Shown here: one piece after another, positions 1 to 64,000 of the stretch | Numbering within the stretch: the stretch's first letter is position 1 | Layout: the number at the start of each line of letters is the position of its first letter | NCBI RefSeq assembly: GCF_963921235.1 | Contig: NC_086108.1 | Location: forward strand, 45,758,001 to 45,822,000 | Source of the DNA: Mobula hypostoma | Taxonomy: Eukaryota | Direction: 5' to 3' | Length of the DNA stretch: 64,000 nt | Position numbers and translations under genes: made by a program | Notes under the pieces: model-generated | The model's database searches: none | What the model was told of the DNA's origin: nothing | The model's input: only the letters and a program-made list of their open reading frames with translations

Positions 1-204
1 TCTGGCATCCCTATTGTGTAAAGGGACACTATGTTTTAGGAAGACCTTTCCAGAAAAGTCTGGCTACAGAGGCCTCACTCATCTGACTTGAGTACACACT
101 GCCACAGTCAACCCAGCCTATTTCATCTGCAGAAGGCAGAAGTGTATCTGGTGTTCTCATTTCAAAGGTCTCAGGCTATTCTTGCTTTAACCTCAACTTC
201 CACA
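1..204 (-). repeat. ERV 3' LTR (partial)
   Basis: Minus strand starts TGTGGAAG right after a purine tract; aligns by eye (about 75-80%) with 9945-10113, e.g. tccctattgtgtaa..ggaagacctttc..acagaggcct..cttgag.acacactgc. Confidence 0.8.
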
Positions 205-219
205 CTCCCTCTTCTTTAT
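205..219 (-). promoter_or_regulatory. Polypurine tract of the ERV
   Basis: Minus strand ATAAAGAAGAGGGAG immediately followed by the TG that starts the LTR. Confidence 0.7.
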
Positions 220-397
220 CCTGTACAAATCTTACGGAATCTCAGTAACACAGAATCTCCGAAACTCTGTGACGGTTTCATCAGGGACAGTTGTCTGTGG
301 GTATCAGGGATGTACGTGCAACACTCGTGGCTAATAGTGGCACAAGTATCATAGAAAGTCTAGTCTAGTTGATTTTCGGTGGGTGGGGGGGGGAACA

Positions 398-930
398 CAA
401 GTTCAAGTTTAATTGCTATTCAACCATACATGAATACCCGTGAATGTGGCCAAATGGAACAACGTTACTCTGGGTCCAAGGTGGAAAATACAGTATCTGC
501 GGTCACACACAGCACAAGGCACATATAGCACATATAAGGTAGCAAGCACGTATAAAATATCAGTAAAATATAGTGACAGACAAAAAGATAGTCCAAGTCC
601 CTGAGTCCATAAATGTTGCAGCAGTCTACAGTTGAACACAATACAACTTGTATTCTGCCAAGCGCACACTGAGGAGATGCACAGACTCCAGCTTGGACAA
701 CTCACCACACCACCCCAGGTGGAGCACTCTGACTCTGATGCCTCTCTCAAGGGCGGCTGTAAATAGGCGACACCACAGCCTGAGGCCTGGTCCTCACTAC
801 AACCGAGTTTGCACAGCTCCCTTTCCTTCTGCCAATAAATCAGTGAATTTGGACCCGACCCGCAGCATTCCACAGTAACAGTGTCCAGCAGGGTCTTGTG
901 ATCGCAAGAAAAGCAACTGAGATGATTACT
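398..930 (-). mobile_element. LINE 3'-tail-type repeat inserted into the ERV env 3' region
   Basis: Begins aagttcaagtttaattg on +, resembling the Rex-type tails elsewhere in the window (5770, 40230); interrupts env after the CC motif. Confidence 0.45.
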
Positions 931-1920
931 CGCTGTTAGACTGCACACTGCAACTGCTCTGATGCCTCTCTGACACAGGTAGCAGCACGATCTGCGCCAA
1001 ATTCAGCTCCTTCAGTTTCTCTGCCAATGAGCAACTCTCTGATGGCGTATCGATGGGCTGATTTGGCCACAGTGCCGATTGGCAGCATTTCGGCAGTAAT
1101 GTCATTGATGGCCTCGCTAGTGTCATTTAGTGCCAAGGCTGTGTTAGTAGCCAGTTTCTCCAGCAGTGCTGAGATCACGTTAATGCTCTCGTGTGCCAGT
1201 CCGGCAGGTTCCCAGAACAAGGACACTACAATCCAGAAATGCGCAGTCTCAGTAGTCCTTGGCTGGCATCTCCTCACAGTGAGATGCAGAGAGAGTGGGT
1301 AGGTGGTTCATCCATGGTACCAAGTAGCCCAGATAACACAAACTCCTGCATGGACTCAGATCAGGCCATGATCCCATTTAAGAAGGCATACTCCTGGCAG
1401 CCAGTAATAGGCCTGTTGGCCACATAGCCAGTAAGTACCGTTAACAGGATTTGGAGGGTCACCAGTAGTATATACTTTGCAAGTATTGCTGCCTATCTAA
1501 TCCCATTCCTTGATGGTTACCAGACCTCACCCCCTTTCCCATGAAGCAGCTATGGAGTTATGCAGTCATTGTAAGTAGGTTGATACTATCTCTCAAAACA
1601 GCTGCACTGGCCAGAGTCACTCCGATGGGCAGTTGTAAGCTCATTATCAAAGTAAACCATGGAATCAACCTCGCTACCATCCGGGGGTATAAACACAATG
1701 GCAATCCACTTTCTAAATGTATAGATGCTCTCTCGAGCACTGCCAACCATCTGACTGGTTATTACATGATGCATATCTATAACTACAGCAAAGGAGAGTG
1801 TGAAGGATATTCATGCAATGAGATACTTTTGCAATTTAGGTGGAGAACAGATGTTCAGATTACCCAACATATTAAATGCATAGTGATTGGCTAATAGTGA
1901 AGATCAAGAGCTCAGTCCAT
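930..1920 (-). pseudogene. env: ERV env remnant (SU + TM ectodomain), frameshifted
   Basis: Minus-strand peptides: NQSDGWQC (decayed CWxC, 1737-1760), PVNGTYWLCGQQAYYWLP and LCYLGYLVP (SU C-terminus, about 1315-1450), hydrophobic FWIVVSLF, heptad ISALLEKLATNTALALNDTSEAINDITAEM, ISD-like TVA..HRYA, and a frameshifted CC-T-x-V. Confidence 0.85.
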
Positions 1921-2064
1921 CAGTCGTTATCAACATTGTTCTTCTGGCCTCCTGATTCCTGGTCCGGTGGCACCACTGTCTTAACGTGCGAGGCATGTAT
2001 CCACATCAGCTGTCTTTGGACCTTTAAAGTGGTAGACATGGTCAGCAATACTTGAGATGGGGAC

Positions 2065-4098
2065 TTCCCAGTGAGGCTGCAGGCAATGAATGGACCTTCC
2101 CAGTGAGGCTCCGGGCAATGAATGGACCTTCCCAGTGAGGCTCCGGGCAATGAATGGACCTTCCCAGTGAGGCTCCGGGCAATGAATGGACCTTCCCAGT
2201 GAGGCTGCAGGCAATGAATGGACCTTCCCAGTGAGGCTCCGGGCAATGAATGGACCTTCCCAGTGAGACTCCGGGCAATGAATGGACCTTCCCAGTGAGG
2301 CTCCGGGCAATGAATGGACCTTCCCAGTGAGACTCCGGGCAATGAATGGACCTTCCCAGTGAGACTCCGGGCAATGAATGGACCTTCCCAGTGAGACTCC
2401 GGGCAATGAATGGACCTTCCCAGTGAGACTCCGGGCAATGAATGGACCTTCCCAGTGAGACTCCGGGCAATGAATGGACCTTCCCAGTGAGGCTCCGGGC
2501 AATGAATGGACCTTCCCAGTGAGACTCCGGGCAATGAATGGACCTTCCCAGTGAGACTCCGGGCAATGAATGGACCTTCCCAGTGAGGCTGCAGGCAATG
2601 AATGGACCTTCCCAGTGAGGCTCCAAGCAATGAATGGACCTTCCCAGTGAGGCTCCGGGCAATGAATGGACCTTCCCAGTGAGGCTCCGGGCAATGAATG
2701 GACCTTCCCAGTGAGGCTCCAAGCAATGAATGGACCTTCCCAGTGAGACTCCGGGCAATGAATGGACCTTCCCAGTGAGGCTCCAAGCAATGAATGGACC
2801 TTCCCAGTGAGGCTCCGGGCAATGAATGGACCTTCCCAGTGAGGCTCCGGGCAATGAATGGACCTTCCCAGTGAGACTCCGGGCAATGAATGGACCTTCC
2901 CAGTGAGACTCCGGGCAATGAATGGACCTTCCCAGTGAGACTCCGGGCAATGAATGGACCTTCCCAGTGAGGCTGCAGGCAATGAATGGACCTTCCCAGT
3001 GAGGCTCCAAGCAATGAATGGACCTTCCCAGTGAGGCTCCGGGCAATGAATGGACCTTCCCAGTGAGGCTCCGGGCAATGAATGGACCTTCCCAGTGAGA
3101 CTCCGGGCAATGAATGGACCTTCCCAGTGAGACTCCGGGCAATGAATGGACCTTCCCAGTGAGGCTGCAGGCAATGAATGGACCTTCCCAGTGAGGCTCC
3201 AAGCAATGAATGGACCTTCCCAGTGAGGCTCCGGGCAATGAATGGACCTTCCCAGTGAGGCTCCGGGCAATGAATGGACCTTCCCAGTGAGGCTCCAAGC
3301 AATGAATGGACCTTCCCAGTGAGGCTCCGGGCAATGAATGGACCTTCCCAGTGAGGCTCCGGGCAATGAATGGACCTTCCCAGTGAGACTCCGGGCAATG
3401 AATGGACCTTCCCAGTGAGACTCCGGGTAATGAATGGACCTTCCCAGTGAGGCTCCGGGCAATGAATGGACCTTCCCAGTGAGGCTGCAGGCAATGAATG
3501 GACCTTCCCAGTGAGGCTGCAGGCAATGAATGGACCTTCCCAGTGAGGCTCCAAGCAATGAATGGACCTTCCCAGTGAGACTCCGGGCAATGAATGGACC
3601 TTCCCAGTGAGGCTCCGGGCAATGAATGGACCTTCCCAGTGAGGCTCCGGGCAATGAATGGACCTTCCCAGTGAGGCTCCAAGCAATGAATGGACCTTCC
3701 CAGTGAGACTCCGGGCAATGAATGGACCTTCCCAGTGAGGCTGCAGGCAATGAATGGACCTTCCCAGTGAGGCTCCAAGCAATGAATGGACCTTCCCAGT
3801 GAGACGCCGGGCAATGAATGGACCTTCCCAGTGAGGCTCCGGGCAATGAATGGACCTTCCCAGTGAGACTCCGGGCAATGAATGGACCTTCCCAGTGAGG
3901 CTGCAGGCAATGAATGGACCTTCCCAGTGAGGCTCCAAGCAATGAATGGACCTTCCCAGTGAGACTCCGGGAAATGAATGGACCTTCCCAGTGAGACTTT
4001 GGGCAATGAATGGACCTTCCCAGTGAGACTTTGGGCAATGAATGGACCTTCCCAGTGAGACTTTGGGCAATGAATGGACTTCCCAGTGAGACTCCGGG
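2065..4098. repeat. Minisatellite, 32-bp unit, about 64 copies (TTCCCAGTGAGGCTCCGGGCAATGAATGGACC)
   Basis: Directly visible; a constant ~24 bp plus about 5 variants of an 8-bp segment (GCTCCGGG, ACTCCGGG, GCTGCAGG, GCTCCAAG, ACTTTGGG). Confidence 0.99.
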
Positions 4099-4269
4099 TA
4101 GTTCTTTCATCAGTAGGCTCTCACCAGTACCTAATCTCCCAGCTGGTAGATCTGACACTCTGCAGCCAGTATGATCTTCTAGGGTTCAAATACCTGTTGA
4201 TGGAAACCTTTAAGAGCTTATGTTAGTACAATACAATATTGCAGCATGCTTTCACTCATAATATAGATG

Positions 4270-4905
4270 GTGGTTGGTGGCATCCGTTAGTCTCGTGAGA
4301 CGATGGATCTGCGCCTGGAAAGTCTTGCTTCTATACCATCATGGTGAGGCAACACTGGAGTGTCCTCTTCAGGGCACAGGCCTGGGCAAGGTTGTATGGA
4401 AGACCGGCAATTGCCCATGCAGCAAGTCTCCTCTCTCCACGACACCAATGTTATCCAAGGGAAGGGCAAATGCTGATGCAGCTTGGCACCAGTGTCGTCA
4501 CAGAAGTTGCCAGAACGAGGTTGAAGGCAATGTCAGACTGCCTTAGGGACTCCAGCTCCGGATTTGTCCTCAGGGTTTACTCCCGAAGCCTTTCCCATGA
4601 GTGGGTATGGCTGCGAGGCAGCGGAGGTTTGAAATCAGAGCTTTCCCTCTCCTAAATGGACTGCCTTCCCAGGCTGACGAGATCCATTTACCCGAAGCAT
4701 TGGTTTTAAGGCGCCAGGACCCGCCTTCACCCCTTCTCCTGTCAGTAGAAACAGTTCCGCCGGGCTTAGAGGCTAAGCCACACGAGAAGGCCAGGAGTTG
4801 GACTTGGTTGTCAGAGGCTATTTGAGGCACATGCCATGAGGAGCACTTTTAGGCAGTGGGAGCTTGTCCCCACTACCACTCCGCCGCTTGACAACTTTAA
4901 GAACC
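4270..4905 (-). mobile_element. Non-autonomous RTE-type retroposon inserted in ERV integrase
   Basis: 10-bp TSD AATATAGATG (4260-4269, 4906-4915); non-coding; resembles RTE 5'UTR/3' end (family assignment from recall). Confidence 0.7.
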
Positions 4906-5764
4906 AATATAGATGTGCATCTGTTAATTAAAAAGACAGCGGTGACTGGCAGGCAGATGGGATGTCCCAAAGCTGTCTCATGCTGAGATAGGCCTGTTAA
5001 GCAGTGCATTATGATGAGGGCCAGTGGAAATACCTTTGACCACTTTAAGTCAGTCTCACCGTTCAGTTTAGCTGACCTGCATTTGAGGGGCTCTCTCTGT
5101 CTTTTAGCTGCCCCGTAAGATTGATGGAGTAAGGGCAGGTGAAACAATGCTTACACTATAAGGCTTTTGTTAGTTCCTATATAACCTTACCCATAAAGTG
5201 AGGACCATTATCATTGGAGACTCTCTTGGGGATCCCAAACCTAGAAATAAATGATTGTGATACAAATTATCAACAGTTACAGCATCACTTCTCTGAATCG
5301 GATAAACCTTCACCCGTGGAGATAACAAACAAATTAACAAGTGCATTATCACATCCTATACATTTTGGCAAGTGCATGAAGTCCATTTAGAGATGCACAG
5401 ATGAGCTCTTGGGGGAGGGCCCAGCAGCGGCAGATACCGGCAGTGTCTTTCAGAATTATGTGTTTGGCAAATCATACAGTTGTTGCTACTTTTCTTGCTA
5501 TGATCGAGAATCTCTCATTTTCAATTGTACCCACCATCCTTTATAGTCTTACACATAGTGTGATTTAGTCCCTGATGTTCTTTCAGTCTCTGACACAATG
5601 CATCACACTGTAATTGTGCAGAATTTGGAAAGTGTTGGCAGCCTGATGACGCTGGAGTGCTACTTGGGCATAAAGATCTGCTGTCACTGCCTTAGCAAAG
5701 AAGTCAGCTTGTTTATTCCCTCCAGTTATTTCATCCTCCCCGTTAGTATGAGCCACATAGTTAT

Positions 5765-6505
5765 AGAAAAAGTTCAAAGTAAACTTAATATCAAAGCACA
5801 TGTATGACACCATGTACAACCCTGAGATTGATTTTCTTGCAGGCATACTCAATAAAACCATAATGGAGTAATAACCATAACAGAGTCAATGAAAGACCAC
5901 ACCCACTTGTGCATCTAACCAGTGTGCAAAAGACATGAAACTGTGAAAATACAAAAAGAAAATAAGAAATAATAATAATAAAAAATAAGCAATCAATATC
6001 TAGAACATGAGATGAAGAGTCCTTGCAAGTGAACTTATAGGTTGTGGGAACGTTTCAATGATAGGGCAATTGCTATTGTTTGAAGTTATCCTCTGGTTCA
6101 AGGTCCTGATGGTTGATGGGTAATAACTGTCCTGACCTGGTGCTGTGAGTCCTGAGGTTCCTGTACCTTTTTCCTGAGGGCAGCAGTAAGAAGAGAGCAT
6201 ATGCTGGGTGGTGGGGGACCTTGATGATGGTTGTCGCTTTCCTGCGACAGCGTTTTGTGTGCATGTGCTTAATGGTGGGGAGGGCTTTACCCATGATGGA
6301 CTGGAACATATCCACTACTTTTTGTAGGATTTTCTATTAAAAGGCAATGGTGTGATGCAGCCAGTCAATATACTCTCCACTAGACATCTATAGAAGCGTG
6401 TCAAAATTTTAGATGTCATGCCAAGTCTTCACAAAGGAGGTAGAGGCGTGCTGGGCTTTCTTCATAAATGCACTTAACGCACTGAACCCAGGACAGATCC
6501 TCCAC
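5765..6505 (-). mobile_element. Rex1/Babar-type LINE 3' fragment
   Basis: ORF 6073-6315 RCRRKATTIIKVPHHPAYALFLLLPSGKRYRNLRT, the typical Rex ORF2 C-terminus. Confidence 0.8.
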
Positions 6506-6514
6506 GTCAGCCAC

Positions 6515-7515
6515 AGATGTGTCATCCTACCTTCAGAATACTTCTTCCTCTTTGGGATGTATATATCCTCTGCCTTCCAAATTGCTCCCAGAAATTCCAG
6601 CCACTGCTACTCTGCCGTTATCCCTGCTAGTGTTCCCTTCCAATCAATTTTGGCCAGCTCCTCTCTCATGTCTCTATAATTCCTGTTACTCTACTGTAAA
6701 ACTGATATATCTGTTCTCCTTCTCAAATTGCAGGGTGAATGCTATCATATTATAATCACTGCCCCTAAGGGTTCCTTTACCTTAAGCTCTCTAATCTATT
6801 CTGGTTCATTGCACAACACCCAATCCAGAATAGCTGTTCAACCACAAGCTGCTCTAAAAAGCCATATCATAGGCATTCTAGAAATTCCCCCTCTTGGGAT
6901 CAAGCACTAATTTTATCTACCTGCATATTGAAATCCCCCATGACTATCGTAACATTGCCCTTTTGACATGCAATTTCTATCTCCCATTGTAATTTGTAGA
7001 CCACATCATTACTACTGTTTGGAGGTCTGTATACGACTCCCATCAGGGTATTTTTACCCTTGAAGTTCCTTAACTCTACCCTCAACAATTCTTCATCTTT
7101 TAATCCGATGTCATCTCTTTCTAATGATTTGATTTCTATTTTTATCCACAGAGCTACCCCACCCCCTCTGCCTACCCGCCAGTCCTTTTGATGCAACGTG
7201 TATAAGCTCCCAGCTATAATTTTCTTTCGGGCATGATTCAGTGATGCCCACAATGTCATACGTGCCAGTCTCTAACTCTGCTACAAGATCATCTACCTTA
7301 TTCCGTGTACTGCATGCATTCAAGTACAGTATAACACCTTCAGTCCTGTATTCATCCTTTTCAATTTTGTCCCCTTTTACACTGCAACTCATCTAACTGA
7401 TTGCAATTTTGCCCTATCATCAGCCCCTCCTTGCTAGCAGTCTCACTATACGCTTCTTCTGTTTGTAAACCAACTATCCCATCCTCAGCACCATCACTCT
7501 GGTCCCCGTCCCATT
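6515..7515 (-). mobile_element. CR1 LINE fragment (APE endonuclease region)
   Basis: LYLNACSTRNKVDDL..DIVGITES; GRGGGVALWIK; GVVYRPPNS; VMGDFN. Confidence 0.9.
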
Positions 7516-7519
7516 CACA

Positions 7520-7980
7520 GTTTTACTTCACTCTCCCATATCACACAATCTGGGCTGTAATTTATCATTTATTTACACTAGTATTTATTAACCCTGTGTC
7601 CCTGCTCGTAAAGTTAATCCGGATAATTTTGAAAACATTTCACATGCGTTCTACATATTCATTAGCATCATTGTCTCCTGCCTGTCACTGTTTTTTATGC
7701 CAACCTACAGTGCAAGGGAAACATTTTCTTAGAGCTCCTGCTAGGTACATTTAAATCAACATTTCGCTCTCTCACTCTGCACCTCTCCACCTCCCATCTC
7801 CCATCGTGCAGCTGGGAACCGCTGTCTGTGGCAGGGCACTGGCTGATGCCAGTCTGACTGAGTACTCGAGAGGTGCCACTTGCTGAATCCATGCCTGGGG
7901 AAGGCAGGGGTGCAGCATCTAGTTCATCCTCAGACTCTGGACCTACTACTTTCTTTTCAAACACTGAGGTAGACACTATT
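7520..7980 (-). pseudogene. Probable ERV gag remnant
   Basis: Position between leader and pol; minus-strand KQ*QAGDNDANEYVERM*NVF resembles the capsid major-homology region. Confidence 0.45.
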
Positions 7981-8384
7981 ATCCTTTGCCTGTTCTTTCT
8001 GTGCTTTTTCCTTCTTCAACTTTTGCTCACCTTCTCTGCTTTTTAACAGGATTCATCATACTCGTTTTGCATTTCACATCTACATTAAACCAACACAGGC
8101 CACTCTACATTTTCCTTTCTATGACACATGTCTGCAGACATTCCACCCATACAATATACTTCACAGCATATTTAATCCTTTCTGGTGCACAATGTACAAA
8201 CGTGCATGCTACTGAAATCCTTTAGAGGTCCGGGACTGGGGACTCTCAGGCTATCATTCATGCACACGCAATCAGAACACACACACACACACACACATGC
8301 ATATACAAATGTACACAGACGCACACATTTTGGAGTTCCACTGATTTACAACACACTTAATGAATTTTCTTAACTTCATGTGAA

Positions 8385-9790
8385 CTCCAAGCTGGACCAC
8401 GGCAACACCTCATGTGGGCTCCATCCCAGACCATGGCAATCGTTTTCTGGGCTCCAACCTGGACCACAGCATCATCTCATGTGGGCTCCAACCCGTACCA
8501 TGGCAACAACTTGTGCGGGCTCCAATCTGGACCATAGCAACACCTCATCCAGGCTCTAACCCAGATGGCAACACCTCGTCCAGGCTCCCACCCAAGTGGC
8601 AATACCTCATCCAGGCTCCAACCCGGATGGCAACGCCTCGTCCAGGCTCCAACCCAGATGGCAACACCTCATCCAGGCTCCAACCCAGATGGCAATACCT
8701 CATCCAGGCTCCAACCCAGATGGCAACACCTCATCCAGGCTCCAACCCAGATGGCAACACCTCATCCAGGCTCCAACCCAGATGGCAACACCTCATCCAG
8801 GCTCCAATCTAGATGGCAACACCTCATCCAGGCTCCAACCTGGACAATGGTACAGCTCATCCAGGCTCCAACCCAGATGGCAACGCCTCATCCAGGCTCC
8901 AACCCAGATGGCAACGCCTCATCCAGGCTCCAACCCAGATGGCAATACCTCGTCCAGGCTCCAACCCGGATGGCACCACCTCGTCCAGGCTCCAACCCAG
9001 ATGGCAATACCTCGTCCAGGCTCCAACCCGGATGGCAATACCTCGTCCAGGCTCCAACCCAGATGGCAACACCTCGTCCAGGCTCCGACCCAGATGGCAA
9101 CACCTCGTCCAGGCTCTAACCCAGATGGCAACACCTCGTCCAGGCTCCCACCCAAGTGGCAATACCTCATCCAGGCTCCAACCCAGATGGCAACACCTCA
9201 TCCAGGCTCCAACCCAGATGGCAATACCTCGTCCAGGCTCCAACCCAGATGGCAACACCTCATCCAGGCTCCAACCCAGATGGCAACACCTCGTCCAGGC
9301 TCCAACCTGGATGGCAACACCTCATCCAGGCTTCAACCCGGATGGCAATACCTCATCCAGGCTCCAACCCAGATGGCAACACCTCGTCCAGGCTCCAACC
9401 CAGATGGCAACACCTCGTCCAGGCTCCAACCCAGATGGCAACACCTCATCCAGGCTCCAACCCAGATGGCAACGCCTCATCCAGGCTCCAACCCAGATGG
9501 CAACACCTCATCCAGGCTCCAACCCGGCTGGCAACACCTCATCCAGGCTCCAACCCGGCTGGCAACACCTCGTCCAGGCTCCAACCCGGCTGGCAACACC
9601 TCGTCCAGGCTCCAACCTGGATGGCAACACCTCGTCCAGGCTCCAACCCGGATGGCAACACCTCGTCCAGGCTCCAACCCGGATGGCAACACCTCGTCCA
9701 GGCTCCAACCCAGATGGCAACACCTCGTCCAGGCTCCAACCCAGATGGCAACATCTTGTGTGAGCTCCAACCTGGCTCATGGCAACCTCA
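8385..9790. repeat. Minisatellite, 31-bp unit (CCAGGCTCCAACCCAGATGGCAACACCTCAT), about 39 homogeneous copies flanked by diverged ~33-bp units
   Basis: Directly visible; homogeneous core about 8549-9752, diverged units at 8385-8548 and 9753-9790; lies in the ERV 5' leader. Confidence 0.98.
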
Positions 9791-9799
9791 CCTTTTTTT

Positions 9800-10136
9800 A
9801 AACACTGCAGCTTTCCTATGTTGGCGACTAAGTTGGTGTACCTTGACTACAGGAGGAAATTTGCATTCCAGCAACAGACATAGTCCCTTGTTCAATTATT
9901 GTTGTTGGGTATGCTTCCCATCCTTCTGTTATCTTGTCTGTCCATGGCACTCCCTATTGTGTAATGGGATGCTATGTTTGAGGAAGACCTTTCTGGTGAA
10001 GTCTCACCACAGAGGCCTGACTTGCCTGGCTTGAGAACACACTGCTACAATCAGTGCAGCCTGTCTTGTCTGCAGCAACCAGTGATGCTCTGGTGGTCCC
10101 AATTGAAATGTCTCACTTGACAACAATTACCCCAGG
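9800..10136 (-). repeat. ERV 5' LTR (U3 side cut by a Rex LINE)
   Basis: 9945-10113 matches 3-172; inner boundary uncertain (candidate end ..CCAACA on minus at 9819). Confidence 0.7.
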
Positions 10137-11400
10137 CTATCCGCAACCTCCACAATTGTGTCGGTATATTGAGCACAGGATAGATCCTCCGAGATGTTGA
10201 CACGCAGGAACTTGAAACCATTCACCATTTCCACTGCCGATCCTTCGATAAGGATTGGTGAATGTTCCCTCATCCCCCTCCCTGAAGTCCACAATCAATT
10301 CCTTGGTCTTACTGACATTAAGTGCAAGATTATTGTTACGACCCCACTCAACCAGCTGATCCACCTCACTCCTGTACATCTTCTCATCACCATTTGAGAC
10401 AGTTTCGTTATCGTCAAATTTACAGATGAGCTATAGCTGGCCACACAGTCACAGGCGTAGAGAGAATAGAGCAGAGATCTACACATGTATCCTTGAGCTG
10501 TGCAGGTGTTAATTGTCAGCGAGAGGAGATGTTATTTCTGATCTGCAGACTGTGGTCTCTCGATGAGGAAGTCAAAGATCCAGTTGCAGAGGGAGGTACA
10601 GAGACCCAGGTTTTGGAGCTTGTTGATTAGTACTGAGGGTATGACGTTGTCAGACTCTGAGCTGTAGTCAATAAACAGCAACCTGACGTAGGTATTGCTG
10701 TCATCTAGGTGTCTGTGGGCGAGTGGAGAGCCGCTGAGATGACATCTGCTGTAGACCCGTTGTGGCGGTGGGTAAAATGCAACGAGTCCAGGTCCTTGCT
10801 TTGGCAGGAGTTAATTCTGGCCACAACCAACATCTCAAAGCTTTTCACAGCAGTGGATTTGAGTGCAACTGGACGATAGCTGGTGAGGCAGTTATGAATC
10901 TCAGGGTTGCATATAGTGACATATATGTAGTTTGATAATAAAGTTACTTTGAATTTTGTGCTTTGAACCCTGCTCCTCTTGGGCACTGGTATGATTGATG
11001 CCCTTTTGAAGCAGGTGGGAGCCCCCAGCTGCAGCAGTAAGAGATTGAATATATCCTTGAACACTCCAGCCAGTCAGATGGCACAGGTTTTTAGTGCCCA
11101 GATACAACATCAGGGTCTGACACCTTGCGAGGGTTCACCCTCTCGAAAGACTGTTCTCTCGTCGGCCTCTGAAATAGCTCTTAGGGTCGCCACATGCTGT
11201 GGAGAATCACACAGGTATGGTTTTATTCTTCCTTTCTAAACATGCAACAAGGACGCAAAGGCATTGAACTCATCTGGCTGTGAAGCATCGTAGCTATTTA
11301 TGATGGTAGGTTTTGCCTTGTAGGAAGTAGCGGCCTGCAAACCCTGCCAGAACTGACGTGCATCCAATGCTATCTCTAGCTTCGACTATAATTGTCTTTT
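10137..11400 (-). mobile_element. Rex1/Babar-type LINE RT fragment
   Basis: FKDIFNLLL..PTCFKRASIIPVPK..YRPVAL; YRSEVDQLVEW..NNLALNVSKTKELIVDFR. Confidence 0.88.
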
Positions 11401-11739
11401 TCCCCTCTTAAAATAGCAACATTTTAGTGAAGCATCATGAGAAAAAGATCTTTAAGAATGATCAATGTTTCTTTGGTTCTCAGCCATACTCAATATAAAG
11501 TTAACAAACAGTTGGAACAATTGAGGCAGCTGACCTAATATAAAATAAAATCAACATTTATAATTGTTGCAGAAATGCATTTGGAAATTCATCTCACATA
11601 ATGGTATTTACAGAGTTTTGCTTCTGGAAGAAGGAATCTTTGAAAATACAGTATCTTAATGTCCTCCCCATTTTCTGGTGAATGACATCACGATCAAGGT
11701 CCATCAGAAGAGCTAGTAACAGAGTTTGGCAAGTCTTTC

Positions 11740-12060
11740 CACCCCCACCCCCACTTCACTTTAATCTATGCCCTTTAATACATGCCCCTCCTACCCTAGG
11801 AAAAGATTCTGAGTACCTAACCCATCTATGCCTCTCATAATTTTATTGGGACTCCTTTAGCCTCCGATACTCCAGAGAAAACAGTCCCAAGTTTGTCCAA
11901 TTTCTCCTTGTACAGTAGCTAATATTATTTGATAATAATATTACAGAACCTCTTCTGCAAACCACCCAAAACTTCCTCATCCTTCCTGTATGAGAGTAAC
12001 AAGAACTGCACACAGTATCCAAAATGTGGCCTAACCAAAGTTTTGTATGGCTGCAAGAAG
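11740..12060 (-). mobile_element. Degraded CR1 LINE 3' fragment
   Basis: LGLFSLEYRRL-like peptide in ORF 11843-12118. Confidence 0.6.
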
Positions 12061-12371
12061 CAGGGAGAACATTATTTATGGTGCAAGCATGTGCAATATT
12101 TAACAATTGTACATACATGTTAAATAAGCATAGATTAAAAATTCTTTATCAAATTATAGCAAATTGGCATGGCTTAACATCAACCAGTTCATCCTAACTT
12201 TGGATCCATAAGAATATTTTGGAAATCAGAGTGGTCACAAGACAATTAATCTTTCAGCTAAAATAGTGTTGCTTATTTATAATTCTTCAGCAAGATAGAT
12301 TTAAAGTGTTAATACAAAAGCAGTGTTGCATTAAAAGATGAGAATTTCTGGTACTTCCTTCATAAGTATAA

Positions 12372-12915
12372 GCTTTTTGGAGAGCATTCTGACAGGCTGC
12401 ATCATTGTCTGGTATGGGGTGGGGTGGGCTACTGCACAGGACTGAAAGAAGCTACAGAGAGCTCTAAGATTAGTCAGCTCCATCTTGTGTACTAGTGACC
12501 ATAGCATCCAAGACATCTTCAAGGAGCAGTGCCTCAGAAAGGCAGAGGCTATTTTTAAGGATCCCCAGCACCCAGGACGTGCCCTTTTCTCATTGTTACC
12601 GTCAGGAAGGAGGTACAGAAGCCTGAAGGCACACACTCAGCAATTCAGGAACAGCTTCTTCCCCTCTGCCATCCGCTTCATAAATGGACATTCAACCCAT
12701 GAACACTACCTCACTTTTTAAAAATGTATTATTTCTGTTTTGCACTATTTTTAATCTACAAAGTTTGCATTTAATATACACATATATAATTACTGCTATT
12801 GATTTACTTATTTGTTTTTTTCTTTCTATATTATCATGCATTGCATTGAACTGCTGCTGCTAAGTTACCAAATTTCACAACACGTGCTGATGATAATAAA
12901 CCTGATTCTGATTCG
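12372..12915 (+). mobile_element. Rex1/Babar-type LINE 3' end
   Basis: IFKDPQHPGRALFSLLPSGRRYRSLK..FRNSFFPSAIR; ends AATAAACCTGATTCTGATTC. Confidence 0.85.
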
Positions 12916-13767
12916 AATTCTTTTCTATTCCAAGCCCCTTGCAAAAACAGGCTAAAATTCCATTCCAAATGATTTGCCTTGCCTGGATGCTAAGACTTTA
13001 TGTTTCATGTCTTTAAACACCCAGATTTCTTTCCATCACAACACCTTGTAGTCTCCCTCCAGTTTAATAATAATTTGCTTTCTTAATCTTCCCTAAATGG
13101 ATAACCTCACTTTTTCCAATATTATACTCCACCTGCCAACTTGTAGTTGTTGAGGTTCCAGCAATGATCCTTCAGGTATCTGAGCAGTGCCTGATTGCAA
13201 GTCTGTAAATGGCCCCATTTATCCCAATTCTCTGTTTTCAATTATTACAAAACTATCCATGCCAATATATAATCCTAATTGCAGCCTCAAACACACATAA
13301 TATCCAGGTTCCTTTAATGTGGCATCTTAAAAAATGCTTTCTGGAAATATGAATAAACTATATCTATTAGTTCCCTTTATCTGCCTTGCTTTACTACATC
13401 TTTAAAGAACTCTACCAGATTTGAGAAACATTATTTACCTTTCATAAGGCATGTTGATTGACTTCTACTGTGATTTTGGAAGAGGCATCCTGTGAAACTT
13501 GTGCAAAAAAAGTTCATGTGTCATCTTTCAGGAGATCAAAACTTCCCTTAGTTAACTTTCAGAAAATGGATTATTATTGAAGTGTTGTTACTTTTGAAAC
13601 ATAGGAATCATACAGCTATATGCACACAAGACCTTACAAATCACAATATGACAATAGCTGTATCATCTGTTTTAGTAATGTTGGATGAAGATAGGGTAGG
13701 ATAGGGTAGATTCTCTTCTTTTTTTTCCAATGAAAGTTATGTGTAGGATCTTCCACATACATCATCA

Positions 13768-14376
13768 TGTACGGGGTCTTTCTTTTGTTACATTTAAAAT
13801 GGCGATTTTGTTATGTTAATCTGGGGAATGCGGCTTTGTTGTGTTTTAACGCTGCAGAGAGTTTGCGCTAACAGTTTGTTTTACTTTAAAATGAGATAAC
13901 AAGGTTCTATTAGCCAATGGGTGGTTATGTATCGTTTTGTTTTCGGATGCCATGCTGTATGATATGACTGTGGACTGAGTTTTGGCGGGGAGTCGGAGGA
14001 GAGACGAGGAGGACGGCGGACGTGCGGAGAGGCTCCGGTCGATCACTCAGGGTGGTCCCGAGCCGTGAGTTGACGGAATTCGGGTGGTCGTCTGACGTCG
14101 AATTGAGCTCCAACGGTAGCGCGCGAAGAACTTGGACTTTGATAAGTGTTGGCGCCTTTTTTTCCCATTACTTTCCTCTCTGTATCAAATGCATATTAAT
14201 GTCATAGAATTAGTAATATCTATAAAGTGTATTTGTTAAAATTTACTGGGTGTGCTGGCTGATGATTGATGTTTGTGATTGATTCGGGTGGCGACTGACC
14301 CTGAGGGGAGTGTTGAAGCAGGTGCTGGGTGGGATTTCCCCTAGACATACACGAGCCAATATAACGGAACGTTACA
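13768..14376 (+). mobile_element. Solo LTR (609 bp)
   Basis: TGTACG...CGTTACA termini, 4-bp TSD ATCA on both sides, CpG-rich interior; strand tentative. Confidence 0.85.
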
Positions 14377-14621
14377 ATCAAAAAGGAATAAATCTTAACG
14401 ATGTACCCAGAAGGTGATAGCAATAAAATTTCTGCCTGAAATTTGTGCTCAAGTTTCAGTGACTGTTCTTGAAGATAGAATTTGCTGATGCTGAGGGAAG
14501 AATACCATTGTTGAATCAAGGAAAGTGCGAAAGTCAGGCTTCAAGGTGATAGGATTAATCAGCAGTGTTGGAATAGAATTATATAACTTATAATTATACT
14601 TATTGTTATAATGACTTGCAC

Positions 14622-15275
14622 TTGAGGACGGAGGAGAAGATGGCGGCATGATGCAGTGCGCGTGGCCATTCTGAATGATATCATATCCGTGAAGTAGGAT
14701 GCCGTGCACCATCCCGATTTGATGGAGACAGACGTGAAGAAGCACGGAGGAACATCTGGAGAAACTTCTGAAATGCCTGCTTCGCTGCTGTTGCTACTGT
14801 GTGATCGAGAATCTCTGGAGGGGAAGGCCCCAAATCCTTGGCTTTGCCTATTGCTTGTTGCCGGGGCCGGAGTTGAAGCGCTCGGCAGAGATGGTGCTCG
14901 GTGCTCGGTGTCGGAGAGCTGGTCGGAGGCTTAGAGTTTTCGAATGGACTCGAAGTCGGGCTGTGGTCGGATGCTTCCGGGATGCTGCATCGGCAAGTTT
15001 GTGGTGCTGGAGGTTCACCGTCTGCGTGAGATGATGGGACTTTCGAGAGACTTTGAGACTTTACCGTGCCCATGGTCTGTTCTTATCAGATTATGGTATT
15101 GCTTTGCACTGTTGTAACTATATGTTATAATTATGTGGTTTTTGTCAGTTTTTCATTCTTGGTTTGTCGTGTGTTTCTGTGATATCATTCTGGAAAAACA
15201 TTGTATCATTTCTTAATGCATACATTACTAAATGACAATAAAAGAGGACTGCATGTCCTCATAATCTATTCTAAT
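14622..15275 (+). mobile_element. Non-autonomous LINE-derived retroposon (CpG-rich head, Rex-like tail)
   Basis: Head GAAGATGGCGGC, GC-rich body, AATAAA and (TCTAA)-like tail; no ORF. Confidence 0.55.
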
Positions 15276-15814
15276 TTACTTTTATATGTGTGTTAATTTA
15301 ATTTTAATGCCCAATTTGAGTCACAAAGTAATAGAAAGATACAACACAGAAGTAGGTCCTGCAGTCTACCATCTGTACTTATAACATACCTATACAATAT
15401 TACATTCATAATATGTTTGTTTTATTATATGATACTATATTATATTAATGTAATATACTAATATAATTTATACATAAATGTATGCTGTGCTCTCCAGTGC
15501 CTAAATCAATTTAACTGTTCTGATGGTAATTAATTAATGCATGAGATACCTCGGTAACTGATACTTGTCCATAGCCAATGCAGTGGAAATCCCAGACTGC
15601 TGATGTTATTGCCAAGTTCTGAAAATTATCTGAGTCATTATTTCTTTCTGACACACAGACAACCAAGCATTTGTTTTCCTACTGTTAGAAAATTTTAAAA
15701 ATTTGTTTAATTGCTTACTGCTCTAAAGGACAAGAAAATGAATATGACACTAACTTATTGGGGAATCGACAACAGATTGGAGTCAAAGTTTCCTCTTTCT
15801 GTAGTGCAGTTAAC

Positions 15815-15833
15815 TGGCCGCCAGGTGGCAGCA
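15815..15833 (+). promoter_or_regulatory. Candidate CTCF-binding site
   Basis: TGGCCGCCAGGTGGCAGCA closely matches the CTCF core consensus; lies in non-repeat sequence. Confidence 0.6.
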
Positions 15834-18346
15834 CTGAATGCAACAACAGGTGGAAGGCTCAGGTTTTTCCGCAGTCTGGGACATGCATGCTGGGGTTCGC
15901 GAAGAGTTTGCAGCTGTGTTTCGCATCATGTTCAGGCGATTTAATCACAAAATAATACAAGCAGGCAAAGAAATAAGCTACGTAAACTACTTCTTAATAT
16001 TTCATCTGGATTTAATGTTTTAATTATTTAAAATCAACATAATTGCTTTTTATTCTTTGAAAGCGTTTCTTTTGATAGTTTTAACTATTTTCTGTTCACG
16101 TTAGGGACATAGGTAGTAAAAAAGACTGCGAAGTTGGCATGGGCTTGACCTTTGGTCAGAGGTTTCTACAGCAGTTTCATTACACTGTCCTTCACATTGC
16201 AAGCTCCTGATTTAGGGTTTAGGATCTAGGGCAGTGAGTCCCAAGGAGGTGGTTACATGTCCTAAGGGGGCGTTAGGGAGAAATAGAAGGCGTTGGGGGT
16301 GGGGGGGGGGGCGCGGTAAGTGGCACCCAACTATGGCACTATAATTATGAGACCTTACGTGATTGGTCAATCCGGCTAACTGGAATAGTTTCAAGGTAGC
16401 TTGCTGAACACCAGTTATATTCCGGCTAACATTCAGGTTCCAGTCTGAATCCCTGTCAATTTAATTTTCGCTGCTGTGCTTGTCTTCATCTTCATCTTCG
16501 CCTCGCTGTTCCTGTGCTTGCCGCTACCATCGTTCCATCCATGTCAACTTGCTGCCAGCGTCACCACCTGACAGGCATTCCCAGTATGTGTTATTTTTAA
16601 TTTTAAGTTATCCCTGTTAATGATGGGTACATACGTACGGCACAATCTTTATGAGTCTGAAGGTGGAAGACCTTGAATTCTAATCCTGTTTAGAAACAGA
16701 AACTACAGGAAGTGTTAATACAGTGTTGCATGACTGAAGTATGGGTTTATTCTGTTCAGACCTTGATAGTGGTCTCGTTGCTTCTTATAAAGATTCCAAA
16801 ATATTAACAAAGTGTGCAAAATCTCATACAATTGGTGAAAAATTAATAATACCTGCTGTATCAATTCTGAAAGTTGACACCAGTATTTTAAAATCAATTC
16901 CTCTGAATAATTATTCTGTAGCTCGTCCTATTGACAAGATGAGTGAAGACATTGAGTATGAACTATGCACAGAGCTACAAAAAACAGAATTTGGATACAA
17001 CTGGATGAGTCAATGAGGCATTGCTAATGGGATATGTACAGTTTATCAAAAATAGAAAAGTTTGTAAAGAGATTCACTTGTAAAGAGTTAAAAACAAATC
17101 TCAACGGAGAATCAATCTGCCATGAGCTCAAAATGTATTTTGAGGATAAAAGTATTCCGATTAGGAACATCATTTCTTGTGCAACAGCTGGCGCACCATG
17201 ACAGGTCCCCATGTTGGTATGGTGGTATTTATGAAAAAAGAAATTCCAAATATGTTTGCAGTCCATTGTGTAATTCATCATCTCACAGCCAAAAACCTCA
17301 GGCAGTGACTTTTTTCAAGCATGATTGTAATATCTGCTATCGACAAAATTAAAGCTCATCCGTTAAATGGCAGAATATTTCACCAGTTATGCCAAGATAA
17401 TGATGAAGAGTTAGAATGCTTGCTTCTTCATGCTGAAGTGCACATTAGCTGTCAAAAGGCTGCTGCTTAAAACATTTCTTTGATGTTTTGAACACTGGTT
17501 GAATTTTTGCTCAAAGTCGACAGGAGCTTGGAAAACAAGATTGAGCTTCCATGTGGAAATGTGACATACCTAGCCCATCTGTATGACAAAATGAACATTC
17601 TAGATGTGAAATTGCAGGGTGAGAATTTCAATTTAACTCAGGCAAAAAGTGCAAAGTCCACTTTTATTGGAAAATTGGAAACATAAGCAAAACCATTGGA
17701 AGAAGAATGTTCTCTTAGTTCCCTGCGTGGAAAGTATGACACTTCCTTTCACAGACAGTGATTTGCAAGAGTATTACTTACACCTGCAGTCACGGAAGAA
17801 GGATTTTCAAAACAATCTGGAAATTCCGAACTGGGTAATTAACCTATTTCTTTGCAAGGTGGAAGAATAGGAAGAGAGCTTCCAAGAAGAAATAATCGAA
17901 ATTCAGAATGATGAAGCAAAAATGCTTTTCAAAAATGCCGGCTTTTGTGTTTTGTGGCTACGTTGTCCTGAAGTTTCCCGGTCTTTGGAGAAGAACCAAA
18001 CTGCTCTTCATTGCATTTCCATCCTCCTATCTTGTTGAAAGAAGCTTCAGTGCAGTGAACCACATACTCCACAAAAAGCAGAAACTGCTTGGACATTGTT
18101 ATGCCTGGGGCTATAGGTTTTTGCTGTCACGACTTGAAGCAGATATTTCAACTCTTGCTGAAAGCCATCAAGCTCAAGGATCACTTTGATATCAAAGCTG
18201 CTGTACAGTGCACAGGTACCGTGTAAGCTAGATTTAAAGACAAATACAAATTTATAGCAGAATTATTTTTCTCATGTTAGCATTTGGTAGACATGGGAGT
18301 GTCAGAAAATACAGTATATTGTGCCTAAGAGGAGCATTGGCAAGTA

Positions 18347-18841
18347 AACACAAAACACTCTGCAGATGCTGGGGTCAAAGCAACACTCACAACACGCTGG
18401 GGGAACTCAGCAGGTCAGGCAGCATCCGTGGAAACGATCAGTCAATGTTTCAGGCTAGAACGCTTCATCAGGACTGAAGAGGGAAGGGGCAGAGGCCCTA
18501 TAAAGAAGTTGGGGGGAGGGTGGGAAGGAGAAGGCTGGTAGGTACCAGGTGAAAAACCGGTAAGGGGAAAGATAAAGGGGTGGGGGAGGGGAAGCAGGGA
18601 GGTGATAAGCCGGAAAGGTGAAGAAGGAATAGGGGAAAACACAATAGGTAGTAGAAGGAGGCGGAACCATGAGGGAGGTGATAGGCAGCTGGGGGTGGGG
18701 CAGAGTGAAATAGGGATAGGGGAAGGGAGGGGGAGGAAATTACTGGAAGTTGGAGAATTCTATGTTCATACCAAGGGGTTGGAGACTACCTAGATGGTGT
18801 ATGAGGTGTTGCTCCTCCAACCTGAGTTTAGCCTCATCACG
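18347..18841 (-). mobile_element. Penelope-like element 3' fragment nested in the hAT
   Basis: 13-bp TSD GCATTGGCAAGTA; same pLTR/tail sequence as 59686-60300; hammerhead-like motif at 18439-18476. Confidence 0.85.
18439..18476 (-). ncRNA. Degenerate minimal hammerhead ribozyme motif (PLE)
   Basis: Minus: CAGTC-CTGATGA-AGCGTTCTAGCCT-GAAAC-ATT-GACTG; stem I CAGTC/GACTG intact, stems II/III mutated. Confidence 0.5.
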
Positions 18842-19639
18842 GCATTGGCAAGTATGAAGGTGCTTTGGGGGAGCGTTGGTAAGTATGAAGTGCTTTAGGA
18901 GGGCTTTGGGCTATAAAAGGTTGCAAAGCACTGATCTAGGGTCTAGGGTTGAACTATCTGGCCCACAAACAGTGATAATGGCTGGAGCCACCAGGATTGG
19001 GGCCACGGTGAGTGAAACCCGTGAGATCGGCAATTGGGGCTATTGGATAGAAATTCATGGCCTCATTAAAAATGTACTGATTGAATCTCTAGGCTAAACG
19101 TTTATAAAAGTTTACTCTGTTATTTTATAAATTAATACCATTTGAGATGATTTACTTCTGAATATAAATCACATCTTAAACTATACTTCCACATACCCTG
19201 ACAAAATACGAAAAGAGGCTGTTTAGCTGCTCAGTGCTCCCAGCTCTGCCTGGCTCAACCTCGACCCTGACTGTTGTGACTTGGGTGGGTGTTGTGGGGG
19301 AAGGCATGTAGAAATGGTCTATTCTGTTCCCACCTGGCAGAAGATCGCTGCAGCAATTGGCAAAGCTACCTTGCTGGTCTCCCAAATGCATGATTGTATG
19401 TTTAGGCTGTCCATAAGTCGGGCATTAGTATCCTGGGCACGACCTCTACAAAAAAAATAGCAACACTCTTTGAGATAGTGATTATCTTATCCATCCCCGC
19501 TCTTCTGGGTACTCATTAAATACCTCTTCACTGCATCGAATCGGACAGGTTGCATTTGCCTGGTTCACGTTTTACCTGTCCACTTGTAGATGGAGAACCA
19601 CTTGCAGGTTGTTCTTTTCCCAATCTGTCAGTTTCAATG

Positions 19640-19990
19640 GAGACACAGGAGACTGTAGACGCTGGAATCTAGAGCAACAAACTATCTGCTGCAGGAACTT
19701 AACACACCAGGCAGCATCTGAGGGAGGAAGGAAATCGTCCACGTATCAGGACTGAGACTGGAGAGGTGAGATGGCCAGTATGAAGAGAAGGAGGGTGGCA
19801 GAAAAGGATTCTGAGGTGATTAGGGTGACTGAGAAGGGGTGTAAGATGACAGGCAGTCAGTGGAGGAACTTCTGCACTGCTCTTCTCCCCTACCTGTCAC
19901 CTGTCCTCAGATTATCTAAAACTTCAGCAATTTGCTTCCTCCCACAAACGCTGCACAACCCACTGAGTTCCTCCAGGAGATTGTTTGTTG
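19640..19990. mobile_element. Old fold-back Penelope-like pLTR insertion
   Basis: 14-bp TSD TGTCAGTTTCAATG (19626-19639, 19991-20004); ends are diverged inverted copies of the pLTR (ctgctgcaggaactt / gagttcctccaggag). Confidence 0.75.
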
Positions 19991-20459
19991 TGTCAGTTTC
20001 AATGTGTATACCGCTACCCTCCAATTCTACCTTACATCTCTGCTCTGAATACTCTCCCCTCTGGACTGTCAGACAGTACCAGATGAAAGGAAAATACCTT
20101 TCAGCAAATACTCAGAAAACTGAAGTCATTGTTCTCTGCACACTTCATGAACTTCAGATCCCTGTCACCAACATGATCCATCTCACTGATACTTGTTTGA
20201 AACTAAACCACACTGTTCACAGTTTTAAAGTTATATTTCATTTCAGTTTGAGTTTTATTCCACATGCTCATATCATCACCGAAGCTGCTTAAGTTTATTA
20301 TGTAAGAGTACATGGTATAACTGGAAACATATTAGCACAGACGGACCATCGTCCGACTGGCAGGAGGCAAAGAGTGGGAATAAAGGGGACCTTTTCTGGT
20401 TGACTGCCGTTGACTAGCGGTATTCTGCAGGGGTCAGTGTTGGAACCATTTTTTTTCGT

Positions 20460-22040
20460 AGTCATAGTCATAATCATAGTCATACTTTATTGATCCTGGG
20501 GGAAATTGGTTTTCATTACAGTTCCACCATAAATAATAAATAGTAATAAAACCATAAATAGTTAAATAGTAATATGTAAATTATGCCAGGAAATAAGTCC
20601 AGGACCAGCCTAGGCTCAGGGTATCTGACCCTCCAAGGGAGGAGTTGTAAAGTTTGATGGCCACAGGCAGGAATGACTTCCTATGACGCTCTGCGTTGCA
20701 TCTCAGTGGAATGAGTCTCTGGCTGAATGTATTCCTGTGCCCACCCAGTACATTATGTAGTGGATGGGAGACATTGACCAAGATGGCATGCAACTGAGAC
20801 CACCACAGACTCGTAGAACATCCTCAGCATCATCCGGCAGATGTTAAAGGACCTCAGTCTCCTCAGGAAATAGAGACGGCTCTGACCCTTCTTGTAGACA
20901 GCCTCAGTGTTCTTTGACCAGTCCAGTTTATTGTCAATTCATATCCCCAGGTATTTGTAATCCTCCACCATGTCCACACTGAACCCCTGGATGGAAACAG
21001 GGGTCACCAGTACCTTAGCTCTCCTCAGGTCTACCACCAGCTCCTTAGTTTTTTTCACATTAAGCTGCAGATAATTCTGCTCACACCATGTGACAAAGTT
21101 TCCTACCGTAGCCCTGTACTCAGCCTCATCTCCCTTGCTGATGCATTCAACTATGGCAGAGTCATCCGAAAACTTCTGAAGATGACAAGACTCTGTGCAG
21201 TAGTTGAAGTCTGAGGTGTAAATGGTGAAGAGAAAGGGAGACAAGACAGTCCCCTGTGGAGCCCCAGTGCTGCTGATCACTCTGTCGGACACACAGTGTG
21301 GCAAGCACACATACTGTGGTCTGCCAGTCAGGTAATCAAGAATCCATGACACCAGGGAAGCATCCACCTGCATCGCTGTCAGCTTCTCCCCCAGCAGAGC
21401 AGGGTGGATGGTGTTGAACACACTGGAGAAGTCAAAAAACATGACCCTCACAGTGCTTGCTGGCTTGTCCAGGTGGGTGTAGACATGGTTCAGCAGGAAG
21501 ACGATGGCATCTTCAACTCCTAGTCGGGGCTGGTAGGTGAACTGGAGGGGATCTAAGTGTGGCCTGACCATAGGCCGGAGCAGCTCCAGAACAAGTCTCT
21601 CCAGGGTCTTCAAGATGTGGGATGTCAATGCCACCGGTCTGTAGTCATTGAGGCCGCTGGGGCGCGGCGTCTTCGGCACAGGGACGAGGCAGGACGTCTT
21701 CCACAGCACAGGAACCCTCCGGAGCCTTAGGCTCAGGTTGAATACATGGCGAAGTACTCCACATAGCTGAGGGGCACAGGCTTTGAGCACCCTGGTACTG
21801 ATACCATCTGATCCTGCAGCCTTGCTTGGGTTGAGACGTTTCAGCTGTCTTCTCACCTGTTCAGCTGTGAAGCCCACGGTGGTGGTTTCGTGTGAGGAGG
21901 GGGTATAGTCATGAGAGCAGGGTGGGGGACTGTGAGGAGGGGTAGGAGGGGAGAGTGGAATATGTGTTGGTTGGGGGCCGACAACAGATGGCTCATGTGG
22001 GGGATGGGCAGGGGCCACAATGTCAAATCTGTTAAAGAAT
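20460..22040 (-). mobile_element. Rex1/Babar LINE, 5'-truncated, with a largely open RT
   Basis: ORF 20939-22216: KAAGSDG, DYRPVALTS, FFDFSSVFNT, GAPQGTVLSPFLF, KFSDD; (CTATGA)n tail at 20460-20483. Confidence 0.93.
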
Positions 22041-22409
22041 AGGTTATATGTCAATGATTTGGAAGACAGAATTGATGGTTTGTGGCCATGTTCGGGGATG
22101 ATACAAAATAGGTGGAGAGGCAGGTGGTGTTGAGGACAGAGGGAGTCTGCAGAAAGACTTCGACAGATGAGAATGGTTAAAAAATGGCAGATGGAATACA
22201 GTGTCGGGAAGTGCATGGTCAGGAACCTTGGTAGAAGTTTTCTAAGCGGGCAGTAAATTCAGAAATCAGAGATGCAAAGGGACTAGGGAGTTCTTGTGTA
22301 GGTTTCCCTAAAGGTTAGTTTGCAGGTTGAGTTGGTGGTATAGAAGGCAAATGCAATGTAACCATTCATTTCGAGAGGACTAGAATATAAAAGCAAGGAT
22401 GTAATGCCG

Positions 22410-22652
22410 AAGGTACACACTCAGTGATTCAGGAACAGCTTTTTCCCCTGTGCCATCTGATTTCTAAATGGACATTAATCCCATGAACACTCCCTTACTT
22501 TTTAAAATTATTTCAGCTTTTGCACTATTTTTAATTTAACTGTTTAATATATACATACTAATTAATTATTTTTTTCTATATTTGTCGTGCATTGTATTGC
22601 ACTGCTGCTAAGTTAACAAATTTCATGACATATGCTGCTGATATGAAACTTG
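22410..22652 (+). mobile_element. Rex-type LINE 3' tail
   Basis: Similar to 12625-12900 (ttcaggaacagc..gctgctaagtta). Confidence 0.75.
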
Positions 22653-24039
22653 TTTTTTATCCTGTGGCTTTATAAGACACTGCTGAGGCCTCACTGAGTA
22701 TTGTGAGTGGTTTTGGGCCTCTTATCTAAGAAAATATGTGCTGGAATTGGAGAGGGTCCAAAAGAGATTACAAGAATGATCCCAGGAATGAATGGGTGAT
22801 GAACTTCTGGCCCTGGGCCTGTACTGGCTGGAGTTCAGAAGAAATAGGGGGAACCTATCGAATATTGGAGGGCCTGGATAGAGAGGACGTGTTCTATAGT
22901 GGAGGAGTCTAGGACCAGAGGGCACAGCCTCGGAATAGAAGGATGTCCCTTTAGAACAGCAGTGTGGAGGAATTTCTTTAGCCAGAGGGTGGTGAATCTC
23001 TGGAATTCATTGTCGCAGATGGCTGTGGAGGCCAAGTCATAGGATATATTTAGAACAGAGGATGAAAAGATCTTGGTTACTAAGGGTGTCAAAGGTTACA
23101 TGGAGAAAGCAGAAGAATGGGGTTGAGAGGGATAATAAATCAGCCATGGTGGAATGGCAGAGTAGACTTGATGGAGCGAGTGGCCTAATTCTGTTCCTAA
23201 ATCTTATGTTCTTATCTTGATTCACCCAGCCTAAGCTCATTGGCAATTGAAATACATACCCATACCTTTGCTTTCACTATACTTGGCCATTTTGAAAGAG
23301 CCCGTCTATCTTCCTCATTCTACCCCCCCCCTCCATAAACTCTGCTCCCTACTCTCACCCACTACTGCTGTGCTTACAATCTTATAGTTACTCCTTGCTG
23401 AGTGGTGCCTCGGTTTTAAATTACTTGTCCTCGTTTTCAAATCCCTCTCGGGACTTAACTTTCCTTTTCTTTGTGAACTGTCTATAACACCGAGGTGTCT
23501 CCAAAACTGGTTGTTCAAGCTTCCTGAGTTTAACTCTCATCCCCTGGCAGCTGTTGTTTTCTGTTCCCAAAGCTGTAATTACTGAAGGTGGCACAGATAG
23601 TGTTGATGTAGCGTTTGGTGTGACTCCCCTGCTGCTCCAGCACGTGGCTTCAGTCCTGACAGTGAGTGCATTCTCTGTGGGGGAGAAAAAAATAACTGAA
23701 GTAAACACTCAGCAGGTCAGCCAGCATCAGTGGAAAGAGAAACTGAAAAAAGGAGCAGGATTGGGCCACTAGGCCACACAAGCCAACCCTGTAATTCAGT
23801 ATGATCATCTGATCTATATTGGTCTAAGGTTCTCTTCTGTGCTAGTTTCCTATAACTTTCATAATGGAGAATGGGACAATATTCTGCATCAAAGACCTTT
23901 CATCATAGTTTATGATGCTTCATCTCTACTAATTCTTTTCCTTGATATTTCATGGTGGTGGGATTGGTGTGGAGTTGCAGGGCAGGTGGTTGGCTCCTGG
24001 GTGAATTGTAGCGTGTGATCAGTAGTTGAAAATGTGTGA

Positions 24040-25022
24040 ATTATTATGAAACTCAGGAAAGCTCCATTTGATAAGATTAGGGTAGATTGGGAACAGGAAT
24101 TGGGGCTTACCATTTCTGTGGATGATTGGGGGCAGATTTTACAATTAGTTAATACTTCCTCTATTTGTGCTAAACATTCCCTAATTCAATTTAAAGTGGT
24201 GCATAGAGCACATATGTCCAAAGATAAGTTAGCGCGTTTTTACTCGCATATTAATCCTTTCTGTGATAGATGTTCGGGGCAGATAGCCTCTTTAACTCAT
24301 ATGTTTTGGTCTTGCCCTACTTTGGAAACTTTTTGGAGAGATATTTTCAATATTATTTCTAAGGTATTAAATATAGATATCTCTCCTCACCCTATTACTG
24401 CTATCTTTGGACTACCTAAAATTTCTAGTAATCTTTCCCCTTCAGCCCGTAGAATGATTGCATTTCTTACTTTAATGGCGAAAAGATGTATTTTACAACA
24501 TTGGAAAGAGCTTAATGCTCCAACTACCTTTTTTTGGTTTTCTCAGACGATTTTATGTTTGAATCTGGAGAAAATTAGAAGTAACCTTTATGATTCTTCA
24601 TTTAAATTTGAACAGATTTGGGGACCTTTTATTCGATATTTTCATTTAATGTAATATTTACCCTTCTTGTTTTTTTTTCACTGTTTTAATGGAGGTCGGG
24701 ATTGAGGACGTGATTTTAAGTTTAACTCTGTTTGGTTTCAAGTTAGCCCATTGCTTTGCTTTGCTTTTAGTTAGTTGCACGGTGGGTTTTTTTTTGGGGT
24801 TTTTTTGGGGGTTTTTTTTTCTTTTTTTCCATTGATATATATAAAATCTAGTATACTATTATGTTATCTTGGTTTCTTATGCTTAAATTACATTGTTTGT
24901 AGTATTTTCTTTTTGGTATTGTTATCTTTTGGAATTTTATTATACTTTAACATTGTATTAATGTTTATATGGCTTACCTTTTTTGTATACTTACTCAATA
25001 AAAAGATTTAAAAAGAAAGAAA
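24040..25022 (+). mobile_element. L1/Tx1-clade LINE, 5'-truncated (ORF2 C-terminal Zn knuckle + 3'UTR)
   Basis: Open 202-aa ORF with QFKVVHR..CDRC..HMFWSC; AATAAA and A-rich tail; 12-bp TSD GAAAATGTGTGA (24028-24039, 25023-25034). Confidence 0.92.
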
Positions 25023-25659
25023 GAAAATGTGTGAGTGGAGCGGGGTGGGATTGGTAAGGTGGGCTTAGGGGTTATTATTGACAGTTTTCCAGGTTGCCCC
25101 TAGGGAGATCTGGGAAGCATAGACTCTGCATCATGGTAATCCAGCCCGGAGAAGTGTTTCTAAAGCTGGGTTGTTTCACGAATGCCTCACGCCAATGCTC
25201 CTTGGAACCATCGTGCACTGACTTCCCTGGCAACACTCCAGATAAAAAGTTGCATGGAGAATTTGATACTTTGGTGAAGGAGTTGAGAACCTGGAGTTTT
25301 GCCTCTGAACGTAGCTGAAACAGTAAAGTTATGCATGACCAGATATGCCTGGAATTTCCAAAGTGGTGCTTATGGAATATGGGAAAGGCAAGAAAATGGT
25401 GCTTGAAGTAGAAAATTGGATGTGAATGTTGATTTGGGAGCAGTGTTAAGAGGCAAAGAGGGACCTCTGCTCCTATTTCATGCATTTCAGTCAGAAACCC
25501 ACAATCTCATCTCTATGTTTAGGAGGAAGAGACCATACAGGGACCTCGGAGATCCTGTGGTTGTGACCGTCTTCAGTAAAGGACACTTGACTGGCTGTGT
25601 GACGGAGGGACTTCTTTGCTATTTGCCAAAGAGAATGTCATCACTGCGATCCTTCTGTG

Positions 25660-26550
25660 GTACCTGCAGTCCTGAAGAAGGGAGCGAGGCAGAAAAAAGG
25701 AAATTATAGGCTAGTTAGCCTGACTTCAGTGGTTGGGAAGATGTTGGAGTCCATTATTAAGGATGAGGTTTTGAGGTACTTGAAGACACATGATAAAACA
25801 GGCAAAGTCAGCATGGTTCCCTTAAGGAGAAATCGTGCCTGACAAATCTGTTGGAATTCTTTGAGGAAAAAACAAGCAGGATAGACAAAGGAGAGTCAGT
25901 GCAAGTTGTTTATTTGGATTTTCAGAAGGCCTTTGACAAGGTGCCACACATGAGACTGCTTAACAAGATAAGAGCCCATGGTATTACAGGAAAGGTACTA
26001 GCACGGATAGAAGATTGGCTGACAGGCAGAAGGCAAAGAGTGGAAATAAAGGGGCCTTTTCTGGTTCACTGACAGGAATGAAAGAGTTAATGTATGAGGA
26101 GCGTTTGATGGCTCTGGGCCTGTACTCACCCGAGTTTAGCAGAATGGGAGGGGGGAATCTCATTGAAACCTATCAAATATTGAAAGGCCTAGAATGAGTG
26201 GATGTGGAGAGGATGTTTTCTGTAGTGGGGGGGGGGGGAGTCTAGAACCAGAGGGCACAGCCTCAGAATAGAGGGACTTCCATTAAGAACAAAGATGAGG
26301 AGGAATTTCTTTAGCCAGAGGGTAGTGAATCTGTGGAATTCATTCCCATAGGCAGCTGGGGAGGCCAAGTCATTAGGTATATTTAATGCATAGATTGATT
26401 GGTTCCTGATTAGTCAGGACATGAAAGGTAATGGGGAGAAGGTCAGAGAATGGGGTTGAGAAGGATAATAAATCAGCGATAATTGAATGGTAGAGCAGAC
26501 ATAACAGACTGAATGGCCTAATTCTGCTCCTATGTCTTATGATCTTATGG
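25660..26550 (+). mobile_element. CR1 LINE fragment with internal deletion
   Basis: GNYRLVSLTSVVGK; VYLDFQKAFDKVPH; CR1 3'UTR ending tcttatgatcttatg. Confidence 0.9.
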
Positions 26551-26649
26551 CCTACCTGTTCCCTAGGATCTGTTCTCCACATCAGTGTGGATTTCATCCA
26601 GCTGCAGCCACAGGAACATGATCAGAGAAACACGCAGGGAGCAGCATTG

Positions 26650-27450
26650 CCACCATATATGACCTTTTTCAGCTACTCTAAAGTTTTTGATTCTATCAAC
26701 GCCTGTACAAATTGTATTCGTATTATTCTTGATTCATAATACTTGCCACCAGAGCTCATCTCAGTGACGAATGGTGACAAACAAGACTACATCATTACAC
26801 CAGCTCTCTTTCACCACAACGTCACACCTTGCTTCTAATACATTTCCCTTTGGAGTGGGGAGTGGATCTCATTTTTCAGAAATGCTATGTCTTTGTCAAA
26901 TAATTCACTGAAGCTTGCATCATGAGAACAATGTTCCCTTAACAACCTGCCCCATGTTGTGTCATATTGTCCTCCAACAATGAACCTTTGAGATAAGACG
27001 CAGGAAATTGTGGACTACATTCCATATCTTGGGAGGCACTTCTCAGCAGCAGCAGGCATCGATAATGAAGTTCACCATCTCCTTCCATTCACCACAGCAC
27101 AGCCTTCATTGAATCGGAAAACAAGCACTTGAAGATGAAGTCATTAGAACAGGTACGAAGCTCATGGTTACCAGATAGCAATGAACCTTGCCCGCCCGGA
27201 CTGTATATTGCTGAGACCTGGACTGCCAACGATGGACAAAACAATGGAAAACTACCACTAGTGCTGTCTCTGCAAAGTCCTGCAAATTTATTGGAGAAAT
27301 AAACAAGTTAATATCAAACTATTAGGCCAATATCCCCATCATCAAGCTCCCACTTAAATAGAGAAGGCCTGGTTATTCATTCCTCGTGTGCCTGGCACCA
27401 GAAACGCACTCAATTCCAAGCTTTGTCAGAGGAGATATTACCAGGCAGGC
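26650..27450 (+). mobile_element. Highly degraded RTE-clade LINE RT remnant
   Basis: PYLG..S..IDNEVHH and GTKLMV-like peptides near 27020-27170. Confidence 0.5.
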
Positions 27451-29059
27451 AGAGGGAAAAAGCAAGGAAGAGAGCAGTTCTCTCTAAGGAGTACAATATC
27501 CCTCGAAGTTAACCTTGAGTGTGTGCATTGGGAGCACAGACGGACCCTGGGTGAGCAAGAGCAGGAGACAGCAACCCACCTGCTTGTCTCGCCAAGCATT
27601 TCTTCCTCCATTGGTGGAAGATGGCGCAGTTCCCACATTTCCTCATGAGAACCGTCATAAAGATCAAGTCATCTTCTCCATGTACTGTCAACTAAGAAGC
27701 AAATGTTCCTGTGCTGTTCTGTCATTCCACTCTGGGAAGAGGGGCTGGAAAAGAAGGTATTCCTGTCAACACACACAAAATGCTGGAGGAACTCAGAAGA
27801 CATTGTTTGTGTTTATTCCATTCTGGGGAGAGGGGCTGGGCAGGGGAATCAGTTTTTGAAGACAAGGGACGGCCAAAGGAAACTGCTGTACACCCATATT
27901 TCTGGACTTGACTTTTCTTTTCAGAAAGCACTGTAGCTGGTGAACAAACAGCAGGGGGCAATGTCAGCAAACAAATGGTTTTCACTGCTTCTGGAAGATG
28001 AGATACAACTACGACTCGGTAATACATTAGATAACTTCTGTTAAGTTGTCCCAATAATCACTTTGGTTGCACGGAACTTGTTCTGCAGCATGTTCTCCCC
28101 CTTGCAGGTAATTTCCCATTTTCCTCTCCTGAAGGCATGGACTGATGTTGGGGCAAAGTTTACAGGTGACACCATCCTCCAGTACCTCTCGCTGGCCATT
28201 CAGTTAGCATTCAAATGGGTCAAGTGACCTACTTTCGAGGCGTGTGACTCTGAGGTGTCAGGTCTATGTTTTAAAAATCAGGGAAGAGGATATCGCTGAG
28301 GTGTAGTCCCTACACTGGACATTTATCCAATCATTCGGCAGGAAAACTAGTGATTGGGATTGGGAACACTGGATGTAGAAAGCAGCTCTGAAACCAATTA
28401 TGGTGCAAAGGATTTTGTTCCCCATGGCGTGATTACTAGCCGGCACAATCCAGGATCTATTTGGGATCATTATCTCATCTCATGAGTGTGCTTTCTTATG
28501 GAGTAATTCTGTATCTAACTTGCTCATCGGGTAGAAAATGCTCAGTTTACTTTGTGATGGTAAGCAGTCAGTCTGTTTGGGGTCTGCTGTTCAAAAGGTA
28601 AGTTTTACAAAAGGAAAATATTGCAGATGCTTAAAGTCTGAAATAAAGCCAGAAAATGCTGCATATATTGAGTGGTTTGGGCAGAGTTGCTATGTCAGCA
28701 GTCACTTCATCAAAAAGAAATAATATTTCCATTGACCTTACCTGTAACAAACAGGAGAGCTTTCTGCACCACTCCTCAGCACCACAACCCCAAAGCCATT
28801 TGCTGCAATTCCAGTTGATGTTGCAATTCCACACACTCAGGGGGTTTAAGCTTCAAGGTGGCACTAATTCAGATTCAAATTAATCGTCATATACACCAGG
28901 GTGCAACGAAATTCCTTGCTCGCGTGAATCTCACAGAGTAAACAGTGAACATGCTAATAATAAATCCAACCACGTATACAGTGATGAGCGTAAACACGGA
29001 AGAAGGGTGCAAAAGCATGACAGTGAAAACTGAGGCAGTGCAAGAAGAAATGCTGAAGT

Positions 29060-29400
29060 GACAGTGTTAGAACGGGCAGTGTTAGAACGGGCAGAGTTAG
29101 AACGGGCAGTGTTAGAACGGGCAGAGTTAGAACGGGCAGTGTTAGAACGGGCAGTGTTAGAACGGGCAGAGTTAGAACGGGCAGTGTTAGAACGGGCAGT
29201 GTTAGAACGGGCAGAGTTAGAACGGGCAGTGTTAGAACGGGCAGAGTTAGAACGGGCAGTGTTAGAACGGGCAGTGTTAGAACGGGCAGAGTTAGAACGG
29301 GCAGTGTTAGAACGGGCAGTGTTAGAACGGGCAGAGTTAGAACGGGCAGTGTTAGAACGGGCAGTGTTAGAACGGGCAGTGTTAGAACGGGCAGAGTTAA
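29060..29400. repeat. 15-bp tandem repeat (CAGWGTTAGAACGGG), about 23 copies
   Basis: Directly visible; two variants (T/A); 29101-29220 is identical to 29221-29340. Confidence 0.98.
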
Positions 29401-29454
29401 GCGTTTGAGAACGTGGCAGCACCAGATGAAAAGAGGGGATTGGTTCAGGAGGTA

Positions 29455-29950
29455 GAGTCATAGAGAAGTGCAGCAAGTAATCTGGCCCTTTGACCCATCT
29501 AGCCTGTGTCAAACCATTTAAACAGCCCACTCCCATCGACCTGCACCGGGACCTCAGCCTTCCATAGCCCTGCTATCCATGTACCTATCCACACTTCTCT
29601 TAAACGTCGAAATCGAGCTTGCATGCACCACTTGTACTGGCTGCTCGTTCCACACTCTCGCAACCCTCTGAGTGAAGAAGTTTCCCTTCACGTTCCCCTT
29701 AAACTTTTCACCTTCCACCCTTAACCCGTGACCTCTAGTTGCAGTTCCCACCCAATCTCAGTGTAAAAAGCCTACTTGCATTTAGCCTATCTATATCCCT
29801 CATAATTTTGTATGTCTCTGTCAAATCTGCCCTCTATCTTCCATGTTCCGAGGAATGAAGTCCTAACCTGTTCAATCTTTCCTTATAACTCAACTCCTTC
29901 AGTCTCGGCAACATCCTTGTAAATTTTCTCTGTACTCTTTCCGCCTTAGT
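29455..29950 (-). mobile_element. CR1 LINE 3' end
   Basis: TRGHGLRVEGEKFKGNVKGNFFTQRVARVWN. Confidence 0.9.
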
Positions 29951-30424
29951 CTGATAATCTGTTAGCAGTAAGTCTGAAAGCTGCAAGGAAGAGATTGTCC
30001 TTGGGTCCTAGAAGGTAGAAGAGAGAAAAGTAAATGCCTGAGTGTCAGGCATCCTTGATGCTGCCGTTAACTTTCCTAAAGCAACACACTGTGAAGGTGG
30101 AAGAATGGGATGAGCTTGTGATGGTGTGGCCAGTGTTCACTACTCTCTGTGGGTTCCGACAATCCACATCTGGTCCATTACTTGCTGGAACCAGGCCAGA
30201 AACCAATTTGTTGTGATAGTGTCACTGGCATCTTTAGAATACAGTTTCATAATTGTTCAGAACCAGACAGTGAAGTGGAGGAAAATGATAAACTCCACAT
30301 GTTACGCTGAGGGTATTATCTCCCTATTACTACCACTGGCTATTGTACAGAACATTGTGAAACTCTCACACAGTGTCTCTACTGTCCGTGTGAATTAACA
30401 ATGTGGACTTTGTGTGGTCTGATT

Positions 30425-30790
30425 AAGGGAATAGTAGCATAGTGGTTACATTATTAGACTGGCTCTCAGAGGCCTGAACAAATTGATCCGGAGGTATAAT
30501 TTAAATTTAAAATCACCTCACAGCTGCTGGAGAATTAAAATGAAGTAGTAAGTGCATTTGGAATAAATAATTATTATCAGTGAAAATGACCACTGAAATG
30601 GACATTGTTTTGTTATGCTGATCTCTGTTAATAGAGAAGGAAATGTTCCAACTCTACCTGATCTGGCCTGTGTGTGAATCCAAAGCCTGCAATGCAGTTG
30701 ACTGTTAATTGTTTCCTTAGTCTTCAGGACATTAGGAATTGATAATATTTGCCAGCCTTCGCAACAACATCTACTCCCATGAACAGATAA
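30425..30790 (+). mobile_element. Old SINE-like repeat
   Basis: A-box-like head (agcatagtggtta) and body/tail resembling ancient vertebrate SINEs (from recall). Confidence 0.45.
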
Positions 30791-31840
30791 TAAGATCCAC
30801 AAGATCATATTTGTTGTTCAAAACTCTTTCTGATTAAACTATCACCGTTGTGTCAGCTGATCTGTTTCTCCATCAGACGCCCGTGTCTCACATCTATACA
30901 GGTTTCACAGCCAACTTGATGACAACTGTCGGGACATCTGTTCATCTTCATGCAGGATTGCTTTTGGTTCTAATAATCTATAAAACAAATGAAAATGTAA
31001 ATATTTCTGTAAATGCAATTCCACGACCTAGAAGTTAGATGAGCCCTGCTGATAGGTACTGCGTGGCCCAATTTTTTAGCCTTTGTCTCTACAGTTTCTG
31101 TATCATCAGTAAATCTGGCCAGTTCCCAGTTACATTGGGTATCCATATTTATTTATAGAATGATCAGAACTGTAGGGAACTTCCTCATCTGTAACTTTAT
31201 ATACTTGTTTTTGTTTACTTCTGTATCCAAAATTATTGTGGCTTGTATTTAAATTGGAAATCTTTCCTGCAAAATGTTTTGAAAGCTTAAATGTATTACG
31301 TCTTAGAGTATCATAGAACTATGTTGTGCCAACCTTTTAACCTACTCCAATATCAATCTAACCATTCCCTCACACATAGCCCAGCATTTTTATTTCATCT
31401 ATGTGCCTATCTAAGTCTCTTAAATGTCCCTAATGTCTCTGCCTTACTAATCACCATCCCTCGCAGTCATTCTATGCACTTATCGCACTTGGTGTAAAAA
31501 AAAAACTACCTCTGACATCTCCCTATGCTTTCCCCCAATCACCTTAAAGTTATGCCCTCTCATATTGGCCATTGCTGCTCTGGGAAGAAGGTGCTGGCTA
31601 TTCCCTCTATGCCTTTCTCTATCTTGTACACTTCTATCAAGTCACCTCTCAACCCCTGTCACTCCAAAGTGAAAAGCTGTAGCTCACTGAACCTATCTCC
31701 ATAAGACAGCATCCTGGTAAGTCTCCTCTGCAACCTCTCGAAAGCTTCCACATCCTTCCTGCAATGAGGTGACCAGACCGAACAGAATACTCCAAGTGTC
31801 TAGATCTGCAATATTACTTCACAGCTCTTGAACTCAATCC

Positions 31841-34386
31841 CATGGCTAACGAGTTGGAAGTGCAAATCTGCAGAGAGATAGCAGGCAACTGCAGAAAACA
31901 TAAAGTTGTGGTGGTAGGGGATTTTAATTTTCCATATATTGATTGGGTCTCCCATACTGTTAGGGGTCTAGATGGTTTAGAGTTTGTAAAATGTGTTCAG
32001 GAAAGTTTTCTAAATCAATATATAGAGGGACCAACTAGAGGGGATGCAATATTGGATCTCCTGTTAGGAAACGAGTTAGGACAAGTGACAGAAGTCTGTG
32101 TAGGGGAGCACTTTGGTTCCAGCGATCATAAGACCATTAGTTTCAACTTGATCATGGACAAGGATAGATCTGGTCCTAGGGTTGAGGTTCTTAACTGGAA
32201 GAAGGCCAAATTTGAAGAAATGAGAAAGGATCTAAAAAGCGTGGATTGGGACAGGTTGTTCTCTGGCAAGGATGTGATCGGTAGGTGGGAAGCCTTCAAA
32301 GCAGAAATTTTGAGAGTGCAGAGCTTGTATGTTCCTGTCAGGATTAAAGGGAAGGTGAATAGGAATAAGGAACCTTGGTTCTCAAGGGATATTGCAACTC
32401 TGATAAAGAAGAAGAGGGAGTTGTATGACGTGTATAGGAAGCAGGGAGTAAATAAGGTGCTTGAGGAGTATAAGAAGTGCAAGAAAATACTTAAGAAAGA
32501 AATCAGGAGGGCTAAAAGAAGACATGAGGTTGCCTTGGCAGTCAAAGTGAAGGATAATCCAAAGAGCTTTTACAGGTATATTAAGAGCAAAAGGATTGTA
32601 AGGGATAAAATTGGTACTCTTGAAGATCAGAGTGGTCGGCTATGTGCGGAACCAAAGGAAATGGGGGAGATCTTAAATAGGTTTTTTGCGTCTGTGTTTA
32701 CTAAGGAAACTGGCATGAAGTCTATGGAATTAAGGGAAACAAGTAGTGAGATCATGGAAACTGTACAGATCGAAAAGGAGGAGGTCCTTGCTGTCTTGAG
32801 GAAAATTAAAGTGGATAAATCCCCGGGACCTGACAGGGTGTTCCCTCGGACCTTGAAGGAGACTAGTGTTGAAATTTCAGGGGCCCTGACTGAAATATTT
32901 AAAATGTCGCTGTCTACAGGTGAGGTGCCGGAGGATTGGAGAGTGGCTCATGTTGTTCTGTTGTTTAACAAAGGATCGAAAAGTAATCCGGGAAATTATA
33001 GGCCAGTAAGTTTAACGTCGGTAGTAGGTAAGTTATCGGAGGGAGTACTAAGAGACAGAATCTACAAGCATTTGGATAGACTGGGACTTATTAGGGAGAG
33101 TCAACATAGCTTTGTGCGTGGTAGGTCATGTTTGACCAATCTATTGGAGTTTTTCGAGGAGGTTACCAGGAAAGTGGATGAAGGGAAGGCAGTGGATATT
33201 GTCTACATGGACTTCAGTAAAGCCTTTGACAAGGTCCCGCATGGGAGATTAGTTAGGAAAATTCAGTCGCTAGGTATACATGGAGAGGTGGTAAATTGGA
33301 TTAGACATTGGCTCGATGGAAGAAGCCAGAGAGTGGTGGTAGAGAATTGCTTCTCTGAGTGGAGGCCTGTGACTAGTGGTGTGCCACAGGGATCAGTGCT
33401 GGGCCCATTGTTATTTGTCATCTATATCAATGATCTGGATGATAATGTGGTAAATTGGATCAGCAAGTTTGCTGATGATACAAAGATTGGAGGTGTAGTA
33501 GAAAGTGAGGAAGGTTTTCAGAGCCTGCAGAGGGACTTGGACCAGCTGGAAAAATGGGCTGAAAAATGGCAGATGGAGATTAATACTGACAAGTGTGAGG
33601 TATTGCACGTTGGAAGGACAAACCAACGTAGAACATACAGGGTTAATGGTAAGGCACTGAGGAGTGCAGTGGAACAGAGGGATCTGGGAATACAGATACA
33701 AAATTCCCTAAAAGTGGCGTTACAGGTAGATAGGGTCGTAAAGAGAGCTTTTGGTACATTGGCCTTTATTAATCAAAGTATTGAGTATAAGAGCTGGAAT
33801 GTTATGATGAGGTTGTGTAAGGCATTGGTGAGGCCGAATCTGGAGTATTGTATTCAGTTTTGGTCACCAAATTACAGGAAGGATATAAATAAGGTTGAAA
33901 GGGTACAGAGAAGGTTTACAAGGATGTTACCAGGACTTGAGAAACTCAGTTACAGAGAAAGGTTGAATAGGTTAGGACTTTATTCCCTGGAGCGTAGAAG
34001 CATGAGGGGAGATTTGATAGAGGTATATAAAATTATGATGGGTATAGATAGAGTGAATGCAAGCAGGCTTTTTCCACTGAGGCAAGGGGAGAAAAAAAAC
34101 CAGAGGACATGGGTTTAGGGTGAGGGGGGAAAAGTTTAAAGGGAACATTAGGGGGGGGCTTCTTCACACAGAGAGTGGTGGAAGTATGGAATGAGCTGCC
34201 AGACGAGGTGGTAAATGCGTGTTCTTTTTTAACATTTAAGAATAAATTGGACAGATACATGGATGGGAGGTATATGGAGGGATATGGTCCGTGTGCAGGT
34301 CAGTGGGACTAGGCAGAAAATGGTTCGGCACAGCCAGGAAGGGCTAAAAGGCCTGTTTCTGTGCTGTAGTTTCTATGGTTTCTATG
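31841..34386 (+). mobile_element. Young 5'-truncated CR1 LINE
   Basis: Long open ORF2 followed by CR1 3'UTR and (TTCTATGG)-type tail. Confidence 0.95.
31842..34118 (+). CDS. CR1 ORF2 segment (C-terminal part of APE endonuclease + reverse transcriptase), 758 aa; retroelement-encoded, N-terminally truncated
   Basis: VVGDFNFP, LDLLL, SDH, KSPGPD, NYRPVSLTS, YMDFSKAFDKVPH, GVPQGSVLGP, FADD; frameshift only at the A-run near 34092. Confidence 0.9.
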   Translation: MANELEVQICREIAGNCRKHKVVVVGDFNFPYIDWVSHTVRGLDGLEFVKCVQESFLNQYIEGPTRGDAILDLLLGNELGQVTEVCVGEHFGSSDHKTISFNLIMDKDRSGPRVEVLNWKKAKFEEMRKDLKSVDWDRLFSGKDVIGRWEAFKAEILRVQSLYVPVRIKGKVNRNKEPWFSRDIATLIKKKRELYDVYRKQGVNKVLEEYKKCKKILKKEIRRAKRRHEVALAVKVKDNPKSFYRYIKSKRIVRDKIGTLEDQSGRLCAEPKEMGEILNRFFASVFTKETGMKSMELRETSSEIMETVQIEKEEVLAVLRKIKVDKSPGPDRVFPRTLKETSVEISGALTEIFKMSLSTGEVPEDWRVAHVVLLFNKGSKSNPGNYRPVSLTSVVGKLSEGVLRDRIYKHLDRLGLIRESQHSFVRGRSCLTNLLEFFEEVTRKVDEGKAVDIVYMDFSKAFDKVPHGRLVRKIQSLGIHGEVVNWIRHWLDGRSQRVVVENCFSEWRPVTSGVPQGSVLGPLLFVIYINDLDDNVVNWISKFADDTKIGGVVESEEGFQSLQRDLDQLEKWAEKWQMEINTDKCEVLHVGRTNQRRTYRVNGKALRSAVEQRDLGIQIQNSLKVALQVDRVVKRAFGTLAFINQSIEYKSWNVMMRLCKALVRPNLEYCIQFWSPNYRKDINKVERVQRRFTRMLPGLEKLSYRERLNRLGLYSLERRSMRGDLIEVYKIMMGIDRVNASRLFPLRQGEKKNQRTWV

Positions 34387-34954
34387 AAGACCATGCACTA
34401 TATGCCTTCTTAACCACCCTATCAATGTGTGCTATGACTTTGAAGGATACATGAATGTGAAGATCCCTTCTTTTTCTCCACACTCTGGCCTCAGGTTTGA
34501 CCTTCCAAAGTGTATCACTTCACACTTTTCTGGATTGAACTCCGTCTGCCACTTCTCAGCCCAGTCTGCAACCTAGCAATATCCCATTGTAATCTTCAAT
34601 AATCTTCTACACTTTTCACAACTCCATTTGTCTTCATGTTGCCTGCAAAATTACTAACCCACTTTTCCACTTCCTCATCTAGGTCATTTATAAATATCAC
34701 AAAGAACTGGAATTCCAGAATAGGTCAAACAGAAAGCAAAGGATGGTAGCAGATGGAGCATCATCTACTGATAACCCTTTGTTTTCTGTGGGCAAGCGAA
34801 TTCTGAATCTACACAGCTAAGTTTTCTGGATCCCATGCCTCCTAACTTTCTGAATGAGCCTACCATGGGGAACCTTACTAAAATCCATATGCTCTACACC
34901 AGATCAGTTTGGTTGTTTTATGTGACAGACAGTTGACAAGTAGCTTTGTCAAGT

Positions 34955-37900
34955 TGTAGGGTAACATATTTGGTGGAAACATACATAATTCCCAACCACT
35001 GACATTGAGTTGGGATCTCGCTTTAAGAGACTGTTCTGACATGACAACATAATTATGTAAAGAATTTTTAATGTGCTTGGAGTTCAGTTTTTTTGGTGTT
35101 CAATGAATGAGTTGCTACGGCTTTTCTGAAACACAAAACGCTTCCACTACCTTATTTGCAAAAACTCCTGATGCTCTAGGACGATTCCAGAGTTATTGAA
35201 CATGTCGGCCAATGTGATTGCTTTGAAACTGCTAGAGTTTTGGGAACAAAATTCCTTCGCTTGGTTTGTACAGTGGAGGCTCAATTTGCACTTCGAGAAA
35301 TCTCCACCGACAACACCAGATATTTCTTTGTGGTCGTGTTGCTCAGTAACTCCGCGGCTACGAGAGTGGTGAGTCTGCTCGAGCACCCCCTGAACACGAT
35401 AAATACCGATCGCTGAAAACTCCTCTTTTACCGACTTTTGGACTTTCAGAGTCTGAGCGTGTGAAACTTTTGCTCTCCTTACCCAGTCTCGGTGATGCTA
35501 AGCTGTCGGAGCAAATGGACCACATGTCACCTCTCCTGGGAAATCCCCAGCCTTGTTTTATTTTAAAAGAACTTTTCATGCAGCAAATGCCTGATCAAGT
35601 TCACATAGTCCTCATGAATGCACCTGTGAATGACTATAGGGAGCTTGCTAAAATGGCTGATAGTCTATACTCAGCCAGGCAGTGATGCATAATTCATCCT
35701 CCTCTCTCTATCTCAATGAACCTGGTCAGCAAGGCCCCCAGCATAAGGCCACCCACACCTGCAAAACAGATGAGCCAGACCTGTGCTTTCACCACACCCG
35801 TTTTGGCAGTAATACGAGGAAGTGCCGACTGCCTTACAGCTTCAACAGGACCAGTGCATCGGGACATCAGAGGTCTGCGAACGGCTGTCAGGGTTATCTA
35901 CTATTCATTACGGACACCCTTTCAGGGTGACACTTCTTGTGTGACACAGATGCTCAAGTGAGTGTGCCGCCAGCATCGCCTATTGATGAGATGGCAAAGA
36001 GCGATGAAACCTGGCTGGTGGCCGCCAACGGCTGCAAGAACCAGACTTATGGGACATGATGGGTGTTGCTCCACTTCAGTGGATGTCATTACGCATGGGC
36101 CTCATCCTGGCTAAAGTGCCCGGACCTCTGCTCGGTGCAGATTACCTGCGTGCCCGAGGATTGTTGTCAATCTTAAGAACTGCTGGCTTGTGGATGTCAA
36201 AGATTTAGGGTCGTTATCCTGCTGCCCCAGTAATTTCCCCACAATGACTGTGTCAAGCACATGGACCACCGCATGTGATTTTACTCGACTGCTGGGCGAA
36301 TTCCCAGACCTCACCAAGCCCACATTCTCCAAGACAGTCACAAAACATGGGGTATTGAGCGCCACATTCCCACAACTGACCCGCCAGTCCATGCCTGCAC
36401 ACGTAGACTGGACCCAGAAGTACTGGCAAATGCGGAGGCTGAGTTTGCCAACACGGTAGGACTTGGCATTGTATGTCAGTCGAATAGCCCCTGGGCTTCG
36501 CCGCTCCATATGGTCTCTAAATCTGATAGTGGTTGCTACCCATGTGACAATTACCAACTCCTTACTGAAGTTACCACCCCTCAATCGCTACCCAGTCCCA
36601 CGCAACCAAGACTTTTCAGCATATTTAGCTGGAAAGTCAATTTTTTACAAAGTTGATTTGTTTAGTGGCCTGTGTGCTTGGAGGACACTCCCAAGACAGC
36701 TGTGATAACCTCACTTGGCCTCTTTGAGTTTCTGCACATGCTGTTTGGGCTGAAAAATGCGGCACAGACTCTGTACTAAAAGACTTAGATTTTCTTTTTG
36801 TGTACCTGGTTGACATACTCGTCACCAGTGTGTCCAAATGTGAACACACATCTCATCGCCACTCATTTTTCGAGTACTTAAGCCAACATGGGTCGATTAT
36901 TAATCCTGCTAAATGCCAGTTTGGATTGTCAACCATTGACTTTCTTGGCAATTGCATCTCCGCAGAAGGTGCAAAACCCCTCCCATCAAAAGTAGCCGCT
37001 ATTATGGATTTCTCACCATCCCGCACTACAAAAAATCTACAGGAGTTTTTGGCACCGCTTCATTCTGCAGGCTGCTGAGCTTGTGCTTCCACTGTATAGT
37101 GAACTTAAAGGCAGTACCCCCAATCAAGTGCTTGACTGATACCAAATGTGCCCTTTCCAATGCAGCCCCACAGGCACACCGGCTCCCCAACACAGCCACA
37201 GACTGAAGCGTCAGTACTAACAGCTATGCTGTTGGTGCTGTACACAAACACTTGGTCAGAGGCGTGTGGCAGCCACTCACCTCTTCAGCCAGCACCTCTG
37301 TCCCTCCTCGAAAGGAAGTACAGCATGTTTGACCATGAGCTTCTCGGGCTCTATCTGGCTATCTGCCATTTTTCTTTTCTTTTGGAGAGTCACCATTTCA
37401 CGGCGTTCGTTGACCACAAATCCCTCGTTTATGTGATGGCCAAAATATCAGACCCTTGGTCTGCATGTCAGAGTTCACAACTAGTGTACGACATATCAAG
37501 GGGGAAAGTAATGCTGTGGCTGATCGCCTCTCATGGTGAACCACTGAGGCCGTACACGTGGTCAACCATAGAGGCCGTACACATGGTCAGCCACTGAGGC
37601 CGTACACATGGGGGTTGACTATGCCAGTATGTCAGCCGACCAAGCTGCTGACCCAGAGGTCTCAGCTGACAGAACAGCAGCCATGACCCTGCAGTTGGCT
37701 GACATTAAGCTCGGGGAAGCTGGGGTGTCTCTCCTGTGCGATGTCTCAACCAGTCGTCCTCGCCCCATCGTGCCGGCAAACTGGAGGAGACTGTTTTTAA
37801 CTCCATACGTGGCCTTTTGCATCTGGGCCAGAAGGCCTCGCAGAAACTGATTGCACTGAAGTTGAAGTGGCAAAGCCTTTGAAAGGATATGCGTAATTGG

Positions 37901-39111
37901 AGAGCGGCCTGTGTAGAGTGCCAGTGGGCAAAATTTGACCACCCTGCTCAGGTGCCATTGGCACCTTCTGAGGTCCTTGAGTGATGGTTTGGCCATGTCA
38001 ACGTGGACCTTGCTGGTCCTCTCTTCCTCCTCCTCGCAGTTTCACGCATCTTCTTACCAGGTGGCCAAAGGTCATCCACCTAGCAACGGCGATGGCTGCA
38101 GATGTGGCCTGGGCATTCATCAGCATCCGGGTTGCTCAGTTTGGTGCCCCCATCTGATAGTTCCCCTGAAAGTGGTCCCCAATTCACATCAGATCTCGGG
38201 GCTGCAATGGCCCAGAAACTTGGCGTTAGGCTACAACACACCATGGCTTATTCACCCGCAGTCCAGTAGCCTAAGTGAGTGGTTTCACTACTGCTTACAG
38301 GCAGCTCTGAGGGCTTCCCAGACCGATGAGTGTTGGCATGATCGTCTCCCATAGACTCTTTTGGGAGACGGTGAGTTGGTATACAAACAGCTGTTACGAG
38401 TGCCAGGTGATTTCATTCCTGATGCCACAACTGCCGAGTTGGTCTCTCAGCAGCATTCTATCCTCCTCAGTAAATTCAATTTCTTTTCAACTATTCCTAC
38501 CTCCCATCATGGCGAACAGCATTCTTGGGTCCCTGTTGACCTCCATTCTGCCTTGTTTGTTTTCGCCTGCCATGGTGCACACAAACGTCCCCTTAGGTCC
38601 CTTTATGATGACCCATTCCACACTTTGGAATGGGGAGAAAAGACTTTTATCATAGATAAGAGGGATAAACCTGAATGTATTTTGGTAGATCATCCTAAAC
38701 TGGCCCACCAAGATTTAGAGGATTCTGCTGCCATGCCCCTGCTGTCGTGACATGATCATGAGTGTGTCAACACACCTCTGGATCCGCCAGAGGCACCTGC
38801 TGTCCCTCCACCCATGGATCAAAGGACTATGGCCTACCGGCTTGTCCGAGCTCCTGACAGGCTCACAACGCAGTTTTAGTGATGTCTGAGGAGGCCTGTG
38901 TAGGTTAACGTAACTGGTGGAAACGGACATAATTTACAATCACAGACGTAGTGTCGGGGTTTCACTTTAAGAGGCCAGTCTGATGTGATGACGTAATTAT
39001 GTGAAGGGGTTTTAGCGCACTTGGAGTTCAGCTTTTGGTTTTCACTAATGAGTTGCTACGGCTTTCCTGAAATATAAAATGTCTCCACTGTTTTATTTGC
39101 GAAAACCTATA
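34955..39111 (+). mobile_element. Ty3/Gypsy LTR retrotransposon, full span, decayed
   Basis: About 210-bp LTRs at 34955-35165 and 38899-39111 (TGTAGG..gagttgctacggctt..ttatttgc.aaaac); gag LKLLEFWEQN; PR FLCDTDAQVS; RT RYPVP, YLVDIL; RH ERKYSMFDHELL; IN HVNVDLAGP, LYDDPF. Confidence 0.92.
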
Positions 39112-39519
39112 GAACAAGTAGTTTTGTCAAGTAAAGTCACTATTCCTTATTTAGGTATTCCATTTTCTCCTCATCTGCCTTTGCTATTTTGTCTTTTTTA
39201 AAATCCTAGTCATACCTTGTTACTCTTTGCTTAGCAGAAGATCACCTGGGGGAAGGCACAGATTGCACGTCACATCCCAGGCCATAATGATTCAGAAGGA
39301 GAGAGGGAAACAAGAAGATCAGCAAATTTGAAAAGGGAAATTTGTCCATAGTCATTATCTACAATTTATTTAAATATTTTCATAATCCTCTGTCGAGGAG
39401 CATTCCAATCATGTAGCAATAATGATATTGCATATACAAGTAGCAATATTTTAATGTAATGGCAGCTTCTCAAACCCTAACCACAGTTGAAAATGGAGAA
39501 AGTTAAGAGAATTGTGTAT

Positions 39520-39790
39520 TTATTTAGCAATACAGCGCAGAGACCAGGCCCTTCTGGCCCTTCGAGCCATGCAGCCCCAACAACCCCACAACTTTGATTT
39601 GACCCTAACTTAATCACAGGACAATTTACAATTACCAATGAGCTTGCCCGGCACGTCTCTGAACTGTGGGAAAACTCACGTGTTCCACGGGGAGGGCGTA
39701 CAGAAACATCGTACCGAAGGGCGCCAGAATGGCACTCTGAACTTGGGAACGTCCTGAGCTGTAATAGCTTTGCGCCAGGCGCTACGCATA
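39520..39790 (-). mobile_element. tRNA-derived SINE with CR1-like tail (HE1/V-SINE-like)
   Basis: Minus-strand tRNA-like head gcgtagcg..ctattacagctc; related copy at 53170-53370; family name from recall. Confidence 0.55.
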
Positions 39791-40229
39791 AGTAGGAAGA
39801 ACTATGACTTAATGTGAATAAATAGGTAACCTTAAAGTGAATGGAATATATTTAATCATAACCTTTATGAGCGTGAACCGTTTGTTGGGCTGATCAATCT
39901 GTTGAAATTTGCACTCAACCTAAGCCAAAGATTTCCAGGGTCTTCCATATCGCATACCCACATAATCTTTATCAAATCAATCAGAGCAGTATGCTGGATG
40001 CAAAAACTGCATCTCTTCACTTTATCATATATGAAAAGAGAATCCTATCTGTCAGATAGAGCTCATTCTTCCAGTGGCAGTATATTAGTTGGAAGAACCT
40101 TTTCAATAAAAGAGCACTTGTCCATGTGGAGGGTTTTGCAAATACTATTTCTGGATTTTTTTTTAAGTGTTAGCATTCCCCACTGACCAGTCCTGTATTG
40201 TATCTGCTAACCTGGAATCTTCATTGTAC

Positions 40230-42150
40230 TGGCATTGGTTTATTATTGTCACATGTGCTTGGATACAGTGAAAAGCTTGTCTTGCATACGGTCCATACAG
40301 ATCAAATCGAAGAATAAGGTAAGACAATAACAATGCAGAATAAAGTATAAAAGTTACTGGAAAAAGCATGGTGAAGGTTCAAGCAACACAGAGGCATCCA
40401 GCTACTGCAGATATTCTTGTCTTTGTATAAAGTTTTAGATCATAACGAGGTGGATTGTGAGAACAAGAGACCATCTTATTGTACAAGAGTTCTATTCAAG
40501 TGCCTGATAGCAGTGGGATAGATGCTCTCCTTCAGCCTGGTGGTAGATACTTTCAGGCTTCTGTGTCTGCTGCCTGGTGGGAGAGGGGTAAAGAGAGAAT
40601 GTCCGGGGTGGGGGGAGGGGGTCTTTGATTATCCTGGCTGCTTTAATGAGGCAGTGAGATGTATAAGCAGAGCACAGGTGAGGTTAGTTCCTGTGATGTG
40701 CTGAGTTGTGTCTACAACTCCCTGCAGTTTCCTGTGGCTATTTGCAGGGCAGTTGCCATACCAAGCCATTGGCTACCCAGACAGAATGCACTGATAGAAA
40801 TTGGTAAGAGTCGATGGGGACATGCCAAAGTTATTTAGCCTCCTGAGGAGGTAGAGGGATTGGTGAGCTTTCTTATGCTTGACATCAACATGGTTGGAGC
40901 AGAGCAGGCATTGATGATGTTCACACCTGCGAACTTGAAGCTTTGAACCCTTTCAATGGCAACACCGTTGATATAGACAGAAGCATGTGCACCCCCCCCC
41001 TTCAGAGGTAAAGCATCTGCTCTTTTGTTTTGCTGACATTGAGAGAAAGGTTGTTGCCTTGTGCTTTGACTTACCATTATTTGAGATGCATCCTACAACT
41101 GTGGTATTATATGCAAACTTGATGATGGAATTGGAGCAGAATCTGGCTCCACAGTACAGGGTGCAGAGTAAGGGATTGAGGATGCAGCCGTGTGGAACAC
41201 CAGTGTTGAGAATAATTGAGGTGGAGGTGTTGCTGCCTGTCCATATGGATTGTGGGCTCTTGGTCTGAAAATCAAGGGTTCAGTTGCAGAGGGAGGCGTT
41301 GACTTCCAGAGTCTGGAGTTGAGTGATGAGTTTGTTTAAAATAATAGTACTGTCAAATGGCGCAAGCTGAATCATCTGCAGCACAACATCAGTAAGACAA
41401 AGGAGATGGTGATGGACTTTAGGAAGACTAAGCCTGCACTGCTCCCTGTTACTGTTGATGGTGAGGACATGCATGTGGTGTGGATCTACAAGTACCAGGG
41501 GTGCACCTGGATGATAGACTTGAGTGGAGCACCAACACAGAGGCTGTGAACAAGAACACCCAGAGTTACCTCTACTTCCTGAGAAGACTGAGGTCCTTTG
41601 GAGTATGCAGGCCTCTCCTTCACATATTCTACCAGTCTGTTGTTGCCAGTACAATCTTCTATGTGGTGGTGTGCTGGGGCAATGGCATTAATACAAGTGA
41701 TGCCAACAGGCTCAATGAACTGATTAGGGAGGCTGGCTCTGTTATGGGAGTCAAACTGGACACACTGGAGACTGTGGTAGTAGAAAGGACCCTACAGAAA
41801 ATCCTGGCAATTCTGGACAATGTTTCTCACTCTCTGCATGCCACCTTGGCTGAACAGAGGAGCACTTTTAGTAATAGACTAAGGCAACTGTGCTGCTCTG
41901 CAGAGCGCTATATGAGGTCATTCTTGCCCTCAGCCATCAGGCTCTATATTGAGTCAATCTATAGCTGGGGAAGAGATGACCCCCTCCTGTTAGACTGTGG
42001 TAACTTATTTTTTATTCTTTCTACTTCTCTTCTAATATTTATATCTGTGCACTTGTAGTGTTACTGCGACAGTGTAATTTCCTTTGGGATCTATCTATCT
42101 ATTGAATGCACAACTGTAGTCAATAAACGATAGTCTGACATAGGTGTCTT
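40230..42150. mobile_element. Nested Rex1/Babar LINE fragments (minus 40230-41350; plus 41355-42100)
   Basis: ORF 41480-42058 GVHLDDRLEW..LYFLRRLRSF..RSFLPSAIRLY, (TCTA)n tail; minus host resumes at about 42100. Confidence 0.85.
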
Positions 42151-43555
42151 TGCTACATTGCTTTCCCCATCATTGAACTCAAAATGTCACATCAGAAGTT
42201 ATTTTTTACACTTCCATAATCACTTGTCTACTCTAGGTGCTGCAGAAAATCAGGTTGGAAGGTTATATACACAGAACAAAGCCCGCTCAATGTGTGCTTT
42301 ATTTAAGTGAATAAACTATCTTCAATATTCATATAAAATCCTTCCTGTCTGATTTTCATATTTTGCGCTGGGCCCATGTACTTATTTATATGCAAGCCCA
42401 GAAGAGATATTCTACCCCATTTTCTTAATACTCTATTTTCCCCAGAACTCAAAATGCCGGCCCTTTTGCAGTTATTTCCGATTCCTATAGAATCTCTTTG
42501 CTTTCCAATTGTCTTACAAATAATGCACTTAACTATACATAGTAGATGATTGGAAACAATTACGTTCTGCTTTGCAGTGGTGCATACAAAAAGGGTTAAT
42601 TATTGTCTGTAGTTAGAAGGTTTAACAGTTATTTTACTGGTATTTTGTCTGATAAATTAATATAATTTCCACTACTACTGGAAAATTTTCCAAAGCATTA
42701 ATAATGTGCACAGGACAGAGGTAGACAGAACAATGAATTGTCTGGTATTCAAAGCTATATCAGACCTGTATGACAAAGTTTGAAGTGAGTGATTTTAATC
42801 TTTGCAAAACATTCTTCAAACATTTAAACATTTCAAATCTGTAATATGGCAAACTATGTAGATTTCATCTTCCTATAAAACTTATCAAAGTAGCATTTTA
42901 TAACTTGTTGCAATGTGTGAGTTAAGTAAGGAATGACATGAACACATTCATCTCATTTTCAAGTATGTTACAAAGTGGTTTTTAACCTGCTGTGTACAAG
43001 GCTCCAAGCTACTGCTGCTTTCATTTGTAGTAAAGAGCAAAACCAGGAAGTTGAACAGCATCGTGGCCAGAGAAACAGCTGAAATAGAAATAGATAAGGT
43101 TAGAGGGGAAACAGCTTTTAAGATAAAGGAGAAATCTTTAATGACAGAAAAGTTGATGATGCAGAGGCATACAGAGCAGGAATTAGGATTTAGAAGATAG
43201 GCTTATGTCCAGGTGAATCCCTCATTACCGTGGCGGGGCACTGCAATCATAGAATACTGGCTGTATCATCATTTTATTTGACAAAGCCACATCTTTTCCG
43301 TATAATCAAGAAATGAGAGTTGATAACAATCAAATTTAGGTTGACTTATTTACTTCTATTTCACACATATTCCATATAAATTTTATTCCGTGTTTCAAAA
43401 TTTGGGTGGTGATTTGTGAATTATGTAAGGATATTTTTTTTTGTTACCTGAACCCTTGTAATGCAGGCTTGCTGGTATAATTATATACAGCAAATATGCA
43501 ATTAGGTAGGGCCCTGAAGAGACCACACCTAGATAATTGTGAATAATTTTGCTGT

Positions 43556-43826
43556 TGTGGTAAACCATGTATATATGTTGTAACTCAGTTACCTGTCTGG
43601 ACACACACCTCTGCTGACTGCCCCTGTGGCTCCTCTGACTGCCCCTGTGGCTCCTCTGACTGCCCCTGTGGCTCCTCCCACAGAGTCCTGTATAAAGGTG
43701 TTCGCCTTGCCCCTCCCCCTCAGTCCGGGGGCAGACACTCACTGTGGAGGTCGTATTGTACAGCGAATAAAAGCCTTTCAGTATTTTACCAAACCTCAGT
43801 CTTTTGGAGAAATTGAAGGTGCTTCA
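43556..43826 (+). mobile_element. Solo LTR (271 bp) with internal 21-bp triplication
   Basis: TG...CA, 5-bp TSD GCTGT, TATAAA at 43691, AATAAA at 43766. Confidence 0.88.
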
Positions 43827-43902
43827 GCTGTCTTTAAGTAAAGGAGGAAATAGTTACTCTAAGAGGAGTGTAGTGAAGATCTGCAAAATTGATTGTTGGT
43901 AT

Positions 43903-44151
43903 TGTGTTGTGTATTTAACATTTCACTCATACTTGAGTAATCTTGTAGATATATTGTTTGATTAAGCAATCTTGTTTGTTTAAATAATTAATTATCGGTT
44001 ATTTGTATAGATACTTGATTTGCATACGTCATCGCATTACCACGTGATACGTGCACGCCTCACTTAGAATAAACACAAAGTTAAACCCACATTTTAGACT
44101 CCTGTGTATTCCTTGGAATTACTGTAATGTTTTGAAGTTACAATACATTAC
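43903..44151 (+). mobile_element. Possible second solo LTR
   Basis: TG...CA ends, CpG/E-box cluster then AATAAA; no clear TSD. Confidence 0.4.
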
Positions 44152-45729
44152 AAATATTAGCAAGCACCAGAGCCCCAACTGCCTCGTTTCACAGAGTTGG
44201 CGCCAACCATGAATGTGTACTCTTTATCATTACCATCCTTCATGGGTAGGTTATGTATCAAAAGAAGAATGTTAAGGATAATATTGTCTTACATTCTCAA
44301 ATCTTGGAAAACCAGAATAATTAATATAAAGGAGCAAATGAAATGGAAGCAGATTGCAACATACAACATGCATACAACCACATGTCATACTTCTCCATTC
44401 ATTATGATATGGATACACTCAAATCTTGATCTCTGTTCTCTTGTCAGTCTCTACTAATCACCTTAGCATCTGGAAATCTATCAATGCCACTCCTTGAATA
44501 TAATCAACAACTGAGACTCCCCACTTCTCTTGTGCAGAGAATACTAAAGACTCAAAAAACCACCAGCTGAAGCCATTTCTGCTTGACTAGAATCTGAATG
44601 GCCTCTCCCTGATCCTGATGCTGGCCCTACATCCGGCTTTTCAGCAAAATGAAACAATGCATCAGTACCCACCTTATCATTCCCCTTCATAATTTTCATG
44701 TTTTCATAACCCATAGGAGCAGAATTAGGCCATTTGGCCCTTCAAGTTTGATTGCTATTTCATCATGGCTGATCCATTTCCCTCGCAACCCCATTCTCCC
44801 GTCTTCTCCCCATAACCTTTCACACCCTGACTAATCAAGATCCTATCAACCTCCACCTTAAATACGCCCAGTGACCAGGCCTCCGCAACAGCGTTTGGCA
44901 CCAAATTCCACAGATTCACCACCCTCTGGCTAAAGAAATTCCTCTGCATCTCTGTTCTAAATGGACGTTCCTCTACTTTGAGATTGTGCCCTCTGGTCCT
45001 AATTCCCCAACAAAGGAAACAACATCATCACATCCATTCTATCTAGGCGTTTTAACATTCAATATATTTAATTTAGATCCCCCGTCATTCTGAGAAATTC
45101 CAGCGAGTACAAGCCCAGGGCCTTCAGTCACTGCTCATATGATAACCCTTCCATTTCTGGAATCATTTTTGTGAACTCCTTAGAGCTCTCTCCAATATCA
45201 GCATATACTTTCTTCAATAAAGGGCCCAAAACAGCTTTCAATACCCCAAGTGAGGCCTCACCAGTGCCTTATACAGCCTCAGCATTACAACCTTGCTTTT
45301 ATATTCTGGTCCTCTTGAAATAAGTGCTAACATTACATTCACCTTCATCACCACTGATTCAACCCACAAATTAACCTTTAGGGAATCCTACACAAGGGCT
45401 CCCAAATCCCTTTGCAACTTGGAATTTTGAATGTTCTCCCTATTTAGTATGTGGTCTGTCTTTATTCCTTCTACTAAAGTACATGACCATACACTTCCCA
45501 ACACTATATTCCATCTGCCACCTCTTTACCCATTTTCCTAATCTGTCTAAGTCCCTTCTGCAGACTCTCTGCTTCCTCAAGACTACCTGTCACTCCACCT
45601 ATCTTTGTATCGTCCACAAATTTGGCCACAAAGAGATCAATTTCATCATCCAAATCATTGACATACAACACAAAAAAGTGGTCCCAACACAGACCCCTGT
45701 GAACTCTAGTCACCAGCATCCAGTCTGAA

Positions 45730-46596
45730 AAGTTGCGGCCAAAAAGTTCTATTCAAAAGGTTCAAAGGAAGATCTAAACAAGCCTGATGCATTTTGGAAA
45801 CAAGTCCTGTGAACTGATGAAGTTAAAATAGAACTTTTTGGCTGCAATGAGCAAAGGTATGTTTGGAGAAAAAAAGGTGCAGAATTTCATGAAAAGAACT
45901 CCTCTCCAACTGTTAAGCACGGGGGTGGATTGATCATGCTTTGGGCTTGTCTTGCAACCAGTGGCACGGGGAACATTTCACTGGTAGAGGGAAGAATGAA
46001 TTCAATTAAGTACCAGCAAATTCTGGAAGCAAACATCACACCGTCTGTTAAAAAGCCAAAGTGGAAAGAGGATGGCTTCTACAACAGGATAATGAACCTA
46101 AACACACCCCAAAATCCACAATGGACTACCTCAAGAGGCGCAAGCTGAAGGTTTTGCCGTGGTCCTCACAGTCCCCTGACCTAAACATCGTCAAGAATCT
46201 GTGTTTAGACCTCAAAAGAGCAATGCATGCAAGACGGCCCAAGAATCTTAGAACTAGAAGCCTTTTGCAAGGAGGAATGGGCGAAAATCCCCCAAACAAG
46301 AATTGAAAGACTCTTAGCTGGCTACAGAAAGCGTTTACAAGCTGTGATACTTGTCAAAGGGGGTGTTACTAAGTACTGACCACACAGGGTGCCCAAACTT
46401 TTGCTTCAGACCCTTTTCCTTTTTTGTTATTTTGAAACTAAAAGATGGAAATAAAAAAGTTTTCTTGCTTAAAATATTAAAGAAATGTGTCATCTTTAAT
46501 TTTATGCCTTTTGGAAATCAGTTCATCTTTTACTTGCTTAGCTATTCACAGTAACAGAAGTTTTGACCGGGGTGCCCAAACTTTTGCATGCCACTG
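45730..46596 (+). mobile_element. Tc1-like transposon 3' half (DDE transposase remnant + right IR/DR)
   Basis: TDE, KHGGGLIMLW, QQDNEPKH, SPDLNI; repeated GGGTGCCCAAACTTTTGC (46387, 46570); ends CACTG|TA. Confidence 0.92.
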
Positions 46597-46659
46597 TATG
46601 TCGAAAGAAACATTTGGTATAATTTTATATTTTGGTAACATTTGGTAGCCAACACACTT

Positions 46660-46990
46660 TTCGTCCCTCTTCCCTTTGGGAGAAGGCTCAGGAGCTTGAA
46701 GACTCATACGGCCAGATTTAGGAACAGCTTCTTTCCAACTGTGATAAGACTGCTAAATGGATCCTGACCCGGATCTGGGCCGTACCCTCCAAATATCCGG
46801 ACCTGCATCTCATTTTTTTGCACGACCTTACTTTCCATTTTTCTATTTTCTATTTATGACTTACAATTTAAATTTTTAATATTTACTATTGATTTGTAAT
46901 CCAGGGAGCGAGAAGCACAGAATCAAATATCACTATGATGATTTTACGTTCTAGTATCGATTGTTTGGCGACAATAAAGTATAAAGTATT
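46660..46990 (+). mobile_element. Rex-type LINE 3' tail
   Basis: FRNSFFPTVIRLLN; ends aataaagtataaagta. Confidence 0.75.
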
Positions 46991-47929
46991 ATTAGCTAGC
47001 TTACCTCCATATTTCACCTTTCCCCTCCTTATGTTTTTTTTTAGTTGCCTTCTGTTAGTTTTTTAAAAATTCCCAATTCTCTAACTTCCCATTAATTTTT
47101 GCTCTATTCTATGCCCTCTCTTTTGCTTTTATGTTGGCTTTGACTTCCCTTGTCAGCAATGGTTGTGTCATCCTGCCTTTAAAATACTTCCACTATCCTG
47201 CACTTTCTGAGTTGCTTCCAGAAACTCCAGTCGTTGCTGCCTTGCTGTCATCCCTGTTAGTGTCTCCTTTCAATCAGCTTTGGCCAGCTCCTGTTCCTTT
47301 GTAATTCCCTTTGCTCAATTGTAATATGGATAGATCTGACTTTAACTTCTTTCTCTCAAATTGCAGGGTGAATTCTATCGTATTATGATCACTGTTTCCT
47401 AAGGGTTCCTTTACCTTAAGCTTCTTAATCATATCTGGTTCATTACACAACACCCAAACCAGAATTGCTGATCTGCTAGTGGGTTCAACCACAGGCTGCT
47501 CCAAAAAGCCATCTTGGAGGCATTCCACACACTTTTTCTATCTCAGTCTGTAATTTGTAGACCATATCCTGGCTACTGTTTGGAGGCCTGTAAAGAACTT
47601 CATCAGGGTCTTCTTACCCTTGCTGTTCCTTAACTCTACCCACAGAGATTCTACATTTTCTGATCCTGTGTCACCTCTGTCTTAAGATTTGATTTAATTT
47701 TTTACAAGCAGAGCCACTCCTCCTCCTCCTTGCCTGCCTGCCTGTCCTTCTGATAGATTGTATATCCTTGGATATTAAGCTCCCAACTACAATCAGCTGC
47801 CAGCCATGACTGCGTCATACCCATGACATTATTCCTGCCAATCTCTAACTGTACTACAAGATCATCAACCTTGTTTCGTATACTGCGTGCATTCAAATAT
47901 AACACCTTTATTCATGTATTTCCTCCAAG

Positions 47930-48342
47930 AGGACCACAACCTTTCCAGGGTTTGGAGGTGTGTGTGTGTGTGTGCCACAATGATCTGGAGAGCTAAGTTG
48001 GCCTGAGTCGGGGCTTTTTGCTTTGGTTCTCGGTAGGTCACCCATGCCAAACAGGTCAAAGGGTAGAGGCCAGACTAAAAGTGGACCACCAGTTCTCCAG
48101 GTTCAGGGGTTCAGCTCAGGGCTAACAACCCTGACTGGTAAAACAAAATTGTTACAGAAACAGCAATGAAGAATCCTTCTACATCTGAGTGCGATGATAT
48201 TCCTGAACTGTACCTGGGGCTTACGTGACTGACTATAGTGAAAACCGGAAGAAAGCTACTGACGTGATGAAGGGAGATCTGAACACTGCCAGAGATAAAA
48301 GACTTTCATAAACGCCAGCGGTGTAACGGGCAGAAAGTAAGT
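47930..48342 (+). mobile_element. RTE-derived short retroposon inserted in the CR1
   Basis: Non-coding, (AAGT)n tail, interrupts CR1 between ORF1 and EN; related sequences at 54530-54850 and 59160-59475. Confidence 0.5.
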
Positions 48343-50299
48343 AACTCCTGGATTTGTCACCTTTTTCAATGTTGTCCCCCTTTTTACACTGCAACCCATC
48401 CCACTGACTGCAATTTTGTCTATCATCTGCCTGTCATTCCTGACAGTCTCACTATACATTACCTCTGCTTGTAAACCCACATCCCTATCCTCAGCCTTAT
48501 TATTCCAGTTCCTATCCCCCTGTCAAATTAGCTTAAACGCTCCTGAACAACTCTAGCAAACCTGCCCACAAAGTTATTGGTCCCTTCAGATTCATGTGTA
48601 GCCCGTCCCTTTTGTACAGGTCATACCTTCCCCAGAAGAGATCCCAATGATCCATAAATCTGAAACCCTGCCCGTGCATCAGTTCCTCAGCCATGTATCC
48701 CTCTGACAAATCATTCTATTCTTGCCCCCACTGGCACATTGCACAGGCAGCATACTGGAGATTACTACCTGAAGGTCCTGTTTTTTACCTTTCTACCTAG
48801 CTCTCTAAATCCTCTCTTTAGGACCTCCTCTCTTTTCCTTCCTTTGTCTTTGGTACCAATATTTACCAATACATCTGTCAGTTCACCTTCCCTCTTTAGA
48901 ACGTCATGGACCCAATCTGAGATGTCCTTCACCCTTGCACCTGGGAGGCAATATACCATCTGGGTCTCTCTATCATGTCCACGGACTCTCCTATCTACTC
49001 CTCTAACTATGGAATCTCCTGCACCACTGCATCCTTCCTCTGCCCCCTTCCATTCTGAGCCACAGTGCCAGGCTCAGTTGCTCCAGTTCCCCCTGGTAGG
49101 TCACCCCCCCCCCCACCCCCAACAGTATCAAAAACAGTATACTTGTTATTGAGGGGAACAGCCACAGTTGTACTCTATACCAGTTGCATATTTTCCTTCT
49201 CACTCCTGACAGTCACCCATTCACCTGCCTCCTGCAACCTACGGGTGACTACCTCCCTGTAACTCCTCTCTATCATCTCCTCAGTTTACCTTCTGAGCCA
49301 AAGGTCATCGAGTTGCAGCTCCAGTTCTTTAACATGTTCCCCAAGGAGCTGCAGCTTGGTGCTTCTGGTGCAGATGTGGTTATCCAGGAGGCTGGAAGTC
49401 TCCCAGAATTCCCACATCTCACACACAAAACATGACACCCCCTGGAGCCATTCTTACTGCCCTAACTATAAACTTACAGATGAAGAATGTGCAAGAAATA
49501 GCTTACTAGATACTTACATTGCCCACACCTGTGTTCGTCCAAGCCTGTTGAGCCAAAGCCAAAAGTCTCCCCACTCTAAGACTGGCCCACTCCAACAAGG
49601 GCCATCCCGCATGCCCTGCCTTATTTTTATTAGACCTTGCCAATAAATCCTGAACTCTGATTGGCCGCTCTTCAAGCTCTGAGAAGATGGCTACGAAGTG
49701 CTGATTTTTAAAGCTCCCTCCTTGATCTGAGTGAAGACCCCATTACCTTTTGCCCCTGAACTTCGATTGGCCATGGTTCAAGCTGTGAAAGACAATCTTT
49801 CAATAAGATTGTCTCTTATACTTGTGGCTTCCAAAATTTTAAGTGCTTCTTACTCAATCTTGTGTCCTAGGAATCAATCAAGTTAATTTTATTTGGCAGC
49901 TTTAAGACAAATGTAGTTATCCTTTGATGTTAAGATCTGGATGGCACACAGTAATGTGTAGGAGATCTCCCTGAAACCCTGTACAACACAGCAAGCTTTC
50001 AGTATATTTGTACTTCAAAACTGTTGAATATAGATAAGCCAGATTTTCAACAAGGATGAATCTCAGCAAAGATCATTCCATCATTTTCCAGATCTCTTTT
50101 CTTTAGGTGCCAAATGATGACAGTCTCATCCCTATTGCAGCCTCTTTTGAGGTCAGTGCATGGCAATGCTTAGACTCTAGCTGGTACCACCAGACGTGCA
50201 AGATCGTGATTTGAAGATTCTTGTGGTGAGGCATCCTGTCAAGTGATTTTGAAGGTCTATATAAGGATGAGCTTCACAGGACCTGAAGGATGTTTGTAA

Positions 50300-51770
50300 C
50301 AAAAACTGTTGCCCTATTACAGCTCTCTGACACATCCTCATACCCTTCCCTGGGCCACAACCCACAAATGAACACCAGGCCATTGTCTCCCAGACCATTA
50401 TAGATCTCCACAAATTAGGAGATCTCATCTCCGTAGCCTTCGACCTGATAGTGTCCCAATTGTGCACTGCCCATTTCTGTCTATATAAGAGACACAAAAA
50501 GGAGTGCCCTGGTAGACCCATTGTTTCTGCCTGCTCTTGCCCTACCAAATTATCTCTCCCTACTTTGATTCTCTCCTGCTACCCCTTCCCACCTACATCC
50601 AGGACACTTCTCATGCCCTTTATCATTTTGATAACTTCCAGTTTCCTGGTCCCAACTGCCTCAGTTTTACCTTGGACATTTGGTCTCTATACACCTCCCA
50701 CTGCAGCGAGAAGGTCTTGAGGCTCTCTAAGATCTCAAACAACCAAACATTTTTTTCCTCCCCTAACACTGTCATCCTTCTGGTAGAATGTGTTCTTAAA
50801 AACTTCTAAGGTTATTTCAATTCCTCCCACTTATCACAAATTAAAAGTGTAGCCATGACTACCTGCTTGGGCCTCAAATAAGCCCGTCGTTTTGTTGGCT
50901 CAGAAATTATCCTTGTTCCAAGCATATTCTGCACATTTGCCCAACTCTTCCGCTACACTTACTACATTGATGTTGTTTCCTTTTTGGGTGGTCACTTTTG
51001 TTACCTTTCCCACCAACGTCTACCTAGTTTCAGTTTAACCTGAACTGTTTCTGACACCTTTTTCTGGATCTCCTGGCTTCCGTTTCAGGAGACAAATTAT
51101 CCTCTGATATCTATTATGAATTCATGGACACCAGCTAAGTCAACTACCGCCTTATTTCTGTAAGGATGCTATCACTCACAGTTTCTCTGTCTCTAACTCA
51201 TCTGTTCTCAAGATGAGACTTTCCACTCTGGGGCATCAGAAATGTCCTTCTTCGGCAAACATGGCTTCCCCTCTGCTGTGTTGATGGAAACCTCGCACAC
51301 ATTTCTGCCATTTCCTTTCTGCTCTAGCCCCCTTCTCCCGAGACAGAGCAGAGATTCTATCAGTACTCACTGTCCACTTCACTGCTTCCGGCATAGTGTT
51401 TCTGCTGGCCGTAGTGAGATCCCACCACCAGTCTCATCTCCTCTTCCCTTCTTTCTGCTTTCTACAGTGACTACTCTCTCTGTGACTTATCACTTATCCC
51501 TTCCCACTCATCCCTCCTCGAACCCAGCACTTTCTACTGCAACTATATAATGTGCAATGCTTGGCCCTTCACCTCATTCCCTCCCTACTATCCAGGGAGG
51601 CAAACAACCTTCCAGATGATGCACTGTTGTTTTCCAAAGCAATCCTAATGCAGGATCTTCACCTGAAACATGACTGTCCTGTTACCTCCGCAGATGCTGC
51701 TTGGCCTGCTGGGCTCTTTTAGCAGTTTGCCTACTCCAGATCCTCGTTCAACAGTCTCTTCTGTCTCCAT
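50300..51770 (+). mobile_element. Decayed Penelope-like element (RT region + pLTR)
   Basis: GRPIVSACSCPT, LPTYIQDTSHAL, FTLDIWSLYTS; pLTR tail agatgctgc..cctgctg at about 51690. Confidence 0.85.
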
Positions 51771-51992
51771 TCCCTGATTTACTATGGTCAAAGGTGTTGT
51801 TCAACACAAACTTTTCTGTGAGTGACATGTAGTTAGGGAAAGACTAGCTGAAAGCAATGACCACTTTTATACACAGTAACACTGGGGGGAGATAGAACCA
51901 CAGCACAAAATAAAGGCAACTGTGCACAGCTTAAGGAGGCTGTGAACAAAAGTAGCCATTAGGATGAGGGGCATATTTGTGTACAATTATCC

Positions 51993-52190
51993 ACAAAATG
52001 CTGGAGGAACTCAGCAGGTCAGACAGCACCTATGGAGGGGAATAAACGGTTAATGTTTCAGGCCGAGTCTCAGCCTGAAACATCGACTATTTATTCCTCT
52101 CTGTAGATGCTGTGTGATTGCTGCATCCCTCCAGCATTTTATGTGTGTTGCTCAAGATTCCCAGCATTGCAAAATCTTTTGTGTATATGG
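51993..52190. mobile_element. Miniature fold-back Penelope pLTR element
   Basis: acaaaatgctggagg..gtttcaggccgag | tctcagcctgaaac..cctccagcatttt inverted arms; near-TSD GTAYAATTATCC (51981-51992, 52191-52202). Confidence 0.8.
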
Positions 52191-52329
52191 GTATAATTAT
52201 CCTCCTCCTTTGCTGAAGGTTTGTAGGTCATGGCTCTCCAAGCGCTATACAGTTTGTTATTCAGATAAAATGGAAGACAGGGCAGGTAAATACTGCAGCA
52301 AAGGTGTGGAGAATACAACATTGAGGGCA

Positions 52330-54200
52330 CTTTACACCTGATGACCTGCTTCTTTCCTGCAACTGAACGAGAGCAATACTTTTATAACCTCTTCATCTTG
52401 GGCATGTTCCAACTAATTCTTGGTATACTGTATGTCCTGACTCCTCCGAGCTACATTCCTTGCATCTTAAAGTAATTGAACCAGATGGTGAAAGGAATGA
52501 GACTATTTTCCAAAGAATATGGCCTTGCTTTTGCTGTGATTGACTGGCTTTCAAGGCCAGTTTAAGCTAGTTACAGATGCTCAGTTCCTTTGACAATAAT
52601 CTGAAAATTTAACCTCTGGTCTATTAATCAGGACTTGTTCATTACACACAACACATTTTATGCTACCTCATTTAAGTTATTCTCAGCTTCCTCAATAAGT
52701 TGTCTTCTTGTTTTTGTATGGGATTGTTTATGATTGGCTACATCTTGCAAATACACAATATAATTTAGTCAGCTTCATTTCTTCCCATTTCAGTTGATTT
52801 GTTTGGTACAATAGTTTTCTTGTGCAGTTTGGACCCTTTTCATGGTTTGTGATGGGCTAACCTAATCAAAGTTGTTGTTAAGGAGGCACCGATGATACCA
52901 CATTATGCAGTAGGCTTTTGCACCTTCATCAATAATTTCCTGGAGTGCCGTCACTGTTAATGCACCTGTGCCGATTTTCATTGATGTATTAACTATCTCC
53001 ACTCATCATCATAAACTCTTCCATTCATATTTTTTTCAGTGTTTCAGATTAGATTGTCTTTATTTGTTACATGTACATGAATCACCGAAACATACAGTGA
53101 AATGTGTTGTTTTGTGTCAATGGCCAATACAGTCCCAAGAATTGTGCTGGGGGCAGCCTGTAAGTATTGCCACATTTTCGGTGCCAGGATAACATGCCCT
53201 CAACTCACTAACCCTGACTGCACATCGTTGGAATGTGGGAGAAAAGCCATGTGATCATGGGGAGAACATACAAGCTCCTTACAGAGAACAGTGGGAGTCG
53301 AACCCCAATCGGTGATCGCTGGGATTGTAAAGCAATTGCGCAACTGCTACGCTAAGGTTCCATCCTTTAACTTGTCCTTTCCCAAATTTTGTCCGTTAAT
53401 TCCACATCATTCTTTATTATAATTGGAAAGTTTTACATTAACACCAATTCTGTATTCCCAAATATAATTGGGGTCCTAATGATCATTGGACCATTAGTAG
53501 TCTTAGGTGTGGACATAATTAGCCATTTCTTTATAGTCAGTCTAGTTTTGGGTTGGGGAGGCTTCTCAAATGTTAATCCATACAAAATTCCACTGATCCT
53601 CAAACTGGACTATGTTTCTATCAGTAAGAGCACGCACATCTCCCAATTCAAACCTACGCAGCCCATTTGCAGGAGCTACCCATACTGAATATGAACCCAT
53701 CCTTGCTCTATCCATCCTTATTTATTACTGCTAATAGTTAATTATACTCTGAGTATTTTAATTTAGTTTCCTGATACAAGGAAGGCTACGTGTGGGTGCT
53801 CTGTTCAGCATCACTGGGAAAGGATTTGTGACAGGCGAAGGGATGGCCCCTGCTCTTACTCTGGAAGCCCTGCCATTTGCTCTCATCTTGGCTATTTCAT
53901 TTGCCTTCCTGTTCCCTTTGGCAGTGAGTTCTCATCTTGTATATAATTCTCTTAGCTCTCACTTTAAACCCTCAGGTATTGTTTTCAGCATCAGTGCTGA
54001 CATTAATGGTTTCCCATCTGCTGTTTTGCAGATATTTTGTGTAATGGATGTTTGAGCCAGAGCAGATTGTGTTTGCTGAGAGAAATATGTAGAAAGAGAG
54101 ACTCCAAACACCAGTTTGGCCTGTTGTTCTCTAAAGAGTGGGCAATGGACTCCAATAAGCTCTGATTTATGGGTCAGAGAGCCTGCATCATGTTTTCCTC
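52330..54200 (-). pseudogene. Possible second ERV gag remnant (interrupted by LINE tail/SINE at 53040-53370)
   Basis: Weak peptide resemblance to fish ERV gag (ELGDVRAL, QEDNLLRKL, decayed Zn-knuckle region); no LTR pair seen. Confidence 0.3.
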
Positions 54201-56360
54201 GCCCCTTTTCTCCTTAACTGACACCGACTACATATTTATCCTATGATACCCCTGGGTGCATATTTGATTTAAATCCTTCTTCTGTCTTTCACATCTCCTC
54301 AATTGGACTTGTGGGGCTTTACCCTAGTAGTTCACACATTTAATGCTTCTAATCTCATACCCATCCCTCCTATTTTAAGTGTCCTCCTAACAATCCAAAT
54401 CCCAGAGCCTGTTAATCCTAGCCTCCAATTCCAGATTTGACCGTGATGACTGAGAAGGATAATTGACTGTATTCCAGTACACGTGGCAAAGTCATGGCCT
54501 AAAATTGGGCCAGAAGGGCCTATTCAAATCACTGTCCATTATGCCATTGGCGGATAGGGCAGCAATGAAGGTCCTCTGTCTCTGCCTGTCATACCGTTGC
54601 ACACAGATGTAGAAGAATTCTTCATTACTGTTTCTGTAACAATTTTTTTTGACTAGTCAGGGTTGTTAGCCCTGAGCTGATCCCCCAAATCTGGAGGACC
54701 GATGGGCCACTCTTAATCTGGCTTCTACCCTTTGGCATATTTGACATAGGTGACCCTACCAAGAGTCAAAGCACAAGACCCTGACTCCAGCCAACATAGC
54801 GCTTGGGGTCATTAAGGCATGCAAGCCTCGAAACCCTACGACAAAGTCCTGTCCTCTCGGAGGGGAAGGGCCCGTTACTGTGCTGTATCTCTAAATTTTA
54901 TAAAAGGCTGGTGTGGTACACGAATCCATTCGCAAATCCTCGCGTTCTACTTATACCGCATATTTCCTCAACTGAATTAATGAAGATACTTATGGCATAA
55001 TTTTTACTAATTCTTTGCAGTCCCCCATTCAGTGTAAGAAACACCTGAGCACCATCATTGACACCAGCCAGGATAATTCTTAAATCACTCTCTTCTTTAC
55101 TTTGTCACATATTCTTCTGATAGAAGGATCAGTACAAAAGCGGGATCTCAATCTATCCTATTTGAGTCTTTAATAGATTCAGCAGTTGGCTCAATCAGAC
55201 CTTCATTTTACTTTTTCACTTTTGAGTCTGTGACATATTAGCCAGACACTGAACAATGCACCAATGAATAGAGGGAAAAGAAGTCCATTTGACAGCTGTC
55301 CGTTAAAATGAAAGGTGTGTGTGTATTGATCCTTTGGGTGTAAGGGAATTACTACAATCCATCAGCTATATTTTACAGTAAAAATATGGTAGAGTAGGGA
55401 ATATTCCCAATGGCGATTATTGTATGGAATTAATCTGGAACATTCTTTCTTGGGTTTCTGAGACCAAGAATCATCTTTTTTATAGTCAGCTAAATAAGTG
55501 TCTTTGCATGTATGGCTAGAGGCCTTGGTGCCCCTTGTTCTATGAATGTAACAGACTTTTCCACATTTTTCTTGGTCTTAAGGAAAAGTGTACTGTTTCT
55601 ATAGTTGGGACATTGGCTCTATCCCTACCTGCTCTTCCAGCCTTGTCACATTCTGTGGGTGAAGGCTTCACTTCCCACCCTCATAATGTGAAGGTAAAAC
55701 TGCTACGAATTTACTGTCTGTTTCTGTTATCCACGTCCATGATCTCCGTCTTTAATTTGCCGCAGTTGACTGTGGTCCCATTTCATTATCGTCAATGATC
55801 ACTTTGTTTGGAATGGCCCACTCTGAAAACATCGAGATTTTAATACTGTCCCAGCCAGAGAATTGTCATGAAACTTTCTTTTGGATGGACGATAAACTGT
55901 GACCTGGCTATGCTTGTATCTCAAAGAATAAAAGAATAAAAAAAGTCTCACAAAACCAGGGAGGGAAATACCTATTGCAGTGTCTATTAAAGATCAATTA
56001 ATGACCATGCAGAGACATTGTAAGAGTGGACACGAGCCCTGAGGCTGGATGTGATTCCTTCGTGCCTTGAGATGCATGTTTCCATGACTCCCATGCTCTT
56101 GCAATTGCTTACATGCTGTCCCGAATGTGAACGTTTTCTCAAATATGCCCATCCCATGAGCCATGCAGGGTCCAAAAGGCAACTCCTGTGGTTGTACTTT
56201 CTATAGTGGGTCTTCATAGATCAATGAAGTGCAGCAGGGGTGGGGGGCACAGTGATGTAAATGTTCAACGAGTCAATTTAATAACAGAGAATGTATACCA
56301 TGTACAACCTGAAATTCTTACTCTTTGCAGACGTCCACAAAACAGAAAAAAACGAAGAAT

Positions 56361-56832
56361 CATTGATCCTAAATTATGTATTCCGAATATTTATCTGAAG
56401 GACTTCGTAACCTCCAAAAATGTAAGGTCTCTGCTTAATATTTGTTTTTGGAAGCCAAACGCTGCATAGCCTATTCATGGAAGAAACCAACAACCGGTGG
56501 ACTCTCACAATGGCTGAAAGGAATGACTTCTTATCTTGCTCTGGAAAAGATGAGCTACATTACAAAAAACAAACTTGGCAAATTTCAGGAAATTTGGGAC
56601 ATTTTCTATAAGTTTCTGGAGAACAATATTCAAGATGATGAAAATAACGAACTGAATTGACTGCCCTTTTTTAATGGCGAGGTGTTTGCTTTTTTTGTGT
56701 ATGTGTTTTTTTTCTTTCGATTTCTTATGTATTTTTTTCTTTTCTTTAACTTCGTTGTATTTTCAAACCTATGGATGATCTAATGTGTTTTCTTTTCATT
56801 CTGTAAAAGCAATAAAGAGATGTTTTAAAAAG
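56361..56832 (+). mobile_element. L1/Tx1-clade LINE 3' fragment
   Basis: AKRCIAYSWK..LEKMSY..KFQEIWDIF; AATAAA + A-rich tail; 11-bp TSD AAACGAAGAAT (56350-56360, 56833-56843). Confidence 0.85.
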
Positions 56833-56894
56833 AAACGAAGAATGAATGACAGAAAATATTACCAGCCCAAAGCCCCCCTCCCTCTCCCATGCAC

Positions 56895-57545
56895 AAGCTC
56901 CAGCAAAAGCTCCCTCTTCCTCCACTCGCTCCAGCAAAAGCCTCAACCCTCCCTGCTCCCTCTGCCCCCACTCGCTCCGGTAAAAGCCTCAACCCTCCCT
57001 GCTCCCTCTGCCCCCACTCGCTCCGGTAAAAGCCTCAACCCTCCCTGCTCCCTCTGCCCCCACTCGCTCCGGTAAAAGCCTCAACCCTCCCTGCTCCCTC
57101 TGCCCCCACTTGCTCCAGCAAAACCCACAACCCTCCCTGCTCCTTCTTCCCCCACTTGCTCCAGCAAAAGCCTCAACCCTCCCTGCTCCCTCTGCCTCCA
57201 CTTGCTCCAGTAAAAACATCAAATCCTCCCTGCTCCCTCTGCCCCCACTTGCTCCAGTAAAAGCCTCAACCCTCCCTGCTCCCTCTGCCCCCACTTGCTC
57301 CAGTAAAAGCCTCAATCCTCCCTGCTCCTTCTTCCCCCACTCGCTCCAGCAAAAGCCTCAACCCTCCCTGCTCCCTCTGCCCCCACTTGCTCCAGCAAAA
57401 CCCTCAACCCTCCCTGCTCCTTCTTCCCTCACTCGCTCCAGCAAAAGCCTCAACCCTCCCTGCTCCCTCTGCCTCCACTTGCTCCAGTAAAAGCCTCAAC
57501 CCTCCCTGCTCCCTCTGCCCCCACTCGCTCCTGTAAAAATATCAA
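56895..57545. repeat. 46-bp C-rich minisatellite, about 14 copies
   Basis: Unit AAAGCCTCAACCCTCCCTGCTCCCTCTGCCCCCACTCGCTCCRGTA, directly visible. Confidence 0.97.
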
Positions 57546-59780
57546 ACCCCCACCACCCACCACGCAAGAAATAGAAAAGGCCCCAAAGTGACCAAAAACT
57601 ACTGTCCACCCCAACACTTCGATATCTCAGACAGGCTGTCTCTCTCACTGGCGAGGGAGAGAGATATCATTCCTGCAGCTGTTGTGAGGTTTCAATGTTG
57701 CAATAAAACATGCCTGCACATGAGCTCAGCAGTATCCTGGGGTGCAGAGCAATTGTTTAGATCAAAAATATTCCTGTAATTCCCTTACCAACAATTGAAT
57801 TACTCAGTGGCCAACTCCTTAGTGCTCCAAGCTCAGGCTCAGGCTCCCTCAGTCAGTTGTCTTCACACCAGTCACTGCCTATTCATCACTTCCAACAGGC
57901 ATACTCCTTGGAATGTAAAATGCTGGAGGAGGGCTGTCTTATCTACATGGTCTTCCCTACTTAATAACATTGCAAATATATATTATTATGAGGGACATGC
58001 AGAGGATAGGTGGTAGGAAACTTTCCCCCATGACAAAGATGTCAAAAACTAGACTGCAGAGAGTAACGTGTAAGTGATTTGGAGGGGTTTGGAGGACGAA
58101 CTTTCCATTCCATAGGGTAGCTGGAATTTGGAATTAACTGCATAAAGGCAGAGAATCGCACCACATTCAGGAAGTATTTACATGAGCAATTGAGCTGCGA
58201 ATGCATAAAAGCCTATGGATCATGTGCTGGTGGATAAATACTTGATGGGCAGAATAGCTTGTTTATGTGCTGTACGAATAAATGACACAATGACTCCATG
58301 TCAAAGATCTGTGCCCTAAGTCCCTCATCACCTCCGAACTTCAGCTGCGACTTAAACCTTTGCAATCATCAAGTTAGAAATTCAAAAGGATCACTAAGTT
58401 AAAATTTTTAATAAAATTGTTTGGCTTTCTTGAAATTGTTCTAATTGTTTGAAATTGGCCTTGAAGAAGGCAGACTTGTAATATGTGATTGCTTTAGTCA
58501 ATCATAAACAAGCATTTCAAGGCTGGCTGATTAGTTTTGCAGAGTATGGAGCTATATACGATACATTTTTAAAAATTAGTCATAGAATAAAACTCTGAGA
58601 GCATTTAATATTTCCTATTGATAAAATATATTACTATCATCAAAGCATTCCCTCAGGTTGTATGCAAATTCATCCTGACCTATCTGGTCTCTGCAGAACT
58701 TCAATATTTTGCATAATGGTAAGTTTAGCATGTTTTCATACCTAAAGAGCAAACATGGTCACTTGGACACTTGTGCATGTCGTAACGCTGAACCACAAAT
58801 ATCTTGAAACCAAAATGTCACTGTATAGAAATACTTGATTCATTTCAGCAGGAAAATGTTTAGATTTTGGATGTTTTCAAATTACAAATATTTAAACTGG
58901 AGACTTTTGTTTTATTGCTTGTATGCAGTTCTTTGTCAACTAGTCTTGAGTTATCCAACTTGCCAACACATACTGGTGACTCATCATTCATCAAATTCAG
59001 CAGCTTCAACCACTTGTAGGAACTGAAGGTTGAGCAGCCATTTTGGACTACATTATGTGTATCTGTTTAATCATTTATGCAAGTTTTCTAAAATTGCTGA
59101 ACTGTGAATGCGAAGATAACATTGAAGTTTTCTCTTTTATTTTGACAAAAATACATTAGTTTGTCATGTGCTATGTCATATAACATAGGCGATCTTGGTC
59201 TTGATACTGTTCTTGACAAATTCTTCTTCAGAAGAGGTTTGCTATTGCCTTTTTCTGGGCAATGTCTTCACAAAACGAGTGACCCCTGCCATTATCAGTG
59301 GTCACTTAACCAGGACTTGTGATACGCTCCAGTCGTTCATATGACCATGCACCTCCTGCTCCCATGGGTTCACATGGCTACACCTTGCCCAAGGGTGACC
59401 TGCAGGCTAGCAGAGGGAAGGAACGTCTTGCACCTCCTTTGGTAGAGATGTATCTCCACCCTGCCACCCAAAGTGTCATTATTAATTCTTAAAGAGATTT
59501 GAAACTGAGAGTTGCTCAGTTTTATAACTTATATGTACAGGGATTGATCATCTGAGTTCTGGATTTATCTGTCATTTAGTTTTGACAATTGGGATTTCAC
59601 TTAATCTTAAACATAAAGCTAGGTTGAAGGCACAATCTTTAGGATGACAAATAAAACCAACCGTAATTGGTATTTAAATATTCTAACAACAGGAATTCTG
59701 CAGATGCTGGAAATTCAAGCAACACACATAAAAGTTGCTGGTGAACGCAGCAGGCCAGGCAGCATCTCTAGGAAGAGTTA

Positions 59781-59818
59781 CAGTCGACGTTTCAGGCCAA
59801 GACCCTTCGTCAGGACTA
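59781..59818 (-). ncRNA. Minimal type I hammerhead ribozyme motif
   Basis: Minus: TAGTC-CTGACGA-AGGGTCTTGGCCT-GAAAC-GTC-GACTG; CUGANGA and GAAA core, GUC triplet, stem I TAGTC/GACTG. Confidence 0.7.
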
Positions 59819-60986
59819 ACTGAAGGAAGAGTTAGTAAGAGATTTGAAAGTGGGAGGGGGAGGGGGAGATCCAAAATGACAGGAGAAGACAGGAGGGGGA
59901 GGGATGGAGCCAAGAGTTGGACAGGTGATTGGCAAAAGGGATATGAGAGGATCATGGAACAGGAGGCCCAGGGAGAAAGAAAAGGGGGAGGTGGGGGAAC
60001 CCAGAGGATGGGCAAGTGGTATAGTCAGAGGGACAGAGGGAGAAAAAGGAGAGTGAGAGAAAGAATGTGTGAATAAAAATAAATAATGAATGAGGTACGA
60101 GGGGGAGGTGGGGCATTAGCGGAAGTTAGAGAAGTCAATGTTCATGCCATCAGGTTAGAGGCTATCCAGAGGGAATATGAGGTGTTGTTCCTCCAACCTG
60201 ACTGTGGCTTCATCTTTACAGTAGAGGAGGCCGTGTATAGACATGTCAGAATGGGAATGGGATGTGGAATTAAAATGTGTGGCCACTGGGAGATCCTGCT
60301 TTCTCTAGCGGACAGAGCATAGGTGTTCAGCAAAGCGGTCTCCCAGTCTGCGTCGGGTCTCGCCAATATATAGAGGGCCACATCGGGAGCACCGGAAGCA
60401 GTATATCACCCCAGTCGACTCACAGATGAAGTGTCGCTTCACCTGGAAGGACTGTCTGGGGCCCTGAATAGTGGTAAGGGAGGAACACCTACGCTCTGTC
60501 CGCCAGAGAAAGCAGGATCTCCCAGTGGCCACACATTTTAATTCCACATCCCATTCCTGTTCTGACATGTCTATCCACGGCCTCCTCTACTGTAAAGATG
60601 AAGCCACACTCAGGTTGGAGGAACAACACCTTATATTCCGTCTGGGTAGCCTCCAACCTGATGGCATGAACGTCGACTTCTCTAACTTCCGCTAATGCCC
60701 CACCTCCCCCTCGTACCCCATCTGTTATTTATTTTAATACACACATTCTTTCTCTCACTCTCCTTTTTCTCCCTCTGTCCCTCTCACTATACCCCTTGCC
60801 CATTCTTTGGGTTCCCCCCCGCCGTCTTTCTTCCCGGACCTCCTGTCCCATGATCCTCCCGTATCCCTTTTGCCAATCACCTGTCCAGCTCTTGGCTCCA
60901 TCCTTCCCCCTCCTGTCTTCTCCTATCATTTTGGATCTCCCCCTCCCCCTCCCACTTTCAAATCTCTTACTAACTCTTCTTTCAGT

Positions 60987-61024
60987 TAGTCCTGACGAAG
61001 GGTCTCGGCCTGAAACGTCGATTG
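60987..61024 (+). ncRNA. Minimal type I hammerhead ribozyme motif
   Basis: TAGTC-CTGACGA-AGGGTCTCGGCCT-GAAAC-GTC-GATTG; same architecture, with one extra G-U in stem I. Confidence 0.68.
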
Positions 61025-61739
61025 TACCTCTTCCTACAGATGCTGTCTGGCCTGCTGCGTTCACCAGCAACTTTGATGTGTGTCATTTAAATATTCTAGT
61101 TTTTTTTCTCCAACACAATACATAAAACTTATCTCTCGTGTTTTAAAAATATTTAACATGCCCTTTTCTCGGTGGCACAATTCTTAATTATCAATGTAAA
61201 AAGGCATTCACAAGCACTATATTAATCAGGAGCCTCTACTATATTTTGTTTATATTTGTGTACTTTTTATGAATAATTAAATCCTAGTTTCAAATTGGAG
61301 AAAAAAATGTGGTTTAAAGTCATGTTTAATGTAACTTGCCAAGTATTGCACACAAAGGAAAATCTCAAACTACATTATTCATTTTGGAAGCAAGTTAGTA
61401 TCCTGGCTCTGAATAACCCAGTAGTTAAATACAATGATGATAGAAATCTGCCTTTGTTTTATTTTGATCCATATAACACAATATTAAATTAAAACAATTG
61501 ATGTAATTCATTACACATCAGATGTAAAAGTACTAACTGTGCTAAAACAGTAACCAACTTCCTGTCTGACTGAAAAATCACCTACAGTACAACTGTGAAA
61601 TGACCTACAGTATATGATGAAAATACAGTGAAATCAATAAAAACAGCTGGGACAGGGCAAAGAGTGAAGGAGATTAATGCTGTTAAGTAGGAATAGACTA
61701 GCGAAGGGAAGAATCTATGAAACACTTGAATAAGTGAAT

Positions 61740-62933
61740 GATAGTTCCCATCCACAACCACCCTCCTCTGTCTGGCAGAACTGGTCTGCACCTTCAACAA
61801 TTTCTCCTTCAGCTTCTCCCACTTTCTCCAAACTCAAGGGGTAGCCATGGGCACCTGCATGGGCCCCAGCTATGCCTGCCTTTTCACTGGCGATGTAGAA
61901 CAGTCTATGCTCCAAGCCTTCCCTGGTAACGCTCCCCAACTCCTCCCTTGCTATATTGACGACTGCAGTGTTGCTGCTTCCTGCACTAATTTCATCAATT
62001 TTGACTCCAACTTCCACCCTCCCTTTCATTCACTTGGTCCATTTCTGACACCTCTTTCTTTCTTAATCTCATCTCTGGAACCAATTCACACGGCTATCTT
62101 GATAATACCTCTTATCGCCCTGTCTCCATGATGGGGCTTTCCTTTCCAGGGCATCTGAGGAGTCCTCCTTCTTCAAAGAAAGGGGTTTCCCTTCCTCCAC
62201 CATTGATGCTACCCTCACTGGCATCTCCTCTATTTTCCAGATGTCCGCACTTACCCCAACTTCCCATATCAGGGTTATAGTTCCTCTTGTTCTCACCTAC
62301 CACCCCATGAGCCTCTGCATCCAATACATCGTTCTCTGCAACGCCCGCCATCTACAGTGGGATACTACCACCAAACACATCTTTACCTTCCCCCACCTCC
62401 AAGCTTTCCGCAGTGATTGCTTCCTCCGCAGCTTCCTTGTCCATTCATCCCTCCCCACTAATCTCTCTCATGGGGCATATTTCTGCAAGTGACAAAAAAT
62501 GCTACACATGTTCATTCACCTCCTCCCTTACCTCCAGTTTGTTGGGATCATCAATTGTATCCAGTGCACCTGATGCGGCCTCCTCTGCATTGCGAGGCCC
62601 AATGTAAGTTGGGGGAGCACTTGGCAAACACTTCCGCTCCATCTGCTGAAAGCAGAATTTCCCAGAGGTTAAACATTTTCATTCCTATCCCCATTCTTGT
62701 TCTGACATGTTGGTCCATAGCCTCCTCTTTTGCTACAATGAGGCTATCTCAGGGTGGAGGAGGAACACTTCATGTTCCATCTAGGTAGCCTCCAAGCTGA
62801 TGGCATAAACATCGATTTCTCCTGGTAATTTCCCCCTCCCCTTCCATCTTCTTCTATTATCCACTCTGGCTCCTTGCCTCTTCTCCTCACCTGCATATCA
62901 CCTCCCCGCAGTTCTCCTCCTTTCCTTTCTCCC
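61740..62933 (+). mobile_element. Decayed Penelope-like element (RT + GIY-YIG)
   Basis: QTQGVAMGTCMGPSYACLF, YIDD, PLVLTYHP; truncated by the LTR at 62934. Confidence 0.88.
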
Positions 62934-64000
62934 TGTCATGGTTCAGTCCGTGAAGTCCACATTCCGGTTCACAGTTCGGTCCATGGATCCTTGTTCTGGG
63001 TTTTCCTGTTTGCTCTCTTGTTCTGTTGGGTGCCTTAATTAAGGCACCTGATTCTCATTGTGGGCTGGCACATAAATACCTTTGCAGACCAAGGATTCGG
63101 TGCTGGACTGTTCCCTTCCCTTCCCGCCTGAAACCTTGTCAGTATCCCCATCAAGTTCAACTGCCGGAGTGAGACCGGAGCCTTGCCATGCCAAGAGAAG
63201 GAACTATCTATCATTGAGTTTGGAACGGTCTCTTTGTGTCCCCATGTTTAGTATCCATGTTCTGTGTACCAGTCCCAGCCCTATGTCCTGTTCCCAAGGA
63301 GGAGTTCCTCGCCCAGCCTGGTGCTGGAGATTCCTCGTCCTGTGCTGGATCGTCCCCATCCGAATCCTCGGCAGTCATCCCGACCCTGCGTCTTAGGAAG
63401 GGTCCCGGCCCTGCGTCCTAGGAAGGGTCCTGGCCCTGCGTCCCAGGAAGGGTCCCGGCCCTGCATCCAACGAGGAGTCCTGGCTCCATACCCAAGGCCT
63501 AACCAAGCCGAGTCCAAGAGCCTCGTCCTGTGCTGGAGATTCCTCGCCCAGCCCAGGAGTATCTTGCTCAGCCCGATGCTGGAGTTCCCTCATCCTGTCC
63601 AGGAGTCTCTCGTCCTGCCCAAGCCACGTCCAAGAACCTCATCCTGTCCAAGTCATGACTTTGTGTTCTTGTTCTGTCCATGTGCCTCGTCCTGTACAGG
63701 AGTTCCATGTCCAGTCCTGTTGCCACGTCTCATCCTCGCCTAGATCCAGGGTCCGAGCCCAAGTGAAGACCCAGGTTCTGGGTCCCTGTCCAGTCTCTGG
63801 TTTGGAATACTAGCCCAGGCTCCTAGCTCCAAGTTCCTTGTCCTGGTCCCGCTTTCCTAGTGTGTCCTTGTCTTGTCCAGGGCCTGTGTCAAAGTCCAGC
63901 GTCATTTCTTTCCTTGCTTTCTTGACAAAACTAGTCCTGTTTCTAGTATTTCAGTGTCTGTGTCTTGCATTTGGGTCCGCTCCCAACACCCTTGAATGAC
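62934..64000 (+). mobile_element. Long LTR (probably Gypsy-type; solo or 5' LTR), about 1.07 kb
   Basis: Starts TGTCATG, window ends ..ATGAC (inverted terminus TGTCAT/ATGAC[A]); CATAAATA at 63071; internal 25-bp repeats 63383-63465. Confidence 0.7.

Follow-up and report, generated by a model that had tools for sequence, protein, structure and literature searches.

Layout and age of the provirus copy

The first 10 kb of the window (the whole 64-kb stretch of Mobula hypostoma contig NC_086108.1 that was analysed) holds the minus-strand remains of a provirus. The end of RNase H, integrase and Env follow one another in the order that an earlier note on this DNA had read from the letters, with the RNase H motif AH..GN..AD at 5753 (Table 1). 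The overall order is that of gag, pol and env, with integrase and env present and gag shown solely by a zinc knuckle in sister copies. At least five interruptions of the provirus, as that note proposed, were found. Pfam searches of the natural open reading frames of the window detected no retroviral domain, just a LINE endonuclease and a weak reverse transcriptase (RT) match immediately outside the element. The two LINE fragments inside the element may be Rex and CR1.

Table 1. Features of the provirus copy, in positions of the window unless a contig position is given
Feature	Positions	Strand	Remarks
3' LTR, remaining ~360 nt	G000:C50:45755970-45756330 (L011:7970-8330)		beyond the 1.6-kb LINE piece
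LINE piece, 1.6 kb	upstream of window		FADD RT motif; interrupts 3' LTR
3' LTR, U3-side part	1..204	-	continues ~40 nt upstream of window
Polypurine tract (PPT)	205..225	-	abuts TG of 3' LTR
env TM remnant	226..385	-	end of ISD-like stretch, and CX6CC (344-318)
Dispersed repeat inside Env ISD region	390..1055	.	edges approximate
env SU and TM N-terminal heptad	1065..1945	-	interrupted by stops and frameshifts
Integrase C-terminal domain (MLVIN_C)	1947..2066	-	Pfam E 2.9e-5
32-bp minisatellite	2064..4098	.	63.6 copies, 95% matches
Integrase core-to-CTD linker	4099..4269	-	
Dispersed repeat inside integrase	4270..4905	.	10-bp duplication either side (4260, 4906)
RNase H C-terminal end; integrase N-terminal and core domains	4906..5765	-	
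Two LINE fragments	5766..7511	.	one with endonuclease, Pfam E 4.9e-7
Family-conserved internal segment upstream of zinc knuckle	7512..8375	-	gag by position
31-bp minisatellite	8376..9786	.	about 45 copies
Leader remnant	9787..9899	-	PBS deleted in window copy
5' LTR, U3-side part only	9901..10154	-	starts TGTGG at 10154

The diverged LTR pair described in the note is real: -33..173 and 9909-10115 are 77% identical over 208 nt (K2P 0.27), and the two LTRs lie in direct orientation, each opening with TG, one at 204 and the other at 10154. The 5' LTR edge had been placed wrongly, at 10136 instead of 10154, while the PPT-TG junction at 204/205 is present and sister copies have the same purine tract before TGTGG. 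LTRs of the family are about 600 nt long and end in ACA in many sisters, the 3' end of the window copy being one base off. The 5' LTR of the window copy is cut short at 9899/9901, where about 450 nt comprising the 3' part of the LTR and the primer-binding site (PBS) are gone. By a count made by eye, about 21 of the 42 LTR ends listed for the family are followed by a Gln-type PBS; ARAGORN identified tRNA-Gln at four of five matching loci, and the cis signals are intact in sister copies. No target-site duplication was recognisable either at the window locus or at those sisters that keep both ends, which is expected because sequence divergence is this high.

The great age claimed for the insertion agrees with the LTR divergence and with the orthology of its junction across five other organisms. 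Sequence runs of five of eight other organisms span the boundary between LTR and flank, and the insertion is therefore old; organisms D, E and F yielded no junction-bridging contig and are uninformative (the contig of F extends ~12 nt into the LTR). A rate of 2.2e-10, as in PMC4422223, leads to an implausible age of ~610 My and a mammalian rate to about 60 My; we claim no firm date. Fixed in at least six organisms, the locus is usable as a phylogenetic marker and as a check on the LTR clock.

A gag-pol deletion common to the family

Family copies occupy at least 128 places in the genome, and 78 TLV_coat matches there belong to other families, so the rarity of such ERVs that the earlier note implied is not borne out. 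The many dispersed copies have a common layout: LTR, PBS (Gln), gag, a gap in pol, RNase H, integrase, Env ectodomain as far as CX6CC, PPT and LTR. The missing stretch of pol amounts to about 1.6-1.9 kb between a gag with one CCHC knuckle and RNase H.

Sisters carry a short, collinear join from gag to RNase H with no insertion, in which the Gag zinc knuckle (zf-CCHC E 0.005) lies ~0.5 kb from RNase H. This spacing was informative at 35 of 48 places, with a median of 531 nt and 30 of the 35 at ≤800 nt; when 14 places that had been selected through the junction search are left out, 18 of 21 stand at ≤820 nt. Exact anchors made 36 of 66 places informative, 27 of them with 430-620 nt from knuckle to RNase H. 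Three spacers are RT-sized (1.6-2.8 kb); two are mostly dispersed repeats, and the third, at L103, is unexplained and has no RT match.

Residues 1-648 of the full-length Pol probe P0001 (RT at 317) were covered in none of 49 family loci, whereas its integrase was covered in up to 31 of the 49 and RT in three of five control ERV loci. A further 18 loci had no RT in place, which brings the count to 0 of 67 family loci, by a tblastn search that is weak on DNA so decayed (RNase H was detected in just 5-9 of the 49 loci). RT-like matches in three of the 67 loci are read as nested or outside elements and were rejected as RT of the family: the one in L059 is Gypsy-like and sits within integrase, that in L091 is on the opposite strand, and that in L179 lies upstream of the knuckle. 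Pfam searches of 15 gag-to-RNase H frames from five sisters returned nothing beyond a weak zinc knuckle and a single chance match. Profile and Pol-probe searches found no Gag capsid homology, and 7512..8375 had no protein-level match.

The earlier note had protease (PR) and RT lost where the Rex and CR1 fragments sit, a reading under which an autonomous infectious provirus was damaged after it inserted. The LINE pieces do lie at the gag-pol boundary of the window copy, and some sequence was lost there; however, what they replace is ~1 kb comprising the end of gag, the zinc knuckle and the start of RNase H, not RT, and the short join is also found in sisters that have no insertion at all. We consider loss after insertion very improbable; the deletion is common to the family.

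Integrase class and an envelope without an anchor

The integrase of the window matched rve at E 3e-5 and MLVIN_C at E 2.9e-5, neither reaching the Pfam cut-off, and class I Pol probes at E 7e-10. When the window's own integrase frame served as query, none of 33 candidates proved to be a homologue; the RNase H frames of the window had no Pfam match. The nearest Pols to the family are vertebrate class I-like proteins with MLVIN_C (E 6e-26 to 1.5e-21, one also with Gag_p30) from a caecilian, a rainbowfish and a snake. A 13-row integrase tree that held no named viruses separates the family at 92/99 (not starred), one row being a long branch. Sequence comparison supports an integrase that is probably class I-like. 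The best PDB integrase matches were to foamy virus (E 1e-9) and, behind it, Ty3 (E 2e-4). These matches, and the lack of an RT to classify by, could point to a Gypsy/Metaviridae element with a captured env fragment rather than a retrovirus proper. We find this hardly credible, given that MLVIN_C is present, that the closest proteins are the vertebrate Pols just named, that RNase H stands ahead of integrase with the retroviral AH..GN..AD motif, and that Env matches TLV_coat, syncytin-1 and MoMLV p15. Domain and homologue matches support the earlier description of the provirus as old and env-bearing, its Env being gamma-type and its integrase class I-like.

In tblastn searches, the window Env was matched by natural Envs of gamma type from this genome (E 4e-12 and 3e-10) and by a stingray Env (E 3e-7); the sole Env homologue found was this one match from the stingray Hemitrygon akajei, which makes the cartilaginous host proposed in the note plausible. 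The Env motifs reported in the note hold in part. In TM, CX6CC is present; the ISD, uninterrupted in sisters, is broken up by an insertion in the window copy. The window copy no longer has an intact SU CxxC (GWQC), and several sisters read CWVC there. TLV_coat, named in the note as a check, did not match the window Env frames alone and did match sisters (E 2e-7), which also matched syncytin-1 (E 5e-6) and MoMLV p15. The note overlooked that the Env anchor is absent.

In the window copy, ~30 codons lead from CX6CC to the PPT, with no membrane anchor among them. Of 54 rows, 26 (from 20 distinct places) were informative for the distance between CX6CC and the LTR, which is 88-151 nt in every one of them. 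Envs of other families (n=11) have tails of 93-128 aa, with a hydrophobic helix in 10 of 11. The stingray Env probe covered CX6CC in 24 of 42 family loci and the anchor region in none, and the best hydropathy is ≤1.55 in the family versus 2.65-2.87 in 10 of the 11 other Envs. The Env membrane anchor is absent family-wide (0 of 42 loci). No open Env frame of >300 aa occurs among 140 Env matches.

Probable spread of the family and growth of two satellites

We think it probable that the window holds a dead copy of a class I-like ERV family whose members share the deletions of PR/RT and of the Env anchor. Because these deletions are shared, the family likely multiplied non-autonomously, with a helper acting in trans. 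A deleted master would have kept its LTRs, PBS, PPT and presumably a packaging signal, and a helper retrovirus, since lost or decayed, would have packaged its RNA and copied it in trans. An Env without a membrane anchor cannot decorate virions, so amplification would have proceeded inside germ cells. After insertion, the window copy underwent neutral decay, received at least five TE insertions and lost ~450 nt of 5' LTR and PBS; private variants among copies have N/S ratios of 0.8-1.3. No helper was found when 150 of 10,692 RT candidates and 40 of 245 integrase candidates were scored, the best 30 RT-bearing ERV loci sharing just weak 51-79-nt matches with the family.

An unlikely but arguable alternative is that the family was semi-autonomous in the manner of mouse IAP 1Δ1, aided in cis by a Gag-RNase H-integrase fusion, and perhaps by a secreted, anchorless Env, with RT supplied in trans. 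The deletion size and the retained integrase resemble those of IAP 1Δ1 (1.9 kb), high-frequency shared integrase variants are synonymous-rich (ratio 0.29-0.31 versus 1.07 in the shifted-frame control), and a stop is the commonest codon in just 3 of 163 integrase and 2 of 160 Env columns. However, these variants are few (11 synonymous and 12 non-synonymous), the class found in two to three copies falls just as far in the control (0.54), a low value was also obtained for the Env control (0.49), and any synonymous signal may predate the deletion. As to the putative fusion, the knuckle-to-RNase H distance is a multiple of three in just 11 of 27 copies, the stretch between them has 9-14 stop columns of 181 in all three frames, and the 140 Env matches without a long open frame also speak against this alternative.

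A further step, which we rate as quite improbable, would have the family outlive its helper, its own Gag-RNase H-integrase favouring its own integration and a secreted, receptor-blocking Env acting against competing retroviruses. If true, the strategies of IAP 1Δ1 and of suppressyn would be combined in one element. Secreted Envs of the suppressyn type likewise have an ectodomain and no membrane anchor. Suppressyn, however, is a single co-opted open gene, whereas the present family has no open copy among its Env matches.

The preferred reading, multiplication by a helper in trans, has parallels in mouse. In IAP 1Δ1, as described in PMC6466679 and PMC7411935, a gag-pol deletion of ~1.9 kb likewise keeps 3' pol, and the element is non-autonomous and copied in trans, as is likely here. 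By those descriptions IAP belongs to class II, lacks env and remains active, and both its helper and an in-frame fusion protein are known; the present family is class I-like, keeps the Env ectodomain, is long dead and has only a putative fusion, and its helper was not found. VL30 (class I) and ETn/MusD, in the account drawn from PMC6466679, and non-autonomous ERVK subfamilies of deer mouse, in that from PMC10089650, are also LTR elements amplified by helper enzymes. These accounts credit neither ETn nor the deer-mouse subfamilies with any coding capacity, in contrast to the end of gag, the RNase H, the integrase and the Env ectodomain still recognisable here.

Among elements of other vertebrates, the ERVs-GTE of fish and amphibians (class I, epsilon- or gamma-related), as described in bioRxiv 10.1101/2021.11.23.469661, have in common with the family a gamma-type TM with ISD/CX6CC, a class I-like Pol, cartilaginous hosts, hundreds of copies and no accessory genes seen. 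The transmembrane region that the preprint reports for all GTEs it classed is, like RT, lacking in the present family. The same preprint (bioRxiv 2021.11.23.469661) reports gamma-type-Env ERVs in six cartilaginous fishes, three with >500 copies. Lineages II and III of elephant shark CmiERV are likewise env-bearing, epsilon-related ERVs of a cartilaginous fish; compared by their description in PMC4422223, they differ in their complete pol and in an LTR divergence of 0.024-0.033, against 0.13-0.31 here. Gamma-type-Env ERVs of cartilaginous fish are already published; the present family adds to a known type and overturns nothing known. It does add a well-delimited, datable and probably non-autonomous retrovirus family to hosts whose ERVs are thinly described, and the route seen in mouse (RT deleted, Env disabled, copying in trans) likely extends to class I ERVs of cartilaginous fish. 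Because screens based on RT or on Pol of >600 aa would miss the family entirely, ERV counts in cartilaginous fishes may be too low.

The two satellites were considered as foreign inserts and rejected as such, both being expansions of the element's own sequence. The leader satellite was also dropped as a tandem PBS, since the real PBS (Gln) lies upstream in sisters; this 31-bp minisatellite arose by expansion of a short repeat within the leader of the family. The unit of the 32-bp minisatellite encodes the integrase motif WEGPF. A strict unit-counting script, too strict for this purpose, returned 0 in 34 of 34 sisters; sequence comparison, rather than that script, suggests that the unit is single-copy in them. 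The 32-bp array grew in place from the window copy's own integrase motif, a clean example of a minisatellite born from a retroviral coding motif.

The window provirus and its family

The earlier note had seen a diverged LTR pair, about 75-80% identical, around the first 10 kb, and had allowed that the two segments might belong to an unrelated dispersed repeat. With upstream flank added (negative coordinates), window -33..173 aligns to 9909-10115 at 77% identity over 208 nt (K2P 0.27). The segment is a dispersed repeat (best 40 of 451 candidates scored in a search of the 3.48-Gb assembly), yet in sister loci, the other copies of this family, it flanks one shared internal sequence at either end, and it is therefore this element's LTR. 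The purine tract adjoins the TG at 204/205 as described; the observation was right in substance, although the edges needed correction, notably at the 5' LTR (see table). Complete LTRs in family copies are about 600 nt. A site complementary to tRNA-Gln follows about 21 of the 42 listed LTR ends (counted by eye), and ARAGORN called tRNA-Gln at four of five loci with a Gln PBS motif match. At sister 5' LTR ends (e.g. L097, L099 and L100) this PBS begins some 5-6 nt past the terminal CA; retroviruses usually have a shorter gap there, of two bases. A TSD was sought at the window locus and at sisters, and none was found.

Features of the window copy (window coordinates unless prefixed L011, the window locus with upstream flank)
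Feature	Position	Strand	Remarks
3' LTR	L011:7970-8330 (remainder)	minus	interrupted by 1.6-kb LINE piece
Dispersed repeat	~390-1055		insertion, from comparison with sisters
32-bp array	2064-4098		63.6 copies, 95% matches; unit encodes integrase WEGPF motif
Dispersed repeat	~4270-4905		insertion, from comparison with sisters; 10-bp duplication
RNase H end motif	5753	minus	
Two LINE pieces	5766-7511		replace ~1 kb of family sequence
31-bp array	8376-9786		expansion of leader stretch, short in sisters
5' LTR	TG start at 10154	minus	~450 nt lost, PBS included

The minus-strand remnants of RNase H, integrase and env reported earlier are borne out. The window integrase core (rve, E 3e-5) and C-terminal domain (MLVIN_C, E 2.9e-5) fall below the Pfam cut-off, and rve in a sister frame lies above it (E 1.8e-9). 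The window Env frames had no Pfam match; they matched natural gamma-type Envs found in this genome (E 4e-12 and 3e-10) and a stingray Env (E 3e-7), and a sister's Env frame matched TLV_coat (E 2e-7), syncytin-1 (E 5e-6) and MoMLV p15 (E 2e-4). A stingray, Hemitrygon akajei, supplied the sole Env homologue found (39% identity, E 3.4e-17), in line with a ray as the likely host. Among the gamma-type marks claimed, CX6CC is present at 344-318 and the ISD is present but split by an insertion; the SU CxxC has decayed in the window and reads CWVC in several sisters. In the integrase tree the family separates from the genome's other ERVs, though not with firm support, and the tree gives no epsilon versus gamma placement. 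The window element is a real, old provirus.

LTR, env, integrase, gag-side and junction DNA served as separate queries, and each gave about 40 scored places with 68-86% identity. Combined, they amount to at least 128 places, spread over 28 contigs, and 102 of these include internal sequence. Insertion-poor sisters have a single common layout. Single-copy deletions occur in L102, with the RNase H side fused straight to an LTR, and in L009, where env is absent and integrase abuts the 3' LTR directly. Sister L095 (300-1000 and 6600-9030) has a 5' LTR in three pieces, and the divergence of its LTR pair differs by part (0.13 versus 0.21). At G000:C5:144378833, 144457826 and 144539448, spaced by about 80 kb, lie three equally scoring LTR matches, likely a tandem segmental duplication.

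Protease, RT and the Env anchor

The earlier note placed a loss of protease and RT where Rex and CR1 fragments sit (5765-7515). This does not hold, since in sisters just ~0.5 kb separates the CCHC zinc knuckle of gag from the RNase H motif downstream (35 of 48 places informative; median 531 nt; at most 800 nt in 30). Fourteen of these informative places came from the junction search; among the other 21, the spacing is at most 820 nt in 18. Exact anchors were informative at 36 of 66 places, with 430-620 nt in 27 and other spacings of 152, 680-816 (five), 1321, 1603 and 2400 nt. A full-length class I Pol probe (P0001, RT motif at residue 317) was run on 49 family loci and five control ERV loci: residues 1-648 were covered in none of the 49, integrase in up to 31, and RT in three of the controls. 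The probe is not fully sensitive, because it detected RNase H in only 5-9 of the 49 loci. A further 18 integrase-positive loci had no RT in place. The RT-like match in L059 (3800-5300) is to an element that carries PR, RT and RNase H and is nested within the sister's integrase, and which we take from its motifs to be Gypsy-like; that in L091 is on the opposite strand, outside the element, and that in L179 lies upstream of the knuckle at 25% identity. These RT-like matches and the long knuckle-RNase H spacer of L103 count against family-wide loss. Pol probes put the loss at an estimated 1.6-1.9 kb of pol, with RNase H mostly kept. Protease and RT are missing across the family, not merely in the window copy.

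Of 54 rows, 26 were informative (20 distinct places), and in every one of these the distance between CX6CC and the LTR is 88-151 nt. In 11 Envs from other families, 93-128 residues follow CX6CC, and 10 of the 11 have a helix of hydropathy 2.65-2.87; no frame of the family tail exceeds 1.55, even when read into the LTR (12 rows, 8 places). Residue 390 of the stingray Env is covered by 24 of 42 family loci, and the anchor (residues 450-490) by none of the 42 versus two of four controls. Judged by sequence, the family's Env is without a membrane anchor. No co-opted copy is evident, because none of 140 matches to the Env stretch has an open frame >300 aa.

Copying and age

The family shows shared deletions, dispersal, and cis signals intact in sisters; private variants decay neutrally (N/S ratios 0.8-1.3). 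We consider it probable that a master carrying both deletions arose and that a helper's Gag-Pol copied it in trans, inside germ cells. A search for the helper (best 150 of 10,692 candidates scored) found none, the 30 best RT-bearing ERV loci sharing only weak 51-79-nt matches with the family. A fusion like IAP 1Δ1, acting in cis, is an unlikely alternative to this reading: high-frequency integrase variants do have a ratio of 0.29-0.31 versus 1.07 in the shifted frame (n = 23 variants), but the shifted-frame control mimics the low ratio in other variant classes. Loss of protease and RT after insertion of an autonomous provirus, against which the short sister spacing stands, is highly improbable, and we give a Gypsy origin of the element as little credence.

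Published reports describe ERVs with gamma-type Env in six cartilaginous fishes, with >500 copies in three (bioRxiv 10.1101/2021.11.23.469661), epsilon-related ERVs in elephant shark (PMC4422223) and across jawed vertebrates (PMC6001957), and deleted non-autonomous ERVs as well known from rodents (PMC6466679, PMC7411935, PMC10089650). The non-autonomous class I-like family is a known kind of element and is apparently undescribed so far: the openly available literature searched describes no RT-less, anchorless ERV family of rays, although the supplements of bioRxiv 2021.11.23.469661 may list this one.

LTR pairs in five sisters have K2P of 0.13-0.31. The orthologous insertion was sought in eight other organisms (B-I), and the junction of unique flank and 3' LTR end is bridged by contigs of five (B, C, G, H and I; ~99, 96, 94, 92 and 92% identity), with no bridging piece in D, E and F. 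The insertion therefore predates splits at which neutral divergence is ~8%; the LTR clock would make it roughly three times older. The great age claimed earlier fits the window's LTR divergence and this common junction; absolute estimates span ~60 to 610 My, with no firm date, depending on the rate quoted in PMC4422223.

Minisatellites and other window content

The 32-bp unit is single in sisters, where 4072-4269 runs directly into 2060-2085, and all 20 exact genome matches to its 34-nt unit junction lie inside the array. Both arrays likely grew late, because they are far more uniform than the provirus's age would suggest. They are two independent large minisatellites from one provirus's own sequence; arrays that large were seen in none of 34 sister loci. 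At 29062-29399 and 56909-57538 the window has further, short tandem arrays.

Several further ERV families of this genome carry env, and many of them retain long open frames for env and pol (TLV_coat and RT searches), so that retroviruses invaded the lineage repeatedly and in part recently. The remaining window is rich in LINE fragments (10165-11070, 20942-22258, 24040-24651 and 31773-34115), the last a 781-aa open frame.

Follow-up and report, generated by a model that had tools for sequence, protein, structure and literature searches.

A single-locus 32-bp minisatellite derived from the integrase GPY/F codons of a decayed LTR element in Mobula hypostoma

The human genome holds 7,276 element-derived tandem repeats, amounting to 23% of minisatellites, and 1,597 of these repeats are associated with ERVs, ERV internal regions included (Ahmed and Liang 2012, PMC3389668). 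In the parts of that survey drawn on here, most human element-derived tandem repeats are without flanking direct repeats and two standard models account for 6% of them. Locus-specific birth inside a retroelement copy has likewise been described for the mouse minisatellite Ms6-hm, which lies in a MaLR LTR, and for human Alu-derived minisatellites (as cited in Paco et al. 2019, PMC6947457). The GPY/F motif gives its name to an integrase module that class I retroviruses and many Ty3/Gypsy elements carry in canonical form (Llorens et al. 2008, PMC2577118; Vargiu et al. 2016, PMC4724089, both as far as the sections drawn on go). A literature search that may have been limited in coverage, with few subscription journals, returned no published account of the present locus or of a GPY/F-derived minisatellite. 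Here we describe an array that is very probably a single-locus minisatellite of about 64 copies of a dead integrase segment. A single local duplication likely set it off, gain and loss of blocks has likely maintained its uniformity since, and its open reading frames are likely due to chance.

Like the human element-derived repeats in the covered parts of that survey, the array is confined to a single locus, has a unit that is a segment of its host element, appears to have formed by local duplication after insertion and is mostly without flanking direct repeats (PMC3389668). It is unlike human ERV-internal repeats in its length, as these have 2–4 units in the 30 of 322 HERV rows plus two others that were covered, versus 64 here; relative to those rows, 64 units from a coding segment would lie at the long end of the range. 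The same parts of the survey do not map repeat units to integrase motifs, as is done here. With Ms6-hm and the Alu-derived cases, as summarized by Paco et al., the array shares a locus-specific birth inside a retroelement copy, but those minisatellites come from a non-coding LTR or SINE whereas this one comes from former integrase-coding sequence (PMC6947457). LTR12-type internal repeats, whose copy number varies between loci, resemble a second, 31-bp array in the leader of the same element and its 33–35 bp sisters, and are unlike the integrase array, for which the element family offers no tandem precursor (PMC3389668, in the parts covered).

The array lies in a window of 64,000 bp, within an element on the minus strand that runs from ~10,140 to 33 bp before the window and is bounded by LTR-like repeats (Table 1). 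Terminal direct repeats are present in both this copy and the paralog L025, and both match the MLV-type integrase C-terminal domain (PF18697) above cut-off with a canonical GPY/F motif. The window's C-terminal stretch also matches MLV integrase in PDB (2m9u, E 1.5e-4). Upstream, retroviral integrase cores match the decayed core region in a PDB search (best E 6e-4), and PF00665 rve matches it at 5102-5401 (E 3e-06, below the curated cut-off). This region is preceded by what we take, from its motifs, to be an RNase H-like remnant. The label env-like is likewise our assumption from position and motifs; env, gag and RT gave no library matches in the window copy or in L025 (Pfam, and PDB for env).

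Table 1. Coordinates of the element and its arrays in the window
Feature	Positions	Strand	Evidence or remarks
3' LTR-like repeat	1..350	-	begins 33 bp before window; paralog L025 has a 640-bp direct repeat, each copy of which it matches
Decayed env-like region with heptad-like stretch	900..1900	-	position; common to paralogs at 67-74%
Downstream half of integrase C-terminal domain, QVLLT..WIHASHVK	1920..2063	-	PF18697 MLVIN_C, E 4e-08, above cut-off
ATG-led 709-aa candidate repeat ORF, 32-aa period	1981..4110	-	ATG at 4110, context CTG-ATG-A
32-bp minisatellite, 63.6 units, 9 types	2064..4098	-	from integrase GPY/F-motif codons; locus-unique; single-copy or absent in 34 paralogs
Integrase sequence upstream of motif, QLGD*VLVR, with stops	4099..4269	-	80-89% to 39 genomic copies among matches listed
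636-bp high-copy insertion in integrase gene	4270..4905		missing from paralogs; very high contig depth
Decayed integrase core and zinc-finger region	4906..5762	-	68-75% identity to paralogs
LINE-type fragments inserted in element	5763..7566	-	PF03372 endonuclease at 6900-7271; paralogous elements without them here
Second minisatellite, 31 bp, ~39-45 units, 5' leader of same element	8376..9786	+	tandem repeat and frame analysis
Remnant of 5' LTR-like repeat	9901..10140	-	208 bp align to the 3' repeat at 76.9% identity

The element is broken by stops, frameshifts, the 636-bp insertion and the LINE fragments. Together with the 23% divergence of its LTR-like repeats this bears out the view, taken in the initial annotation, of a provirus that is long dead and heavily decayed. 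The 636-bp insertion is flanked by a 10-bp perfect direct repeat resembling a target-site duplication (4260-4269 and 4906-4915). A contig from a related sample, organism F below, stops matching exactly at 4269, and the insertion may therefore postdate that split. A first look gave 1,132 candidate family members, and at least 39 paralogs at 80–89% identity are among the matches listed; judged from these copies the family is large and old. In both L025 (2074-8917) and the window (1-10140) we observed integrase and env-like sequence between LTR-like repeats and no RT or gag match, and this may be an internally deleted, non-autonomous family. As in class I (gamma/epsilon-like) integrases, a canonical GPF motif sits in an MLV-type C-terminal domain; unlike the functional class I module, the module here is dead and its codons are only repeat material (PMC2577118, PMC4724089). 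By "class I ERV-like" we mean resemblance rather than placed membership, and GPY/F alone cannot place the element because, according to the sections of these papers drawn on, the module also occurs in Ty3/Gypsy elements.

Tandem Repeats Finder reports the array at 2064-4098 on the minus strand as 63.6 copies of a 32-bp unit with 95% adjacent match and no indel score, a structure that is far beyond chance. Anchor matches number 64 and are spaced at 32 bp in 62 of 63 cases and at 31 bp in one. The 63 whole units fall into nine types, four of which make up 57, and with seven variable columns and a mean pairwise difference of 5.1% they give a measured content to the initial description of the array as near-homogeneous. 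The flanking peptides reported earlier, QLGD*VLVR..NYPESHWE and QVLLT..WIHASHVK, are present in the translation on either side. The accompanying statement that each unit encodes EPHWEGPF holds for the core HWEGPF, read in 62 of 64 repeats, and has to be narrowed for the full motif, which occurs in 30; the residues before WEGPF are EPH in these 30, ESH in 20, QPH in 8, KSH in 3, ASH in 1, and two end units are degenerate. Within any single frame the HWEGPF motif recurs only every third unit. The length of 2,035 bp is given by the assembly and by a depth ratio of ~66 in run X2 (organism A), which may be the source sample.

We searched the 3.5-Gb genome with a 25-base pattern spanning the unit junction, allowing at most one mismatch, and all 62 matches fell inside the array. 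With a less strict pattern, built to match the unit core in any tandem pair, 61 of 62 matches lay in the array and the remaining one was an unrelated pair; both patterns miss diverged duplications. The initial annotation had named copies of the unit outside this ERV family as evidence of insertion from elsewhere, and with 62 of 62 junction matches in this array its origin in place stands. The term satellite birth, used at the same time, does not apply, as the feature is a single-locus minisatellite rather than a satellite family.

The unexpanded state is visible in the paralogs. We compared 34 distinct copies (11 and 23 from two sets, one duplicate dropped) out of the 1,132 candidates and found a second 32-bp unit in none, one unit in 20 and no unit at the 9-mismatch limit in 14. 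The spacing between flank anchors is 39 bp in 14 paralogs, the commonest value, and 37–41 bp in 23; among the other 11 it is shorter in seven, 44 bp in one, and much longer without a second unit in three. In the window this spacing is 2,055 bp, or 39 + 63 x 32, meaning a gain of exactly 63 units. The unit has a mean identity of 81% (21–29 of 32) to the colinear single segment in the 14 paralogs with 39-bp spacing, exceeding 70% in 13 of them, which is similar to the 78% measured for the flanks in the same comparison. L025 has a single reading of the motif, in the same frame as the remainder of its PF18697 domain. We count the array as element-derived because its unit is 81% like the colinear paralog segment and both of its flanks are element sequence; it consists of head-to-tail units within 10–100 bp, has at least 70% likeness to the element, occupies one locus and contains variant blocks, as is characteristic of an element-derived single-locus minisatellite. 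The locus-unique junction, the unexpanded paralogs, the colinear segment and the exact gain of 63 x 32 bp uphold the earlier proposal of in-situ amplification, and at the level of sequence they show that the array arose in place from integrase GPY/F codons.

Tandem arrays may be mis-sized in assemblies, which is the point in favor of reading the length of this array as an assembly artefact. The ordered variant structure with nine unit types speaks against this, as does the depth ratio of ~66 in a run whose flank contig shows 0 differences over 536 bp. The companion idea, that a dispersed satellite family supplied the unit by insertion, is countered by the absence of the unit elsewhere in the genome and by its colinearity with a single-copy paralog segment. 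We consider either explanation extremely unlikely.

The sequence of events that we propose begins with an old multi-copy LTR element carrying an MLV-type integrase C-terminal domain, which lies here in heavily decayed form. One 32-bp segment, single-copy in paralogs, is tandemly repeated at this locus only. The first duplication would have come about by replication slippage or unequal exchange, and no clear direct repeat or hairpin explains the site. Direct repeats of 5–10 bp flanking the single-copy precursor, as in the Haber-Louis model, are mostly missing among 14 paralog copies: at lag 32 the longest exact match has a mean length of 2.3 bp and reaches 5 in one copy, figures to be read with the decay of the paralogs, which might mask a flanking repeat. 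A hairpin was also rejected as the trigger: on either strand, stretches of three units fold less well than their shuffled counterparts (z +1.1 to +2.3). The present sequence would look the same whether the duplication was of exactly 32 bp or was slightly longer and followed by a small loss.

Subsequent growth has left a pattern among the unit variants. The block BDC occurs five times versus 0.41 expected, a count that 0 of 20,000 shuffles reach, and six-unit blocks also recur (p = 0.002). The rarest unit types and the one-base deletion are located at the right-hand end. Multi-unit duplication with a spared end is the expected product of slippage, unequal exchange and gene conversion in minisatellites. 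From the ordered variant blocks we infer that expansion and turnover proceeded through multi-unit duplication and gene conversion with the right-hand end spared, and that block duplication has continued in a long-dead element.

Contigs carrying other species labels bear on the age of the array. Contigs from four runs were aligned to the left flank plus 1.5 units and contigs from four runs to the right flank plus 1.8 units; no contig spans the junction with 31 bases to either side of it, and none of the summed contig depths given here amounts to a copy number. In organism A (X2) a flank contig with 0 differences over 536 bp runs into the first unit, and depth is 865 at the junction versus 13 in the flank. 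In organism B (X7), with 18 differences in 802 bp of flank (~2%), a contig enters the junction and its joint goes back one period; depth is 707 versus 45, a ratio of ~16. Organism D (X11), whose flank is ~5% different, has loose ends bearing the junction and a go-back joint, with a depth of 99 at the junction versus 6-7.5 in the flank (ratio 13-16) and of 87-104 over the last units on the right. Organisms E and F have unit-like contigs of low depth, and in organism G (X16) the unit junction is without cover. A 984-base contig of organism F (X15) matches 1367-2060 with 66 differences in 694 and is unlike the window beyond that; we dropped it as an unexpanded orthologue, as there is no such contig at the right flank and unit-like contigs lie over 4040-4078 at a depth of 18.9.

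The junction thus occurs in organisms B and D, and probably under more labels. Orthology of the relatives' units would follow from the unit being unique to one locus in the source genome. The plain reading is that the array was born before the split of lineages now at least 5% apart and has turned over since, its uniformity coming from this turnover; the present length may be younger than the birth. A burst that was recent and confined to one species, in a provirus already long dead, would account for the four variants that together represent 57 of 63 units and appear repeatedly as identical blocks, and the higher junction-to-flank depth ratio in organism A (~66, versus ~16 in B and 13-16 in D) suggests that the present length may be recent, although summed contig depth does not equal copy number. 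The junctions in B and D, whose flanks differ at 18 of 802 positions and by ~5%, and those suggested in E and F stand against it: they point to an old birth even if the current length is young. We therefore regard a recent burst as very unlikely. The initial annotation had offered recent expansion or ongoing homogenisation; ongoing turnover fits the variant blocks in a dead element, whereas a recent birth is at odds with the junction in two other species labels.

The three long minus-strand frames through the array had also been singled out. The array contains 0 stop triplets on the minus strand versus 128 on the plus strand, and the stop-to-stop frames are 728, 734 and 692 aa rather than the 650-725 aa first given, all of them open as claimed. 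The period is not divisible by 3, so each frame passes all 32 triplet positions and the three open frames amount to one test: a unit that is stop-free at its 32 circular positions would leave all three frames open together. This test is passed on this strand by 28% of 100,000 shuffled units (44% on either strand), by 18% of 60,308 real 32-mers of the window (33% on either strand) and by 269 of 2,013 32-mers from the element's own sense strand (13%, below the shuffle figure). The neighboring 31-bp array does likewise, and the frames are less notable than had been suggested. Among single changes of the unit, 13 of 96 create a stop, and the chance of nine stop-free substitution alleles is ~0.27. 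We conclude that the long stop-free frames are likely a chance by-product.

The competing idea is a young de novo gene, in which the out-of-phase array of integrase codons would now be transcribed and translated from the ATG at 4110 into a 709-aa repeat protein cycling through three GPY/F frames, with stops excluded by selection and the frame kept open across related species. Consistent with it are the ATG-led ORF itself, its sense orientation within the element, the LTR-like remnant upstream of it, the absence of any unit variant that creates a minus-strand stop and the apparent presence of the array in related species. Against this, 13–28% of such units are stop-free anyway, the ORF is separated from the LTR remnant by two insertions and the second array, and with a 32-bp period every gain or loss of a unit shifts the downstream frame, unlike in coding VNTRs. 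Neither a frame-preserving unit nor stop depletion in excess of the 13–28% null was found. None of the 8,000 candidates of 389–1,241 aa that were scored is a protein relative of the ORF at E <= 1e-5. The initial suggestion that the array is raw material for a de novo repeat protein, though possible, thus drew no support from the search for relatives. For the flank downstream of the array (900-2064) no RNA data set was listed, a blank that weighs neither for nor against expression. Pfam matches on it (PAAR, CENP-B_N, SCA7) were discarded as summed repeat scores with 0 passing stretches. In the remainder of the window (12,000-64,000), 45 of 50 ORFs of at least 110 aa contain no host protein domain, with only retroelement-type or low-complexity matches, in a scan that does not cover small exons. 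A de novo gene is accordingly very unlikely from these data.

Open frames are also seen in the 31-bp leader array, 4 kb from the 32-bp array, whose plus-strand frames are 413, 316 and 304 aa. Ten other loci (L081-L090), picked from search matches rather than at random, carry related leader arrays with periods of 33–35 bp and 4 to 238 units, and 9 of the 10 adjoin sequence matching the element's leader or LTR-like flank. Four contain stop-free stretches, of 717, 477, 423 and 324 aa. The largest, L081, has 238 units over 8.3 kb. The 5' leader of the element is thus a possible minisatellite hot spot and a possible natural series for following turnover. In another copy, L029, a 16-bp x 17 array at 8232-8507 interrupts an LTR-like repeat, a third site of array birth in the family.

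As a measure of the setting, 40 arbitrarily placed 10-kb samples (400 kb) contain six minisatellites, two of them longer than 1 kb; in one sample, L126, a 27-bp array of at least 229 units occupies 3874-10000. Further minisatellites in the window lie at 29062-29399 (15 bp x 22.5), 56909-57538 (46 bp x 13.7) and 63378-63484 (25 bp x 4.3). The window also holds long intact LINE ORF2 pieces with RVT_1 matches at 31773-34118 (+, 781 aa) and 20939-22258 (-, 439 aa), which are probably young insertions, and an ORF cluster at 36111-38750 with RVT_1 and RT_RNaseH matches, a decayed Gypsy-type pol with a 25-bp x 3 repeat at 37532-37611.

The mechanism is not new, and the array is best described as a clean, traceable but ordinary element-derived minisatellite. 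It cautions that, in arrays of this kind, long ORFs in all three frames come cheaply, and it would be surprising only if translation of the array ORF were proven. Its value is as a tidy teaching case of minisatellite birth, in which many unexpanded paralogs still show the precursor, the gain is exactly 63 units and relatives bracket the age. Taken with the leader arrays that recur in this element family, it offers a small natural series in which the birth and turnover of minisatellites could be measured.
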